Shown here piece after piece: positions 1 to 64,000 of a stretch of DNA of 64,000 nucleotides. This DNA is from an uncultured Alistipes sp. Its GTDB lineage: Bacteria > Bacteroidota > Bacteroidia > Bacteroidales > Rikenellaceae. Numbering within the stretch: the first letter of the stretch is position 1; each line of letters starts with the position of its first letter. The stretch spans positions 711,446 through 775,445 of the forward strand of contig CALURC010000016.1 of the NCBI GenBank assembly GCA_944323075.1. Direction: 5' to 3'. Below the pieces are notes generated by a model that was not told the origin of the DNA, searched no databases, and worked only from the letters and a program-made list of their open reading frames with translations. The position numbers were made by a program, and so were the translations under genes.

Positions 1-1
1 T

Positions 2-202
2 CAATTCGAAACATGGGGTGTAGGATGCATACGAAACCAGATCATCTATGAAACCTATCCGGAAGGAGGAACTTATACATGTTACACAACAGGATTCATA
101 GGCAGCATCAAGCCCATCGTAATAAATAGGCTCTTCACTTTGGATCTGGGAGAAACATATTGGAAACAATATTTTGAGTCAACTACAACAACTGAATTTT
201 AA
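2..202 (+). CDS. 3' end of an upstream CDS (partial), unknown product, probably part of the fimbrillin cluster
   Basis: Frame 2 is open from the window edge (QFETWGVGCIRNQIIYETYPEGG...STTTTEF) to TAA at 200-202, 20 nt before the next ATG. Not in the ORF track. Confidence 0.6.
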   Translation, partial: QFETWGVGCIRNQIIYETYPEGGTYTCYTTGFIGSIKPIVINRLFTLDLGETYWKQYFESTTTTEF

Positions 203-222
203 AAATATTAAAACCATAAAAA

Positions 223-1092
223 ATGAGAAACGCGTATTACATACTGGTGATTTCCACCATATTAACCACAAGCAGTTGCCAAAAAGAGAACGACGGCATA
301 TCAACCACTGCACCCAACAAAAAAATAGAGATCAACACTTCGATCGCTAATACGAGTTCCTTATCTAGCTCGGTAAAATCTCCACAGTTGAACGAAGACG
401 GTAGCGGCAATTTTGCCAATGGCGACGAAATAACACTACATGTTTTGTCTGAATCAGGGGAAGCTACCATTATCAAATACGGTGTAGGCACTACCAATTT
501 ATACTGGCGAGATATCAGTCTCAACCCCGAAGACAACAATGTCGATTTCTCGGCCTGCTTTCCCCACCAGACCCTGAGCGACGGAAAATTTACTTTTGAT
601 CTCGAGACAACACCTAATAAAGATCTTCTGTGGGCACAACGTAAAAGTATTCCTGCGGAATCGGAAGCTACTGTAGACCTGCTGTTTAAACATGTCATGC
701 ATCGACTCGTAATAAACTTTACGACACAATCCAACATTGAGATTGATCAAATAAATACAGTATGTACAGCAAAATCGACCTGCGAGGTGAATCTTCATAC
801 TCAGTCTTTAGACAACAGCTCTTCAAACTATGCCGATTTTTCAGCATCCGGTCCAAAGGCTGTTTTCATGATCATTCCTCAAAAGGTCTCGGATGTCTCC
901 TTATTCGTAACTGTAGGACAGATGTCAAAACAATTTGCCCTCAGTGACCTTGTCACAGAGCATGACAATCTGGGAAGCGGGATGCAATTAACCGTTAACC
1001 TCACGGTAAAAGATGGAAGTATCGTACTCGAAGGGAGCCCCATTGATCAATGGGGCGACCAAGGAACAATCGACGGAGAAATAATTCTATAG
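223..1092 (+). CDS. Fimbrillin-family (Mfa1-like, type V pilin) lipoprotein
   Basis: Lipobox LTTSS-C followed by QKEND. Pilin-like motifs F.NGDEI.L, FSACFP, DLLWA, LLFKHVMHRLVINF. C-terminal IDQWGDQGTIDGEI strand. Confidence 0.8.
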   Translation: MRNAYYILVISTILTTSSCQKENDGISTTAPNKKIEINTSIANTSSLSSSVKSPQLNEDGSGNFANGDEITLHVLSESGEATIIKYGVGTTNLYWRDISLNPEDNNVDFSACFPHQTLSDGKFTFDLETTPNKDLLWAQRKSIPAESEATVDLLFKHVMHRLVINFTTQSNIEIDQINTVCTAKSTCEVNLHTQSLDNSSSNYADFSASGPKAVFMIIPQKVSDVSLFVTVGQMSKQFALSDLVTEHDNLGSGMQLTVNLTVKDGSIVLEGSPIDQWGDQGTIDGEIIL

Positions 1093-1114
1093 AATTACCT
1101 ACATAATTAATAAT

Positions 1115-1144
1115 TTGCGGCATTCGGAAATTCGGATGCCGCAA
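1115..1144. terminator. Intrinsic terminator hairpin after the fimbrillin gene
   Basis: TTGCGGCATTCGG-AAATT-CGGATGCCGCAA inverted repeat, 23 nt after the stop codon. Confidence 0.7.
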
Positions 1145-1876
1145 TAATATAAACTAAACTGCATCAACTATTATTTTTCCAAAAACATCTTGTGAAAGTT
1201 TCAAAATTCCAGAATAGCTTCACTAAGTTCTCCATATCAGCCAAAAACTTCCCATCAAATCATGCTTATCCTCTACCTCTACACCAGAAATGTGTTTTTG
1301 ATCTCTTTGTGTCGCCAAAATTATGTCCTTGACAATATTTGATTTCATTAATATATTGTGAGCATTGAAAGCATACAGTCTGTTTGTACCGATCAGCTTG
1401 TAAATTTCTAATAATGAAATTATCTCAATGCTTCCTTTGACATCAAAGTTTTCAAGTATCACTCTTCAACCCACCTATTAACAGACTGACACACATATTT
1501 GGTTTGGCAGGCAACATTTTGAGAGAAATGCGTATCTAATAATAACACATACAGAGCAAGATGTAGTAACTATAGGACAAGCCTAAATAGCATCAAGAAA
1601 GTCTTTTAAACCACAACAATAGACAATAATAAATACTATACTCATAACTTCACACCCAAAATCACACCTTCGCTTTTCACTCATGACCATGTTAACACAT
1701 GGTTTTAAACTATACGAAACAAACAACTAATCAAAAAAAGTTGATCCTCACAACTCTGTATTGTGTCTTAATTGATATAACAATCACCCAATATGCATCA
1801 AAATGTAATCTTTTATCAACAAGCCTTTATGTATAAAAACAAAATACACTCAAAACTCATACACCTAATACGTTAT

Positions 1877-3049
1877 TCAAGACAGACAAGAATCATTTAC
1901 TCGAAGTTCCTCCACAATGCGTTTACAAGCTAAGCCATCGCCATAAGGATTCACTGCCTTACTCATATTTTCGTAATATATATCATCTTCCAACAATCGG
2001 GAAACTTCATGCACAATTTTATCGTAATCTGTACCAACTAATTTAACAGTTCCCGCTTCTAGCGCTTCCGGACGTTCCGTCGTATCACGCATAACTAACA
2101 CAGGCTTTCCCAATCCAGGAGCCTCCTCTTGAATTCCACCGCTATCAGTCAGTACCAGCGTTGATTTTTCCATTAGATAGACAAACGAAAGATACTCGAG
2201 TGGTTCGATAAAAAACATATTTCCCAAGTTTGATAAATCCTCTCCGAAAACTTCGTAAATCGGCTTCCGAACGTTTGGATTCAAGTGCATCGGATACACA
2301 AAATCCACATCAGGATACTTCTCGGTCAATGTTTTGATGGCTTTACACATTGAGATGAACCCATCGCCAAAATTTTCACGACGATGACCGGTAATCAAGA
2401 CCAGCTTTTTTCCCGCATCAAGCCGATGGATGTTATACCGGGCCTGATAGAGAATACCGACCAGTTCGGTTTGCAATTTTTTATCCTGTTGGATCTTATT
2501 GACAACCCAATACAGTGCGTCGATAACCGAATTCCCCGTTACGAAGATATGTTTTTCATCGACGCCCTCGGCAAGCAGGTTTTTTTTACTCAAGGGGGTG
2601 GGTGCAAAATGATAAGTGGCTATTCGTCCTGTCAATTGGCGGTTGATCTCTTCCGGCCACGGACTGTATATGTTGTGAGTTCTCAGTCCAGCTTCGACAT
2701 GTCCTACCGGGATCTGTTGGTAAAAAGCAGCCAATGCAGCAGCCATGGAAGTTGTCGTATCTCCATGTACCAAGACGATATCCGGGTGGCACTCTTTCAG
2801 AACGTCGCGCATTCCGATCAAAACTTTTGCGGTGACATCATACAAATCTTGCCCTTGTTTCATGATATTCAGATCATAATTGGGTTTGATATCAAAAATA
2901 TCCAACACCTGATCCAACATTTCACGATGTTGCCCCGTGACACATACTATTGTCTCGAAGTGCTCAGTATCCTTTTGCAAAGCTTTCACCAACGGTGCCA
3001 TTTTAATCGCTTCTGGACGTGTCCCAAATACAAGCATTATCTTTTTCAT
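1877..3049 (-). CDS. wecB: UDP-N-acetylglucosamine 2-epimerase (non-hydrolysing)
   Basis: [43 protein letters not shown] motifs. Confidence 0.97.
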
Positions 3050-3066
3050 AAACTTATTCGTTCAAT

Positions 3067-3918
3067 TTAATCAATCAACAATTTTTCGACTTTATTCCAC
3101 TCTATCATTTCTTCGGCAGTCATAAGATCAATAAATCTAAAATCCGTAAGCCACTTTCGCATTTTTTTCTCCGCATTTTGTAGACCATAATATGATTTAA
3201 AACGTCTTAACAGACTCAAATCTGGAATCTTCGGCTGGCAATAATCCAAATCCCGAGGATGAATGTAACTTAGTAAATATCCATCAGATTCGTTAGTCCA
3301 TTTTTTTATTAGACCATATGGGAAAAAACGAAAATATCCTCCTCCCGAAAAAATTATATGTTTTCCATATATCGTTTTATATGTTATCGGAAACTCTTTT
3401 ATTTCTATCCCACCTTTACATATAATAGACGGACCTTTTGCTGAATAGGTTGCCATTCCTCCATGAGCATGATGTGCAGGGAATATTGAACAGTCAATCG
3501 TTATTCCTAGTTCATGTAAAATTTCAAAAGCCCATACTTCTGATTCCCGGATAGAGAAACCCGGAGCCCGAAAAGCCTCAACCTTTTGGCCACTAATATC
3601 TTCTAACAATTTAATCGATGAGGATACATCTTCCTTAAATTCGGCGACGGACTGCTGCCAAACCAATTGATGATTCATCGTATGGCTTCCTATCTGATAT
3701 TTAGCAGCAATTTCCCTAACAACATCTGGATAATTTTTTGCAACCCACCCTATTATAAAAAAGGTCGCTTTTGTATTGGTATCCTCCAAAATACGGAAAA
3801 TACGTTCCATATTTTGATAGATACGCACTTCATAATTCCGCCATTGTGTTTCAGAACGTGTGGAATCATTATCCAAAAGATGGAACCACTCTTCTACATC
3901 AATTGTCAAAATATTCAT
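3067..3918 (-). CDS. Polysaccharide deacetylase (NodB/CE4-like, DUF3473-type)
   Basis: LTIDVEEW, ATFFIIG, IGSH, FRAPGFS, GGGYFR, YIHPRD motifs. Confidence 0.9.
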   Translation of the reverse strand: MNILTIDVEEWFHLLDNDSTRSETQWRNYEVRIYQNMERIFRILEDTNTKATFFIIGWVAKNYPDVVREIAAKYQIGSHTMNHQLVWQQSVAEFKEDVSSSIKLLEDISGQKVEAFRAPGFSIRESEVWAFEILHELGITIDCSIFPAHHAHGGMATYSAKGPSIICKGGIEIKEFPITYKTIYGKHIIFSGGGYFRFFPYGLIKKWTNESDGYLLSYIHPRDLDYCQPKIPDLSLLRRFKSYYGLQNAEKKMRKWLTDFRFIDLMTAEEMIEWNKVEKLLID

Positions 3919-4889
3919 TACCTTACATCATAATTAAGTAACCCAAAATCCCACTTATCAAAATCGAGCATATCTTTATGAATTTCATCATCTTTTATTA
4001 GCAAATCACAAGTTAAAGGTAATGATTTCGGTTCAAAGTTTTGTGGAATACAAAGGAAAAGTGTCTGGAATAATTTCAGCGGGCCCACATAGAGAATTAA
4101 ATCAACTTTATGTTCTTTTAAAATTGAAAATACGCCCTTATATAAGGATAAGAAACTCATCCTTTTTTTTTGCCTAGAATAAATCAAATATGCTGTCCTA
4201 ACGCCCTGTTCATCTACTATCCGAAAACAATTCATGCAATTTCTATGATGTATCTGCACATAATCATCATGTGAGAAACGGCCTTGGAGAAAGGATTCAT
4301 CATCTACTATCTCATACTGAAATTTTTTTTGGCTACTCCTACACAACGCACTAAGAACAAAAGATATACTCACAGCTATATATACGTATATCAAAGAACA
4401 CACATTGAGTAACTTACTTTTACGCATAATATTACCCACTCGGACTGGCATTCCCCAATATTTAATCATTCCAACATCTTGCCATTTTACAACATTCTTC
4501 CAATATGAATAAGCTGTTTCATTAGGTACCGCCATTACTGACACAATCCTTTTCTCAATCAATAGTGTCGTTAATCTTTTATACATTCTTCGAAGCGTAA
4601 AAGGATCGCTCCGATAATCTTCCAATATAAAAACATCTGCAGCCAAGCCTATTTTTATCAACTCATCTTCATTGTGTCTATACCAATATGGAATAACAGA
4701 TATATTCCCCACAACCTTATCTTCATGCAATAACAATGCATGATACGATTGCCTGTCGCAAACAGAAAGATATTTATTATTAAAATAATCCTTTGTGAAT
4801 CCTTTATGAAATATGGCTTCGAAACTTGAGACAAAACTTTCCCATTCACAATAGGACCATTCTTGTGTACTACAAATTTTTATTTCCAT
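3918..4889 (-). CDS. GNAT/FemAB-like acyltransferase
   Basis: GNAT-like segment KIGLAADVFILEDYR and MAVPNETAYSYW. Stop overlaps the deacetylase start (TAATG). Confidence 0.6.
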   Translation of the reverse strand: MEIKICSTQEWSYCEWESFVSSFEAIFHKGFTKDYFNNKYLSVCDRQSYHALLLHEDKVVGNISVIPYWYRHNEDELIKIGLAADVFILEDYRSDPFTLRRMYKRLTTLLIEKRIVSVMAVPNETAYSYWKNVVKWQDVGMIKYWGMPVRVGNIMRKSKLLNVCSLIYVYIAVSISFVLSALCRSSQKKFQYEIVDDESFLQGRFSHDDYVQIHHRNCMNCFRIVDEQGVRTAYLIYSRQKKRMSFLSLYKGVFSILKEHKVDLILYVGPLKLFQTLFLCIPQNFEPKSLPLTCDLLIKDDEIHKDMLDFDKWDFGLLNYDVR

Positions 4890-4891
4890 CT

Positions 4892-5620
4892 TTAAATCGT
4901 ACCTGAATCCACATATACATTCTGGCCTGTAATAGACCTTGAAAGATCCGATAACAAAAATCTAATTGTCGCTGCAACTGACTTCGTCGTTGTAGGGGTT
5001 TTCATAGATGTTCGTTTGTATATTCTATTTTTCTGATCCTCTGTCAAAGTTGCACTCATATCCGTCTCCATAAAACCTGCGACCAATATATTTGAACGAA
5101 TACCTTTTTCTCCCCATTCTCTAGCTGTATTTTTTGAAAATGCTTCTAATGCTCCTTTACTAGACGCATACATAGCCAAACCCTTATACCCCGTATGTAC
5201 ACTTATGGATGAGACATGCACTATACTCCCTTTTACTTGATGCAATAAAAAATGACGAATGACATATTTCGTCACAAACATCGGAGTAAAAACGTTTACT
5301 TTATACATATCTAACAAAGGTTCATAATTCAAGTTCGTTACAATATCATCATAAGCGACTGCTGCATTATTTACAAAACCATGTATTGGTGTTTGAATTC
5401 CAATGAAGTCTTTAAAAATTCTTGCACGTACATGATCCACATCATTTAAATCATACGACATCCATTTTAACCGAAATGGATACTGATCCATCAAATTTAC
5501 CAATCCTTGACTTTTAGATCGACTTATTCCATACACAACCGTATCCTCTTCTTCTAATATAGATTTTACAATCTCTAGTCCCAAACCTCTTGAAACACCC
5601 GTTATCAATATATTTCTCAT
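4892..5620 (-). CDS. SDR oxidoreductase, FabG-like
   Basis: TGVSRGLG, NNAAV, catalytic YASSK, GFMETDM. Confidence 0.9.
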   Translation of the reverse strand: MRNILITGVSRGLGLEIVKSILEEEDTVVYGISRSKSQGLVNLMDQYPFRLKWMSYDLNDVDHVRARIFKDFIGIQTPIHGFVNNAAVAYDDIVTNLNYEPLLDMYKVNVFTPMFVTKYVIRHFLLHQVKGSIVHVSSISVHTGYKGLAMYASSKGALEAFSKNTAREWGEKGIRSNILVAGFMETDMSATLTEDQKNRIYKRTSMKTPTTTKSVAATIRFLLSDLSRSITGQNVYVDSGTI

Positions 5621-6861
5621 AATCTATCCCTCGTAATTTTTCCAGTTCTGGTCACCTCTAATTTATCTACAAATTTAATAATTCTCGGAATTTTAAACTC
5701 CTGTAATCTTTGAGACAAATACAACCTAATATCTTTCTCTTTTAATAATACTGATTCCGATACTATATTACAACATATGATGTTACCTAATATGCTGTTT
5801 CTTTTCGCATAAACCACTACATCACTTACTCCTGGATAGCTTCTTATCATATCTTCGACTTCATGCGGATTTACTTTATATCCTCCAACATTAATCATTT
5901 CATTTTTCCGCGATATAAACTTAAATGTAAATGGACATTCCGAAACAACTGAAATTAAATCACCGGTCGGATACCAATCTCCCTGAAGTTTTATACTGTC
6001 AGAAAACCCCACTAAATCCCGATGAATATAGAGTTCACTACCAACTATCTTAAAAAGATTCTCCATTCCCTGTTTTATTTGGAACACATCTCCTTTCGCC
6101 GCAAATAATGTTCCTGCTTCCGTTGATGCATAGACATTTATCAACTTTGCATTTGGGAAAGCTGTCAACAAATTGTACTGTGTTCTGGCATCAAATTTTT
6201 CTCCACCAGACGTCAACCGCACAACACTACCATAAGATTTTTCAACAGGCAAAAGAAGCCTATAAAAAGTCGGAGTAGCAGAAATATTAGTAATACCATA
6301 CTCCTCAATTAATGTATATATCTCTTCTCTTGAGTATGAAAATATTCGGATAATCGTATTACAATTCAATAATGCCTGAAAAAAAACTTGTAGGCCAGCC
6401 ATATGGGTTGGATTATATGCAAACCCCCATATATCATTGATATGGTTTCCCGATTTTTTAACTTGTCGGGTTATTGATGCGAATGTATGGGAAATCCGTT
6501 TGGGCAAACCCGTTGTCCCTGATGTAAACAATGTTATTCTCCAATTATGTAGTTGTGTTCCCTTCAATATTCGTTCTAAATCAAAGGAATAATTGGATAA
6601 ATCAATCTTTTCTTCCGAACGTTCAATCAAAGAACTATCTTCAATCAATTTTTCCACCTCTGATATGGAAAAATCTGAATCCAATAATATAATTTCTTTA
6701 TCAAGAATTAAAGATAATACTATTCGTTTGAAGATTTCATAATAGGAATGTTCGAAGCAATATTTGTTATAAGAACGTGACTGCTTTATATCCGAATATA
6801 AATCCTCATATGATTTGTAGATGTTTTCTCTCTTATCTACAAAGAAAAGCTTTTGCACCAT
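5617..6861 (-). CDS. ANL-family adenylating enzyme (acyl-ACP/CoA ligase), short N-terminus
   Basis: FTSGTTGLPK AMP-binding loop, YASTEAG, TGDL, GGYKVNPHEVE, FKIP C-terminal motif. Confidence 0.9.
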   Translation of the reverse strand: MVQKLFFVDKRENIYKSYEDLYSDIKQSRSYNKYCFEHSYYEIFKRIVLSLILDKEIILLDSDFSISEVEKLIEDSSLIERSEEKIDLSNYSFDLERILKGTQLHNWRITLFTSGTTGLPKRISHTFASITRQVKKSGNHINDIWGFAYNPTHMAGLQVFFQALLNCNTIIRIFSYSREEIYTLIEEYGITNISATPTFYRLLLPVEKSYGSVVRLTSGGEKFDARTQYNLLTAFPNAKLINVYASTEAGTLFAAKGDVFQIKQGMENLFKIVGSELYIHRDLVGFSDSIKLQGDWYPTGDLISVVSECPFTFKFISRKNEMINVGGYKVNPHEVEDMIRSYPGVSDVVVYAKRNSILGNIICCNIVSESVLLKEKDIRLYLSQRLQEFKIPRIIKFVDKLEVTRTGKITRDRL

Positions 6862-7079
6862 TACATGATTTTTTTTGTTATATCTCCAATAGTCATAACC
6901 ACCCCATCTTCAAATATATCAACATCATATTCTGCTTCAATCCTTACTGTCAATTCTGCCAAATCCAAAGAATCAAACCCCAAATCATTTCTCAAATTTG
7001 TATCCGGATTGATATCATCCACAATGTTTTTACCACGATTTTCCAAAATCGTATTGACAATCTGTAACAAGCGCTCCAT
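6861..7079 (-). CDS. Acyl carrier protein
   Basis: 72 aa acidic protein with the GFDSLDLAEL phosphopantetheine motif. Confidence 0.9.
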   Translation of the reverse strand: MERLLQIVNTILENRGKNIVDDINPDTNLRNDLGFDSLDLAELTVRIEAEYDVDIFEDGVVMTIGDITKKIM

Positions 7080-7085
7080 AATCTT

Positions 7086-7784
7086 TTAATATTTATTTAA
7101 GTACAAATTAATCCAAAATGGCAATGCCTTAATGTAGCGTTTAATTTTATACGGCTGTTTGAATAGTCTATAAGCTCCTTCTAAGTTATGATCAATCCAC
7201 CATTGCGGAGCCCGTTTTACATGTCCTGTATACACATCAAAGCTTCCTCCTAACCCCTGGTATATAGCATTATGCCTACGTTGCATCTCCTCCATAAGAA
7301 GCTCTTGTTTCGGTGACCCCATTGCAACAAATATCACATCTGGTTTCTTCTTTTCAACATCCTCAATTAATTTCAACCTCTCCTCGTTCGTTCTAATATA
7401 ACCATCTCTATAACCAACTATTCGAATGCCTTTAAACTCTTGTCTCAATTTAGATACAGTTTCATTAATAACCTCCGGCCTAGCGCCTACCAAATAAAAG
7501 CTTTTCTTTTTGTGGTAAGCATCTACTATTTTCAGCCACAATTCACAACCTGGTATTTTACATGAATCTTTATATCCTTTTTTTCTTAGAGCCAACATCG
7601 CTCCGACTCCGTCACAATATCCGATATTTCTATTAATGATAGCTCTTGTCTGATCGGTTGCATGCAGAATCTTATCTGCATTTATTGCAACAAGAATACC
7701 CTTATGAACATCTATATATTTCAACAACTGTTGTGCTGAATTATAAGGATACACTTTTACTCCATTTAGTGATACCGCCTCCAT
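7086..7784 (-). CDS. WecG/TagA/CpsF-family glycosyltransferase (probable ManNAcA transferase)
   Basis: YCDGVG, KIPGCEL, GYRDGY, VAMGSPKQE, GLGGSFDV, RAPQW. ATG at 7784 preferred over the GTG at 7823. Confidence 0.9.
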   Translation of the reverse strand: MEAVSLNGVKVYPYNSAQQLLKYIDVHKGILVAINADKILHATDQTRAIINRNIGYCDGVGAMLALRKKGYKDSCKIPGCELWLKIVDAYHKKKSFYLVGARPEVINETVSKLRQEFKGIRIVGYRDGYIRTNEERLKLIEDVEKKKPDVIFVAMGSPKQELLMEEMQRRHNAIYQGLGGSFDVYTGHVKRAPQWWIDHNLEGAYRLFKQPYKIKRYIKALPFWINLYLNKY

Positions 7785-8173
7785 ATTTATCAAATGTTCG
7801 CCTCTTCTTTTTATAATACTCACAACTATTCTAATTTGTATATCCCTTTTCAGTTTTTATAACTCAACGATTACTTTTGTTCAAAAAATCTCCTTTACTC
7901 CAACTATCGAGACAAATACCATTATACAATGATACAAATATACATACTAATTTCATCTTGTTGGTTCCATGGCCAGCTTAGGTCCACACTCGTGTATCCA
8001 AACAATAAATATCTACCCATTTTTATACTATCAATACTTTATCCCTTATTTTAAATACTATACCACACAAAATTCACAGCATTCTCCCAATATACAATAA
8101 TAAATAGAACAATCAGAGCATCTACAAATAAATAATTATTTTTACGCACTCCTTTTTTTATTCAAAATATTCA

Positions 8174-8599
8174 TCACTCAACTAAATGACCATATTTACC
8201 AGTATGGATACCCACTCGAATTACTCGAGCTGGATTTCCTGCGACAATACAATTTGAAGGAACGGACTTAGTTACAACACTCCCTGCTCCAACCACAACT
8301 TCATTCCCAATCCGTACACCACACATAATAATTGCATTAACCCCAATAAAACAGTTATCTCCAATATATGTGTTTGTATGTATATGTCTAGCAAAATCAT
8401 GACTAAAAATAACGGCACCAGAAGCGATGTATGAACTTTTCCCAATATGAATTCCTCTTGGATTTGTTTTATCTAGCCTCGCCCCCAAAGAGATCCTTGC
8501 TGTACGCTCAATATCCATGTGATAGATTCTTCTATAAAACAAATGACAGAAGAAAAGTACTAACAAACGAATGGATTCACGAGCTTTAACAATAATCAT
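8174..8599 (-). CDS. Hexapeptide-repeat (LbH) O-acyltransferase
   Basis: IGDNCFIGVNAIIMCGVRIGNEVVVGAGSVVTKSVPSNCIVAGNPARVIR. Confidence 0.9.
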   Translation of the reverse strand: MIIVKARESIRLLVLFFCHLFYRRIYHMDIERTARISLGARLDKTNPRGIHIGKSSYIASGAVIFSHDFARHIHTNTYIGDNCFIGVNAIIMCGVRIGNEVVVGAGSVVTKSVPSNCIVAGNPARVIRVGIHTGKYGHLVE

Positions 8600-8743
8600 A
8601 ATTTAAAGAATTTGACAGATTGTATTAATATTTACATTCAAAAAAACTAAAAATCATTTTATTAATCAACCACTATCACCACATTAACACCTTAAACAAA
8701 TTCACTTTACAACCCCGATTATTCTTATAACACCAATTTTATA

Positions 8744-9823
8744 TTATAATGTTCGTAAATAATCATATAATTTATCCATAATATAATCTGTATCATATTT
8801 TAAAGATGATTTCCTTGCATTACCCGAAATAATATTTTTTTCACTATCTGTAAGATTATAATAACAATCTATCCTATCAATCAGACTAGAGATATCCCCT
8901 GTACTAAAAAAAAGACCATTTTTCCTATCCTCAATATAATCGGTAGGTCCATGAGAATCACTTGCTATAACAGGAATACCACAGGCCATTGCTTCAAGTC
9001 CGACCAGACCTAAAGATTCCTCTTTCCGAGTAGAAGGAAATATAAAACAATCCATCTGAGAAAATATAGAAGGAAGTTTATCATGTGGAATAGGTCCTAT
9101 ATAATCAACAATATTACTAAGATCCAATTGAGAAATCAGCTCTAACATCTCCTTGGTTTCTCCCCCTCTTCCTGCAATAATACCTCTAATATTTCCATAT
9201 CTTTGTCTCATATTATTTACTGCATTAAGAAATAAATCCCATCCTTTACCTTTATCTATTCTTGACACAAAACCCAGAACAAACATCTCTCGATCTTTTC
9301 GATTATTTAAAGGAGAAAACAAAGTTGTATTAACTCCTCCAGATGGAGAAACAAATATTTTTCCCGCAGGATAATCTGGCAAGAACTTAATTATTTCTTT
9401 TTTAAAATAATTTGAAGGAGAAACTATGGATATAGCCTGATTCAATATAGGTTTTGACAGTTTGCGAAGATACGACGCCTTTCCTCCTCCTAACAAATCT
9501 GCACCGTGTGTATTGAAAACCAATGGAAGTTTTTTAAAAATCGATACAAATTTTATCGGAATAATAGGATAAGTAATAGTATGAACATATATTAAATCAT
9601 ATCGGAAAAACAATAACACAAACAGACTCCTAAAATAAAAAATAAAATATTTATACACTTTCCCTATAACATTTTTACTTCTACCTTTAATAGCGATTAA
9701 TTCTGTTTTCCCTGATCGATTCTTCTTTACAATTGAATCCATAAACTCTTTAACAAAAGTTCCATAAACAGGATCTTTTGTTGAAGGATACATATTAGAG
9801 ATTACAAGTATCTTCATTATCAT
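8744..9823 (-). CDS. Glycosyltransferase family 4
   Basis: EESLGLVGLEAMACGIPVIAS (EX7E), FVSRIDKGKG. Confidence 0.92.
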   Translation of the reverse strand: MIMKILVISNMYPSTKDPVYGTFVKEFMDSIVKKNRSGKTELIAIKGRSKNVIGKVYKYFIFYFRSLFVLLFFRYDLIYVHTITYPIIPIKFVSIFKKLPLVFNTHGADLLGGGKASYLRKLSKPILNQAISIVSPSNYFKKEIIKFLPDYPAGKIFVSPSGGVNTTLFSPLNNRKDREMFVLGFVSRIDKGKGWDLFLNAVNNMRQRYGNIRGIIAGRGGETKEMLELISQLDLSNIVDYIGPIPHDKLPSIFSQMDCFIFPSTRKEESLGLVGLEAMACGIPVIASDSHGPTDYIEDRKNGLFFSTGDISSLIDRIDCYYNLTDSEKNIISGNARKSSLKYDTDYIMDKLYDYLRTL

Positions 9824-9830
9824 CTAAATA

Positions 9831-11000
9831 TTAAATTAATATCGGTAAATTTTTCCCAAAACAAAACTGATAACGAATACAATCTGTATGATTACCAGCA
9901 TCAGCATATATTTGTACGAGAAGATGCATTACAAATAAAAGAACAAACACAGCCCCCACCAAATCACCATTCTTTGTTTTATGTATTTTAAACAAATAGA
10001 AAAGAAAAAAAGAACCAACAATCACTCTAAATATATGAAAATAAGCAGTTACACGACTAAGCACCAAACTACTCATAAATAAAGGTTCAATAACAAAAAA
10101 AATAACATACATAATATATACAAAGCCAAATTTTTTTGACGGAAATACACTGTGTAATTTTTTTGACGAGAATATCAAACAAATATCAACAATAAGCATA
10201 AGGATCCTCCTTACTCCAAAATTCATTTCACGTCCTTCAAGACTATTTAAAGTATTTGCATCAAACCGATCATATCCAATAGCAGCGGAAATAATATCTA
10301 CATACTTTAATAAATATTCCCATATGGACATTTGAGACAAAAATAAGGCTGCAAAAAATAGGGACAATTGAAGCCAACGTGGAATAAAGAATTTTTCTAG
10401 ATTAAAAAAATACAACAAACAGAATGGCAGCAAAAACACAGCACTTGTATGTATAAATGATAATAATAATATCATACATATATACAATAGCACTCTACGT
10501 CTTTCTATTGTTAAAGAAACTACAAATAAGAAAGCTGTACATACCAAAGCTTGTCTCATTCCGTTCATCCAAAAGAAATAATCTCCGCCACACATTATCA
10601 AAACCAACAAATATGGTAAGATATATAATTCTTTACGAAATGAATTTACACAAAAGAATAATTGCATAAAGGCGACAAGTCCAAAATATATCGTAAAATG
10701 AGCACCTAATTCAGCCAAAAAAAGTTGCAAGTACACATACCCAATCTCCATATCCTCCCTATCGAGACTACCATACTTACATATTGATGAATAATCTTCG
10801 AGATAACTTAAATGATCTATACCGACATCCCATCTAACAGCGGAAAAAAAAGTAAACACTATTACCCCAATCCATATACTCCAATTATATAACGGGGTAA
10901 CATTGGCTGTAATTCTATTATTAATTGACAACACTCGTATTTGAAAGGTCTGATATAGTGTGACAATCATAAAACCATACACCAAGATGCTTTGTAACAT
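9831..11000 (-). CDS. EpsG-family O-antigen/capsule polymerase (Wzy)
   Basis: Multi-TM protein with RWDVGIDHLSY, MRQAL, HTSAVF motifs. Confidence 0.85.
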   Translation of the reverse strand: MLQSILVYGFMIVTLYQTFQIRVLSINNRITANVTPLYNWSIWIGVIVFTFFSAVRWDVGIDHLSYLEDYSSICKYGSLDREDMEIGYVYLQLFLAELGAHFTIYFGLVAFMQLFFCVNSFRKELYILPYLLVLIMCGGDYFFWMNGMRQALVCTAFLFVVSLTIERRRVLLYICMILLLSFIHTSAVFLLPFCLLYFFNLEKFFIPRWLQLSLFFAALFLSQMSIWEYLLKYVDIISAAIGYDRFDANTLNSLEGREMNFGVRRILMLIVDICLIFSSKKLHSVFPSKKFGFVYIMYVIFFVIEPLFMSSLVLSRVTAYFHIFRVIVGSFFLFYLFKIHKTKNGDLVGAVFVLLFVMHLLVQIYADAGNHTDCIRYQFCFGKNLPILI

Positions 11001-11004
11001 AGCC

Positions 11005-11973
11005 TCATTTCTTAATCTTATAATACAGAATACGCAACAATCTATAGATTTTATACTTAATATATATCACACTTGGTATTATAAAAAAAATCTCGCTATC
11101 AAAATTAGACATTTTACTCAAAGAATTGATTCTTTTGATTGTCTTTTGAGCGACATATGTAAAACTCTTATCTCGTTCATCACACATTGAATACATCATA
11201 AAAAAACTATCTACGAACAAGTTATACATATATTTAATCACACTATGCCGCACATTGATATTATTAATATTAATATATTCAATTATATTTTGAAATGCTA
11301 ACAAATCATCAATACAATGCTCTAACGAGCGTTTTGTATTCGTAGCTGAATTTTCGTTATATGTATATATATAACAAATATTATTCACTAGTTGTATATT
11401 ACTTTTTGTATGAAGTAGAACCTGTATTATAAATTGACGATCTTCTGAATACTTCAGGTTTTCATTGAAACGGATACTACCGACTAATGATTTCGCAAAA
11501 AAATATGAAACAGAACATGAACTGAAATATTCTTTTGTAAAAAATCGTTCAAGCGGAACTAATTTCGGCTGTTTAAATTCAAAGCAATTATATAGGCTTT
11601 TATCCGAAGTTTCTTTTTTAAACCCAAAATGAATAACCTCTGTACCTTGCTCCACAAAATTTAATGTCGCTAAATATCCATTTTCTATATAATCATCAGA
11701 GTCTACAAATGCAATCCATTCACCCCAAGCATTATCAAGACCAACGTTCCGAGCTGAGCTTACACCTCCATTCTTCTTATGAAATACTCTAATACGGCTA
11801 TCTTTTCTAGCATATCCGTCACAGATTTCTCCACTTTTATCTGGACTTCCATCATCTATCAAAAGAAGTTCAAAATCTTTGAATGTCTGAGCCAAAATGC
11901 TATCTACGCAGCGACATAGATACGCCTCAGCTTTATAAACAGGAACTATTACTGATATTTTTGGATTCAACAT
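11005..11973 (-). CDS. Glycosyltransferase family 2
   Basis: ISVIVPVYK, IDDGSPD, NGGVSSARNVG, FVDSDD. Confidence 0.95.
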   Translation of the reverse strand: MLNPKISVIVPVYKAEAYLCRCVDSILAQTFKDFELLLIDDGSPDKSGEICDGYARKDSRIRVFHKKNGGVSSARNVGLDNAWGEWIAFVDSDDYIENGYLATLNFVEQGTEVIHFGFKKETSDKSLYNCFEFKQPKLVPLERFFTKEYFSSCSVSYFFAKSLVGSIRFNENLKYSEDRQFIIQVLLHTKSNIQLVNNICYIYTYNENSATNTKRSLEHCIDDLLAFQNIIEYININNINVRHSVIKYMYNLFVDSFFMMYSMCDERDKSFTYVAQKTIKRINSLSKMSNFDSEIFFIIPSVIYIKYKIYRLLRILYYKIKK

Positions 11974-13093
11974 AATTATTCAACGCATTACTTAAAAAAT
12001 CATATGCTTTTTCTTTTGCTACTTTTCTACTTAAATTTATTCTTTCATAATCAATAGACGCTGTCACTAAAACATCAAGATCATCTTTGCTATCCGAAAA
12101 AATAAGCCTATTCTCCAGATTAAACATTTTCAATAAAGATGTAAAGCGGCTTAATCCTCTTTTTTGGTTGGCAATAGCAATAAATGGTTTGTTGAATATT
12201 ATCGAAAACACGGTCCCATGAAAAGAGTCTGTTATAATAAAATCAGCATCTTCAAAACCTTTCAACCATTCTGTAACAGATGGGAAAATACACTTTTTTA
12301 GTCCTTTCGATCCGACCTCTCTAAATTTACATTCTGGCATAACAGAGAAAGGCAGCAAATTCAACTTTGACGAAACATATTGCACAATCTGCTGTTTTTC
12401 AAAAGTCGTATCCAGAATATATATCATCAACTTCCCCTTATGTTTTTTTTCGTGCTCCTTACGAACTATCTTTAAATAATCTTCCTTATCAAGAAGCATT
12501 GTCGGATCAAGTAAATGTACAGAATTAACGCCTAAATAATCCTTACATAATATCACTCCAGAATCTTCCCTTACAGAAATTGCATCAAACATTTGAACCA
12601 ATCTAGAACATTCTCGTGTATCTTTCGGGGAGAACTCCCACTCATCTGTGCCAAATGATGCTGCATAAGCTAACCGTTTCACATCTTTTCCTTCCGTGAA
12701 ATCAAGAAAATAGTTCCTCAATCCATACGAATAACGGGGGCGCCACACTTGATCACTTCCTACAATATACGCTTCAAATCCATATTTTTCCAACACAATT
12801 TTTTGTTGTGAAAACACCGGCTCTGTTGTCGTAATATATTTCTTTATAAAAGAATCTGTATATTGTGATATTACTTTTCGTTCTTTTGAGTTTGGATAAT
12901 AAATATGACGTATTGGCCCCAGAACAATCTTTGTAAAATATTTTACATTCTGAAAAAGACTTTTCTTATTCTCTTTACGGTCTTCAGTCCACACCTCGTG
13001 GCCCATTCGTTTCAAAACAGTTTGCAAAGCATAAGCTTGAAGCAAGCCTCCATAATTATGACCTAGAGGTTGGGTCAATATACAAATCCGCAT
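11933..13093 (-). CDS. Polysaccharide pyruvyltransferase-family protein
   Basis: NYGGLLQAYAL, VGSDQVW, YAASFG, ISVRE, DPTML, TDSFHG. The 3' end overlaps the GT2 start by 41 nt. Confidence 0.9.
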   Translation of the reverse strand: MRICILTQPLGHNYGGLLQAYALQTVLKRMGHEVWTEDRKENKKSLFQNVKYFTKIVLGPIRHIYYPNSKERKVISQYTDSFIKKYITTTEPVFSQQKIVLEKYGFEAYIVGSDQVWRPRYSYGLRNYFLDFTEGKDVKRLAYAASFGTDEWEFSPKDTRECSRLVQMFDAISVREDSGVILCKDYLGVNSVHLLDPTMLLDKEDYLKIVRKEHEKKHKGKLMIYILDTTFEKQQIVQYVSSKLNLLPFSVMPECKFREVGSKGLKKCIFPSVTEWLKGFEDADFIITDSFHGTVFSIIFNKPFIAIANQKRGLSRFTSLLKMFNLENRLIFSDSKDDLDVLVTASIDYERINLSRKVAKEKAYDFLSNALNNYVESKNISNSSCL

Positions 13094-13101
13094 AACGATA
13101 C

Positions 13102-14847
13102 TTAATGGCTTTTCAATATCTTTTTGACAATCTTTTTTCCTGTTTCTCCCAATGCAGCTTTTGCCGTCTTCTTGAGTACTGAAACAACAGAATAATTTAT
13201 ATTATTCATTATTTTAATGGCTTCACTCTCATCATTGCTGTCAGTAAATACTTCGAAAATCATCGGACGATCTGTCAATTTCAACTCGACAAACCGATCT
13301 AACCCATGTAAATACTCATCTTTTGTACTCGCGGTCAAATATTCGAATCCCAAATCTTCTGCATAATGTTTAACTAAAGTAGGTGATTGATTTCCAAAAT
13401 GGCCGGCTGCTGCAATAAAACGATCTGCGTCATTCCCAAATGCAGCACCAGGATGCATATAATTCCGAAATTCGGTTCCCCTTCCATTGTTTACTAACAG
13501 AATTCGAACATTTCTTCCCACATGACGATTAGCAAGAACATTCATATCATAAAAGAATGCTAAATCTCCTACCACCCCAAAATAAAGACGATCAGAATGC
13601 GCCAATGATGCTCCAATAAGAGCAGAAACGCATCCATCTATTCCAAAACCTCCTGTATCGGAATAGCCATAAACATCATTCGGTATCTCAAAATAATTCC
13701 AACTTCGTAACGTATTAAGAATTCCTAAATGTAAAACGCTACCATGAGGCAAACGATGTGCGGTTTGAGATGCAATCCAAACATTCGAAAAGGGAAGCGA
13801 ATCGGGTATTTTTGCACGAATAGACAGTAACTCATCATTACACATCTTCCAATATGAATCTCTCGGCTCAGTAGATGGATCAATATAATGTTCAAAAAAA
13901 ACAGATTCTGACATCTCGAACACATAAGTTAGCTTCCGATATGTATCTCTTAACTCGCCATCAAGACTAACACGCCATACTGCATGTGGCCGCATTGAAA
14001 TATACCCTCCGGAAACCTCTCCTATATGAATCAACAGATCTATATCCAACAAGGAAGACATTGCTTTTTCTTGTGAAGACAAAATCGGAACAAGAACTTT
14101 ATATTTACCATTGTAACCACTCGTATGATCACACAAAACCACTGCATCATATGTCGCACAGAAATTATCCAGCAAGGAGGTATCACTCTTTGAAAATTTG
14201 ACGTGTGATCCTATAAAAATCGCAACTCTACCTTGCGGTATTTGAGGAAATTCGTCTTGAAGACACACCCTTTTTATCAACCGAGCTATAGGCAATTCTT
14301 TAACCGAATAATCCCTGCTATACGTCGTAGCCAGATTCAAATGTACAGGCCCCCCTCCCCTATGGCGCAATTCAAGCAGGGCTCGATTAATTTTTACAGT
14401 ATTACTCCATTCATCATTCTCATCTCGCGTCACAGGAACATATTCACTTAATAACGCTATATCATTCTGTATTGAACTACGGTCTATCACTTGAGGAATA
14501 TAATGCCCGACTTTACTTACATCCTGTGTACTAGTCACTGCCAGTACCGGCAATTTGCGATAGAAAGCTTCTGTCAATCCCGAAACATAATTTCGAGACG
14601 CCGTAGCCCCAGTACATGTCAGGACCACAGGCTCTCCGGATTCCGCAGCCAAACCACACGCCAAATATGCAGCACTACGCTCATCGACACTGGAATACAT
14701 TTCGAAAAAACCATCCTGCTGTAAACTTGCTACAAACGACAAATTTGTCGTTCCTGGCGATGCAATTATCTTCTTTATATTATATTGTTTAAGCAATGAG
14801 ATTAGCAATTGCACACTACGCTCATTAGTATAATATTTTCCTTCCAT
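13102..14847 (-). CDS. MenD-like thiamine-diphosphate-dependent enzyme (polysaccharide-locus type)
   Basis: SPGTTN, VDERSAAYLACGLA, TCTGATA, GGPVHLN, GFGIDG, ThDP motif GDLAFFYD...NN. Confidence 0.85.
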   Translation of the reverse strand: MEGKYYTNERSVQLLISLLKQYNIKKIIASPGTTNLSFVASLQQDGFFEMYSSVDERSAAYLACGLAAESGEPVVLTCTGATASRNYVSGLTEAFYRKLPVLAVTSTQDVSKVGHYIPQVIDRSSIQNDIALLSEYVPVTRDENDEWSNTVKINRALLELRHRGGGPVHLNLATTYSRDYSVKELPIARLIKRVCLQDEFPQIPQGRVAIFIGSHVKFSKSDTSLLDNFCATYDAVVLCDHTSGYNGKYKVLVPILSSQEKAMSSLLDIDLLIHIGEVSGGYISMRPHAVWRVSLDGELRDTYRKLTYVFEMSESVFFEHYIDPSTEPRDSYWKMCNDELLSIRAKIPDSLPFSNVWIASQTAHRLPHGSVLHLGILNTLRSWNYFEIPNDVYGYSDTGGFGIDGCVSALIGASLAHSDRLYFGVVGDLAFFYDMNVLANRHVGRNVRILLVNNGRGTEFRNYMHPGAAFGNDADRFIAAAGHFGNQSPTLVKHYAEDLGFEYLTASTKDEYLHGLDRFVELKLTDRPMIFEVFTDSNDESEAIKIMNNINYSVVSVLKKTAKAALGETGKKIVKKILKSH

Positions 14848-14858
14848 ATGTATTTATC

Positions 14859-15740
14859 TCAGAATGAATAATCCATATCTTCATATGTAATAAGCCCTGC
14901 ACCTCCTGTCATATAAACGATATCCCCAACAATAGTTTTCCCCATAGTACTTGTCAAAATCACAGCCATATTCGCAATCTCTTCAGGCAATGCATAACGT
15001 CCTATCGGATTTCCATTGTTCGTTATATTCTCCGTATCATCTCCCAACAACATTGGTGTAGCCGTTGGACCGGGTGCAAGTCCATTTACTGTAATTCCAT
15101 AAGGAGATAATGCCTTTGCCAACCCCAGAGTCAAACCACGTATTCCCCACTTAGACAATGTATAAGCAGAAATAGCCGGACGTAATGCAGAAGATGAAGC
15201 AATATTAAGAATATTTCCTTCAACATGGTTATCTTTCATATATCTTCCGACCAATTGAGATAAGAAGAAAGCTCCTTTTAAATTAGTATTTATAACCTTG
15301 TCAAAATCTTTTTCTTGTGCATTAGAAATATTTGCGCCTAAAATCCCCGCATTATTCACTAGAATATCAATACAATCCCGTTTCGCCGACTTCACTAAAT
15401 TTAGAGCCTGTTCAAAACAATTTTTAAATGAAGAAACAGAAGTGTTATCCATGGCAACACCAAACACCCGATTATCATACACGTGATCTTCATTCAGTCT
15501 ATCACACGTTTGTTGCACTTTTACATTATCTCTACCTGTAATAATAACTGTTGCTCCGCTCCGTAAAAACGCTTGAGCTATACAATACCCTATTCCACTA
15601 GTTCCTCCTGTTATAAATGCCGTACGATCTTTTAAAAGTTCATTTGGCGCAAGATTCACAATCTGTATCTTGAATTTTTTCGCAGGAATACTATTAAGAG
15701 TAAACTTAATCGCGGATTTGATTTTACTTTTAAATGACAT
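14859..15740 (-). CDS. SDR oxidoreductase
   Basis: TGGTSGIG, VNNAG, NIASS, YTLSK, PGPTATPM. Confidence 0.9.
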   Translation of the reverse strand: MSFKSKIKSAIKFTLNSIPAKKFKIQIVNLAPNELLKDRTAFITGGTSGIGYCIAQAFLRSGATVIITGRDNVKVQQTCDRLNEDHVYDNRVFGVAMDNTSVSSFKNCFEQALNLVKSAKRDCIDILVNNAGILGANISNAQEKDFDKVINTNLKGAFFLSQLVGRYMKDNHVEGNILNIASSSALRPAISAYTLSKWGIRGLTLGLAKALSPYGITVNGLAPGPTATPMLLGDDTENITNNGNPIGRYALPEEIANMAVILTSTMGKTIVGDIVYMTGGAGLITYEDMDYSF

Positions 15741-15767
15741 CTTTCAAGAATTTGGACTCCATATTTA

Positions 15768-17300
15768 TCAATTACGAGATATAACAGGTTTCAATACCTT
15801 TTTTAACGGTTCTACAAAAAGATTCCGCTCGTATTCATTCATTGAAAAAAACCATATACATGGCAAATAAACAACACAAAACAGCATTGCGACCATAATA
15901 AAATTTCTCATTCGCGACATATCTATATCAGTCAACGAAAGCAATAATCCACACAAAACACACAACAAAATAGGAGCAATACTCATTTTGCTAATTTCAA
16001 GCCAAAATAGTTTAATATCGATATGCTGTTTTTTCTGATAATATACATTCATAATAACATGCTGCACAATAATAGCAAACGATGTGGCTGCAGCACAACC
16101 GACTCCTCCCCATATCATCGCAGCAGGAATAGACAGAAATAAACTTCCCACCGACACCACCAAATATAATACTGACCGAAATTTCATCTCATTCCGTGCC
16201 ATAAGAATCGTTATACCCATATTTTGAATCAAAGCCACTAACGTAACAACAAAAAACATCAACGAAATTACGTATGTATCTTCATATCCTTCGCCTGCCC
16301 AAAATCGAATAAACTGACGACCAAATAGGATAAATGCACTTAATATGAACGCCATGATAATATATTGAATGCGCCCTATTTTAACAAAAAGATCCGATAT
16401 CTCCTTGTCAGACTTTTGTTTAGTAACCAATGTCGTAACACGAGGTAAGAAAACGCCTGTAATCGCTGATGAAAACGCCATATACATATGTTCCAATTGA
16501 ACAGCTAAAGCATATACTGCCACTGCCGTCGTTCCCACCACAGCACCCAAAACGAACTGTCCCGTACTCCAATATACACGATCCATTATCACATTTAGAA
16601 ATATCCATATCGAATAAACCGTCACTTCTTTTAAAAAATCCCATTTAAAACGTCTAAAACGAAGTTTTACATCAAGTTTCCGATAGCAATAAATACAATT
16701 TATAATAAGCGTCGCAACATTGAATAGCGTCGTAACTACAACCAAAGCTATTACTTTATAACCCATTAATAACAGTACAATCATCACTAATGGATTAAGT
16801 ATTGTCCGAACTATATTGACTAATTTCTGAAATACAAAATTTTCATAAGCTGTAATTATAGACCCCCAAATACTCATGGGGAACGTAAACGCCAAATTAA
16901 AAGCCATTAAAATGAGAATAATTCTCATTTTCAGAACTTCGTCCTCAGTCATTTTCGCTGAAAAAATAGCATCTGTATTGAATGCTAACACCATAGCAAG
17001 TATAAATGCAATTAGACTTATACCCAAATACAACAGAAAGAACATTCCGAACATCTCGTATTGTTCTTCTTTTCGATCTTCGGCCCGAAATTTAGCTGTA
17101 TAACGTATAATTGCATTTCCAAACCCTAAATCAAGTACAGTCAAATAAGCAATTACTGATGCAGCCAACGAATAAAGCCCATATTCAGACTGCCCTAACA
17201 TTCTAAGCAAAAACGGTGTATATAACAGCCCGATCAAAGTATTTAAACCGATCAGTACATACGATAAAACTGTTCCTGCTTTCAATTGATTAATTGCCAT
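15768..17300 (-). CDS. Wzx-type oligosaccharide flippase
   Basis: 510 aa multi-TM protein; LGQSEYGLYSL, LDLGFGNAIIRY. Confidence 0.9.
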   Translation of the reverse strand: MAINQLKAGTVLSYVLIGLNTLIGLLYTPFLLRMLGQSEYGLYSLAASVIAYLTVLDLGFGNAIIRYTAKFRAEDRKEEQYEMFGMFFLLYLGISLIAFILAMVLAFNTDAIFSAKMTEDEVLKMRIILILMAFNLAFTFPMSIWGSIITAYENFVFQKLVNIVRTILNPLVMIVLLLMGYKVIALVVVTTLFNVATLIINCIYCYRKLDVKLRFRRFKWDFLKEVTVYSIWIFLNVIMDRVYWSTGQFVLGAVVGTTAVAVYALAVQLEHMYMAFSSAITGVFLPRVTTLVTKQKSDKEISDLFVKIGRIQYIIMAFILSAFILFGRQFIRFWAGEGYEDTYVISLMFFVVTLVALIQNMGITILMARNEMKFRSVLYLVVSVGSLFLSIPAAMIWGGVGCAAATSFAIIVQHVIMNVYYQKKQHIDIKLFWLEISKMSIAPILLCVLCGLLLSLTDIDMSRMRNFIMVAMLFCVVYLPCIWFFSMNEYERNLFVEPLKKVLKPVISRN

Positions 17301-17367
17301 TATATTTCGAATTTTATATCAGTCGACCGAACATTTCTTCGAAATGCAATTTTTTTTTACAAAAAAC

Positions 17368-18360
17368 TCATCTGAATCCCAAATATTTTACAGAAACCAA
17401 TGGCATCATTTTTTTTACAATTAATATTCCTATAGACGTAATTACAATAACGCAAAGCCACTTAACACCCCATGACAATTCTACAGGTATAACATGTGAT
17501 ATAAAAATGATTACATAACAATGGATTAAATATATTCCGTACGAAATTCCGCCAATTTTTTGAAAAATTTGTAAGCATCTTGATTTTCGTTCATACCAAA
17601 GCTCTAATCGTTTAGAAAACAACAGAACTATGACTGCTGCCGAATATGGTAAAAATGAAATTTTGTTACCGTAACCCACACCATGGAAGCCTATCAAAAA
17701 TTTTGTTTCCAGATATTCCAACAACAATCCTATAATACAAAAGAACACGGGCCATACAAGACTATAATTCCGGTCCTTTTGCCCTAAATACATACCTAAT
17801 ATAAAATAAAAACACAATAATGGGAAAGGACCTGCATATACAGTCAATGGAATTGGATAGTTTTTAATCGCTAAAAGATATGTCGTCAATACGGCCGAAA
17901 CTAAAGAAATGACCAATGAGATTATCAACATATGCGATATATTACGTCTTTTTAAATAAGGTAAAAAAATATATAATTGAATAATTAATATAACAAAATA
18001 ATAAACACTGAAACCACAAAGAAACAATCTCACCACATTCGTAATAAGATTTTGCTCTTGATTAATCAACGCAAATAGAAATAATGGTAACGACCAAATA
18101 AAACAAGGTATATATATTGCAGGTATCTGTTTCTTCCAAAAAACTATTCTATCACTGTTGACATCAAACTGTTTCTGGCCTAAAAAAAAACCAGAGATTG
18201 CAAGAAATAAAGGGACTGCACAATTAATCATTTGACGAATTACAATCTCCATATTTCCACTTATACTGCCGAATGTACTTTGGGGAAAAGTATGTATTCC
18301 AACAACCATAAGCACTGCTACCCCCCTTAAAAAATCAAAATATGTTATCCTTTTTGTCAT
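17368..18360 (-). CDS. Acyltransferase-3 (OafA-like) membrane acyltransferase
   Basis: DFLRGVAVLMVVGIH, AVPLFLAISGF, SYGIYLIH. Confidence 0.88.
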   Translation of the reverse strand: MTKRITYFDFLRGVAVLMVVGIHTFPQSTFGSISGNMEIVIRQMINCAVPLFLAISGFFLGQKQFDVNSDRIVFWKKQIPAIYIPCFIWSLPLFLFALINQEQNLITNVVRLFLCGFSVYYFVILIIQLYIFLPYLKRRNISHMLIISLVISLVSAVLTTYLLAIKNYPIPLTVYAGPFPLLCFYFILGMYLGQKDRNYSLVWPVFFCIIGLLLEYLETKFLIGFHGVGYGNKISFLPYSAAVIVLLFSKRLELWYERKSRCLQIFQKIGGISYGIYLIHCYVIIFISHVIPVELSWGVKWLCVIVITSIGILIVKKMMPLVSVKYLGFR

Positions 18361-18368
18361 TTTTTATT

Positions 18369-19583
18369 TTACTGAACAACGTCTTTATAAATACCGCAAA
18401 AATCCAAAATTACTTTGCTTTCATCCAACGGCAATGTCTTAAAAGGATCATGTGCGACAAGGAAAACTACAATATCAGCTCGACTGTATGCCTCTTGATA
18501 ATCAGTTAATTTAAACACCTGATGTTCTTTAATATTTGGCTCCACGATTAAAATATCCGCATTGTTACAACCTTGCATCACTTTAGACACAATATATTTG
18601 GCAGGGCTTTCCCGCAAATCATCTATATTTGGTTTAAATGCCAATCCCATCATTGCCACTTTCGGTTTACGATGAGTCTTCAACTCAAACTGCAACATCG
18701 CATTCTTCACCTTTTCCACACACCAGAATGATTTGTAATTATTTATTCCTCTTGATGTTGCAATCAATTTTGATTCTGCAGGAAAATCCGCTGTAATAAA
18801 ATATGGATCGACCGCTATACAATGTCCTCCGACACCACATCCCGGTTGCAGTATATTTACACGTGGATGCTTGTTTGCAAGTCGAATAAGTTCCCAGACG
18901 TTTATACCTGCTTTATCACAAATAATAGAAAGTTCATTTGCAAAGGCAATCTGCACATCTCGACTCGAGTTCTCCGTCAATTTGCACATTTCTGCCGTAC
19001 GTGCATTGGTTTTATGTAATGTACCCTGCACAAACTGCGAATAAAATTCAATAGCCTTATCCGTAGACTCAGAGTTTATTCCTCCAATCACGCGATCATT
19101 ATGTACAAGTTCATAAATGACATTTCCCGGCAAGACTCGCTCTGGACAATAAGCAATATAGAGCTTATCTTTCAATTCTGGACGCTCTGCATAAATAATT
19201 TCGGTCATTGCCTCTGTTGTTCCGACCGGAGATGTAGACTCTATAACAAACAGATCTCCGGGCTTCAAATACGGTATTACTGAACGAGTTGCTGCTTCCA
19301 CATATGAAACATCAGGTTCATGATCGCCTTTAAATGGCGTCGGTACTACTATAAAATAAGCATCACTTTCTTCCGGTGTGGTTTTTGCATACAACATTCC
19401 GTTTTGCACAACCTCGCGCAACAGATCTTCCATGCCTGGCTCAATAATATGCAATTCCCCGGCATTTGTTTTTGCAACAACCTGCTCATTTATATCGACT
19501 CCTACAATCTGAATTCCATGTTTGGCGGCAATAATAGATGTGGGTAATCCGATGTACCCCAACCCCATAAAACAAGCTTTCAT
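18369..19583 (-). CDS. wecC: UDP-N-acetyl-D-mannosamine dehydrogenase
   Basis: GLGYIGLP, ESTSPVG, YCPERVLPG, KLTENSSRD, GVGGHCI, FKPNIDDLRESP. Confidence 0.96.
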   Translation of the reverse strand: MKACFMGLGYIGLPTSIIAAKHGIQIVGVDINEQVVAKTNAGELHIIEPGMEDLLREVVQNGMLYAKTTPEESDAYFIVVPTPFKGDHEPDVSYVEAATRSVIPYLKPGDLFVIESTSPVGTTEAMTEIIYAERPELKDKLYIAYCPERVLPGNVIYELVHNDRVIGGINSESTDKAIEFYSQFVQGTLHKTNARTAEMCKLTENSSRDVQIAFANELSIICDKAGINVWELIRLANKHPRVNILQPGCGVGGHCIAVDPYFITADFPAESKLIATSRGINNYKSFWCVEKVKNAMLQFELKTHRKPKVAMMGLAFKPNIDDLRESPAKYIVSKVMQGCNNADILIVEPNIKEHQVFKLTDYQEAYSRADIVVFLVAHDPFKTLPLDESKVILDFCGIYKDVVQ

Positions 19584-19709
19584 ATTTAGTTATTTGATTC
19601 TATTTATAATCTATCATAATATACCAGCTTTCTTCCATCTCTTCTATGTTAGGTATTGTTTTAAGGGACAATATCTAAACTTACTTTTCAACAAGCTGCT
19701 ATTAGACGG

Positions 19710-19742
19710 CAAAGTTACGTAATTATTTTCTTTTTCTACAAA
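19710..19742 (-). promoter_or_regulatory. Bacteroidota primary-sigma promoter of the polysaccharide locus
   Basis: On the minus strand, TTTG (19742-19739), 21-nt spacer, TAACTTTG (19717-19710); matches TTTG-N19-21-TAnnTTTG. Confidence 0.8.
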
Positions 19743-19817
19743 GGGCAAACTATCCACATATAAAATACTGCAAAGAAGAAATTAAACCTGTTGAATAACA
19801 TTACAAGAGCTTACCTA

Positions 19818-20444
19818 CTAAGAATTATGCTTCATTTTCAATTTGTATCCTTTTCCTGTCTTTTCAAGAACCCCTTGTCGCACCAGTTGAGCGATTGCGC
19901 GAGATAAGGACGGACGTGTGACCCCAAGAATAAATGCGGTCTGCTGAAGATTCTGAATCGAACCGTTATTTTCAAGATAGCCGATCAATCGAGAGGATAA
20001 CGTCTGCAGAGCAAATTGCTCCAGTTTACGGCTCAAAAAGAGGCTATGATCCGAAAGTACCGCCAAAAAATTGTGTAGAATCGCCCGATCCTGTTCAATA
20101 AGCGACAATACACAGGCTTTATTAATAATCCACAATTTACAGTCCGAATGGGCAATCATAGTGATAGGCAAAATATTCTCTGTACCAAAAAGAAATGCAG
20201 AAGCCAAAACATCCGGTGCCGATAGGGTATCGAGCGTGAACTCACGTCCTTCATCACTGATCATCCGAGCATAAACACTTCCTTCACACAAAACATACAG
20301 CGAACGGCAAACGCTGTTCTGCATGGCAATAAACTCCCCCTTACGATAGGAGCTGAAACGACTGGGATACTTTTCGAGTATACCGTCCACTACCGTCTGA
20401 TCACAACCCCGAAAAAGAAGCGTATCATAAATTCTTCTATCCAT
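19818..20444 (-). CDS. Crp/Fnr-family transcriptional regulator, HcpR-like
   Basis: cNMP-binding-like N-domain (LYVLCEGSV) and C-terminal HTH with GVTRPSLSRAI recognition helix. No FNR N-terminal Cys cluster. Confidence 0.88.
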   Translation of the reverse strand: MDRRIYDTLLFRGCDQTVVDGILEKYPSRFSSYRKGEFIAMQNSVCRSLYVLCEGSVYARMISDEGREFTLDTLSAPDVLASAFLFGTENILPITMIAHSDCKLWIINKACVLSLIEQDRAILHNFLAVLSDHSLFLSRKLEQFALQTLSSRLIGYLENNGSIQNLQQTAFILGVTRPSLSRAIAQLVRQGVLEKTGKGYKLKMKHNS

Positions 20445-20477
20445 AAAACACTATTTTACAACAAAATAGCGGAATAC

Positions 20478-20521
20478 GTAACAAATGTTACACCAAATCG
20501 TATTTCGCCTTTATACTTTTG
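20478..20521 (+). promoter_or_regulatory. Crp/Fnr-type operator plus activator-dependent promoter of the lipoprotein operon
   Basis: Perfect palindrome GTAAC-AAAT-GTTAC (20478-20491) and TACTTTTG -7 box (20514-20521); no TTTG -33 element. Confidence 0.7.
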
Positions 20522-20599
20522 CGCACAAATGAATAATAGACAAATTCCAATATGACTATTGGGAACCGACAAGTACAAATATACAAAACATCGAAACCA

Positions 20600-22459
20600 A
20601 TGAACAGAATTGTGTATGTTTTATCGCTCTGCCTCATTATCTTGAGCTCTTGTCGTTCGGACACATGGATGGAACCCGTTTCTCCGGACAGTGCAAGACA
20701 AGGTATCGCCTTCAAACTGCGATACGAAGAGTTCGAGGAGGCGAGCAACCGATCTGCTTCGCTTCTCGACACAGACTATGATCGTGTAGAGTTCTGCATC
20801 GTCGATGAAAGTGGAGACGTAGTAGACGGAATCAAAGGTCTTTATGATTCGTCCCGTTCCGAGATACGAATCGAAGGACTACGTGAAGGCAATTACCGAC
20901 TTTTGATCTTGGGAATCGTGGGAGACGAAACTGCCGATGGTGTCACAATCACGCCGATACGACACATCGACGAAACTTGGTTACAGTTTCCAGCCGACCT
21001 GCACAAACCGCTCGAAGCAGAATATTTCTACTCACAGACACCTTTTTCGGTTGTCCGGAGCTCCGGTCCCTCTGGAGACGAGCTGACCGCTCAGCTCGAA
21101 GAAGAGGTCGTACAACGCCGGATCATCGGACGCACGGATTTCTCGTTTACATTCAACAATCCGTATGTCGAGAGTGCCCTTTCGACCCGGAATGTCATCC
21201 TGCACGCGCCCCGTTTCCTGACCGATTTTTCCGGATCCGGATCATTTTCGGGAGAAACAGACGGAACGGATGTCTCGATGGATCTCCTCTCGACCTGCTC
21301 TTACCTGTTTCCTCCCACCACCGAAGGAAACCCTTTAGGCGGAGAGATCGAACTGACCACCCGCAACTATCGCGGAGAGACGGTACGCCGTACGTACGAC
21401 TTCACGTTGCGGGAGATCACACCGAACCGTATCGGAAAGATCCACACGACACTCATACATCCGGATGATCCCTCCGGCACGGCGTTCATTACCGAACAGG
21501 TGCTCAAAACGGCCGACTTGAGCTATATCCTGCAAGACGACGAGCCGCACTCCATCTACACGAACTCCTCGTTGCGCTCATTCAACACGTCTGCACCGCT
21601 TCAGGTATCCATCACGGAAGAGGGACAACTTCACGTCCGGTTCTACTCTCCGCGCGATCTGAGCGATGTGCTGATTCAGGCTCTGATTCCTTCGGTAAGC
21701 AGTGAGTATATCGATCTGGCCTATTTTGACCGTATTCCCGCATTTGCCGATTTTTACGGCGAGCTGCGCTCCGTGCAACACAAAACTTTTTTCCGCTCGG
21801 AGTCGGGACGCATCGTCGAGACCGGTCCGATTCTCCTCTCCGAGCTGACAGCTGCAACTTTCCGCATCACCTCGAACGATCCCTTCTGGAGTAAGCTCGA
21901 AGCCATCGAACATGGGTGGAACATAAGTTTCTCTCTTTACGGAGGGAATCCTGAACTTCCGGACGGAGGCCCGGTAGGCAACTGGATGGGAATCCGACCG
22001 GTACACTGTCGGGAAGCCGTAGCCCTGTTCCTGAACTTCACCTACATGATCGACATGCCCGAACATGAAGAGATTCTCCGTACGAACGTTGACCGTCTCT
22101 ACGGCAACGGAGGTCCAACAGACAAAGTTTCCGTCGAGACAGTCCTGCAACAGATGCGACAACGTCGGACTTTACAGGTCGGATTGGTCTATCCGGGTAA
22201 CGGTGTCATTGGACTCGGGGGTGGAAATGTATTCGGAGCCTACCAGCAGGCTTGGTTCCAACACTATTTCAACACCTACTCCTGCGAGATTCTTTTCCAT
22301 GAGTTGGGACACGTCATGGGATACAACCACAGCAGCTCATTCACCTATGGGCCGTGGGCACAGGAGCTGATGAATCGCTTCTATGTCGAACACATCACCG
22401 AAATGCCCATCGATTCGCCATCTTACCTGAAAAGCGAACAGAATCCTAATAAATACTAA
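20600..22459 (+). CDS. Lipoprotein with pilin-like N-terminus and C-terminal metzincin-type zinc metalloprotease motif
   Basis: Start at ATG 20600 gives MNRIVYVLSLCLIILSS-C. HELGHVMGYNH fits HExxHxxGxxH, followed by ...QELM. Confidence 0.75.
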   Translation: MNRIVYVLSLCLIILSSCRSDTWMEPVSPDSARQGIAFKLRYEEFEEASNRSASLLDTDYDRVEFCIVDESGDVVDGIKGLYDSSRSEIRIEGLREGNYRLLILGIVGDETADGVTITPIRHIDETWLQFPADLHKPLEAEYFYSQTPFSVVRSSGPSGDELTAQLEEEVVQRRIIGRTDFSFTFNNPYVESALSTRNVILHAPRFLTDFSGSGSFSGETDGTDVSMDLLSTCSYLFPPTTEGNPLGGEIELTTRNYRGETVRRTYDFTLREITPNRIGKIHTTLIHPDDPSGTAFITEQVLKTADLSYILQDDEPHSIYTNSSLRSFNTSAPLQVSITEEGQLHVRFYSPRDLSDVLIQALIPSVSSEYIDLAYFDRIPAFADFYGELRSVQHKTFFRSESGRIVETGPILLSELTAATFRITSNDPFWSKLEAIEHGWNISFSLYGGNPELPDGGPVGNWMGIRPVHCREAVALFLNFTYMIDMPEHEEILRTNVDRLYGNGGPTDKVSVETVLQQMRQRRTLQVGLVYPGNGVIGLGGGNVFGAYQQAWFQHYFNTYSCEILFHELGHVMGYNHSSSFTYGPWAQELMNRFYVEHITEMPIDSPSYLKSEQNPNKY

Positions 22460-22472
22460 AAAACCGACGACA

Positions 22473-24722
22473 ATGAACTATCTGAAATATTTGAATATCG
22501 TATTTTGCGGCATACTTCTCCTGTCGGGATGCCATAAATCTCCGGAGAGCGACCTGCCGACACCCGATGCGGGAACGATCTCTGTCCGCTTTATCCCTGA
22601 AGAACCGGCTACCAAATCCTTCACTCTATCCAAAACAGCACAGGGAGAGACGAATGATCAAGCAATCGGACAGGTCATCGGATACCGTTTTACACAAGGC
22701 TTATTCCGTGAATCGATTATTGGCGAACCGTCCGGAACGGATGGAGTCTACACGTTTCATCCGAGCTCACGTTTGGGAGAGATCTACTTTATTGCAAACG
22801 GACCTTCGGAGATGTCCAGCGAACTGCAACCGGATGTATCCACACAGGATGAATTTCTGGAACTTTACGCCACGGACGAAGAGATGACCGCATCGGGATT
22901 CACGATGACCGGGAAGGCCTCCTTGGACGAGCTCACCTCAACACCAGTGACCATTCGGCTTCGCCGTACGGTTGCCCGCATCGACCTTGTAGTACAAGAG
23001 CGAGGAGTAGCCGTCCACGAGGTAACCATACGGGGCATTGCGGATCGTGGATACCTCAACGAACGTAACAACGTGAGCAATCCGGCGGCATCGGAGAGAA
23101 CGGACTTCCTCAAAGAGTACGCCGACACTCCGTTGACAAACTCCCGGGAAACGCTGTTGTACCTCTGTGAACAGACGGGAGACGTCTTGAGCGTGGAGGT
23201 GATCGCCGACATCGATGGAGGCTTGCACCGGATGACCGCAACTTTCCCCTCGGAGATCCTTCGCAACCGGATATACACCATACAGGTGCATGGGAACGGA
23301 GCCTCCGCCTCTCTCTCCGTTGTCGCCGACAATTGGGAAGAGGGTGATTCAGTAGAGTCTTCTCCCGACCTCAAAGGAGTGATCGACGTCGAAGCTTCGG
23401 TCCTTCCCGAATCGGTTCGGATCAATTCATCCTGCGATTCGGTTTATATCTCTTCCCAAGTAGTAGAATTTCAGTTGGTACTGCGGGCTGAAGCCGAATC
23501 GGATGTAGCGATAGAGGGTACCGTACGGGGCGTAACGACACAGGTTGAGACACTGACCAAGTCCCTGCAACCGGTCGCTGCCGTTTCAGTAGCAAGCGAT
23601 CGACGGCTTCCCGGAGAGAAACAGGCCTACCTCTACCTGAACCTTCACCGCGACGGACTCTACTCCGGACGCATCGTGCTGGTCTTCGAACCGAATCCGG
23701 TTGTCATTACCGGAGCGATCACCTTCGATGAAAACGGCATCTGCGATTTTGGGAAATACGTCGACGGAGAACTGGGCCGGATGAAACTTCCGGAGGGGAA
23801 AACCGCCCGTTTAGAGTTCGACTCGGGAGAGGATGCATGGATGAAACTTGTCGACGATCAGGGCGAACTGCGCATCCTCGGAGGCTGGAAACCCAACGAT
23901 CCGAAAGCCGACGGACGAACCCAAGAGGGACGAATCATCATTGCGGATGCCGACGGATCGAACTCGGAAAGTTACTCTCTCCGTAGGCGTAACTGGGGTC
24001 TTCCGGTGGTCGAGATCGACGGTACATGGTGGTGTAAATACAACCTCCGGGGAAGCGTCAAAAAGTTCGAAGACCAGATTTCGATTCAGGCCGATCCTGC
24101 TTCGGACCGTGAACTGGCCGATTACCTGAACACGTGCGACGAGGACGAATTGCTTCGATTAATGGGAGATCAATATCAGGGAGGTACACAACAGGGACTA
24201 CCGTTAGGGTACGATGGAACCGCTTTTCTGTACGAAGGGATGCGCTCTTCAGGCGGAAACTTCGGCACTCTGGACCCCACCCTCATGGCTCCCGACGGGT
24301 ATCAGATTCCGGACTACAACGACTACGCCTTTTTCAGTGCCAACAACAATTTCAACCTCGGAGGAGTCGGTTCCCGAAGCTATAAGAATGCAGCGGGACA
24401 GGAGATTACCGTACGGATTATCGAACGGGATGTCACTTTCTTGGGACAACATTACGGGAACGTATCGTTTTATGAATTTCAAACCGAAACAGGATACTGG
24501 GTTCTATACGGTCTCGGACACCAGTGGAACACCACACCCGGCAACATTTCGACCAAGATGCTGTTGCTCGCGACCTACGGCAACAGTGCAAACTGCTGGG
24601 TGATGGAGGGCTATGCCCAGAGCGACCGTCCCAACCAAAACTGGTTGAAATTCATGAACCAGAACTCAACCAAAACCCGAACGATCCGCTGCATCAAGAG
24701 TCCGGTAGAGTATATTTATTAA
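22473..24722 (+). CDS. Type V pilin/adhesin-like lipoprotein (FimB/Mfa2-like N-terminus, Fib_succ_major-like C-terminus)
   Basis: LLLSG-C lipobox, PATKS, IYFIAN, LRRTVARIDL, ILRNRIYTI, APDGYQIPDYNDY, RTIRCIK. Confidence 0.65.
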   Translation: MNYLKYLNIVFCGILLLSGCHKSPESDLPTPDAGTISVRFIPEEPATKSFTLSKTAQGETNDQAIGQVIGYRFTQGLFRESIIGEPSGTDGVYTFHPSSRLGEIYFIANGPSEMSSELQPDVSTQDEFLELYATDEEMTASGFTMTGKASLDELTSTPVTIRLRRTVARIDLVVQERGVAVHEVTIRGIADRGYLNERNNVSNPAASERTDFLKEYADTPLTNSRETLLYLCEQTGDVLSVEVIADIDGGLHRMTATFPSEILRNRIYTIQVHGNGASASLSVVADNWEEGDSVESSPDLKGVIDVEASVLPESVRINSSCDSVYISSQVVEFQLVLRAEAESDVAIEGTVRGVTTQVETLTKSLQPVAAVSVASDRRLPGEKQAYLYLNLHRDGLYSGRIVLVFEPNPVVITGAITFDENGICDFGKYVDGELGRMKLPEGKTARLEFDSGEDAWMKLVDDQGELRILGGWKPNDPKADGRTQEGRIIIADADGSNSESYSLRRRNWGLPVVEIDGTWWCKYNLRGSVKKFEDQISIQADPASDRELADYLNTCDEDELLRLMGDQYQGGTQQGLPLGYDGTAFLYEGMRSSGGNFGTLDPTLMAPDGYQIPDYNDYAFFSANNNFNLGGVGSRSYKNAAGQEITVRIIERDVTFLGQHYGNVSFYEFQTETGYWVLYGLGHQWNTTPGNISTKMLLLATYGNSANCWVMEGYAQSDRPNQNWLKFMNQNSTKTRTIRCIKSPVEYIY

Positions 24723-24742
24723 CTAAGTCCGCTTTCTGAACC

Positions 24743-27052
24743 ATGAAAAAGATCAATAAAATGAGTATAAAGATTCGTGCAATAATAACCTGCGGAATAG
24801 TTCTCCTTGCAGGCATGAACTCCTGTTCGAAATCGGAGTCCACTACGGAACCGCCCCACATACCGCCCTCCGATTCAAGCACATTCGTCACCCTTCAGAC
24901 GACCGACTACGAGGTTGCCGGCGAGGAGATCGCCGGGGAGAACGAACTGCAAGAGCTCCGGGCCTACCGGTTCGAGAACGGACATCTGGTCCAAATTCTC
25001 GACCGTCCGACCACCGGCTCCGAGGGCTATGGGTTCCGACTCGATCGCCCGGTCGGCACGCTCTACGTCGTATCGAACACAAACGACATCTCCGCCCTCA
25101 ACAACCTGCAAGGCTCCGGGATTTCCGAGCAGGAGTGGCTTAAACTTACGACCGGCACGAAGGAGGGGCTACCGATCCGATTCTTCTCCGGCAGTACCTC
25201 CCTTTCGGGAAGCTTGTCCAAAGTGGTCAAAATGACCCGCGGATTTGCCCGCTTCGATCTACAGATCCGCACTTCGGGAGAGACAGCAATCGAATCTCTC
25301 ACTTTGGGAAACTGTACGCTCTCAACCCCTCTCTTTGCCGATACTGATTCGGGCTCCACGGCTCCCCAATCGGGTAATCTGACGATCCAGCCCGACAAGC
25401 CGTACACCCAGGACACTCCGGGCTTCGCGTACGTTTACGAACAGACGGACACCGAGGCAACGCTTTTTGCCGAAGCGATCATCGATGGAGAACGGACCCA
25501 CCTCGAAACAAAACTTCCGGAAATCATCCGAAGAAACTGCATATATGTCGTAAGCGTAACGAAAGAGGAGTCCGACGCGGCTGTTCAACTGACTGTCGAA
25601 GCATGGCAGGAGGGCGACCAGATCGGAATGCACCCCTGTTTGGACGGCACCATCACGGTGGATACCGACCGGTCGGAGCTCCCCGAAACCGTTACCGTTA
25701 CCGACAGCGGAACAAAGCTGATTCTACCGCACAACCTTACAGACTTTCTTTTGGCTTTAGATTGCGACGATGAGCTGGAGCTTCTTCCACCCGACAACGA
25801 CGATTTGACCATCGAGCCACTGGGCTCCGTACAGGAGACGTATGCCGTAAATCTGTTTCGGATCCAGAAGCCGCTGTTCGCACCCGGGATGCCCACCCGA
25901 ACGGTTGAGCTCAAATTCCGACGGAAAGGGTTAAACAACGTCTATCCCGAAGACCGAATTTTGGTCACCCTTTCGGCCAATCCTGTCGATCTCGAAGGGG
26001 AAATCTCCTTCGACACGAAGAGCTACTCTTTCGACTTCGATCGCTACGTCGACAATGAGCTGGGACGTTTCACCGTGCCGTCCAACAAAAAACTCACGGT
26101 AGAGTTCGAGGCCGGTGAAGATCCGTGGATCAAACTCGCTCCCAGTGACGAAGACAGTCACACACTCCGCGTACTGGGCGGATGGAAGCCGAACGATCCG
26201 ACAGCCGACGGCCGGATTCAACGGGCCACACTCGTCATCTGCAATGCAACCGACGGTTCTGAACGGGAAGAGTATCAGATCTCTCGACGCAATTACGGTC
26301 TGCCGGTCACATGGTTCCATGGTGTCTGGTGGTGCAAATACAACGCTCGGGGCAACTCCAAAAGTTTCGACGATCAGATTCTCTGCGCCTCCGATCCAGC
26401 AGTTGCTGCGGGTAAAAGCGTTCTCGACTACCTCCGGGACTGCTCGCCCGAGGAGTTCTACGATCTGTGGGGTTGGGCCTACCAAGGCGATAGCGGAATC
26501 GGCCTGCGGGTGGTCGAACAGAACGACACAGTCGTGATGGAGGGCTTCTCATCATCCGTTTCTGCCCACATCAACAAGCTTCCGGCCGACGCCTTGGCTC
26601 CCGACGGATATGAACTTCCCTCGATGGAGGAGTTCAACCGGATGTTCGACGCAACCGACTATGTCTGGATGATGTGGAGTGGCTCTCACCTGCTGCGAAA
26701 CCCGTGGGAAGGGCACAGCAAGGTCATCCGGGAGCAACGTCGCCGCAACGACCTAAGTGTTGGCACAGTACAGACTCCCGACCTGATCTACATCGGCATG
26801 TCGAGTCCCGACTTTCCGGACTTCGAACCGGTCACTTGGTACGGTCCCGGAGCCCAATGGAATGCGGACGGCATAAAACACGCCAACCACTACAACAACA
26901 TCTTGTTTGCAGTACATTCACCGGAAGGCACGGGATGGTACATGGCCGGCAACATGTCTGCTCTCCACCTGCAGAAAAACGGTGCGGGAAATAAAGATAC
27001 CCGTATCCTTCGTTTCAAAAAATCGCCAGTAGAGTATATATATGGAGAATAA
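24743..27052 (+). CDS. Type V pilin/adhesin-like lipoprotein, paralog of 22473..24722
   Basis: AGMNS-C lipobox, LYVVSN, MTRGFARFDL, IRRNCIYVV, APDGYELPSMEEF, RILRFKK. Several blocks shared with the upstream gene. Confidence 0.65.
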   Translation: MKKINKMSIKIRAIITCGIVLLAGMNSCSKSESTTEPPHIPPSDSSTFVTLQTTDYEVAGEEIAGENELQELRAYRFENGHLVQILDRPTTGSEGYGFRLDRPVGTLYVVSNTNDISALNNLQGSGISEQEWLKLTTGTKEGLPIRFFSGSTSLSGSLSKVVKMTRGFARFDLQIRTSGETAIESLTLGNCTLSTPLFADTDSGSTAPQSGNLTIQPDKPYTQDTPGFAYVYEQTDTEATLFAEAIIDGERTHLETKLPEIIRRNCIYVVSVTKEESDAAVQLTVEAWQEGDQIGMHPCLDGTITVDTDRSELPETVTVTDSGTKLILPHNLTDFLLALDCDDELELLPPDNDDLTIEPLGSVQETYAVNLFRIQKPLFAPGMPTRTVELKFRRKGLNNVYPEDRILVTLSANPVDLEGEISFDTKSYSFDFDRYVDNELGRFTVPSNKKLTVEFEAGEDPWIKLAPSDEDSHTLRVLGGWKPNDPTADGRIQRATLVICNATDGSEREEYQISRRNYGLPVTWFHGVWWCKYNARGNSKSFDDQILCASDPAVAAGKSVLDYLRDCSPEEFYDLWGWAYQGDSGIGLRVVEQNDTVVMEGFSSSVSAHINKLPADALAPDGYELPSMEEFNRMFDATDYVWMMWSGSHLLRNPWEGHSKVIREQRRRNDLSVGTVQTPDLIYIGMSSPDFPDFEPVTWYGPGAQWNADGIKHANHYNNILFAVHSPEGTGWYMAGNMSALHLQKNGAGNKDTRILRFKKSPVEYIYGE

Positions 27053-27074
27053 AACTCCCTTGATCTTTAGCTAT

Positions 27075-27111
27075 AAGGGCGAACCATTCGACACCGGACA
27101 GGTTCGCCCTT
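27075..27111. terminator. Hairpin between the convergent lipoprotein operon and araC-like gene
   Basis: AAGGGCGAACC...GGTTCGCCCTT, 11-bp perfect stem. Confidence 0.75.
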
Positions 27112-27153
27112 CATTTCACTTCCTGTGAAACAACCATTAAAACCAGAAAAGAT

Positions 27154-28044
27154 TCACGTCCGATCTGGATGTCGATATCTTACGACATATACATTACGAT
27201 ATGTACAGGGCGTTTGCTGCGTACACTTTTTGAACACCGAGTTAAAATGCGACAAATTGCGAAATCCGCATTCGTAAGCTATTTCTGAAATCGGTTTATT
27301 CGTATTAGCCATCAATGTACAGGCATAGGCTACACGCAACTCGTTCAAAAACGTCACAATGGTTTTTCCCGTAATACTTTTAAAACGACGGCAAAGAGCG
27401 GATCGATTCATGCATACGTTTTGAGCCAAGATATCAAGCGATATCGGCTGTTGATAATGAGTATTCAAATAAGAAATAACCTTCGAACATACCGGATGTA
27501 AATTTTCTGAATGATGCTGAAATCGGGATGATGCCAAAAACATATATTTGGATCGTCCCAAAAGGTCCAAAATCCGATATAACGTCAGAACCTTTTCAAT
27601 GCCTTCTGCTTCCGCCATCGATCGAATCAATCCGATTATTTCATCGCGATCCTGAATCTGAAAACCGATTCCTCGATCGGCATCCTTCAACACTTTGTTA
27701 ACCGTCCGAAACTCGGGCATCCGTTCATACTGTTCCGGTAAAATATGCTCGCCAAATTGGACGTATATCGATCTGCATCTCTCCCGACAAGTAGCCTTAT
27801 AGAAGCGGTCTTCACTCAAATAAAAGTGTGGTAATCCTTTTCCAAAGAGAGCAAGATGCCCCTGCGAAAATTTACCATTGTAATCTCCGCAAAAACAGAT
27901 CCCGTCACCCTCTTCAATCAAAACAAGCTCATACTCCGGATGGAAATGAAGCGGAGCCGTAAAGTGTGCCGCCTCGAAAACAGCGACCTTAAATGAGCTG
28001 TCACGATCAGGAACGACCTGCTCGAATTCCATTTGAGTCATCAC
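27154..28044 (-). CDS. AraC-family regulator with cupin-like sensor domain
   Basis: PLHFHPEYEL, RVAYACTLM, IAYECGFRNLSHFNSVFKK. Confidence 0.92.
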   Translation of the reverse strand: MMTQMEFEQVVPDRDSSFKVAVFEAAHFTAPLHFHPEYELVLIEEGDGICFCGDYNGKFSQGHLALFGKGLPHFYLSEDRFYKATCRERCRSIYVQFGEHILPEQYERMPEFRTVNKVLKDADRGIGFQIQDRDEIIGLIRSMAEAEGIEKVLTLYRILDLLGRSKYMFLASSRFQHHSENLHPVCSKVISYLNTHYQQPISLDILAQNVCMNRSALCRRFKSITGKTIVTFLNELRVAYACTLMANTNKPISEIAYECGFRNLSHFNSVFKKCTQQTPCTYRNVYVVRYRHPDRT

Positions 28045-28245
28045 TACACTGCTTATACATGCAAATATACCACAAGAATTGGCAATTATAGCAAAAATAT
28101 CATATTCTTCAACACATTACCTTTGCAAACAGAGAGACACGTATCTGCGACAAATCAGGAACAATCGTCTTTTAGCCATACACGATACGGAGTCTTGTCG
28201 AGCTGTATTGAATTGAACAAAACCGAATCACAAACTACTACCGAA

Positions 28246-29304
28246 ATGTTGAAAAAAATAATTCTAATCGGAATCTTCTTTTGGGCATACGGATCTCTGC
28301 TCGCACAGGGACAACAATGGAGTGCAGAAAAGGCAAAAGAGTGGTACGAAAAACAGAACTGGATCTGCGGAGTAAATTACATCCCCGCCAACGCGATCAA
28401 TTACACCGAGATGTGGGACAAAACCGGATTCTCGCCCAAAGTCATCGACCGGGAACTGGCTCTTGCGCAAGGTATCGGTATCAACAGTGTCCGCGTCGTA
28501 TTGCAATATGCCGTCTACGAAGACGACCCAAGCTATTTCCGCAAAACATTCGAACGCTTTTTGTCGATTTGCGACAAACACGGAATCAGGGTCATTCCCT
28601 GTTTTTTCGATGACTGCGTTTTTGGTGTCAATACAGACCCGACCATAGGAAAACAGCCCGAACCGCTCGAAGGATGGTACGCTTGGGCATGGTCGCCCTC
28701 TCCGGGATACACGAAAGTAGCCGACGAACGGGAACACGACAAACTGGAACGTTACGTCAAAGATATCATGCAACGACACAAAGACGATCCCCGCATTTTG
28801 TTCTGGGACCTCTACAACGAACCTGCCAATACATTATTCCAGAAAGAGTACCATTTCAAACTCCTGAAAAAGGTGTTCGCATGGGCACGGACGATCGATC
28901 CGTCACAACCCATTACCACAGGAATCTATCTACCCGACATGGAGATCAATCCATTTCTGATCGAAAACTCCGACATCATCACATTCCATTGCTATGCCGA
29001 TCCGGAATACACCGAGCAGCAAACGTTAAAAATGTTACAATACGGCCGACCGGTAATCTGTACCGAATGGATGCTCCGCACGCAAAATTCAACCATCAAA
29101 GCAATAATGCCCCGATTCAAGGAGTTACATGTCGGCAGCATCATTTGGGGTCTGGTCAACGGAAAGACACAAACCCACTTACCGTGGGGGCACCGGCCGG
29201 AGGATCTGCCATACACCGGAGTTTGGCAATGCGACATTTTCCACGGAGATTTCACCCCATACGACCCAACCGAAATCGATCTGATCCGACAACTGACCAG
29301 ATAA
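28246..29304 (+). CDS. Secreted clan GH-A glycoside hydrolase (GH5-like)
   Basis: Signal peptide from ATG 28246 (MLKKIILIGIFFWAYGSLLAQ). WDLYNEP acid/base and ICTEW nucleophile motifs. Confidence 0.8.
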   Translation: MLKKIILIGIFFWAYGSLLAQGQQWSAEKAKEWYEKQNWICGVNYIPANAINYTEMWDKTGFSPKVIDRELALAQGIGINSVRVVLQYAVYEDDPSYFRKTFERFLSICDKHGIRVIPCFFDDCVFGVNTDPTIGKQPEPLEGWYAWAWSPSPGYTKVADEREHDKLERYVKDIMQRHKDDPRILFWDLYNEPANTLFQKEYHFKLLKKVFAWARTIDPSQPITTGIYLPDMEINPFLIENSDIITFHCYADPEYTEQQTLKMLQYGRPVICTEWMLRTQNSTIKAIMPRFKELHVGSIIWGLVNGKTQTHLPWGHRPEDLPYTGVWQCDIFHGDFTPYDPTEIDLIRQLTR

Positions 29305-29382
29305 ACTTATCAGATCGATCCTCCAAACTTTTCCCGACTTGAATGAATGCTACATTCACTTCGACCAGGAAGTCTCCGAACA

Positions 29383-29417
29383 GTAGGGCCGTCTTCGTTA
29401 AATGAAGACGGCCCTAC
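29383..29417. terminator. Bidirectional terminator hairpin
   Basis: GTAGGGCCGTCTTC-GTTAAAT-GAAGACGGCCCTAC, 14-bp perfect stem between convergent genes. Confidence 0.8.
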
Positions 29418-29498
29418 CCTATTTTCCTCCCGATTTACCATCGGATCGGATTCTTCGCTTTCGACTCCGATCCCTATCTGGAAATCACGGATACTCTC

Positions 29499-30011
29499 TT
29501 ATCTCCGAATCAGCCGATTAATAAAGAACCATCCACCGACAATCTGCAGCGCCATTCCGGGCAACCCGATCCGGAAATCCTGTACGGCAAGGGCAAAATC
29601 ACCTACAATCGCCCATTCGCCCAAAGTTCCGAGAATCTGGTAAGCCAAAACGACGGCAACCAACAATCCGAACGATGCCCGTTTGAAATGCGAAGCCGCA
29701 TATCCTGCAACCAGTGCCAACAGAACCGATTTCAACAAGATAGCCGGAAGTCCTGCCACCGGAGGCATTCCGAACCACATCGAGTTCAACAACGGCGAAA
29801 AGACTGCGGTCAACAGTCCGACACGCCATCCATATTTATAGGCCCCGATCAGCGTAAAGAAGTAGATCGGCAGCCATCTCACCCCTCCTTGCGGGACAAG
29901 GTGGCACAACTGCGGCAGAACGATATTCCCCACAACAAACAATGCGGCAACCCAATAGGTCTTCACCCGGTTGTATTTCAGCGAATAGAATTTTACTGTT
30001 GTTGCTTCCAT
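29499..30011 (-). CDS. ECF transporter S-component-like membrane protein
   Basis: 170 aa, ~6 TM; LPQLCH, LPIYFFTL, GLLTAVFSPL, FGMPP. Confidence 0.7.
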   Translation of the reverse strand: MEATTVKFYSLKYNRVKTYWVAALFVVGNIVLPQLCHLVPQGGVRWLPIYFFTLIGAYKYGWRVGLLTAVFSPLLNSMWFGMPPVAGLPAILLKSVLLALVAGYAASHFKRASFGLLVAVVLAYQILGTLGEWAIVGDFALAVQDFRIGLPGMALQIVGGWFFINRLIRR

Positions 30012-30035
30012 CTTACATAAAACGTTTAAATTTCA

Positions 30036-31442
30036 CTACTCATTTTCCGACACACCAAACTCCTTACCTTGCTTCAGCGTCTCCACAAACGCATTGATAC
30101 GATGCATCTCATGGGGAATATTGATGCTCTGCGGACAATGCTCGATACACTGCCCACAACCGATACAATGATCTGCCTGACGGAGACGGGGCACACTGCG
30201 GTCGTACCCGACAAGGAAAGCCCGTCGTGCCCGCCGATAGTTCTCGTCCTGCGACGAAGCCGGTAGATTTCCCTCGTTGACACACTTGTTATAGTGCAGC
30301 AAAACGGCAGGTATGTCGATGCCGTATGGACACGGCATACAATATTTGCAGTCGTTACACGGAATCGTCGGATACTGCATCATCAGATCCGCCACATGTT
30401 GCAAAAACTCCTGCTCATCCTCGTCCAATGGAACCAACGGAGAGTAGGTACGGATGTTATCCTGCAGATGCTCCATATAGGTCATGCCGCTGAGTACCGT
30501 CAGCACCTTTTCGGGCGTACCGGCAAAACGGAAAGCCCATGACGCCACACTGGTCTCCGGATTCCGCTGTTTCAACTCCGACACGACATGGTCCGGCACA
30601 TTCGACAGCCGTCCGCCGAGCAGGGGTTCCATGATAACGGCCGGAATATTGCGTTTTTCCAGTTGATCGTACAGATACACGGCATCCACATTATTATTCG
30701 ATGCATGCTCCCAGTCAACATAATTGAGCTGAATCTGCACGAAGTCCCAGTGCACCGTATCGTGCATCGCCAACACCTCGTCGAAGACATCGACCGTACC
30801 GTGGAACGAAAAGCCCAAGTTCCGGATACGTCCTGCTTCACGCTCTTTCAACAAGAAATCCAAAATCCCGTTATCGATATACCGAGCCCGGAACGTCTTG
30901 ATCCCGCCATTACCGATCGAATGCAGCAGATAGTAGTCGATGTAATCCACCTGAAGCTCCTCGAACGATTTTTTGTACATGGCGATCGAGTTCTCCCGAG
31001 TATAGTTAGAGAAGTTAGAGAGTTTGGTCGCAATCTGGAATTTTTCGCGCGGATGACGCTTCAGGGCAATACCCGTCGACTTCTCTGACCAGCCCTGTAC
31101 GTACACGGGAGACGTATCGAAATAGGTCACCCCGTGTGCAATGGCATAATCGACTAACTCGTTGACCGCATCCTGATCGATCACATTACCATCCCCGTCA
31201 GGCGAAGGCAGTGTCGGCCATCGCATACACCCATAGCCCAACAACGACACCTGCTCCCCGTTTTTTGGATTGGTCCGGTAGGTCATCTGATCAGTAGGAA
31301 CCTCACCCTGTGCCGTCCGATCACCCGAGATCGGGTTTTTCTTCGAATCGCATCCCACGAGGGCAGCCGTCGTCGTTGCCGTACTGATCCCTACGATCTT
31401 CAAAAAATCACGACGCGATATATTTTTTTGTTTAGGATTCAT
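30036..31442 (-). CDS. Aldo/keto reductase with C-terminal 4Fe-4S dicluster and Tat (lipo)signal
   Basis: From ATG 31442: SRRDFLK, ALVG-C, SLLGYGCMR, FDTSPVY, IATK, CNDCKYCMPCP, CIGCGQCIEHCP. Confidence 0.9.
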   Translation of the reverse strand: MNPKQKNISRRDFLKIVGISTATTTAALVGCDSKKNPISGDRTAQGEVPTDQMTYRTNPKNGEQVSLLGYGCMRWPTLPSPDGDGNVIDQDAVNELVDYAIAHGVTYFDTSPVYVQGWSEKSTGIALKRHPREKFQIATKLSNFSNYTRENSIAMYKKSFEELQVDYIDYYLLHSIGNGGIKTFRARYIDNGILDFLLKEREAGRIRNLGFSFHGTVDVFDEVLAMHDTVHWDFVQIQLNYVDWEHASNNNVDAVYLYDQLEKRNIPAVIMEPLLGGRLSNVPDHVVSELKQRNPETSVASWAFRFAGTPEKVLTVLSGMTYMEHLQDNIRTYSPLVPLDEDEQEFLQHVADLMMQYPTIPCNDCKYCMPCPYGIDIPAVLLHYNKCVNEGNLPASSQDENYRRARRAFLVGYDRSVPRLRQADHCIGCGQCIEHCPQSINIPHEMHRINAFVETLKQGKEFGVSENE

Positions 31443-31468
31443 ATCCGTAAATTTTTCTTTTAAACATT

Positions 31469-32986
31469 CTATATCATCCGGTGTCTCTCGTGCCCTTCGA
31501 CATAAATCGCACTGAACGGACGGGACGGACAGAGATTTTCGCAGGCTCCGCAGCCGATACACTTCTCCTCATTTACAACTGGAATCTTCGGAGAATCGGG
31601 ATTCGCCGGATCGGAAGGGACCATCGAAATAGCCCCCGTCGGGCAGTGACGTGCACAGTTTCCGCACTCCACGCCATCGGTCAACGGAATACAGTTCTCC
31701 TTCACCCACACCGCATGACCGACCTGTATGGCCGACTTGTCCGCCGGTGTAATCTTCAGAATGGCTCCTGTCGGACACACCTCCGAACACTTCACACATT
31801 CGGGTCGGCAGTACCCTTTTTCATAAGAGGCTTCGGGTTGCATCAATACGGTCCATCCTGTCGAAGGTCGCAATACGCCCGTCGGACACACTGACACACA
31901 AAGTTGACAACCCGTACAATGAGCCGCCATATTCCGCAAGCTCTGGGCACCGGGCGGCACGATTGGCGTAGCACGGTTCGGAATCTTTTTATCCAGAATC
32001 ACGGCCAACCCGCCATCGACTTTCTTTTCTTGTGCCCGAACCGCTGCCGTCGCAGTCAGAAGCCCTACACCCGAAAGAAACATTCGACGGGCTGTATCAA
32101 CTTTTTCCTTATTATCGGAATGGGGCTCAGTTTTTGCCGAATCGGGCTTCTCGACACTCCGCATCGGCCGCAATCGATAACTGATCGCCCCTTGCCGACA
32201 CGACTCGATACAATCCATACATGCCACACATCGGCTGTAATCAATCCGATGAGCCTTCGAGTCGATACAAGAAGCCTTACAACGCCGCGAGCAAAGCGTA
32301 CACCCGTTACATTTCTCCGTATCGATTACCGGACGGAAAAGAGAGAAACGCGAGATGAAGCCCAAAACCGTCCCGACAGGGCAAATCGTATTACAATAGG
32401 TCCGTCCATTGCGCCACGCCAGAATGACAACAACAACAAAGGTTACGACCGCAACGATAAAGGTCGGCAGACTCTTGATCCACACCTCTTTTTCGTAGAA
32501 GGCATAACTATCCATACGCTCGGCTGCATAGGCTAACAGGTTGTTACCCCAACCCCATAGCGGAGCAAAAAGGTTTTGTGCGATTCTTCCGTACGCGCCA
32601 TAGGGATCCAACAAAGCCACAAACGAACCGACACCGGCGATCAGTGCAATGACCAACAACACTAGCATCGTATAACGTAACCACGAAATAGCAGGAGAAA
32701 AAGAAAACCGGTTATGTTTCTTTTTACGTCGACCGCTCAACCACGACACAATATCCTGCATCACCCCCAACGGACAGATCACCGAACAATAGACACGACC
32801 AAACAGCCACGTAACCAGAATCAGAGCGATAATCACTCCCACATTCAACGCCAAAACGGCAGGCAAGAACTGCACCTTCGCCAGCCACCTGAACCACGAG
32901 TGCAACGTTCCCGTAAAATCAAGAAACAGCAACGTTATCAGCACAAAACAGATCGCTGCCAGCAAAATTCTTATTTTCCTTAACAT
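31469..32986 (-). CDS. Membrane polyferredoxin (NapH/MauN-like plus NapF/G-like domains)
   Basis: N-terminal TMs, GRVYCSVICP, GRTYCNTICP, multiple CxxCxxCxxxCP motifs. Likely start ATG 32986. Confidence 0.88.
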   Translation of the reverse strand: MLRKIRILLAAICFVLITLLFLDFTGTLHSWFRWLAKVQFLPAVLALNVGVIIALILVTWLFGRVYCSVICPLGVMQDIVSWLSGRRKKKHNRFSFSPAISWLRYTMLVLLVIALIAGVGSFVALLDPYGAYGRIAQNLFAPLWGWGNNLLAYAAERMDSYAFYEKEVWIKSLPTFIVAVVTFVVVVILAWRNGRTYCNTICPVGTVLGFISRFSLFRPVIDTEKCNGCTLCSRRCKASCIDSKAHRIDYSRCVACMDCIESCRQGAISYRLRPMRSVEKPDSAKTEPHSDNKEKVDTARRMFLSGVGLLTATAAVRAQEKKVDGGLAVILDKKIPNRATPIVPPGAQSLRNMAAHCTGCQLCVSVCPTGVLRPSTGWTVLMQPEASYEKGYCRPECVKCSEVCPTGAILKITPADKSAIQVGHAVWVKENCIPLTDGVECGNCARHCPTGAISMVPSDPANPDSPKIPVVNEEKCIGCGACENLCPSRPFSAIYVEGHERHRMI

Positions 32987-33213
32987 AGATTTATTATAGC
33001 TAAATATTTTTTGTAAGCTCACCTCGGCAAAATTACTGATTCTCCGTCGTAATCGATAACCTCTATTCCAGATTTTTCAACCGATATCACAGATTACACA
33101 GACTTTTTTTCAAAAGCTTTCCTCTATTTGAGATTGTTTTTAAAAGCAGATCATCATTCCATTTTGAATCTCCGTTCGTACATTTCACTTCACTCAGCAC
33201 ACCCCAATAAATT

Positions 33214-33660
33214 TCATATCTTCTGCATTACCGTATGTTGAGATAGCTCCTGCATAAACTGGTCGATGATGACACGACACTCTTCGACCGTAGCCGCATG
33301 TATACACCGCTTCTCTAACGGACACCAATCCGATCCTTGTCGATTGATGATATGAGGAACCTCAACAGCATACTCCACCTCGATCCCATATGTCCGAAAA
33401 AATTCCAATGCAGGAGTACTGATCACGCGTGCAAACACCGCGCTCACTCCCCCCAAAATCATTAAGGTTGCAGCACCTCGGCCCACGACTTTATCTGCAA
33501 TGAACGCCCCGGTCAGAAATTCAGGCTCTTCTGTCAGCAAACGGTATAGATCTGAAACGCCTCGACCATAGAATGATCTGACTTCAACACCATTATCTAC
33601 CACACATGAGCTATTCTCCTCTACAAGACGATCGATCAACTTCTTTCTATCCCTATTCAT
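33214..33660 (-). CDS. DUF1893 (TM1506-like) protein
   Basis: GRGVSDL, ADKVVGRGAA, IINRQGSDWCPLE. Confidence 0.85.
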   Translation of the reverse strand: MNRDRKKLIDRLVEENSSCVVDNGVEVRSFYGRGVSDLYRLLTEEPEFLTGAFIADKVVGRGAATLMILGGVSAVFARVISTPALEFFRTYGIEVEYAVEVPHIINRQGSDWCPLEKRCIHAATVEECRVIIDQFMQELSQHTVMQKI

Positions 33661-33848
33661 TATTTCCCTTTAAATCCAATTTTCAAAAATACATTTAATT
33701 TCTCAAAGATCTATCGCTATCGCGAATCTCCATAATACTCTCTTTCATTCTAAAGTAATCCTCAAAAACCAACTGTCGACAGCTTTTATATGAACCGCCC
33801 TACAAACGTCGTTTACCTCTAAAAAAAATCCGGAGTGACATAAAAATA

Positions 33849-33891
33849 TATACTTTGCATTGCATAGTATAAAAATAAATTTATATATTTG
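33849..33891 (+). promoter_or_regulatory. Promoter of the pspC-padR module with overlapping palindromic operator
   Basis: TATACT-T-TGCA-T-TGCA-T-AGTATA (33849-33871, 10/11 symmetric pairs) and TATATTTG -7 box (33884-33891). Confidence 0.6.
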
Positions 33892-34062
33892 CAAAAACAA
33901 ATAATATAACAATCCAAATATCCGGGTATGAAGAAGTCTAAAAATGTCAATATCCCGATTTCTGGAAGTTCTAAATCGTAATCATGATTATAACAACAAA
34001 GTGACAACTAACAAAAGGTACGAAAGAGTTTTTCGACCCGATCATTAAAAAAATCTACCGCT

Positions 34063-34575
34063 ATGAAAAAGACAGTAAACGTGAATATCGGCGGAATCGC
34101 ATTCATTTTAGACGAGGATGCCTATTTGTCGTTAAAAAGATATCTCGCCGAGATCGAAATCCGACTGGACGGCACTGACGACAAAGAGACCATGCAGGAC
34201 ATAGAGACTCGCATTGCCGACATCTTCAACGAAACACTCACCTCACGCAATCAAGTAGTCGACCTCTCACTGGTCCATCGAGCCATAGCCATTATCGGAA
34301 ACGCCCAGGAGTTCGGGGAACCCCGCCGCAGTTTGACACCGGAAGAACCGACAAACACCCCAAGTTACCGCAAACTTTATCGTAGCCGCAACGACCAGAT
34401 TGTCGGAGGCGTCTGCGGAGGTATCGCAGCATACTTCGAGATCGACCCTACGCTGATTCGTATTCTGATGGCCCTGTTCATCATCTTCGGAATCGGACTG
34501 ATCGTCTACATTGTACTGTGGATCATCATCCCGAAGGCTCCAGAAACCCGCTATCCCAATACATCGAACTTTTAA
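34063..34575 (+). CDS. PspC-domain protein (short)
   Basis: VNIGGIAFILDEDAY, KLYRSRNDQIVGGVCGGIAAYF, YIVLWIIIP. Confidence 0.9.
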   Translation: MKKTVNVNIGGIAFILDEDAYLSLKRYLAEIEIRLDGTDDKETMQDIETRIADIFNETLTSRNQVVDLSLVHRAIAIIGNAQEFGEPRRSLTPEEPTNTPSYRKLYRSRNDQIVGGVCGGIAAYFEIDPTLIRILMALFIIFGIGLIVYIVLWIIIPKAPETRYPNTSNF

Positions 34576-34593
34576 GGCAAGGAGGTTCACGTT

Positions 34594-34932
34594 ATGACAG
34601 AACTGAATATCGACAACATCAAAGCCCAGATGCGGAAAGGAATCCTGGAGTACTGCATTCTTTCGATCATCTCGCGTCAGGACGCCTACGCCTCATCGAT
34701 CATCGCCGAGCTGAAGAAAGCCGAAATGATCGTGGTCGAAGGAACGCTCTATCCACTGCTCACCCGCCAGAAGAATCAGGGTTTGCTCACGTACCGCTGG
34801 GAGGAGTCGCCACAGGGGCCTCCGCGAAAATACTATTCGATCACACCGAAAGGCAGGGAGTGTCTGGCTCAACTCGATCTGGCATGGAGCGAACTTGTTT
34901 CGCAGATCGCGGTTATCCGTAATGAACAATAA
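34594..34932 (+). CDS. PadR-family transcriptional regulator
   Basis: MRKGILEYCIL, EGTLYPLLTR, GPPRKYYSIT. Confidence 0.95.
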   Translation: MTELNIDNIKAQMRKGILEYCILSIISRQDAYASSIIAELKKAEMIVVEGTLYPLLTRQKNQGLLTYRWEESPQGPPRKYYSITPKGRECLAQLDLAWSELVSQIAVIRNEQ

Positions 34933-34945
34933 CAGATTTACGAAC

Positions 34946-36199
34946 ATGAATACTATCCACGTCAATATCGGAGGCATCGGATTTTCTCTAGAAGAGGAGG
35001 GGTATCGTCTTTTAAAGGAGTATCTGGTTCAGCTCGAAGTCCGGCTTCACGAAAATCCGGACAGAAAAGAAATTATATCTGATATAGAAGCTCGCATCTG
35101 CGAGCTGATTCTCGACGAACAGAGCCCCGAAAACATTGTCTCGGCCCCACGAATCAAAGAGATCATCAGACAACTCGGGCTTCCGGACGGTGCGGCAGGT
35201 TTTTCGGACGACAAGTGTGCTCCTCAACAAACCGAATATTCCAAAGAGACGCTCACCAAACGCCTCTACCGCAATCCGGACGGTGCCAAAATCGGTGGCG
35301 TGTGTAGCGGTCTTGCAACCTACTTTCAAATAGAACCGACGATCATCCGTCTTCTATTTTGTTCCCCGTTACTGCTGCTGATCTGCGTCAGCGTCATTCC
35401 GGTCATCAACATGCTTTGCCCCTTCTTTGGTGTTATGATTTCAGTAAGTATCTTGCTCTACCTGATTCTTTGGTTCGCAGTTCCTAAAGCATGCACCCCC
35501 CGGCAAAAACTCGAAATGACCGGATCTCCAATCACGGTTGCCTCCATCAGCCAAACACTCAGCAGCGATTTGTACGACAGTGGCGACTCTTCTTCAAAGA
35601 GTCGCCGCAGCGCTCCGATCATAGCCGAACTTCTCTACACGACCGGACGTATCGTATTGTTCTGCCTTAAAGCGTTCATGTTAGTCATTGCGATCGTCTT
35701 AAGTTTGATCGTCCTATTCGCTGGCATAGCATTTATCGCATTCATAATCGGTCTGTTGGTTTTCAACGTATCGTGGGAGCATCCTCTGGTATTGCCTCTG
35801 TTGTTGCCTTTGATCGTACTGCTCCCTACCGCCACGATCGTTTATCTGATTTTGAGATGGTTGTTCAAGGCACCGAAACGAGACAAAACCTTTTCCATAT
35901 TGACGGGCATCTGGATTCTGATTTTGATCTATTTCGGTATAGCTCTTCTGAAAGAGTATCCAAGAATCGAGAACTGGCTCGAGAATGACGGAATAGAGGA
36001 ATGGTATTTCGAACGGCTCCAACAACAGAATTCATCCGTAATCGATCTACCGGCAAACACGACGGGAAGCACTCCGATTGTTACACCGACGGCCATCGAA
36101 GATTCAATAACATCCGGTTCCCCGGTTGTCACAACAGCAGCTCCAACAGCAAGCGACACAATAAAGCCGGAAACAAATACAGAACTTTTAACCAACTAA
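34946..36199 (+). CDS. PspC-domain protein (long, multi-TM)
   Basis: VNIGGIGFSLEEEGY, LYRNPDGAKIGGVCSGLATYF, YLILWFAVP, QKLEMTG. Start ATG 34946 (or 34922). Confidence 0.85.
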   Translation: MNTIHVNIGGIGFSLEEEGYRLLKEYLVQLEVRLHENPDRKEIISDIEARICELILDEQSPENIVSAPRIKEIIRQLGLPDGAAGFSDDKCAPQQTEYSKETLTKRLYRNPDGAKIGGVCSGLATYFQIEPTIIRLLFCSPLLLLICVSVIPVINMLCPFFGVMISVSILLYLILWFAVPKACTPRQKLEMTGSPITVASISQTLSSDLYDSGDSSSKSRRSAPIIAELLYTTGRIVLFCLKAFMLVIAIVLSLIVLFAGIAFIAFIIGLLVFNVSWEHPLVLPLLLPLIVLLPTATIVYLILRWLFKAPKRDKTFSILTGIWILILIYFGIALLKEYPRIENWLENDGIEEWYFERLQQQNSSVIDLPANTTGSTPIVTPTAIEDSITSGSPVVTTAAPTASDTIKPETNTELLTN

Positions 36200-36206
36200 T
36201 CGAATT

Positions 36207-36572
36207 ATGGAAATCATCTCAGATAAATCTTCTCGCAAGAGCAAAAAAATCTCATTCAACCGTGCTCGGAATACATACATCGGCTCCGTACTGATCCTTG
36301 CCAGCATCATTTGGCTACTGCGTAATTTCGACATACTTCCTCCCGACATATTCGATGCGATCTTCTCTTGGCCGATGTTGGTCGTTCTGGTCGGAGGTTA
36401 CCTGCTGACAATGCGGCAATACATAACAGGAGGTATAGTCACATTCGTAGGATCTCTTCTCCTTCTGATTCGAACGATGCATCTACACTTCCCCTTGGAC
36501 AAGATTTTCGTTCCACTACTACTCTTTTGTACCGGAATCGCTTTCCTTTCTTCCATTCGGAACAAAGAGTAA
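36207..36572 (+). CDS. LiaF-like/DUF5668-type small membrane protein
   Basis: 4 TM; IWLLRNFDI, IFSWPMLVVLVG. Follows the PspC module. Confidence 0.6.
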   Translation: MEIISDKSSRKSKKISFNRARNTYIGSVLILASIIWLLRNFDILPPDIFDAIFSWPMLVVLVGGYLLTMRQYITGGIVTFVGSLLLLIRTMHLHFPLDKIFVPLLLFCTGIAFLSSIRNKE

Positions 36573-36674
36573 ACCTTTCGCAAGATAAAAAAACCAGACC
36601 TCATGAAATCCGCTTCACAATAATTACTACTTTTGTGGCGAAGAAAAAACGATAAAATCAGAGGAGGTTGATTT

Positions 36675-37655
36675 ATGGAAGGAAAACAATGCATAGGAAT
36701 TTTGACCTCGGGAGGAGACGCTCCGGGAATGAATGCAGCAATCCGTGCCGTAACCCGTACCGCAATCTACAACGGATTCGAGGTAAGAGGAATCATGAGA
36801 GGCTACAAAGGACTGATCACTGATGAGATCATTCCGTTTCAGACCGAAAACGTCAGCAACATTATCCAACAGGGCGGAACGATACTGAAGACTGCGCGAA
36901 GTGAGGAGTTCCGTACAGCAGAGGGCCGAAAAACAGCATACGAAAATATCTTAAAACACGGGATTACGGCTCTTGTCGTAATCGGAGGAGACGGATCGCT
37001 TACCGGAGCCCGTATTTTCGCCACCGAATATAACTTTCCGATCGTCGGACTGCCGGGTACTATTGACAACGATCTGTTCGGTACCGATACAACTATTGGA
37101 TACGATACCGCTCTGAACACAATCGTACAGTCGGTCGATAAGATCCGCGACACGGCGACCTCTCACGAACGAATCTTCTTCATCGAAGTCATGGGACGTG
37201 AAGCCGGATTCTTGGCACTGAACGGAGCCATTGCATCGGGAGCCGAGGCTGCAATCATCCCTGAAATCGCAACTGAAGTAGACCAGCTGGGGGAATTCAT
37301 CCAACACGGTTTCCGTAAATCAAAAAACAGCAGTATTGTCTTAGTGGCTGAAAGCGAGCTGACCGGTGGAGCCATGGGATTGGCCGAACGGGTCAAAAAT
37401 GAGTTCCCGCAATACGATGTCCGAGTTACGATTCTCGGACACATCCAACGGGGTGGTTCCCCAACTGCAACTGACCGTATTCTTGCCAGTCGAATGGGAG
37501 AAGCTGCTATATACGCACTGCTCGAAGACCAACGGAATGTCATGATTGGCATACAGAACGACGAGTTGGTTTACATTCCATTTAGCAAGGCGATCAAAAA
37601 CCAAAAACCCATCAAACACGAACTTCTAAATACACTGAAAACGCTGTCGATTTAA
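36675..37655 (+). CDS. pfkA: ATP-dependent 6-phosphofructokinase
   Basis: [36 protein letters not shown]. Confidence 0.97.
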
Positions 37656-37679
37656 TAACACAACAGGTCTTCTCATAAG

Positions 37680-37712
37680 AACCGGATGATTTCAAAAAAC
37701 CATCCGGTTTTT
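37680..37712 (+). terminator. Intrinsic terminator after pfkA
   Basis: AACCGGATG...CATCCGGTT followed by a T-run. Confidence 0.7.
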
Positions 37713-37773
37713 TTATTACTTTTACGTGCATCAATACAACAAATCGGCATTAACAACTCTTCTATTATTACAT

Positions 37774-38697
37774 ATGGGACACCACGATCATCACAATCAC
37801 CACCACATTCACTCGATCGACCATTTGAACCGGGCCTTTCTGATCGGCATACTGCTGAATCTGATATTCGTTATCGTCGAACTTACGGCAGGATTATTTT
37901 TGGACTCGATCGCCCTGATCTCCGACGCGGGACACAATCTGAGCGATGTGATCAGCCTCGTTGTCTCGCTATTTGCATTCCGTCTGGCACGATTAAAACC
38001 AACTCCTCACTACACGTACGGATACAAAAAGAGTACGGTTCTGGCCTCGCTGTTCAATGCCTGTATCCTATTGGTCGCGGTCGGTGCCATTTTAATGGAA
38101 AGCTTTGATAAACTGCGGAATCCACAACCCATTGCAGGAAACAGCATCGCATGGGTGGCAGGAGTAGGCATCCTCGTCAACGCTTTCACGGCTTGGCTCT
38201 TCCTCAAGGACAGGAAACATGACCTGAATGTCAAAGGAGCCTTCCTGCACATGGCGGCCGACACGTTAGTTTCGGTCGGAGTGGTCATCTCCGGAATCAT
38301 CATCTCCCATACGGGATGGTACATTATCGACCCGCTGATCGGTATCATCATTTCAGTCGTCATTCTGATTTCGAGCATCCGTCTGTTGCATGACAGTCTT
38401 CGACTCTCTTTGGATGGAGTTCCTGCAGGTATCGACATCGAACAACTTCGTCTACGGTTACAGAAAAGTGATCCCCGCATTCAGGAAATTCATCACCTGC
38501 ACGTCTGGGCCATCAGCACCACCGAAAACTCTCTGACCGCACATATCGTTACGGAGGATATACAACACACTGCCGAGATCAAACATACCCTGCACGAGCG
38601 ACTGAAACAGGAGGGCATTCTTCATGCAACGCTGGAATTCGAACGTCCGGAGGAGACCTGTGACGCTCCGGAATGCGACTGCGGAAGAGAGCATTAG
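37774..38697 (+). CDS. Cation diffusion facilitator (CzcD-like) metal efflux protein
   Basis: His-rich N-terminus from ATG 37774; SDAGHNLSD, FLHMAAD, HHLHVW, HATLEFE. Confidence 0.93.
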   Translation: MGHHDHHNHHHIHSIDHLNRAFLIGILLNLIFVIVELTAGLFLDSIALISDAGHNLSDVISLVVSLFAFRLARLKPTPHYTYGYKKSTVLASLFNACILLVAVGAILMESFDKLRNPQPIAGNSIAWVAGVGILVNAFTAWLFLKDRKHDLNVKGAFLHMAADTLVSVGVVISGIIISHTGWYIIDPLIGIIISVVILISSIRLLHDSLRLSLDGVPAGIDIEQLRLRLQKSDPRIQEIHHLHVWAISTTENSLTAHIVTEDIQHTAEIKHTLHERLKQEGILHATLEFERPEETCDAPECDCGREH

Positions 38698-38764
38698 CCC
38701 ATATTTTTCGTTTGGTTATCCGCATACCGAGGGGTCATTTCGGTTTTTTGTAACCAAAAAAATT

Positions 38765-38794
38765 TTTGCTTTATCGTTTTTTTGATTATCTTTG
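38765..38794 (+). promoter_or_regulatory. Promoter of tRNA-fMet
   Basis: TTTG (38765-38768), 18-nt spacer, TATCTTTG (38787-38794). Confidence 0.6.
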
Positions 38795-38804
38795 CACTGC
38801 AAAT

Positions 38805-38877
38805 CGCGGGGTGGAGCAGTTGGCAGCTCGTTGGGCTCATAACCCAAAGGTCGGAGGTTCGAGTCCTCCCCCCGCTA
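38805..38877 (+). tRNA. tRNA-Met(CAT), initiator type; CCA not encoded
   Basis: Full cloverleaf, CAT anticodon, GGG/CCC anticodon-stem pairs, unpaired C1:T72, TTCGAGT T-loop. Confidence 0.97.
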
Positions 38878-38888
38878 CTAAGAAAGAG

Positions 38889-38922
38889 AGCAATGTATTC
38901 GGTGAGAGTACATTGCTTTTTT
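38889..38922 (+). terminator. Terminator after the tRNA
   Basis: AGCAATGTA...TACATTGCT followed by a T-run. Confidence 0.75.
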
Positions 38923-39170
38923 GTTTTATGACGCTGAAGCCTTCTCAAAAAAGGTCGATTCCGACTGTCGAGTGACAAATCGGCCGCAAGATACATCTCT
39001 CACCCCGCTCCGCCTCTACTCCATCTTCTACTTTCACCTTCACAACTTTATCCGGCAAACAACCGTACCGAGCAACTGCTCCGACAACCCACCTCACACA
39101 CCTACCCTTCCTGCGACCACTGCTACCACTCTTTTCACTCCACCCCGCCTGCTATCTACCCTCTCTCCGC

Positions 39171-40232
39171 CTATCGGTTGTGATACATACTTTCATAATA
39201 CTGACGATAGGCCCCCGAAGTAACATCGTCTAACCACTCCTGATTTTCGAGATACCACGAGACTGTCTTTTCGATACCCTCCTCGAAACAGAGTTGCGGT
39301 TTCCATCCCAATTCGCGCTGAAGTTTGCTGCTGTCTATGGCATACCGCAAATCGTGACCGGCTCGATCCGTAACATAGGTAATCAACCGCTCGCTCGTAC
39401 CTTCGGGTCTGCCCAACTGCCGATCGACCTCCTTGATAAGGACACGGATCAGATCGATGTTCTTCCATTCGTTGTTACCCCCGATGTTGTAGGTCTCGGC
39501 AATCCTGCCCCGGTGGAAAATCAGATCGATCGCCCGCGCATGATCCTCCACGTAGAGCCAGTCGCGGACATTTTCGCCCTTTCCGTAGACAGGCAGCGGA
39601 CGACCATGCCGAATATTATTGATAAACAGGGGGATCAGCTTTTCCGGAAACTGATACGGCCCGTAATTGTTCGAACAGTTCGTCACGATCGTAGGCATAC
39701 CGTACGTATCATGAAAGGCCCGGACAAAGTGGTCCGAAGATGCTTTGCTCGCCGAATAGGGGCTGTGCGGATCGTATTTGGTCGTCTCCTGAAAAAGCGT
39801 TCCGTCGAAATCCAATGCCCCGTACACCTCATCGGTAGAGATGTGATAGAACCGTTTCCCTTCGTAATCGCCGTTCCAATACTCTTTGGCCACTTGCAAC
39901 AGCGTGAGTGTTCCCAACACATTGGTCCGCGCAAACACAAACGGATCCTTGATCGAACGATCGACATGACTCTCCGCCGCAAGATGGATCACCCCGTCGA
40001 TCTTGTAGGTTGCAAACACCTCCTGCATCTTGTCGTAGTCGCAAATATCCGCCCGCACGAACCGATAATTGGGCTTGTGCTCAATATCGCGCAGATTTGC
40101 CAGATTACCGGCATAAGTCAATTTATCGAGATTAATGATACAGTAGTCCGGATACTTGTTCACCAACAACCGCACCACATGCGAACCGATAAAACCCGCA
40201 CCTCCGGTCACCAACAGATTCCTTTTTCCCAT
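39171..40232 (-). CDS. rfbB: dTDP-glucose 4,6-dehydratase
   Basis: TGGAGFIG, HLAAESHVDRSI, STDEVYG, YSASK, NNYGP, DRAGHDLRY. Confidence 0.97.
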   Translation of the reverse strand: MGKRNLLVTGGAGFIGSHVVRLLVNKYPDYCIINLDKLTYAGNLANLRDIEHKPNYRFVRADICDYDKMQEVFATYKIDGVIHLAAESHVDRSIKDPFVFARTNVLGTLTLLQVAKEYWNGDYEGKRFYHISTDEVYGALDFDGTLFQETTKYDPHSPYSASKASSDHFVRAFHDTYGMPTIVTNCSNNYGPYQFPEKLIPLFINNIRHGRPLPVYGKGENVRDWLYVEDHARAIDLIFHRGRIAETYNIGGNNEWKNIDLIRVLIKEVDRQLGRPEGTSERLITYVTDRAGHDLRYAIDSSKLQRELGWKPQLCFEEGIEKTVSWYLENQEWLDDVTSGAYRQYYESMYHNR

Positions 40233-40282
40233 AATTTTTCCTATTCGTAATCAAACAACAGGGTACCTTGCGCTTCCTCTCT

Positions 40283-41146
40283 CTATTTCTTCAACACGCC
40301 AAGACGATCGAGACAGATCCGGAGCGAATCCCGCCAATAGGGAATCTTCTGCCGGAACGTACGCTTGAACTTCGTTTTGTCGAGCACCGAATAGGCTGGA
40401 CGCTCCACATCAGAAGGATACTCCTCGCTGCGGCACGGTGAGACCTCACAGGAAGCACCACTCATCCGGGCAATCTCGCACGCAAAATCGAACCACGAGC
40501 AGACCCCTTCGTTACTGAAATGATAGGTGCCCTCTTCGCCGTCACACGCCTCACTCTCGACAAGCGACCGGATTGCCCGAGCCAAATCACCTGCATAGGT
40601 AGGAGTCCCGACCTGATCAAAAACCACCTTCACCTGTTTCTGCTCCAACATCAGCCGCAACATCGTCTTCACGAAATTATTTCCATACTCCGAATAGAGC
40701 CACGCCGTACGAAGAATCAGATAGCGACATCCGCTTTGGATAACCGCCCGCTCTCCTGCCCGTTTTGTCCGACCGTAGGCCCCCAACGGAGCAACCGGAT
40801 CCTCCTCCCGATAGGGAAGGTTTCCCGATCCGCCGAAAACATAATCGGTCGATATATGCACCAACAAAGCTCCGCATCTCTGTGCCGCCCGGGCAAGATA
40901 CCCTACCGCTTCCCGATTGATACGGTCCGCCGCAGGCTCTTCCTTCTCTGCCCGATTGACCTGCGTGTATGCCGCACAATTGATCACCACATCGACACGA
41001 TGCTCATCCACAAACCGATCGACTGCCGCCCGGTCGGTAATATCCACCTCGGCAACATCCGTAAAGAGGTAACAGCAATCCGAATCCCCCACAACCCGAC
41101 GCAGACTACGGCCCAACTGTCCATTGGCTCCGGTCACCCAGATCAT
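40283..41146 (-). CDS. rfbD: dTDP-4-dehydrorhamnose reductase
   Basis: TGANGQLG, NCAAYT, HISTDYVF, YGRTK, DQVGTPT. An alternative start at 41167 overlaps the rfbC stop. Confidence 0.95.
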   Translation of the reverse strand: MIWVTGANGQLGRSLRRVVGDSDCCYLFTDVAEVDITDRAAVDRFVDEHRVDVVINCAAYTQVNRAEKEEPAADRINREAVGYLARAAQRCGALLVHISTDYVFGGSGNLPYREEDPVAPLGAYGRTKRAGERAVIQSGCRYLILRTAWLYSEYGNNFVKTMLRLMLEQKQVKVVFDQVGTPTYAGDLARAIRSLVESEACDGEEGTYHFSNEGVCSWFDFACEIARMSGASCEVSPCRSEEYPSDVERPAYSVLDKTKFKRTFRQKIPYWRDSLRICLDRLGVLKK

Positions 41147-41156
41147 TTTCGTATCG

Positions 41157-41732
41157 TTACTCCGCATAATAATCCCTCCCGTAATCGAACAACTCCGAAA
41201 CTTCGGCCAATAACGGATGCTTTTTATCTTTTTCGGAAAGAATCATGTCTTCCGGTTTCAATCGCCAATCGATTCCAAGCGCAGGGTCGTCCCATGCAAT
41301 AGCCCCTTCACGCTGCGGGGCATAGAAGTTATCGCACTTATACTGAAATAGGGCCTCTTCGCTCAGCACCGAGAATCCGTGTGCGAAGCCTCTCGGGATG
41401 AAGAGTTGCCGTTTGTTCTCACCCGTAAGCTCCACGGCAACGCTACGTCCGAAAGTCGGAGATCCGCGACGAATATCTACCGCCACATCCAAAACCCAAC
41501 CGCTGACGACCCGGACCAACTTACTCTGTGCGAATGGGGGCAACTGGAAGTGCAACCCGCGCAAAACGCCGTAGCGGGACTTCGACTCATTATCCTGTAC
41601 GAACCGAACCGGACGCACCGCCGCATCGAAATCGCGTTGCGAAAAGCTCTCGAAAAAATAGCCCCGCTCATCTCCGAAAACCTTCGGTTCCAAAATCACC
41701 ACACCCTCTATTTCGGTCTTTATCACATTCAT
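41157..41732 (-). CDS. rfbC: dTDP-4-dehydrorhamnose 3,5-epimerase
   Basis: DERGYFFESF, QDNES, LRGLHFQ, GFAHGF, YKCDN. Confidence 0.97.
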   Translation of the reverse strand: MNVIKTEIEGVVILEPKVFGDERGYFFESFSQRDFDAAVRPVRFVQDNESKSRYGVLRGLHFQLPPFAQSKLVRVVSGWVLDVAVDIRRGSPTFGRSVAVELTGENKRQLFIPRGFAHGFSVLSEEALFQYKCDNFYAPQREGAIAWDDPALGIDWRLKPEDMILSEKDKKHPLLAEVSELFDYGRDYYAE

Positions 41733-41799
41733 TTTTCTTCTACTCTAATCTGTCCCTCTATTCTCTTTCTCAAAATAGATTGTCTACGCTGTCTTTTCA

Positions 41800-42678
41800 T
41801 CAGCCCTTCTCAACCAACCGCAGCAGATACTGCCCGTAGGGATTGTTGCTCATCGTCCGGGCAACTGATCGTAACGTGTCCTCCGTGATCCACCCTTTAC
41901 GAAAAGCTATCTCCTCGAGACAGGCGATTTTCAGGCCCTGCCGTTTCTCCAAAACTTCGACATAGATCGAGGCCTCGGAGAGCGAATCGTGCGTTCCCGT
42001 ATCCAACCATGCAAAACCCTGTCCAAGCACCCCCACTTTCAAATCGCCATCTTGCAAAAACTGCTGATTAACCGCCGTAATCTCCAACTCCCCACGCGCC
42101 GAAGGACGTATCGTCTTCGCGATCTCGACTACACGATTCGGATAGAAGTAGAGCCCGACGACCGCATAGTTTGATTTCGGATGTTCGGGTTTCTCCTCGA
42201 TTGAAAGGCAATTTCCCTCCCGATCGAACTCCGCTACGCCATAACGTCCGGGATCATCGACCCGATAACCGAAAACCGTTGCCTTTTGTTGCTCAGTCGC
42301 GGTTCGGACAGCCTCATGCAACAATTCGTCGAATCCAACTCCCTGAAAAATATTATCTCCGAGTACCAGACAGACCGCATCCGATCCAATGAAATCGGCA
42401 CCGATCAGGAAGGCCTGCGCCAATCCATCCGGCGAAGGCTGCTCCGCATAGGTGAACTGCACGCCGTAATCCGAGCCATCGCCCAACAAACGACGGAAAG
42501 CAGGCAAATCCTGCGGGGTAGAGATCACGAGAATCTCCCGAATCCCCGCACGCATCAATACCGAAATCGGATAGTAGATCATCGGCTTGTCGTAAACGGG
42601 CAACAACTGTTTGCTCACCCCTTTAGTCACCGGATACAGCCGTGTACCCGATCCTCCTGCAAGAACAATTCCTTTCAT
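41800..42678 (-). CDS. rfbA: Glucose-1-phosphate thymidylyltransferase
   Basis: [41 protein letters not shown] at 42678. Confidence 0.97.
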
Positions 42679-42960
42679 AATTCGATCCTTCCAAACGAAA
42701 AACAGCAACCGTTTTCAATCCAATGTCGAAAGTACTCCGTTTTTTCGGTCTTTCCAAACATCTGCCGCCATAATCGACCTCTTTTCAGACCATCAAATTT
42801 TCTTACCATACCAACAATCTTCTGCCTATTACCTTCCTCAACTTAATCCACCAAATGATTCTTCAAAATTTCAGGCACTATCCACCAGACGATCCTCACT
42901 CCGAATTTGAAAAATCACGTCAATCATCTATTTTTGTCTACACATAAAACTACTCATTCC

Positions 42961-44079
42961 ATGAACTTATTCGACATGAAACCAATTTTCAGAGTCGCAT
43001 CGACGCTTCTGTTCGGATTCACAGTCCATTTGACGGTTCAAGCCCAAAAAGCTGTTTCGCCGGAGATCATGCAAAAAACCTACGAAACCGTCCAAACCCC
43101 CTACAAATACGGACTGGTTCTCACTCCGGAAAACGATAATTGCAAATTAGACTCCCCTACTGTTTTCCGGATGGAAGGCAAATGGTATATGACCTATGTC
43201 CGATACGACGGTAAAACCGCTACGGACGGAACCGGATACGAAACGTGGTTGGCAGAGAGTGACAACCTGCTGGAGTGGCGGGTGCTCGGCCCCATTCTTT
43301 CGTTCAAATCCGACGGATGGGATGCGGCCCAGCGAGGTGGATACCTTGCCCTGACAGACTATCGTTGGAACGGAAACCACCGCCCGAAAAAATACGACGG
43401 TTATTACTGGCTCTCCTACATCGGAGGTGCGACCCAAGGATACGAGGCCGGACAACTGAACATCGGCTTGGCCCGGACGAAACAGTCTGCAAACCAAGTC
43501 CACGAATGGGAAAGCTTCGATGGTCCCATCCTGACTCCTAAAGACCCCGATGCACAGCCATGGGAGGATTACACCCTATACAAGAGTTCGGTTTTTCGGG
43601 TTCCGACCCATCTGTTCGGATCACCTTTCGTCATGTTCTACAATGCCAAGGGCGATGCAGCAGGACGCGAAAGTATCGGCATCGCGGTCTCCGACGACAT
43701 GATGCACTGGAAACGCTATCCGGAGAGTCCGGTTCTGGACCACCCCCAAGGACGGATCACCGGTGACGCCCAAATTGTCAAAATGGGAAAACTTTATGTC
43801 ATGTTCTATTTCGGAGCGTTCTGGGAAGGCAAACAGGCTCAGGCGTTCAACCGTTTTGCCTGCTCTTACGATCTGAAGCACTGGACCGACTGGACGGGCG
43901 ATGACCTGATCGCACCCTCCGAACCATACGACAACCTGTTCGCCCACAAATCGTTCGTTCTTCACTACAAAGGAGTCGTCTATCACTTCTACTGCGCCGT
44001 TAACGATCGGGATCAACGCGGCATCGCCGTAGCCACCTCTCGCGACATGGGAAGTAGTTCGCTGCAATTCGACCGATAG
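42961..44079 (+). CDS. Secreted five-bladed beta-propeller glycosidase-like protein
   Basis: Signal peptide; repeated blades (DSPTVF, W..GPIL, SIGIAVSDD..HWKR, IAVATS). Start ATG 42961 or 42976. Confidence 0.65.
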   Translation: MNLFDMKPIFRVASTLLFGFTVHLTVQAQKAVSPEIMQKTYETVQTPYKYGLVLTPENDNCKLDSPTVFRMEGKWYMTYVRYDGKTATDGTGYETWLAESDNLLEWRVLGPILSFKSDGWDAAQRGGYLALTDYRWNGNHRPKKYDGYYWLSYIGGATQGYEAGQLNIGLARTKQSANQVHEWESFDGPILTPKDPDAQPWEDYTLYKSSVFRVPTHLFGSPFVMFYNAKGDAAGRESIGIAVSDDMMHWKRYPESPVLDHPQGRITGDAQIVKMGKLYVMFYFGAFWEGKQAQAFNRFACSYDLKHWTDWTGDDLIAPSEPYDNLFAHKSFVLHYKGVVYHFYCAVNDRDQRGIAVATSRDMGSSSLQFDR

Positions 44080-44149
44080 TCTACCACGGTTCGATCTTAC
44101 CGCGACTGCCGATTCGCAGCCCCCTTTCCCGGCCCCTTTGAAGCATCGG

Positions 44150-45169
44150 TTAACGAATTTTCAGCCGATTCAAGGCCGCGGCATAGGCCCGTGCATTGCG
44201 GTTGTGTTCGGCAAGGGTACGGGCAAAGTTGTGCGCGCCGGAGAGATCCTCCTTTGCACAGAAATAGAGATAGTCGTGCTCCTGATAATTCAGCACGGCA
44301 TCGATCGCCGCTATCGACGGCATACAGATCGGTCCGGGAGGCAATCCGACAACCCGATAGGTATTATATGGGGAATCCACCTCCAAATGTTTATGCAGAA
44401 TCCGCCGCAACGAAAAGTCACCCAAAGCGAACTTGACCGTCGGATCGGCCTGAAGCGGCATGCCCCGTCTGAGTCGATTGATGTAGACCCCCGCTACGGC
44501 AGGCATTTCCGACTGGCGTTTGGTCTCTTCGTAAACGATCGAAGCCAACGTGATCGCCTCGTTTCGAGTCAATCCACAGCGGGCAAGTTTCGCATCCCGG
44601 GAAGCCCAGAAACGGTCGGATTCCCGTTTCATCCGCTGCAACAGATCATTGACCGAACAATTCCAATAGACCTCATAGGTATTCGGGATGAACATCGCCA
44701 TGAAGGTCTGAGGAGTATAGCCGTATGCCGCAACAATCGAATCGTTTATAAAAGCCTCCATCAGCGTCATTGAATCGAGCTCGATCTGACGGGAAAGCAC
44801 TGCAGCCAGCCGATCCATCGTTCGGATATTATGGAACGTAATCCGCATCGGCGACTGTAACCCCGACTGGATCCGGTTGATCACGTCGGAGTAACCCATC
44901 CCTTGTTTCAGTTCATAACGTCCTGGGGACACCCTCTTATCGAGTCCCTTCGCCCGAGCCATTGTCCGAAAGAGCGTTTCGTTCCGCAGCAGATCACCGG
45001 CACGTAACGAATCCATCAACCGATTAAAATCGCTTCCCGTAGGGATCAACACCACCGCATCCCGTTTCACCGCACTTGCCCCATAATATTGCCACACGCC
45101 TACTCCCAAGACAATGCAACAAAACAGTCCCGCCGCAATCGTCCAGACAGTCCATTTTTTTACCTTCAT
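44150..45169 (-). CDS. mltG: Endolytic transglycosylase
   Basis: N-terminal TM; LASIVYEET, GVYINRL, LQADPT, SPYNTY, GLPPGPI, HNFA. Confidence 0.95.
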   Translation of the reverse strand: MKVKKWTVWTIAAGLFCCIVLGVGVWQYYGASAVKRDAVVLIPTGSDFNRLMDSLRAGDLLRNETLFRTMARAKGLDKRVSPGRYELKQGMGYSDVINRIQSGLQSPMRITFHNIRTMDRLAAVLSRQIELDSMTLMEAFINDSIVAAYGYTPQTFMAMFIPNTYEVYWNCSVNDLLQRMKRESDRFWASRDAKLARCGLTRNEAITLASIVYEETKRQSEMPAVAGVYINRLRRGMPLQADPTVKFALGDFSLRRILHKHLEVDSPYNTYRVVGLPPGPICMPSIAAIDAVLNYQEHDYLYFCAKEDLSGAHNFARTLAEHNRNARAYAAALNRLKIR

Positions 45170-45182
45170 TCGAAAAATTATT

Positions 45183-45213
45183 TTTGCAAATATACGAAAG
45201 TTGTTTAATTTTG
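45183..45213. promoter_or_regulatory. Overlapping divergent promoters (ffs on +, mltG on -)
   Basis: + strand TTTG (45183-45186), 19-nt spacer, TAATTTTG (45206-45213). - strand TATATTTG at 45194-45187. Confidence 0.65.
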
Positions 45214-45217
45214 TGGC

Positions 45218-45313
45218 GGGTAAGTCTTATACGACCAGCTCCTGCTGAATCCCCCAGGGTCGGAAGACAGCAAGGGTAGGTGGTTGTAGCGGTGCGATAT
45301 AAGTAGCTTACCC
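45218..45313 (+). ncRNA. ffs: SRP RNA (4.5S)
   Basis: Terminal pairing GGGTAAG/CTTACCC and domain-IV signature CAGG-gtc-GGAA-gac-AGCA. Starts 5 nt after a consensus promoter and is followed by a T-run. Confidence 0.88.
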
Positions 45314-45356
45314 CTTTTTATTTTCTGCCAGAATACGGCATAATCTCTTCACGGGC

Positions 45357-45959
45357 ATGATCATCAAAATCTATCCGCAGAATCCGAACGAAAAGGCTGT
45401 CGCTCAAGTTGTCGAGATCCTTGCACACGATGGAGTGATCATCTATCCGACCGACAGCGTCTATGCATTCGGCTGTTCGCTTAAAAGCAATAAAGCCATC
45501 GAACGACTCCGTTCGCTCACCGGAAAAACAGGATCGAACTTTTCAATTATTTGTCCCGATCTCAGCACAATCGCCACCTACGCGAAAGTCGACAACGACA
45601 CCTTCAAAATGCTGAAACGCAATCTACCCGGGCCTTTTACCTTTTTACTCAACGCCTCGGGCAAGATCCCCGATAAGTTTTTAGAGAAAAAGAAGACCGT
45701 CGGTGTGCGGATTCCGGACAACGCCATTCCGATGGCGTTGGTTGAGGAATTGGGACACCCGATGGTTACGGCATCCGTAAAAGACTCCGACGAGGAGGAG
45801 TATACGACCGATCCGTCGCTTATCGCCGAACGATACGGTAATGCAGTCGACGCCATCATCGACGGAGGGTATGGGAACAACATACCCACTACCATTGTGG
45901 ACTGCACGGATCCTGAAGAAACAGTCATTGCTCGTGAGGGGATCGGAATATTACAATAG
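45357..45959 (+). CDS. Sua5/YciO/YrdC-family protein
   Basis: IYPTDSVYA, LPGPFTF, VGVRIP, IDGG, PTTIVD. Confidence 0.9.
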   Translation: MIIKIYPQNPNEKAVAQVVEILAHDGVIIYPTDSVYAFGCSLKSNKAIERLRSLTGKTGSNFSIICPDLSTIATYAKVDNDTFKMLKRNLPGPFTFLLNASGKIPDKFLEKKKTVGVRIPDNAIPMALVEELGHPMVTASVKDSDEEEYTTDPSLIAERYGNAVDAIIDGGYGNNIPTTIVDCTDPEETVIAREGIGILQ

Positions 45960-45964
45960 CTACT

Positions 45965-46519
45965 ATGGACGATTCTAAAAAAATATTGAACAAAATCGAG
46001 TGGAGAGAGGCTGCTACGGGCGGTCTCTATATGGGCGTGGTCTACGCCGCACTATCAATCGCCACTCGATATCTGCAGGCGAACCAACAGATCGTTTCGG
46101 TAATCAGCGCGATCAGTTTTTTTTCTGTGGCCGGATTTTTGTTCGCCTATGCAAGCCGAATGTCCCGACAATACGGAGTACAGGGGTACACATTCTTTCA
46201 GAGTATGAGGTTTATTCTGAAAATGTCGATGTTTGCCGGAGTGATTGCCGGGATCGGCATGTTCATCCAGAACCGAATCGCTCCGGAGATCATCCAACAA
46301 CAGCTCGAAGTCATGCGCGATTTCTATATCGACAAAGGTTGGGACGCACAACTAATCGATCAAAGCGTCTCTATGACCGAACGACTGATGCTTAATCCAC
46401 TGTTCGTTGTTTTTGGAGGTATCGGTTCGATGATCCTTTATGGAGGACTGATGGGCATTATCGTTTCGCTGTTTGTCCGCCGAAGAAGCCCGGGATCGCA
46501 AACGCCCTTCAATAACTAA
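45965..46519 (+). CDS. DUF4199-type membrane protein
   Basis: 4 TM with a helical loop; typical Bacteroidota position upstream of a GT2. Confidence 0.65.
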   Translation: MDDSKKILNKIEWREAATGGLYMGVVYAALSIATRYLQANQQIVSVISAISFFSVAGFLFAYASRMSRQYGVQGYTFFQSMRFILKMSMFAGVIAGIGMFIQNRIAPEIIQQQLEVMRDFYIDKGWDAQLIDQSVSMTERLMLNPLFVVFGGIGSMILYGGLMGIIVSLFVRRRSPGSQTPFNN

Positions 46520-46545
46520 ATCGGCATTAATACTAAAATTTACCC

Positions 46546-47508
46546 ATGGATACCAACAATCCTAATATCTCCGTTGTCGTTCCGCTATACAATGAAGAAG
46601 AATCCTTGCCCGAATTAGAGGCATGGATCGAACGCGTCATGACGGAGAATCACTTTACATACGAAATCATCTTCGTCGACGACGGGAGCAACGACCGTTC
46701 ATGGGAAGTCATCCGTTCGTTAAAAGAGAAAAATTCGGCCGTACGAGCCATTCGTTTCCAACGCAACTACGGCAAATCGGCCGGACTCTACTGCGGATTC
46801 GAAGCGGCACAAGGCGATGTTGTAATCACGATGGACGCCGATCTGCAGGACTCGCCGGATGAGATTCCGGAACTCTACCGGATGATCACCGAAGAGGGTT
46901 ACGATCTGGTGAGCGGATGGAAAAAACGACGCTACGATCCGATAGGGAAAACTTTACCCAGCAAATTTTTCAACGCAACAGCACGGTTGGCTTCAGGAAT
47001 CAAGCTGCACGACTTCAACTGTGGTCTCAAGGCCTACCGCAAAAAGGTGGTCAAAAGCATCGAGGTCTACGGAGAGATGCACCGGTTCATTCCGGTTCTG
47101 GCCAAAAATGCCGGGTTCAAAAGAATCGGAGAGAAAGTCGTCCACCATCGGGCACGGAAATACGGAGTCTCGAAATTCGGATGGGAACGGATGATCAAAG
47201 GCTATCTGGACCTGATAACCGTGATGTTCATGACCCGTTTCGGGAAAAGTCCGATGTACTTTTTCGGAGGCCTCGGCACGCTGATGTTTCTTATCGGAGG
47301 CGCCACTGCAATCTACCTGATTATCGAAAAACTCTACAAACAGGCCAATCTGCTTCCGATACGTGCTGTCACCGATCAACCCTTGTTCTTCATTGCTATG
47401 GGAGCTGCAATTATCGGAGTCCAGCTGTTTCTGGCAGGCTTCATCGGAGAGTTGATCGGACGTAATTCGAGCGACCGCAACCGCTACCTGATCGATGACA
47501 AATTTTAA
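46546..47508 (+). CDS. GT2 polyprenol-phosphate glycosyltransferase (ArnC/GtrB-like)
   Basis: VVPLYNEEE, VDDGS, RNYGK, MDADLQD, HDFNCG; two C-terminal TMs. Confidence 0.92.
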   Translation: MDTNNPNISVVVPLYNEEESLPELEAWIERVMTENHFTYEIIFVDDGSNDRSWEVIRSLKEKNSAVRAIRFQRNYGKSAGLYCGFEAAQGDVVITMDADLQDSPDEIPELYRMITEEGYDLVSGWKKRRYDPIGKTLPSKFFNATARLASGIKLHDFNCGLKAYRKKVVKSIEVYGEMHRFIPVLAKNAGFKRIGEKVVHHRARKYGVSKFGWERMIKGYLDLITVMFMTRFGKSPMYFFGGLGTLMFLIGGATAIYLIIEKLYKQANLLPIRAVTDQPLFFIAMGAAIIGVQLFLAGFIGELIGRNSSDRNRYLIDDKF

Positions 47509-47524
47509 TAGAATACCTTTTGTT

Positions 47525-48871
47525 ATGAGAACACTTCAACTGCTTCTGTTTTCTTTCGTTTTGCTGATCGCCGGATGCGATAAAAACGAATCGACCTCCG
47601 ATTCAATTACAGATTTTGATTCAGAACAGCTGGATCAGACAATCTACGCAGATCAAACGACAACCTCCAATGGAGGGTTTGCTTTCACGGCAAAAGAGTC
47701 ATGGTACACCCAAATTCGAGACATATCCACCAAATCCGCATCTAAAGCTCCCAATTCCACCCCCACATGGGTTAAGGTCGATCCCTCTTCAGGAGGTGCC
47801 GGCTCGGTACAAATGACCATTTCGATCGATGAAAATAACACAGGAATGGATCGTGTAGCCGAAATATGGATCGTTAGTGGTGAGACGACACTCAGTCTTA
47901 GGATCGAGCAAAAAGCCCAAACCCGCGAAGAGGCAGGTGTCGACGACGGAGATACGCCAAGCGAAAATCCCAACATAGACAAACGGACAGTCCGTTACCT
48001 GAGCTCGATGGACTACACGTACCAATCTGGGGATGATGACAATACAAATCGAGGAACAATCAGATACACCTACGACGAAGATCACTTTGTCTCCCAAATT
48101 ACCGATGGGGAGGATACCTTCTCATACACGATCGACCGGGGCGGCCATTACACGAACCTGATCGTCAGTGGAAACGGAGACGGAGAGCTATCCAACGAAC
48201 CGTGGGAAATGACCATCAACTATTGGAACGACACAGAACGTTATGGCTCTTCGGGTATCCTTTTCTATGAAAGCCACAAGGAGGAAGAGGGCTATAGATT
48301 TGACTACTCATTCGATATTCAGGCAAATAACCACACAGGGTTGGACCGGTTGACCATTACTCCCAAAAGAACCGATGAACAGATCATCTACGAGACCGGC
48401 GTATGGGACTACACGTGGGGAACAACTGATCCGACCGATCCCTCTTCTGACGATAAAGAACTCGGCCGGAGAGGATTCAACATATTGGGAATCAGTTATT
48501 ATGGATACCTAAGCGACCAAGTCGGCATGACTTCGAGCGAGATTTCCCTGTCATACAGCGATATATTCAACTGCAACACAGAGAACGACTCTCCGCTATG
48601 CAACATCGACCCGAACAGTATTGTGCTCGGTTGTGTCGAAACTTTCTCTCCCCAATGCCCCTTATCCTCACTTTTCTTAGCCGGTTACATGCGCCAATGG
48701 GGGGATAATCTGATCAACAAAATAGAAGCATCGATCTATGAAGAACATATTGGTGAAAGACAGTTAACATACCAAGTCAACTATACTTTCGATGCCGATG
48801 AATACGTTACCGGTATCGAAATCAGCAACAATGAAAACGAACGCTGGACCTTTACGTTCAACTATGAGTAG
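47525..48871 (+). CDS. BACON-domain lipoprotein with beta-rich (DUF4595-like) C-terminus
   Basis: LLIAG-C lipobox from ATG 47525; WVKVDPSSG...NNTGMDRVAEI...RIEQ BACON pattern; YTYDED and YTFDAD strands. Confidence 0.7.
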   Translation: MRTLQLLLFSFVLLIAGCDKNESTSDSITDFDSEQLDQTIYADQTTTSNGGFAFTAKESWYTQIRDISTKSASKAPNSTPTWVKVDPSSGGAGSVQMTISIDENNTGMDRVAEIWIVSGETTLSLRIEQKAQTREEAGVDDGDTPSENPNIDKRTVRYLSSMDYTYQSGDDDNTNRGTIRYTYDEDHFVSQITDGEDTFSYTIDRGGHYTNLIVSGNGDGELSNEPWEMTINYWNDTERYGSSGILFYESHKEEEGYRFDYSFDIQANNHTGLDRLTITPKRTDEQIIYETGVWDYTWGTTDPTDPSSDDKELGRRGFNILGISYYGYLSDQVGMTSSEISLSYSDIFNCNTENDSPLCNIDPNSIVLGCVETFSPQCPLSSLFLAGYMRQWGDNLINKIEASIYEEHIGERQLTYQVNYTFDADEYVTGIEISNNENERWTFTFNYE

Positions 48872-48907
48872 TCCTGCGCAGAGAAAATCCATCACACATA
48901 AAACCAC

Positions 48908-49375
48908 ATGATACAACGTATTCAGACCGTATATTTATTAATAACCGCCATACTTGTCGGCACACTTTGTATCGTACCGCTTGCACACGGCATAGCTTCA
49001 GATGCTATCTCTTACCCCGTGTCGATCTGGGGTTTCGTCAATCGGACACCGAGTCCCGACTCTTATTCGGGAAGCTGGCTGAACCTTGCTGCAGGTTTCG
49101 TATCGATCATCACAGCTTTACTGGCCATAGTAACGATTTTTCTATACAAAAAACGAATATTGCAAAAAAAGTTGTGTCACATTTTGCTGGTTCTGCTGAT
49201 CCTGCTGTGTGTCACACTGGTCGCGTATCTGGTGCAGACCTCCGCTCTTTTCGAAGGATTCAAACTCTCGGTGATCTGTGCATTTCCGATCATTGCTTTC
49301 ATTATGATAATTCTTGCCCGAAAAGGAATTATCCACGACGAAAAACTGGTACGTTCGTTGGATAGAATTCGATAA
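48908..49375 (+). CDS. DUF4293-family membrane protein
   Basis: MIQRIQTVYL start, IFLYKKR, DEKLVRSLDRIR end. Confidence 0.88.
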   Translation: MIQRIQTVYLLITAILVGTLCIVPLAHGIASDAISYPVSIWGFVNRTPSPDSYSGSWLNLAAGFVSIITALLAIVTIFLYKKRILQKKLCHILLVLLILLCVTLVAYLVQTSALFEGFKLSVICAFPIIAFIMIILARKGIIHDEKLVRSLDRIR

Positions 49376-49397
49376 GCAATATTCTCAATTACAGAAA

Positions 49398-49450
49398 GAA
49401 ACAAAGAAAGAGCGAAGAGATTCTTGATCTCTTCGCTCTTTCTTTGTTTC
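49398..49450. terminator. Long perfect hairpin, probable bidirectional terminator
   Basis: 24-bp perfect arms GAAACAAAGAAAGAGCGAAGAGAT, 5-nt loop, between convergent genes. Confidence 0.8.
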
Positions 49451-49465
49451 GATTGTATCTTTTTC

Positions 49466-51775
49466 CTATCGAACTTCGATCACATATTCCTTTCCATTCT
49501 CCAGACCTTCGATCGTCACCCATGCCCAACGAGCATCGCCAACCTGTTCCGTCTGGATCTCCTTACCATTCACTTGTACTGTCTCTGTATCCATACTGAA
49601 CGGTCCTGCCCGGAACTTCAAACGATCCATATCCGCCCGGTCCTCAATACAAAATACAGCTGTCTGTTTTCTGTTTTTCGGATAGTTTACCCGATAAGAG
49701 ATCTTAGCATCACTTCCATTCACCGTCATACCAGACACATCGACCGTCCAATCTTTCGGCAGACGAGGCATTATCGTAATCTCATTATCACGGGCTTTCG
49801 ATGTTCCGGCTACCATCAAAATCGTTCTCACGGTCTCATTTTGCTGAACAAAATTTCCGAGATCACCCTGACGTCGATACATACCCTTTTCCCGACTATA
49901 CGAAGCACCCTCCGGCACAATAAAAGGTTTCGGCAATCGCGGGGCATAGCACAATTTGGCCAAATTAGTAATGAACTTATCGTAGTCCGCACATTTATCT
50001 AACAACAGAGCTGTCTGAGAAATGATGTTATGGTCATACCCCAGTCCCCGTACTCCCATATACGTATCACCAATATACCGATTCAAATCATCCTCATATG
50101 TATTTTGACTCAATTCGAACCATTTCTTCGGAACATCCCGTACGACATCGTATCCGACATAATCCGCATACATCGACAGTGTAGGATCATGGAAAAACCC
50201 GAATTTATCCATCCGCCACTTACCTCCTTTTATGAAATAGTTTTCGATCGATCGCTCCATCTCATCGGCCAAACGGGTCCACTCTGCTACTTCTTTCTTT
50301 TTCCCTGCCCGACGTGCCATCTCCGTATACATACGCACTCCGAGATAACACGGCATATTGTTAAACATCGTAAACTCCATCATTCCGCCTTCGGTCTCCC
50401 CATACATCAATCCATGTTCATTAAAAGAGAGTTCGGGGTTCTTCATCGCCCAATCGATATAATGGACTGCCTCATCAATATACTTCCAGTTATCAAGAAT
50501 CCACTGGGTAGAATATCCTCCATTCGCCCAAACATTGGCTATGCTCATCATGGTCAATCCATGCCCGTCGGGTTCGGCATTCCCGAAATTCTGATAATCC
50601 TCCCCGAAACGCTCTTTCGTATAACGAGTCGGCCATCCGGCTATAACCGTCAACTCTTTGGAGTAAATAAACGGTTTGTTGGGGATAACACTCCAATGGC
50701 CCGGAATACGATGTCCCAACAGGGTCAATCCATGTTCCGGATAGTACATCAAACACCGATTCAGAAAATCAACCGACCGCTGTGACTCTTTCAGCAAACC
50801 GATATACGATAAAATTCCCAACGGCCGATTTCTCGAATACATCGATCCATAATAGCTGCCCGCTTCGGGAACCCATGTTCCAAAACCATCATATCTCCAC
50901 GAGGGAGCTCCGGGTGACGACTCGTTAATCATTCCGTCATCCTGCATTTTCGTACGGATATCTTCGAGATTTTCGTAATATACCCGAGTCAGAATATCTG
51001 CATAATTATTTCCGGTAAAAGTGATCCGGGTCAATCCGAAATCTGATGGATAGCTCCATGATTCAATCCGTTTAAAATCCGACTCAAATGTATAAAGCCG
51101 TTCACACAGCTTATCTAAAGCAGCATAGGGTGTTCGATCACGACGGCTATCTACCGTATGCGTTTCAAAAAAAGTATCGTCAGATTTTACTGAGACAGGG
51201 CCTCCCGTAAGTTCATCCTCTTGAGTCGACCCGCCAACAACATAACCTCCCAAAAACTGAGGTTCACCCCGTTTATCGGGATTGTCTACCAGACGAATTT
51301 CACGGATCGGTTTCTGCTGAACTTTGACCCTCAACACAGGGTGCTCGTTCCCTTCGTATCCGCCACACAGGTGCAGCGTTTCACGCAAACACTCGGCCAT
51401 TTCCGGTTCTGCTTCAGACGTTTTGAACGGAGCTCCGCCATCCATCCAATGCGCCCTGAACCAAAGTGTATATCCAAAGACCAATGGCACGGCATCACAA
51501 CTACCATCCTCATAAACAATCTCGATCGTTCCTCCCTTATCCCCGACATACAAATTTTCCGACTCTACGATACTTCCCCAAGGAGGCGTTCCGGCATCGA
51601 TCGAATTGTATCCTCCAATGAAATAGATATATTCACCCGAAACACCCGCTCCGTCTGCACGGAATGGCATTTCAAACCAACGGCTGTCAGATGCTCCACA
51701 TGCTGTCGATATGCCCATAATTCCGGAAAGCAAAAGCAACGCTCCTCTTTTCCGGATCGATTCTCTCTTACTCAT
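49466..51775 (-). CDS. Exported 769-aa hypothetical protein, possibly a six-hairpin glycosidase-like enzyme
   Basis: Signal/lipobox-like ISTA-C; W/Y-rich; EPDGHG, LMYGETEGG, LPKDW C-terminal sandwich. Family not firmly recognised. Confidence 0.45.
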   Translation of the reverse strand: MSKRESIRKRGALLLLSGIMGISTACGASDSRWFEMPFRADGAGVSGEYIYFIGGYNSIDAGTPPWGSIVESENLYVGDKGGTIEIVYEDGSCDAVPLVFGYTLWFRAHWMDGGAPFKTSEAEPEMAECLRETLHLCGGYEGNEHPVLRVKVQQKPIREIRLVDNPDKRGEPQFLGGYVVGGSTQEDELTGGPVSVKSDDTFFETHTVDSRRDRTPYAALDKLCERLYTFESDFKRIESWSYPSDFGLTRITFTGNNYADILTRVYYENLEDIRTKMQDDGMINESSPGAPSWRYDGFGTWVPEAGSYYGSMYSRNRPLGILSYIGLLKESQRSVDFLNRCLMYYPEHGLTLLGHRIPGHWSVIPNKPFIYSKELTVIAGWPTRYTKERFGEDYQNFGNAEPDGHGLTMMSIANVWANGGYSTQWILDNWKYIDEAVHYIDWAMKNPELSFNEHGLMYGETEGGMMEFTMFNNMPCYLGVRMYTEMARRAGKKKEVAEWTRLADEMERSIENYFIKGGKWRMDKFGFFHDPTLSMYADYVGYDVVRDVPKKWFELSQNTYEDDLNRYIGDTYMGVRGLGYDHNIISQTALLLDKCADYDKFITNLAKLCYAPRLPKPFIVPEGASYSREKGMYRRQGDLGNFVQQNETVRTILMVAGTSKARDNEITIMPRLPKDWTVDVSGMTVNGSDAKISYRVNYPKNRKQTAVFCIEDRADMDRLKFRAGPFSMDTETVQVNGKEIQTEQVGDARWAWVTIEGLENGKEYVIEVR

Positions 51776-51945
51776 AAAATAAACCGATTATTCTATATGT
51801 CTGACAATATCGCCAGACAATATAAAATTACTCCGAAAAAACGAAGCCCACAATTCCACTGAACTATATTGTCAAGAAAAGGAACTAAATTATCAGAAAC
51901 CAGACATTTTTAGAACTAAAACACACAACCCATGAACTTTTCCCC

Positions 51946-53010
51946 TTATTCTTCGGTTCTGCCAGCGATATAGTTTCGCCAACGCGCAAGCACCGTTTTC
52001 ATATCATTGGGTTCATCGCTCTCGAAAAATACATACTTGCCGGTCGTCGGATGTATGAAGCCCAGACTGCGGGCATGTAGTGCATGACGAGGCATAATCC
52101 GGAAGCAGTTCTCGACAAACTGTTTGTATTTGGAAAAAGTCGTTCCTTTCAGAATACGATCGCCCCCATAACGTTCATCGTTAAACAACGGGTGACCGAT
52201 ATACTCCATATGGACCCGAATCTGATGGGTACGCCCGGTCTCCAATCGACATTCGATCAGATTGACATATCCCAACCGCTCGAGTACCCGATAGTGCGTT
52301 ACCGCATGTCGACCGCTCTCTCCGTCGGGAAATACAGCCATTTTCAACCGGTCCCTTGTACTGCGTCCTATATTGCCCGTGATCGTGCCCTCGTCCTGCT
52401 CCATGTTTCCCCACACCAACGCATGGTACACCCGATCGATCGTGTGATCGAAAAATTGTTTGGCCAGACGGGCATGCGCACGCTCGTTTTTTGCTACCAC
52501 CAATATACCTGAAGTATTTTTATCGATCCGATGGACCAGACCGGCCCGCATATCCCCCTCCTGAAACAGGGGTTCATCCTTCAAATGATAGGTCAAGGCA
52601 TTAACCAACGTACCCGAGTAGTTGCCGTGTCCGGGATGGACAACCATTCCAGCAGCCTTATTGACAATGATCAGATCGTCGTCCTCGTAACGAATATCCA
52701 ACGGAATGTTTTCCGGAATGATCTCGATCTCACGTACCGGATAGGGCATCACGATCGAAATCCGGTCCTGTGGTTTTACCTTGTAGCTCGATTTAACCGC
52801 CGTCCCATTCACCAAAATATTACCGGCATCGGCAGCTGTCTGGATCCGGTTTCGGGAAACCTGCTCCATTCGGTTGGTCAGGAACTTATCGATCCGCAAC
52901 GGACTCTGCCCCTTGTCGACCGTCACGCTGTAATGCTCATAGAGCTCCTCCTGCTGTTCGTCCTCGTCCAGCACGACATCCTCGTCTGTCCACACTTCGT
53001 TCTCCGTCAT
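51946..53010 (-). CDS. RluA/RluD-family 23S rRNA pseudouridine synthase
   Basis: S4 domain RIDKFL, NKAAGMVVHP, HRIDKNTSG, TGRTHQIRVH, ALHARSL. Start ATG 53010 (53040 possible). Confidence 0.93.
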   Translation of the reverse strand: MTENEVWTDEDVVLDEDEQQEELYEHYSVTVDKGQSPLRIDKFLTNRMEQVSRNRIQTAADAGNILVNGTAVKSSYKVKPQDRISIVMPYPVREIEIIPENIPLDIRYEDDDLIIVNKAAGMVVHPGHGNYSGTLVNALTYHLKDEPLFQEGDMRAGLVHRIDKNTSGILVVAKNERAHARLAKQFFDHTIDRVYHALVWGNMEQDEGTITGNIGRSTRDRLKMAVFPDGESGRHAVTHYRVLERLGYVNLIECRLETGRTHQIRVHMEYIGHPLFNDERYGGDRILKGTTFSKYKQFVENCFRIMPRHALHARSLGFIHPTTGKYVFFESDEPNDMKTVLARWRNYIAGRTEE

Positions 53011-53020
53011 CGATCTTTTC

Positions 53021-53929
53021 TCAGTCAACTCGTTTCTCATCGGCAGCTCGCTCTTCTGCTGCGGCAAGACTGTCGGCCATCGCTTTTGCTGCTGCCCGCA
53101 TACTCTTCTCCGACTGAGCAGCCCCCTGCTCAATTTTCTTGGAATCAAGTGTCAGGGCAAAATCAACCTTCGTACCGAGACGTCGCGGACTTCCAGCTCC
53201 GGGAGTCTGCATATAAACTCTTGCCTTATGTTCGTCTTTCGATGTGATTCCTTCGTCACGTGTTATTTTTCCCACGTTGAATCCGGCCTCCCACAATCGA
53301 CTTTTGGCCTCCCGCAGCGGGAATCCGACCAATTTCGGCACCTGCTGTACCGAAGCATCCTCGCTCACTCCAACCACAAGCGTCACACCCGATCCGATCT
53401 CCGCCTGAACTTTACTGCCCGAACGGATCGTCTTACCTCCGCAACGCTCCTCCAACACATAGTTGGTCGCCATATCCGGTTTGTAGATCAGCTCTTCAAT
53501 CTCCAGTCCGGCCATCTCGATGTTGTTCTTCGCCTGCCGCAGCGAGAATCCCGTAACATAAGGCACATCCACCATTTTCTGATGGAACGAATTGATCGTC
53601 ACAAAGATATGCCGTCCTGACTTGACGCGTGCTCCGGGGGCAGGAGACTGTTCAAGAATTACTCCACCCTCACAATCAGGAACATACAACGAATCATTAA
53701 CCTCAATCTTGAGCGAAGCCCCTTTACCTGCCTTTAAGGCCTGTTCAACAGTCAGTCCGCTGAAATCGGGCACCTCGCGAATCTGCCCGTGCCGGGTGAA
53801 AAGATTGAGCAGCAAATTAACCACGCACACGAAAACGATGATTCCGCATGCAGCCAACACCAAATTCTTATATATGACATTCCCGTTGATCTTTCGGGCC
53901 AGTTTTATTAAAAAATCCATAAATTCCAC
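53021..53929 (-). CDS. PASTA-domain membrane protein
   Basis: One TM then three PASTA repeats (VPDFSGL, VPYVTGFS, VPKLVGFP). Confidence 0.9.
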   Translation of the reverse strand: MEFMDFLIKLARKINGNVIYKNLVLAACGIIVFVCVVNLLLNLFTRHGQIREVPDFSGLTVEQALKAGKGASLKIEVNDSLYVPDCEGGVILEQSPAPGARVKSGRHIFVTINSFHQKMVDVPYVTGFSLRQAKNNIEMAGLEIEELIYKPDMATNYVLEERCGGKTIRSGSKVQAEIGSGVTLVVGVSEDASVQQVPKLVGFPLREAKSRLWEAGFNVGKITRDEGITSKDEHKARVYMQTPGAGSPRRLGTKVDFALTLDSKKIEQGAAQSEKSMRAAAKAMADSLAAAEERAADEKRVD

Positions 53930-53971
53930 ATTATTGGATCAACGCAGTCGATCAATTCGGGGATAAATATA

Positions 53972-55060
53972 CTATTTTTTCACCGGATGGTAAAACGTAT
54001 CCCGTTCAACGGGCTCATAACCGGCATCCCGAATCATCCGCTCCATTTCGGAGGCACTCATCGAAGGCTTCCGGTCTTCGGCTCCCGCCATCGAATAGAT
54101 CTTCGTCGAGTCGTCGATCGTTCCATCCATATCATCGGCTCCGAAAGCCAACGCCAGCTGCGCCGTTGTCTTCCCGAACATCGGCCAATAGGCCTTGATG
54201 TGAGGAAAATTATCCAGATAGATACGTGCCATGGCCATCATCCGCATATCCTCCACGACGCTTACTTCGCCCAACTCCGACATCGAGTTGTGCAGATTGC
54301 GGTACTTCAACGGAATAAAGGCATCGAAACCTCCCGTTTCATCCTGCAGACTCCGCAGCCGATCGAGATGGTCTATCCGATCCGCCCACTGCTCGATATG
54401 ACCGTACAGGATCGTCGCATTGCTCTTCAGTCCGATCCGATGAGCCTCGCGATGCACGGCCAACCACGTCTCGGCCGACCCCTTTTCAGGACAAATCTGC
54501 TTCCGGATCTTTTCGTCGAAAATCTCTGCACCGCCTCCGGGGATCGCCTGCATGCCGGCCTCCTTTAAAATCACAAGTCCATCATGATAGCTCAGTCCCG
54601 CCTTATCAATCATGTAAGCCAATTCGATTGCTGTAAATGCCTTCACCGCCACCGAAGGTATCCGCTCCCGGATCTTTCGGATCAGGTCGGCGTAATAATA
54701 TAGGTCCTTACGCGGATGCACCCCACCGACAATATGGATCTCGGTCGCCCCACTCCGACAATGTGCCTCAATCTGCTCCATAATCTCTTCGACCGAATAG
54801 TCCCATGCATCGGGAGCTCCGGCCGGCCGACGGTAGGAACAGAACCGACAATTAAACACACACAGATTCGTAGGCTCTACGTGAAAATTGCGGTTATAGA
54901 ATACACTTTTCCCGCTCTTACGCTCCTTGGCCGACGTAGCCAGTACAGACAGCAACGACAGCGGAGCCGAAGCCAGATATTGGGCTTCACTTCGTGAGAT
55001 ACGCTCCTGCCGAAGCACCTTTTCGGCCGGTTCTCGATACGCCCCAAACAGATCGATCAT
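53972..55060 (-). CDS. mqnE: Radical SAM aminodeoxyfutalosine synthase (CofH/MqnE family)
   Basis: CVFNCRFC, HIVGG, PGGGAEIF, SNATILYGH, HIKAYW, GADDMDGT. Confidence 0.75.
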   Translation of the reverse strand: MIDLFGAYREPAEKVLRQERISRSEAQYLASAPLSLLSVLATSAKERKSGKSVFYNRNFHVEPTNLCVFNCRFCSYRRPAGAPDAWDYSVEEIMEQIEAHCRSGATEIHIVGGVHPRKDLYYYADLIRKIRERIPSVAVKAFTAIELAYMIDKAGLSYHDGLVILKEAGMQAIPGGGAEIFDEKIRKQICPEKGSAETWLAVHREAHRIGLKSNATILYGHIEQWADRIDHLDRLRSLQDETGGFDAFIPLKYRNLHNSMSELGEVSVVEDMRMMAMARIYLDNFPHIKAYWPMFGKTTAQLALAFGADDMDGTIDDSTKIYSMAGAEDRKPSMSASEMERMIRDAGYEPVERDTFYHPVKK

Positions 55061-55092
55061 AGCAGATACTCCTCCTTTTCAATTATCAAATC

Positions 55093-55123
55093 AAAAAAGG
55101 CTGCCGTTATACCCCAGCAGCCT
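55093..55123 (-). terminator. Terminator after rpmH
   Basis: On the minus strand, AGGCTGC...GCAGCCT followed by TTTTT. Confidence 0.65.
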
Positions 55124-55146
55124 ATCGATCTCTATTCGTCAGAGAA

Positions 55147-55302
55147 TTATTTCCAACGGGTTTCGTCCGAAACCGTCAATCTTTTACGTCCTTTAGCACG
55201 ACGGGCAGCAAGCACTTTGCGGCCGTTAGCCGTAGACATTCTTTCACGGAAACCGTGTTTATTGATCTTCTTTCTCTGAGAGGGTTGAAAAGTCCTTTTC
55301 AT
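55147..55302 (-). CDS. rpmH: 50S ribosomal protein L34 (missing from the ORF track)
   Basis: Translates to [51 protein letters not shown]. Confidence 0.97.
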
Positions 55303-55372
55303 TGCATTCCTATATTTTTATTTTTGCTATCGAATCTTTGCCGCGCCGACATGTTCCACACGCAACGGAGTG

Positions 55373-55403
55373 CAAAGGTAAAACATTTTTGATTTTACAC
55401 AAA
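55373..55403 (-). promoter_or_regulatory. Promoter of rpmH
   Basis: Minus strand TTTG (55403-55400), 19-nt spacer, TACCTTTG (55380-55373). Confidence 0.75.
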
Positions 55404-55431
55404 ATCTTTTACGTAAAATTAATTCAATCTG

Positions 55432-56073
55432 TTACAAAACCACCTTTTGATTCCGCGGAAAATAGACGACCCGTTTGGTTTCAAAGAAGGAATCCTCGAA
55501 AAATGTGGCTATATCGAACACTTTGTATCGCTTGCCGGTCACCGAAAGTTCTGTCTGCAAATCCCCTCCCTTCAGGTAGAGAATCCCGTTAGGCATGGTT
55601 CCTGCTCCATCTCCACTGTCCAGTTTATTCCATACCCAAGCTATAAACGGTGTCATCTCCGTCACCGCCCGGCTGACCACATAATCGAAACGAGCGTCGA
55701 CCTGTTCCGCCCGACCATGTACCGTCTCGATCTGCGTGAGGCCCAAGGAACGGACGACCTCATCCACGACCCGAATCTTCTTGCCAATCGAATCGACCAG
55801 CGTGAACTGCACCTCGGGGAAAAGAATGGCCAACGGAATACCGGGAAACCCACCGCCACACCCTACATCCATCACCCGGGCTCCGGGACCAAATCTGCAC
55901 ACCTTGGCAATCGCCAACGAATGCAGCACATGATGCAGATAGAACTGGTCCATATCTTTCCGGGAAATAACGTTGATCCGGCTGTTCCACATCCGATACA
56001 ACGGCCCCAACGCCTCGAAACGTTCACGCTGAAGTGTGGTCAACTCCGGAAAATATTTCAGGATCGAGTCCAT
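55432..56073 (-). CDS. rsmG: 16S rRNA m7G527 methyltransferase
   Basis: WNSRINVISR, HVLHSL, DVGCGGGFPGIPLAI, DSIGKK, SRAV. Confidence 0.95.
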   Translation of the reverse strand: MDSILKYFPELTTLQRERFEALGPLYRMWNSRINVISRKDMDQFYLHHVLHSLAIAKVCRFGPGARVMDVGCGGGFPGIPLAILFPEVQFTLVDSIGKKIRVVDEVVRSLGLTQIETVHGRAEQVDARFDYVVSRAVTEMTPFIAWVWNKLDSGDGAGTMPNGILYLKGGDLQTELSVTGKRYKVFDIATFFEDSFFETKRVVYFPRNQKVVL

Positions 56074-56122
56074 AATTATCTATGCATAAGATTTAGATTC
56101 TCGACAACAGAAAAGCCGTTCG

Positions 56123-57112
56123 CTATTTATTGCGCGACAAGACAAACTCGGCAAACAAATGCAACGACCGCAGAATATCTGACTCGGGATAACCTTCCAG
56201 ATAGGTCAATGCCTTATCCTTATATTCGGTCATGCATTTACGGGCATACTCAATTCCCCCACCCTCGATGGCGGCACGACAGAGATAATCCACATTTTCG
56301 GGAGCCTGTCGCACATTACTCAGTTTTGCAATCAGTTTTTCCCGCTCCCGCACCGAACTATGATCCAATACATAGAGCAATGGAAGGGTAATCTTCCGCT
56401 CTCGCATATCGCCACCCGACGGTTTACCGGTCTCGGACATGGGCGAATAGTCCAAAATATCGTCCTTAATCTGAAAAGCGATTCCCAGATGATCTCCAAA
56501 TTGCCGAAGTCTATCGACATGTTCCGGATCGGCACCGACCGAAATCGCACCGGTCGCCGCACACGCTCCTAACAATGCTGCGGTCTTTTTATAGATGATA
56601 TCGTAATAGATCGCTTCGGTCATCTCCAACTTTTCGCTCTGCTCGGTCTGGATCAACTCTCCTTCGCTCACTTCGTGAATCGAACGGGTCACCTCCGTCA
56701 ACATATCCCACCCCTGACGTTGTAAACAGGTATGGTAGGAACGGGCAAAAATAAAGTCACCGATCAGTACGGCAGTGCGGGAACGCCACAAAGCATTAAC
56801 CGACGGCGCATTCCGCCGCACATAGGCCTCATCCACCACATCGTCATGAATCAACGACGCAGTATGAATCATCTCAACCAGCGATGCCCCTACATAACTC
56901 CTTTCACTGATCGGACCAAAAAGTCCGGCAGACAACAGAACCAGCAATGGGCGCAACTGCTTACCCCGATGGCTCAGAATATAGTCGGTTATGGAGGATA
57001 CATATCGATTCGGACTTTGGAGTATGGATGCAATATAGGCCTCATAGCTACGCACATAGGCAGCAATGGGGTATTGAATCTCTTCGAGAGTAATTTTGCC
57101 TGAATCTTCCAT
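56123..57112 (-). CDS. Long-chain polyprenyl diphosphate synthase (IspB-like)
   Basis: GKQLRP, HDDVVD, GDFIF, KKTA, FQIKDDILD. Confidence 0.92.
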   Translation of the reverse strand: MEDSGKITLEEIQYPIAAYVRSYEAYIASILQSPNRYVSSITDYILSHRGKQLRPLLVLLSAGLFGPISERSYVGASLVEMIHTASLIHDDVVDEAYVRRNAPSVNALWRSRTAVLIGDFIFARSYHTCLQRQGWDMLTEVTRSIHEVSEGELIQTEQSEKLEMTEAIYYDIIYKKTAALLGACAATGAISVGADPEHVDRLRQFGDHLGIAFQIKDDILDYSPMSETGKPSGGDMRERKITLPLLYVLDHSSVREREKLIAKLSNVRQAPENVDYLCRAAIEGGGIEYARKCMTEYKDKALTYLEGYPESDILRSLHLFAEFVLSRNK

Positions 57113-57316
57113 TAAGACACAAATATCTGAGAAATTTTTGAATCCTCAAAATTTACATTTCGTTTTCACCCCCATTTTTCAACAAACACCCCACAACAGA
57201 CCGCTCTTGCACAGGTTAATTATGATTAATTGTTGATAAATGGTCGACAAAAACAATCGACAAAAACGAAAATTCATGTTACTTTTGTGGAGCACGCCAT
57301 TGTGCTTGAACCAGGA

Positions 57317-58054
57317 ATGATCATTATGGCTACAATACTATATTATATACTCTTATCGATATTTACGATAGTGAGTTTTATACCCTTCTCATTGCTGTTT
57401 TTCGCAACCGTAGCGTTCGACAAAGAGCGAGTCATATTACATGCAGCTTCCCGTTTTTGGTCTTACGGAATTTTCAGGATTTGCCCTTTTTGGCACATTC
57501 GTATCGAAGGTAAAGAAAAGATAGACCGTAAAAAACCCTTCATCATCATCACTAACCACCAGTCAATGCTCGACATTCCACTAATGTACGTCCTTCCGAC
57601 AACCTTCAAATGGGTCTCAAAAAAAGAGGTACAAAAGATGCCGATTTTCGGCTGGGTTTTGCGCATGCACGGCGATATCGCCATCGAAAGAGGTTCTCGC
57701 GACAGTGCAAAACAGATGATCGAGAAGTGCAGCGAACGGATTGCACGCGGCACATCGGTCATCATCTTTCCCGAAGGGACTCGCACCAAAACAGGAGAAA
57801 TCGGCCGATTCAAAGATGGAGCCTTTTTTGCAGCTCAGCATGCAGGTACGGGAATACAACCCGTCGTGATCGACGGTACATGGAGCCTGATCAACGGATG
57901 GAAACTGCGTATGCCACACACGTTCCGGGTCCGGATTCTCGACCCGCTCTCTTCGGAGTATGTGGCCTCGAAACAAGCAAGAGAACTTGCAACAGAGATG
58001 GAGACACTGATGCGGAGCGAACTCGCTGCCATGCGGAACGAAACGAAAAAATAA
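57317..58054 (+). CDS. Lysophospholipid acyltransferase (PlsC family)
   Basis: NHQSMLD, FPEGTR. Start ATG 57317 or 57326. Confidence 0.9.
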   Translation: MIIMATILYYILLSIFTIVSFIPFSLLFFATVAFDKERVILHAASRFWSYGIFRICPFWHIRIEGKEKIDRKKPFIIITNHQSMLDIPLMYVLPTTFKWVSKKEVQKMPIFGWVLRMHGDIAIERGSRDSAKQMIEKCSERIARGTSVIIFPEGTRTKTGEIGRFKDGAFFAAQHAGTGIQPVVIDGTWSLINGWKLRMPHTFRVRILDPLSSEYVASKQARELATEMETLMRSELAAMRNETKK

Positions 58055-58065
58055 ACTAAAAATAT

Positions 58066-59913
58066 ATGGTCGCAGATTACGGAGACGAACACATTCAAAC
58101 ACTGGACTGGAAAGAGCATATCAGGCGCCGACCGGGTATGTATATCGGGAAATTGGGTGACGGTACTTCTGCCGACGACGGAATTTACATTCTGATCAAG
58201 GAGGTGCTGGACAACTCAGTCGATGAATACATGATGGGGTTCGGCAAAAACATCGACATTACCATTGATGAAGACAAAACAGTTACCGTCAGGGATTACG
58301 GACGGGGCGTTCCGTTGGGTAAACTGGCCGACGTTGCCTCGAAAATGAATACGGGAGCCAAGTACGATTCAAAGGCCTTCAAAAAATCGGTCGGGCTGAA
58401 CGGCGTCGGTATCAAAGCCGTCAATGCCTTGTCGGACAGCTTTCTGATTCGCAGTGTACGAGACGGGGAGGCCCGCAGTGTTCGCTTCGAGCGGGGCGAA
58501 GAGATCGACGAGAGCTCCGAGAGCGGCATTTCCGAGAAAAATGGAACTTTAGTAAGATTTCATGCAGACGAAACTATTTTCGGGCCTTACAACTACCATA
58601 TGGAGTATGTGGAAGCCATGATCCGAAACTACACCTACCTGAATGCAGGATTGGTCATACGGATCAACGGACAGGCTTTCGTCTCGAAAAACGGTTTGCT
58701 CGACCTGCTGCAAGAGAATTTGAACGAAGATCCGTTATACCCTCCGATCCACTTGAAGGGGGAAGACATTGAAGCCGTTGTTACACACGGACACGGATAC
58801 GGCGAAACTTACTTTTCATTCGTCAACGGTCAACATACGACACAAGGCGGAACACATCAGGCCGCTTTTCGCGAAGGGATTGCCAAAACGCTGAAAGAGT
58901 TTTACAAAAAAGACTATGATCCGGCCGATGTACGCACATCGGTGATCGCTGCCATCAGTATCAAGGTGGAAGAGCCGTTATTCGAATCGCAGACCAAAAC
59001 GAAGCTTGGATCAAAGGAGATGGGTCCTGAAGGTCCTACCGTCCGGAACTTCATACTCGATTTTTTGAAGACGGAATTGGATAACTACCTCCACAAACAT
59101 CCTGAAACGGCCGATATACTTCAAAAGAAGATACAGGAGAACGAAAAGGAGCGGAAAGCCATATCGGGCATTCAAAAAAAGGCGCGCGAAATGGCAAAAA
59201 AAGTGAGCCTGAACAATAAAAAGTTACGCGACTGCCGCATTCACTTGACCGACAAAAACGATCGTGCCGAGGAGTCGATGATCTTCATCACGGAGGGAAA
59301 CTCGGCCAGCGGATCGATTACCAAGTCGAGGGATGTCAACACGCAGGCGGTCTTCAGCCTACGGGGTAAACCGCTTAACAGCTACGGACTGACCAAAAAG
59401 ATCGTCTATGAAAACGAGGAGTTCAACCTGCTGCAGGCGGCCCTCAACATCGAGGAGGACATGGATAACCTCCGCTACAACAAGATCATCATTGCAACCG
59501 ATGCCGATGTGGACGGGATGCACATCCGTCTGCTAATGATGACCTTTTTTCTCCAATTTTTCCCGGAAGTTATCCGGTCGGGGCACCTATACATCCTACA
59601 AACTCCCCTGTTTCGTGTCCGCAACAAAAAAGAGACCCGCTACTGCTACAGCGATGAGGAGCGGCAAAAGGCCATCGAAAAATTGGGTCCCAACCCGGAG
59701 ATCACCCGATTCAAAGGTCTCGGAGAGATCTCGGCCGACGAATTCAAGGAGTTTATCGGAGAGAATATGCGACTGGACAAAGTCCGCTTGACCAAAGAGG
59801 ATCCCATATCCGACCTGCTGGAGTTCTACATGGGCAAGAACAGCAGCGAACGGCAGGGATTCATCATCGGCAACCTGCGGGTCGAGGCCGATTATGTAGA
59901 AGATTTAATATAG
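58066..59913 (+). CDS. parE: DNA topoisomerase IV subunit B
   Basis: [49 protein letters not shown]; short Bacteroidota type. Confidence 0.93.
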
Positions 59914-59933
59914 GAAAGTAACAACCATCTATA

Positions 59934-62744
59934 ATGAACGACAAAGAGCTGGATCGTAATGATCCGACCGATTCGAACAAAGAGTTTATCAACGACACAA
60001 CACAACCGAGAAATATTGAAGGACAAACTTCAATCCCGGTAAAAACCAACGATAAATACGATCGGTTGACGGGTGAGAAATCCGACCGGAAAAAGCTGAC
60101 CGGCATGTATAAGGACTGGTTTCTGGACTACGCTTCGTATGTCATTCTGGAACGAGCCGTTCCGCACATCGAAGACGGATTGAAACCGGTACAGCGCCGT
60201 ATCCTGCACGCCATGCGCCGGATGGACGACGGTCGCTACAACAAAGTGGCCAACATCATCGGATCGACCATGCAATACCACCCGCACGGTGACGCCTCGA
60301 TCGGAGACGCCTTGGTGCAACTCGGACAAAAGGAGCTGCTGATCGACTGCCAGGGAAACTGGGGAAATATCCTTACTGGAGACGGGGCTGCCGCACCGCG
60401 TTATATAGAGGCAAGGTTATCAAAATTTGCGTTAGAGGTGGTCTTCAACCCGAAAACCACCGAATGGATGCTCTCCTACGACGGACGGAATCAGGAACCG
60501 GTTACACTGCCGGTCAAATTCCCGTTACTGCTGGCTCAGGGCGTAGAGGGCATCGCGGTCGGTCTGGCCTCGAAGATTCTGCCCCACAACTTCAATGAAC
60601 TGATCGACGCAAGTATCGCTTGTCTGCGCGACGAACCATTCGAGCTCTACCCCGACTTCCCTACCGGAGGTATGGCCGACGTCAGCCGCTACAACGACGG
60701 TTTGAGAGGCGGCAGCATCAGAGTGCGGGCCAAAATCAACAAGATCGACAAACGGACGCTCTCCATCACCGAGATTCCGTTCGGTACGACAACCGAGTCG
60801 ATCAAGGATTCGATCATCCGGGCAAATGACAAAGGGAAGATCAAGATCAAAAAGGTCGACGACAATACGGCCGACAAGGTGGAAATCATCATCCACGTCA
60901 GCAACGACGAATCCTCCGACCGGACCATCGATGCCCTGTACGCATTCACGGATTGCGAAGTTTCGATCTCGCCAAACGCCTGCGTGATCATCGACGACAA
61001 ACCTCATTTTATTGGCGTCTGCGAAATTCTGCGACGTTGCACCTACCATACCAAAGAATTGCTGAAGCGTGAACTGGAGATCCGAATGGAGGAGTTGGAA
61101 CAGGACTGGCACCTCTCCTCGCTTGAAAAAATCTTCATCGAGAACAAGATCTATCAACTGATGGAGGAGTGCGATTCACGAGAGGCAGCTTATATAGCGG
61201 TAGAAAACGGATTACAACCGTTCCGCCCTCTATTGCGTCGCGACATCACGCGCGAAGATGTCATCAAGCTGACCGAGCTGAAGATGATCCGTATTTCACG
61301 TTACGACTCATTCCGGGCTGAAGAGCACATCAAAAACGTCGAATCGGAGATCGAACAGGTGCGACACGATTTGGCCCACTTGACCGAATATGCCATTGCC
61401 TATTTCGAACGGATTAAAGCCAAATATGGAGAAGGTTATGACCGGAAAACCGAACTGAGGGCCTTTGATTCGATCGAAGCGACCAAAGTGGTTGTAGCCA
61501 ACGCAAAACTGTATGTCAATCGAGAGGAAGGCTTTTTCGGTATAGGCTCTTCGATGAAAAAAGACGAGTTCGTTTGCGACTGTTCCGATATCGACGACGT
61601 AATCGTCTTTACCAAAGAGGGTAAATACATCATTACCAAGGTTACGGACAAAGCCTTTTTTGCGAAAAACATCTATTATATAGGGGTTTTCAAGAAGAAC
61701 GACGAAAGAACCATCTACAACATCCTTTATCGCGACGGTCGAAACGGACCGATTATGATGAAACGGTGTGCAATCAAGAGCATTACCCGTGATCGGGAGT
61801 ACGACATCACCCGTGGAACGCCCCGCAGCGAAATTCTCTACATGAGCGTCAATTCGAACGGGGAGGCAGAAGTGCTGAAGATCTACTTCAAACCGAGACC
61901 CCGCCTGAAAAAACTCATTGTCGACCTGAATTTCAGCGACCTTGCTATCAAGGGAAGGCAGTCACAAGGAAATCTGTTCTCGCGGTATGCCATTCACAAA
62001 ATCGTACTTAAGGAGCGGGGAACTTCGACACTTGGCGGAGTAAATGCATGGTACGACGACGAAATCCGCAGGCTCAACACCGACGGACGCGGAATCCTGT
62101 TAGGCGAATTTATCGGAGATGACCGACTGATCATCTTCTCGAGTAAGGGAACCTACTACACGATTGGTTTCGATCTCGGGCTTCACTTTGCGGAAGATAC
62201 GATGCAGGTCGAAAAATATGATTGTCAACGGATCTATTCGGTAGTATATTTCGACAGTACACAAAACTATTACTATCTGAAACGTTTCACCGCCGAACAA
62301 AGCGATCGCATACAGAGTTTCGTTGACGAAGCGTCTGGGTCAAAACTGATTGCGATCAGTGAAGACCGGTATCCTCAACTCGCCATATCTTATGGAGGCG
62401 TTCATGCCAATCGTCCAGAGGATCGAATCGATGTGGAGAGTTTTATCGGAGTAAAGAGCCATAGAGCAAAAGGGAAACGACTTTCTACTTTTGAAATCGC
62501 GCATATTGCCTTTATCGAACCGCTCGAAAAAGAAGACGATTCGGTTTCGGAAGAAGAAACAGCCGATGATGCACCTCTATCGGAAAATTTCACAGAAATG
62601 GAATCCGAAGCTCCGAATGATGATAAAACACCGATAAAACAAAGTTATGCGACTGGAAACAATATCGAATTCCGAGCAGACGATGAAGAGTCCGAATCGA
62701 AACAAATGGATCTTTTCGGAGAAGAAGATATAAATAAACAGTAA
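59934..62744 (+). CDS. parC: DNA topoisomerase IV subunit A
   Basis: RAVPHIEDGLKPVQRR, YHPHGD, AAPRYIEARL. Follows parE. Confidence 0.92.
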   Translation: MNDKELDRNDPTDSNKEFINDTTQPRNIEGQTSIPVKTNDKYDRLTGEKSDRKKLTGMYKDWFLDYASYVILERAVPHIEDGLKPVQRRILHAMRRMDDGRYNKVANIIGSTMQYHPHGDASIGDALVQLGQKELLIDCQGNWGNILTGDGAAAPRYIEARLSKFALEVVFNPKTTEWMLSYDGRNQEPVTLPVKFPLLLAQGVEGIAVGLASKILPHNFNELIDASIACLRDEPFELYPDFPTGGMADVSRYNDGLRGGSIRVRAKINKIDKRTLSITEIPFGTTTESIKDSIIRANDKGKIKIKKVDDNTADKVEIIIHVSNDESSDRTIDALYAFTDCEVSISPNACVIIDDKPHFIGVCEILRRCTYHTKELLKRELEIRMEELEQDWHLSSLEKIFIENKIYQLMEECDSREAAYIAVENGLQPFRPLLRRDITREDVIKLTELKMIRISRYDSFRAEEHIKNVESEIEQVRHDLAHLTEYAIAYFERIKAKYGEGYDRKTELRAFDSIEATKVVVANAKLYVNREEGFFGIGSSMKKDEFVCDCSDIDDVIVFTKEGKYIITKVTDKAFFAKNIYYIGVFKKNDERTIYNILYRDGRNGPIMMKRCAIKSITRDREYDITRGTPRSEILYMSVNSNGEAEVLKIYFKPRPRLKKLIVDLNFSDLAIKGRQSQGNLFSRYAIHKIVLKERGTSTLGGVNAWYDDEIRRLNTDGRGILLGEFIGDDRLIIFSSKGTYYTIGFDLGLHFAEDTMQVEKYDCQRIYSVVYFDSTQNYYYLKRFTAEQSDRIQSFVDEASGSKLIAISEDRYPQLAISYGGVHANRPEDRIDVESFIGVKSHRAKGKRLSTFEIAHIAFIEPLEKEDDSVSEEETADDAPLSENFTEMESEAPNDDKTPIKQSYATGNNIEFRADDEESESKQMDLFGEEDINKQ

Positions 62745-62767
62745 AACATAGACGCAAAAGAGTAACC

Positions 62768-63304
62768 ATGATCATATTTTTAGTCGGATATATGGGATGC
62801 GGGAAAAGTACCATCGGACGAGCACTTGCACGTCGTCTGAAGATGGACTTCTTGGATATGGATCCGCTAATCGAACAGCATTGTGGAAAAAGTATTCGTG
62901 AGATCTTTGCGACAGAAGGAGAAGAGGGGTTTCGTCTTCATGAGAAAGAGGTATTGGCAGAGATCGTAACAGAACAGCAGGATTGTATCGTGGCTACAGG
63001 AGGAGGTGCCCCTTGCTTTTTCGACAATATGGAAGTCATGAACCGAGCCGGAATAACCGTTTATTTCCAAATGAGCCCGGAAAAACTTGCCGGACGGCTC
63101 GAACACGGGAAAGCCAAACGACCTTTATTGCAAGACAAAACTCAAGAAGAGTTGATAAGTTTTATCCGCATTAATGTAGAAAAGAGAGAAACATACTATC
63201 TTCGTTCCAAGTTAATTATTCAGTGTGACGGAGTATCTGATGAGTATATCGCCGAGCACATCGTCCACTACGTACAACATCTACTTAATTCTTCGAACTC
63301 ATGA
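62768..63304 (+). CDS. aroK: Shikimate kinase
   Basis: GYMGCGKST, DMD, FRLHE, ATGGG, RPLL. Confidence 0.95.
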   Translation: MIIFLVGYMGCGKSTIGRALARRLKMDFLDMDPLIEQHCGKSIREIFATEGEEGFRLHEKEVLAEIVTEQQDCIVATGGGAPCFFDNMEVMNRAGITVYFQMSPEKLAGRLEHGKAKRPLLQDKTQEELISFIRINVEKRETYYLRSKLIIQCDGVSDEYIAEHIVHYVQHLLNSSNS

Positions 63305-64000
63305 AAAATTTTCTATCCATACTTTTCTCATTAACCCTTTTTGCAGGATGCTCCTCTCCGGATCCACTAATTTGGCACCAGAACTATTTCATAATAAATG
63401 ACACGGCCAAAGAAAAAAATTATGCCGAAATTATTTATCCTCTATACACGGAGGGTCCGAATTACGATCTGATCAATATCCGTATCGACTCCTTAATCCG
63501 TAAACACCTTGTCGGGGATGACCCCCGATTTGCCAACATAACCATGAAACAGGTTATCGATTCGTTCTTCTCTTGGAAAAATCGGGACTCCATACTGAAT
63601 CAAATTCCATATGATCTTCGCTCTCACTGTATCACCAAAGAGTGTGGCAACGTCATCGCTTTACGGGGAATGGTTTACCGCAAAACCAACGACAGCAGCA
63701 CAAATATCGATTCATACGTCTATAACATAGATCGTCGGAATGGCCGTATACTCACAAGAGATGAAATCATCTCGGACACAATCCGTCTCAAAGAATTGAA
63801 TCAAATATATTTTTCCTATTATCTGATCGACAGAGTGATCTCGGAAGAGACTTTGTTTGTTCCGATAGATGAATTACCTTTGCCCCAGAAGATCAGTGTC
63901 GACAGTACGGGTATCAACATGCAATACGATCCTAATGAGATCGCCCCCCTGTTTATCGGAGAAATGCAATATTACATCCCGTATGACGATGCAAAACCCG
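63301..64000 (+). CDS. RsiV/DUF3298-like lipoprotein (partial, runs off the window)
   Basis: ATG at 63301 overlaps the aroK stop. MKNFLSILFSLTLFAG-C; ends ...YDPNEIAPLFIGEMQYYIPY. Confidence 0.7.
   Translation, partial: MKNFLSILFSLTLFAGCSSPDPLIWHQNYFIINDTAKEKNYAEIIYPLYTEGPNYDLINIRIDSLIRKHLVGDDPRFANITMKQVIDSFFSWKNRDSILNQIPYDLRSHCITKECGNVIALRGMVYRKTNDSSTNIDSYVYNIDRRNGRILTRDEIISDTIRLKELNQIYFSYYLIDRVISEETLFVPIDELPLPQKISVDSTGINMQYDPNEIAPLFIGEMQYYIPYDDAKP

Follow-up and report, generated by a model that had tools for sequence, protein, structure and literature searches.

A close precedent for the locus described here is the operon link among TM1506-like proteins, aldo/keto reductases (AKRs) and 5TM membrane proteins recorded in Firmicutes and Bacteroidetes by Iyer, Zhang, Rogozin and Aravind in 2011, who also reported TM1506 fused to a TonB receptor, interpreted the Fe-S domain as a zinc ribbon and proposed an NAD/ADP-ribose-sensing regulator of transport (PMC3239186). 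TM1506 itself carried a bound ligand resembling ADP-ribose or NAD, and its conserved Asp was found ADP-ribosylated (PMC3239186). A second point of comparison is NphT, a nickel-pincer mononucleotide (NPMN)-dependent AKR (PDB 9YEB; Semersky et al., Nat Chem 2026; PMC13524815), in which His144 coordinates nickel and Lys200 tethers the cofactor covalently. The His occurs without the Lys in 40% of Lar-linked AKRs, and Fe-S AKRs, transporters and DUF1893 are not mentioned in that work (PMC13524815).

Parallels for the remaining parts come from other systems. The NapGH quinol dehydrogenase of periplasmic nitrate reductase systems offers a comparison for the polyferredoxin. The glucose-fructose oxidoreductase of Zymomonas is Tat-exported with non-dissociable NADP, and BtuM was reportedly described by Rempel et al. 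in 2018 as a solitary S-component-type vitamin B12 carrier of Gram-negative bacteria without ECF modules.

The window, a 64,000-nucleotide stretch of DNA from an uncultured Alistipes sp., carries the three families linked in 2011 in a cluster of four co-oriented genes at 29499-33660. All four minus-strand ORFs, as claimed in the initial annotation, were confirmed as real by ORF and profile searches. The 2011 description is without the polyferredoxin, the Tat-lipoprotein form, the tatC linkage, the phosphoribosyltransferase (PRT) alternative, DUF362 and the nickel-pincer link (PMC3239186). The features of the locus were as follows.

33684..33691, minus strand: predicted Bacteroidetes-type -7 box TAnnTTTG (pattern match), 23 nt upstream of the DUF1893 start codon
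33214..33660, minus strand: DUF1893 / TM1506-family protein, 148 aa (PF08973, E 8e-46)
33028..33035, minus strand: second predicted TAnnTTTG box, within the 227-nt gap, 41 nt upstream of the polyFd start codon
31469..32986, minus strand: fused NapH-like and NapG-like polyferredoxin (polyFd), 505 aa, with a probable start at 32986
30036..31442, minus strand: predicted Tat-signal lipoprotein AKR with a C-terminal 2x[4Fe-4S]-type domain, 468 aa
29499..30011, minus strand: solitary ECF S-component-fold membrane protein (S5TM), 170 aa
29383..29417, no strand assigned: 16-bp palindromic hairpin between the cluster end and a convergent plus-strand ORF

The AKR probably starts at 31442 rather than at a GTG at 31562. 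The intergenic gaps are 227 (DUF1893/polyFd), 26 and 24 nt. Since predicted -7 boxes lie ahead of both DUF1893, where the pattern match lies in a 30%-GC upstream region, and polyFd, the cluster probably forms two transcription units, and the second box suggests that polyFd, AKR and S5TM are a unit of their own. The hairpin is probably a bidirectional terminator. Searches at the operon for a riboswitch or another hint of the ligand gave none.

The AKR matched PF00248 (E 7e-35, 120.9 bits against a cut-off of 24) as well as Fer4_9, and the best fold matches of its AlphaFold model (pLDDT 86) were AKRs such as L-galactose dehydrogenase. Its signal region reads SRRDFLK followed by a hydrophobic region and the lipobox LVGC, and two Cys4 motifs were located at C362-C371 and C426-C436, in agreement with the original description of a twin-arginine signal, lipobox and Fe-S dicluster. 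The Tat motif and lipobox Cys were conserved in 63 of 65 long AKR forms, tatC is present in the genome on contig 13, and tatC adjoins the operon in 34 of 180 loci. These observations support the prediction of a Tat-exported lipoprotein, and thereby the periplasm-facing orientation first proposed. Zymomonas glucose-fructose oxidoreductase is similar as a nicotinamide-type oxidoreductase that acquires its cofactor in the cytoplasm and leaves through Tat in the folded state, but it has the Gfo/Idh/MocA fold and, unlike the window AKR, comes without an Fe-S domain, membrane partner or uptake genes.

The catalytic tetrad (D109, Y114, K140, H174) is retained in the AKR and conserved in its family, and the C-terminal cofactor motif looks normal. 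Conservation of the NADPH site, a check put forward in the initial annotation, gave a different picture: the canonical Ser-Asn-Phe/Tyr (GxSN[FY]) is occupied by S212-F213-H214, so that the Ser-Asn pair is not kept, a different residue stands in for the Asn that grips the nicotinamide carboxamide, and an invariant His comes directly after it. The Asn was missing in all of about 85 iron-sulfur AKR (AKR-FeS) sequences, which makes a loss of normal NAD(P)H use plausible for the AKR. H214 was invariant in 41 aligned sequences, among them an NphT orthologue about 50% identical to 9YEB, and the Ser-x-His of all AKR-FeS proteins aligned with Thr142-x-His144 of NphT. The window AKR thus shares with NphT the barrel, a Ser/Thr-x-His at the nickel-binding position and the catalytic Asp and His. 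However, it is only about 23% identical to the NphT orthologue from locus L020, and at I199-K200 of NphT it has M271-E272, a Glu instead of the covalent Lys200; given the 40% of Lar-linked AKRs with the His but not the Lys, cofactor binding could here be non-covalent. It also differs in its added 2x[4Fe-4S]-type domain, Tat signal and lipid anchor, in its pairing with a quinone-linked polyferredoxin and in the absence of a LarB/C/E context from the genome. A third AKR-FeS class found in S5TM operons has both the His and the Lys.

For polyFd, the Pfam search returned Fer4_5 twice and four more Fer4 motifs. Its best NCBIfam matches were NapH (TIGR02163, 79 bits) and NapG (TIGR00397, 63 bits), both far under the family cut-offs of 213 and 179 bits, and no nap genes were found near the cluster. 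The motif layout of both proteins was nevertheless found in full. Based on hydropathy and Cys motifs, the N-terminal part resembles NapH in its four TM helices, its two CxxxCP motifs and a pair of Cys4 motifs facing the cytoplasm; an internal twin-arginine signal-anchor, ARRMFLSGVGLL, at about residue 310 is then followed, as in NapG, by four Cys motifs predicted to face the periplasm. As for NapGH, the predicted role is to pass electrons between menaquinol and an enzyme in the periplasm. In polyFd the two proteins are fused in one chain, so that the Tat-like segment is internal, and the partner is an AKR rather than NapAB.

S5TM scored barely over the cut-off for PF12822 (31.5 against 30.7 bits), whereas its AlphaFold model (pLDDT 92.5) gave Foldseek matches to S components only (RibU, FolT, BioY, ThiT and PanT; probability 1.00, TM 0.6-0.7), which predicts a six-helix S-component fold. 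The lack of ECF A/T genes observed at first in the window can be extended for EcfT, as PF02361 had no match in the whole 95.8%-complete genome, and S5TM is therefore taken as a solitary S component. It is 60-88% identical across Bacteroidales families, with an invariant His37. Compared with BtuM and BtuB, S5TM shares the S-component fold without EcfT/EcfA and the pairing with a BtuB-like TonB receptor; the BtuM cargo is an organometallic cofactor, and the invariant His could ligate a metal. It differs in that no sequence similarity was detectable, no cobalamin riboswitch is present at the operon and the constant partners are DUF1893 or PRT-like proteins.

The DUF1893 protein (155 bits to PF08973) matched PDB 1VK9 (E 6e-12) and 9E9A and is predicted to be cytoplasmic, with no signal peptide. 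Its Asp56, in the motif DKxVGxxAA, was at least 90% conserved among 81 homologues and corresponds to Asp56 of TM1506, the residue that carries the ADP-ribosylation there. The fusion of TM1506 to a TonB receptor was seen again at L009 and in G401. The S-component fold, the frequent TonB receptor and the nucleotide-binding partner proteins are all in line with the earlier suggestion that uptake is tied to a cofactor-like compound.

The four genes were grouped in most of 80 genome loci and in many of 80 metagenome loci, a co-occurrence far above chance and one on which the initial annotation depended. Its picture of a single coupled cluster held in part: the genes do co-occur, but they form two separable modules, polyFd with the AKR and S5TM with DUF1893. 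The AKR family of the window also has cytoplasmic forms, and polyFd adjoined none of 22 cytoplasmic AKRs but 77 of the 81 with a Tat-type signal, which supports the coupling of the exported AKR to a membrane Fe-S protein. The exceptions were four Tat-type AKRs without polyFd (two to three of them at contig ends) and two RK-variant signals with polyFd. The polyFd-AKR pair was also found by itself in many genomes. Of the 31 AKR-FeS genomes in the order sample, 16 lacked the transporter, including one with LarC; a renewed search of these 16 revealed a probably broken transporter copy in two and DUF1893 only in two, and at least 11 genomes carry polyFd-AKR without transporter, DUF1893 or LarC.

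Around the transporter, DUF1893 lay within 6.5 kb of S5TM in 106 of 180 loci and a small PRT-like protein with an intact PRPP loop in 23; the two were never found together, and the PRT-like protein stands in for DUF1893. A TonB receptor nearest to BtuB was present in about 45 loci. Both modules shared one operon in about 77 of the 180 transporter loci, across many Bacteroidales families, and DUF1893 with S5TM also occurred alongside cytoplasmic AKRs or as a pair without any AKR or polyFd. Two operons, L034 and L023, each contain AKRs of the cytoplasmic and the exported kind, an arrangement more readily explained by a common cofactor than by a common substrate route.

Several contexts suggest a link between S5TM and nickel-pincer enzymes. 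The G487 operon consists of S5TM, PRT, a TonB receptor and a Tat-signal NphT orthologue (match to 9YEB, E 1.8e-56) with His, Lys and WYEP kept; it adjoins an operon with a LarA-like gene, in a Bacteroidales genome without LarC. DUF362, which belongs to the same Pfam clan as LarA (PMC11770544), recurs in S5TM operons, and its GGxIK shows a weak alignment to GGYK of the LarA-like protein, where LarA has its NPMN-tethering Lys. In the same-order sample, LarC was found in 0 of 69 S5TM-bearing genomes and in 32 of 182 others, raw counts that ignore kinship in a distribution that follows family lines. A search of the window genome found neither LarC nor LarA, and no LarE above the cut-off.

The absence of LarC and LarE from the genome is the basis for proposing salvage, and we infer the cargo, the cofactor identity, the direction of electron flow and the substrate as follows. 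The uptake module would import a cofactor resembling a pyridine nucleotide, or a precursor of it, with NPMN, which the window genome is not predicted to make, as the best candidate. The solitary transporter would act with cytoplasmic DUF1893, joined in relatives by the BtuB-like outer-membrane receptor, and DUF1893 would either retain the cargo or insert it into the apo-AKR while this is still cytoplasmic, ahead of Tat export. The exported AKR, with two predicted iron-sulfur clusters, would be unable to depend on free periplasmic NAD(P)H; its bound cofactor would move hydride to or from the substrate while the clusters exchange electrons with polyFd, which as a fused NapH and NapG type would link the lipid-anchored enzyme to the membrane quinone pool. 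Such a pool is likely, as cytochrome bd and a UbiA-family prenyltransferase are present in the genome. By textbook midpoint potentials quinol-driven carbonyl reduction is uphill, menaquinol being too weak a reductant for ordinary carbonyls, and the AKR may therefore be a dehydrogenase. We consider a dehydrogenase that oxidizes a sugar or alcohol and passes electrons to the quinone pool more likely than a quinol-driven carbonyl reductase. Of the reductase fed by a membrane Fe-S chain in the initial annotation, the coupling is supported and the reducing direction is not.

Salvage of a nickel-pincer-type cofactor by S5TM and DUF1893, with loading before Tat export, is put forward tentatively, at somewhat short of an even chance. 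Counted against it are the persistence of polyFd-AKR in the 11 or more genomes above, the Glu at the Lys200 position with a full catalytic tetrad and normal-looking C-terminal motif, the absence of any lar gene beside the transporter in 180 loci, its presence in only 3 of the 13 genomes that have a LarA-like gene and lack LarC, the family-bound LarC anticorrelation and the lack of a riboswitch or ligand clue. Those solitary polyFd-AKR pairs are easily accepted if uptake is optional, as in an extension of the model first proposed, in which the receptor admits an oxidized cofactor- or base-like nutrient, the periplasmic Fe-S AKR (DUF362 elsewhere) reduces it with quinol electrons, the S component imports the product and conversion to a nucleotide by DUF1893 or the PRT-like enzyme traps it. 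The genes then stand in pathway order, from the receptor through the periplasmic enzyme and the inner-membrane carrier to the enzyme in the cytoplasm, the mutually exclusive DUF1893 and PRT fit two ways to ribosylate an imported base, and a solitary carrier lacking an ATPase requires metabolic trapping, which is established for Pnu-type carriers. This route is nevertheless unlikely, if still a serious candidate: the same well-conserved transporter pairs with unrelated enzymes in either compartment (AKR-FeS, NphT-like AKR, DUF362 and DUF362 with Fe-S), cytoplasmic and exported AKRs stand together in some operons, menaquinol is too weak for this reduction by textbook potentials, and a search for a candidate substrate, riboswitch or downstream pathway gene found none. 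We consider it more likely that the transporter supplies the AKR cofactor than that it imports the AKR product.

The modules might instead be independent, with the AKR a respiratory dehydrogenase or reductase holding an ordinary cofactor tightly (NAD(P), after the example of Zymomonas glucose-fructose oxidoreductase, or a flavin), S5TM and DUF1893/PRT an unrelated salvage of a common base or nucleotide (niacin-type), and the locus shared for regulatory or historical reasons. Each module does occur without the other, the AKR retains its tetrad and C-terminal motif, and the ligand and ADP-ribosylation of TM1506 suit such a role, but we regard this as quite improbable given the frequency of shared operons across families, the cytoplasmic triad in other lineages (PMC3239186) and the loss of the carboxamide Asn in every AKR-FeS member. 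Far less probable again is a DUF1893 acting as a NapD-/TorD-type Tat proofreading chaperone for the AKR, with S5TM not a transporter but a membrane component of the redox complex. Both small proteins are encoded in tight linkage with a Tat substrate, often with tatC adjacent, yet gene contexts already disfavour this: the two also accompany cytoplasmic AKRs or pair without AKR and polyFd, TonB receptors join them, and the S5TM fold matches only substrate-binding S components.

In its broadest form, which we hold as possible but doubtful, the salvage reading is that gut Bacteroidales unable to make the nickel-pincer cofactor would acquire it, or a late precursor, from neighbours through a BtuB-like receptor, an S component and DUF1893 or a PRT-like protein. 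It would then be installed in exported and cytoplasmic clients, one of them an AKR of a new nickel-pincer class, in which Fe-S clusters and a polyferredoxin of NapGH type would tie hydride chemistry to the respiratory quinone pool. Should this hold, no transport or cross-feeding system for a nickel-pincer cofactor would precede it, and nickel-pincer catalysis would for the first time be connected to an electron-transport chain.

The cluster consists of four minus-strand genes followed by a hairpin, with the following features in the window.

33660..33214 (-): DUF1893 protein (PF08973, E 8e-46), without a signal peptide
32986..31469 (-): polyferredoxin of 505 aa, identified by Cys motifs and hydropathy; most likely start, the ATG at 32986
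31442..30036 (-): aldo-keto reductase (AKR) with SRRDFLK, a hydrophobic stretch, the lipobox LVGC and the AKR barrel; most likely start 31442, 26 nt past the polyferredoxin stop
30011..29499 (-): S5TM, the transporter, a 170-aa membrane protein 24 nt past the AKR and ending the cluster at 29499; PF12822, barely above cut-off
29383-29417: 16-bp hairpin closing the cluster

The DUF1893 and polyferredoxin genes are separated by an AT-rich gap of 227 nt, and Bacteroidetes-type -7 boxes were found upstream of both, so the cluster likely forms two transcription units. In the polyferredoxin, two CxxxCP and two Cys4 motifs accompany four hydrophobic helices, followed by a linker with ARRMFLSGVGLL and four further Cys motifs. 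Among curated families, its first half matched NapH best and its second half NapG, with both scores far under the cut-offs. We read the protein as a NapH-NapG-type fusion in which the internal twin-arginine segment would form a fifth, Tat-type membrane anchor. This segment (residues ~300-330 of the product of 31469-32986) lies after the four-helix Sec-type membrane domain and the cytoplasmic Fe-S domain, an arrangement that predicts a polytopic protein whose insertion depends on both Sec and Tat, as reported for some actinobacterial Rieske proteins. Two Cys4 motifs C-terminal of the AKR barrel were at least 90 % conserved. The AlphaFold model of S5TM (pLDDT 92.5) matched solely ECF S components, namely RibU, FolT, BioY, ThiT and PanT, with TM scores of 0.6-0.7.

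To place the cluster among related loci, three transporter-anchored sets were collected: 20 loci from a sample of 201 same-order genomes, 80 from one genome per species and 80 metagenome loci picked as distant. The linkage of the four genes proposed in the initial annotation was upheld, with DUF1893 near the transporter in 106/180 loci, an exported AKR in 79/180 and a polyferredoxin in 77/180. A small phosphoribosyltransferase-like (PRT-like) protein of 131-136 aa with an intact PRPP loop was found in 23/180, never together with DUF1893 (0/180). TonB receptors were present in ~45/180 and tatC in 34/180. The commonest order in Bacteroidales was polyferredoxin, AKR, DUF1893, sometimes a TonB receptor of ~620 aa, and then the transporter, often followed directly by tatC and a shadow ORF at the expected tatA place. 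The window operon, whose closest loci were from Rikenellaceae and Alistipes, is a variant of this order with DUF1893 at the front and no receptor. Bacteroidales-type operons with 67-68 % identity also occurred on contigs labelled Ruminococcus flavefaciens, Eggerthellaceae and Oscillospiraceae (L045, L057 and L094); the relatives of the Oscillospiraceae-labelled genome belong to the window's own phylum, and all three are likely mis-binned or mislabelled MAGs.

The distribution of these genes indicates, with high confidence, an anatomy of two separable modules. The earlier pairing of the AKR with a membrane Fe-S chain was borne out, as the polyferredoxin adjoined 77/81 Tat-motif members of the AKR family with C-terminal Cys4 motifs (AKR-FeS) versus 0/22 cytoplasmic members, counted over non-independent loci, with two or three of the four exceptions at contig ends. 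Two further AKRs with an RK-variant signal also adjoin a polyferredoxin, and the adjacency rule spans many families, again in loci that are not independent. Within the order sample, the AKR was present in 31 genomes, the transporter in 19 and both in 15; at AKR loci of the transporter-less genomes the polyferredoxin-AKR pair stands alone. Family-level re-searches found at least 11 genomes with the pair and with neither transporter nor DUF1893.

Together with DUF1893 or the PRT-like protein, the transporter was also found with a cytoplasmic AKR-FeS, the triad of TM1506-like protein (DUF1893), AKR and transporter that Iyer et al. described in 2011 (PMC3239186), with a secreted DUF362 protein plus polyferredoxin, with a cytoplasmic DUF362 protein bearing an inserted Fe-S domain, with an FmdE-domain protein, with a 400-aa protein of no known family, or partnerless. 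As DUF1893 occurs with cytoplasmic AKRs and without any AKR, a role as Tat chaperone was rejected.

Several of these arrangements were recorded in detail. In L104-L106 (e.g. L105:6966-7994), a cytoplasmic DUF362 gene with two inserted 4Fe-4S motifs lies immediately upstream of the transporter and PRT-like gene, mirroring the AKR-FeS/transporter/DUF1893 triad. The conserved ~400-aa protein, with no more than a faint deoxyhypusine-synthase match, is encoded between glutaminyl-tRNA synthetase and the transporter-DUF1893 pair in seven metagenome loci (L135, L162, L170, L178 at 6736-7941, L179, L182 and L017:8495-9715). After the transporter, eight metagenome loci (including L113:719-1264, L125, L153, L157, L164 and L172) encode the FmdE-domain protein of ~180 aa. 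In L009:8515-10794 and G401:C3 ~183285-183671, a single reading frame (759 and 825 aa) joins DUF1893, without a signal peptide ahead of it, to a TonB-dependent receptor; this is either a true fusion with odd topology or a receptor with an internal start.

S5TM is the sole PF12822 gene of the window's genome. No EcfT was found in this 95.8 %-complete genome, and a canonical ECF transporter was therefore ruled out. The genome's tatC sits on a different contig from the cluster, and the ~13 ORFs with Tat-type signals genome-wide refute a Tat system dedicated to this operon. The genome has no LarC, LarA-type gene or DUF362, no LarE above cut-off and no match to the curated MenA model. A single UbiA-family prenyltransferase gene is present, next to that of cytochrome bd subunit I (G000:C16:265731-269484). 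Divergent from the cluster, 34063-36572 encodes an envelope-stress-type set, namely PspC-domain proteins (two genes) and LiaF/LiaI-like membrane proteins, whose place beside the operon is not conserved in other genomes. A nearby AraC gene was rejected as a conserved regulator, having just the HTH region in common with AraC genes of other loci. An Rfam search for a riboswitch that might point to the ligand gave no hit, either in the window region or, for 18 related loci, at the operon. The cobalamin riboswitch of L004 is 7 kb off the operon and serves other genes.

The initial annotation had cast the AKR as a reductase fed by the membrane chain. The link to the polyferredoxin stands by gene adjacency. 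Judged by textbook midpoint potentials, reduction of ordinary carbonyls is out of reach for menaquinol, whereas oxidation of aldoses or alcohols with menaquinone as acceptor is favourable. L-galactose dehydrogenases are the closest solved relatives, both in sequence and in fold. On these grounds we lean, with low confidence, towards a dehydrogenase rather than a reductase.

The AKR-fold enzyme NphT (PDB 9YEB) binds a nickel-pincer mononucleotide (NPMN), with His144 as nickel ligand and Lys200 as cofactor tether; among Lar-linked AKRs, 40 % have the His and lack the Lys (Semersky et al. 2026, PMC13524815). The source data of that paper list 798 His/Lys sequences as well as His-only ones, and it makes no mention of Fe-S AKRs, transporters or DUF1893. 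In genome G487, the AKR adjoining the transporter matched 9YEB at E 1.8e-56, keeps the Ser/Thr-x-His, Lys and WYEP motifs and has a Tat signal. With this NphT orthologue as a bridge, AKR-FeS positions were mapped to NphT by sequence alignment. In place of the GxSN(F/Y) of canonical AKRs, all AKR-FeS proteins, whether exported or cytoplasmic, read G(F/W)S(F/Y/C)H where NphT has Thr142-x-His144; the His was invariant in a 41-sequence alignment. A check of the NADPH site, proposed at the outset, thus finds the canonical motif replaced. The family has Met-Glu at Ile199-Lys200 and hence no covalent Lys. A third AKR-FeS class from the same operons (~382 aa, cytoplasmic, C-terminal Fe-S domain; L023:3404-4552, L066:4868-6016, L067:6810-7958, L072:1527-2678 and L100:4468-5616) combines the NphT-type His (SSHNP) with the NphT-type Lys (VMKVY) and lacks the usual catalytic Lys, that position reading QGHLC. 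DUF362 and the LarA N-terminal domain belong to one Pfam clan (PMC11770544), and DUF362 GGxIK aligns weakly with GGYK of a LarA-like structure.

The G487 locus, from Bacteroidales (L208, G487:C1:283000-297000), comprises at 426-10615 two convergent operons. One holds S5TM, the PRT-like protein, the NphT orthologue with its Tat signal and a TonB receptor; the other, a sugar-acid operon, encodes an SDR, a PfkB kinase, a LarA-like protein (444 aa), a 2-hydroxyacid dehydrogenase and a 6-phosphogluconate dehydrogenase. With the NphT orthologue in one operon and the LarA-like protein in the other, two candidate nickel-pincer enzymes flank the uptake genes, and LarC was not found in this genome. LarC was present in 0/19 and 0/50 transporter-bearing genomes vs 32/182 others, a split that follows family lines and is uncorrected for phylogeny. 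A strict dependency, with transporter or LarC in each AKR-FeS genome, failed, as at least 11 genomes have neither. LarA-like genes without LarC, tried as an importer marker, coincided with the transporter in just 3/13 genomes.

A carrier without an ATPase needs its cargo to be trapped. The transporter's constant partners, DUF1893 and the PRT-like protein, are both proteins that handle nucleotides. DUF1893 keeps the Asp equivalent to that found ADP-ribosylated in TM1506, which suggests ribosyl-enzyme chemistry. The two look like alternative ways to trap or load a ribonucleotide-type cargo. Import of an NPMN-type cofactor for the AKR by the uptake pair is a tentative reading, to which we give somewhat less than an even chance. 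One highly conserved carrier would then serve unrelated enzymes in both compartments, and this would account for tatC alongside the operon and for an inner-membrane importer and a cytoplasmic protein being encoded in the operon of a periplasmic enzyme. Import of the AKR product by the transporter is a better fit than cofactor salvage to the order of the genes and to polyferredoxin-AKR pairs that stand alone; overall, we consider this substrate route rather doubtful and somewhat less likely than salvage.

The three-gene link (2011, PMC3239186) and nickel-pincer AKRs (2026, PMC13524815) are already known. The searchable literature gave no account of the exported Fe-S AKR and its polyferredoxin, of the link to tatC, of DUF1893 and PRT as alternatives, or of a route by which the nickel-pincer cofactor is transported.

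Textbook AKRs are soluble and use NAD(P)H. The exported form, widespread in gut Bacteroidales, lipid-anchored, with predicted Fe-S clusters and apparently wired to the quinone pool, would represent a different use of the AKR fold, and may be a respiratory input or output, so far overlooked, of dominant gut bacteria. The operon is also borne by culturable Bacteroides, making the proposal directly testable; carriers that can be cultured include Bacteroides cellulosilyticus DSM 14838, B. oleiciplenus YIT 12058, Phocaeicola plebeius and Odoribacter laneus. Should the nickel-pincer cofactor be the cargo of the uptake pair, it would be a public good that gut bacteria share in the manner of a vitamin such as B12, and a function would be assigned to DUF1893, to DUF362 and to a large group of orphan S components.
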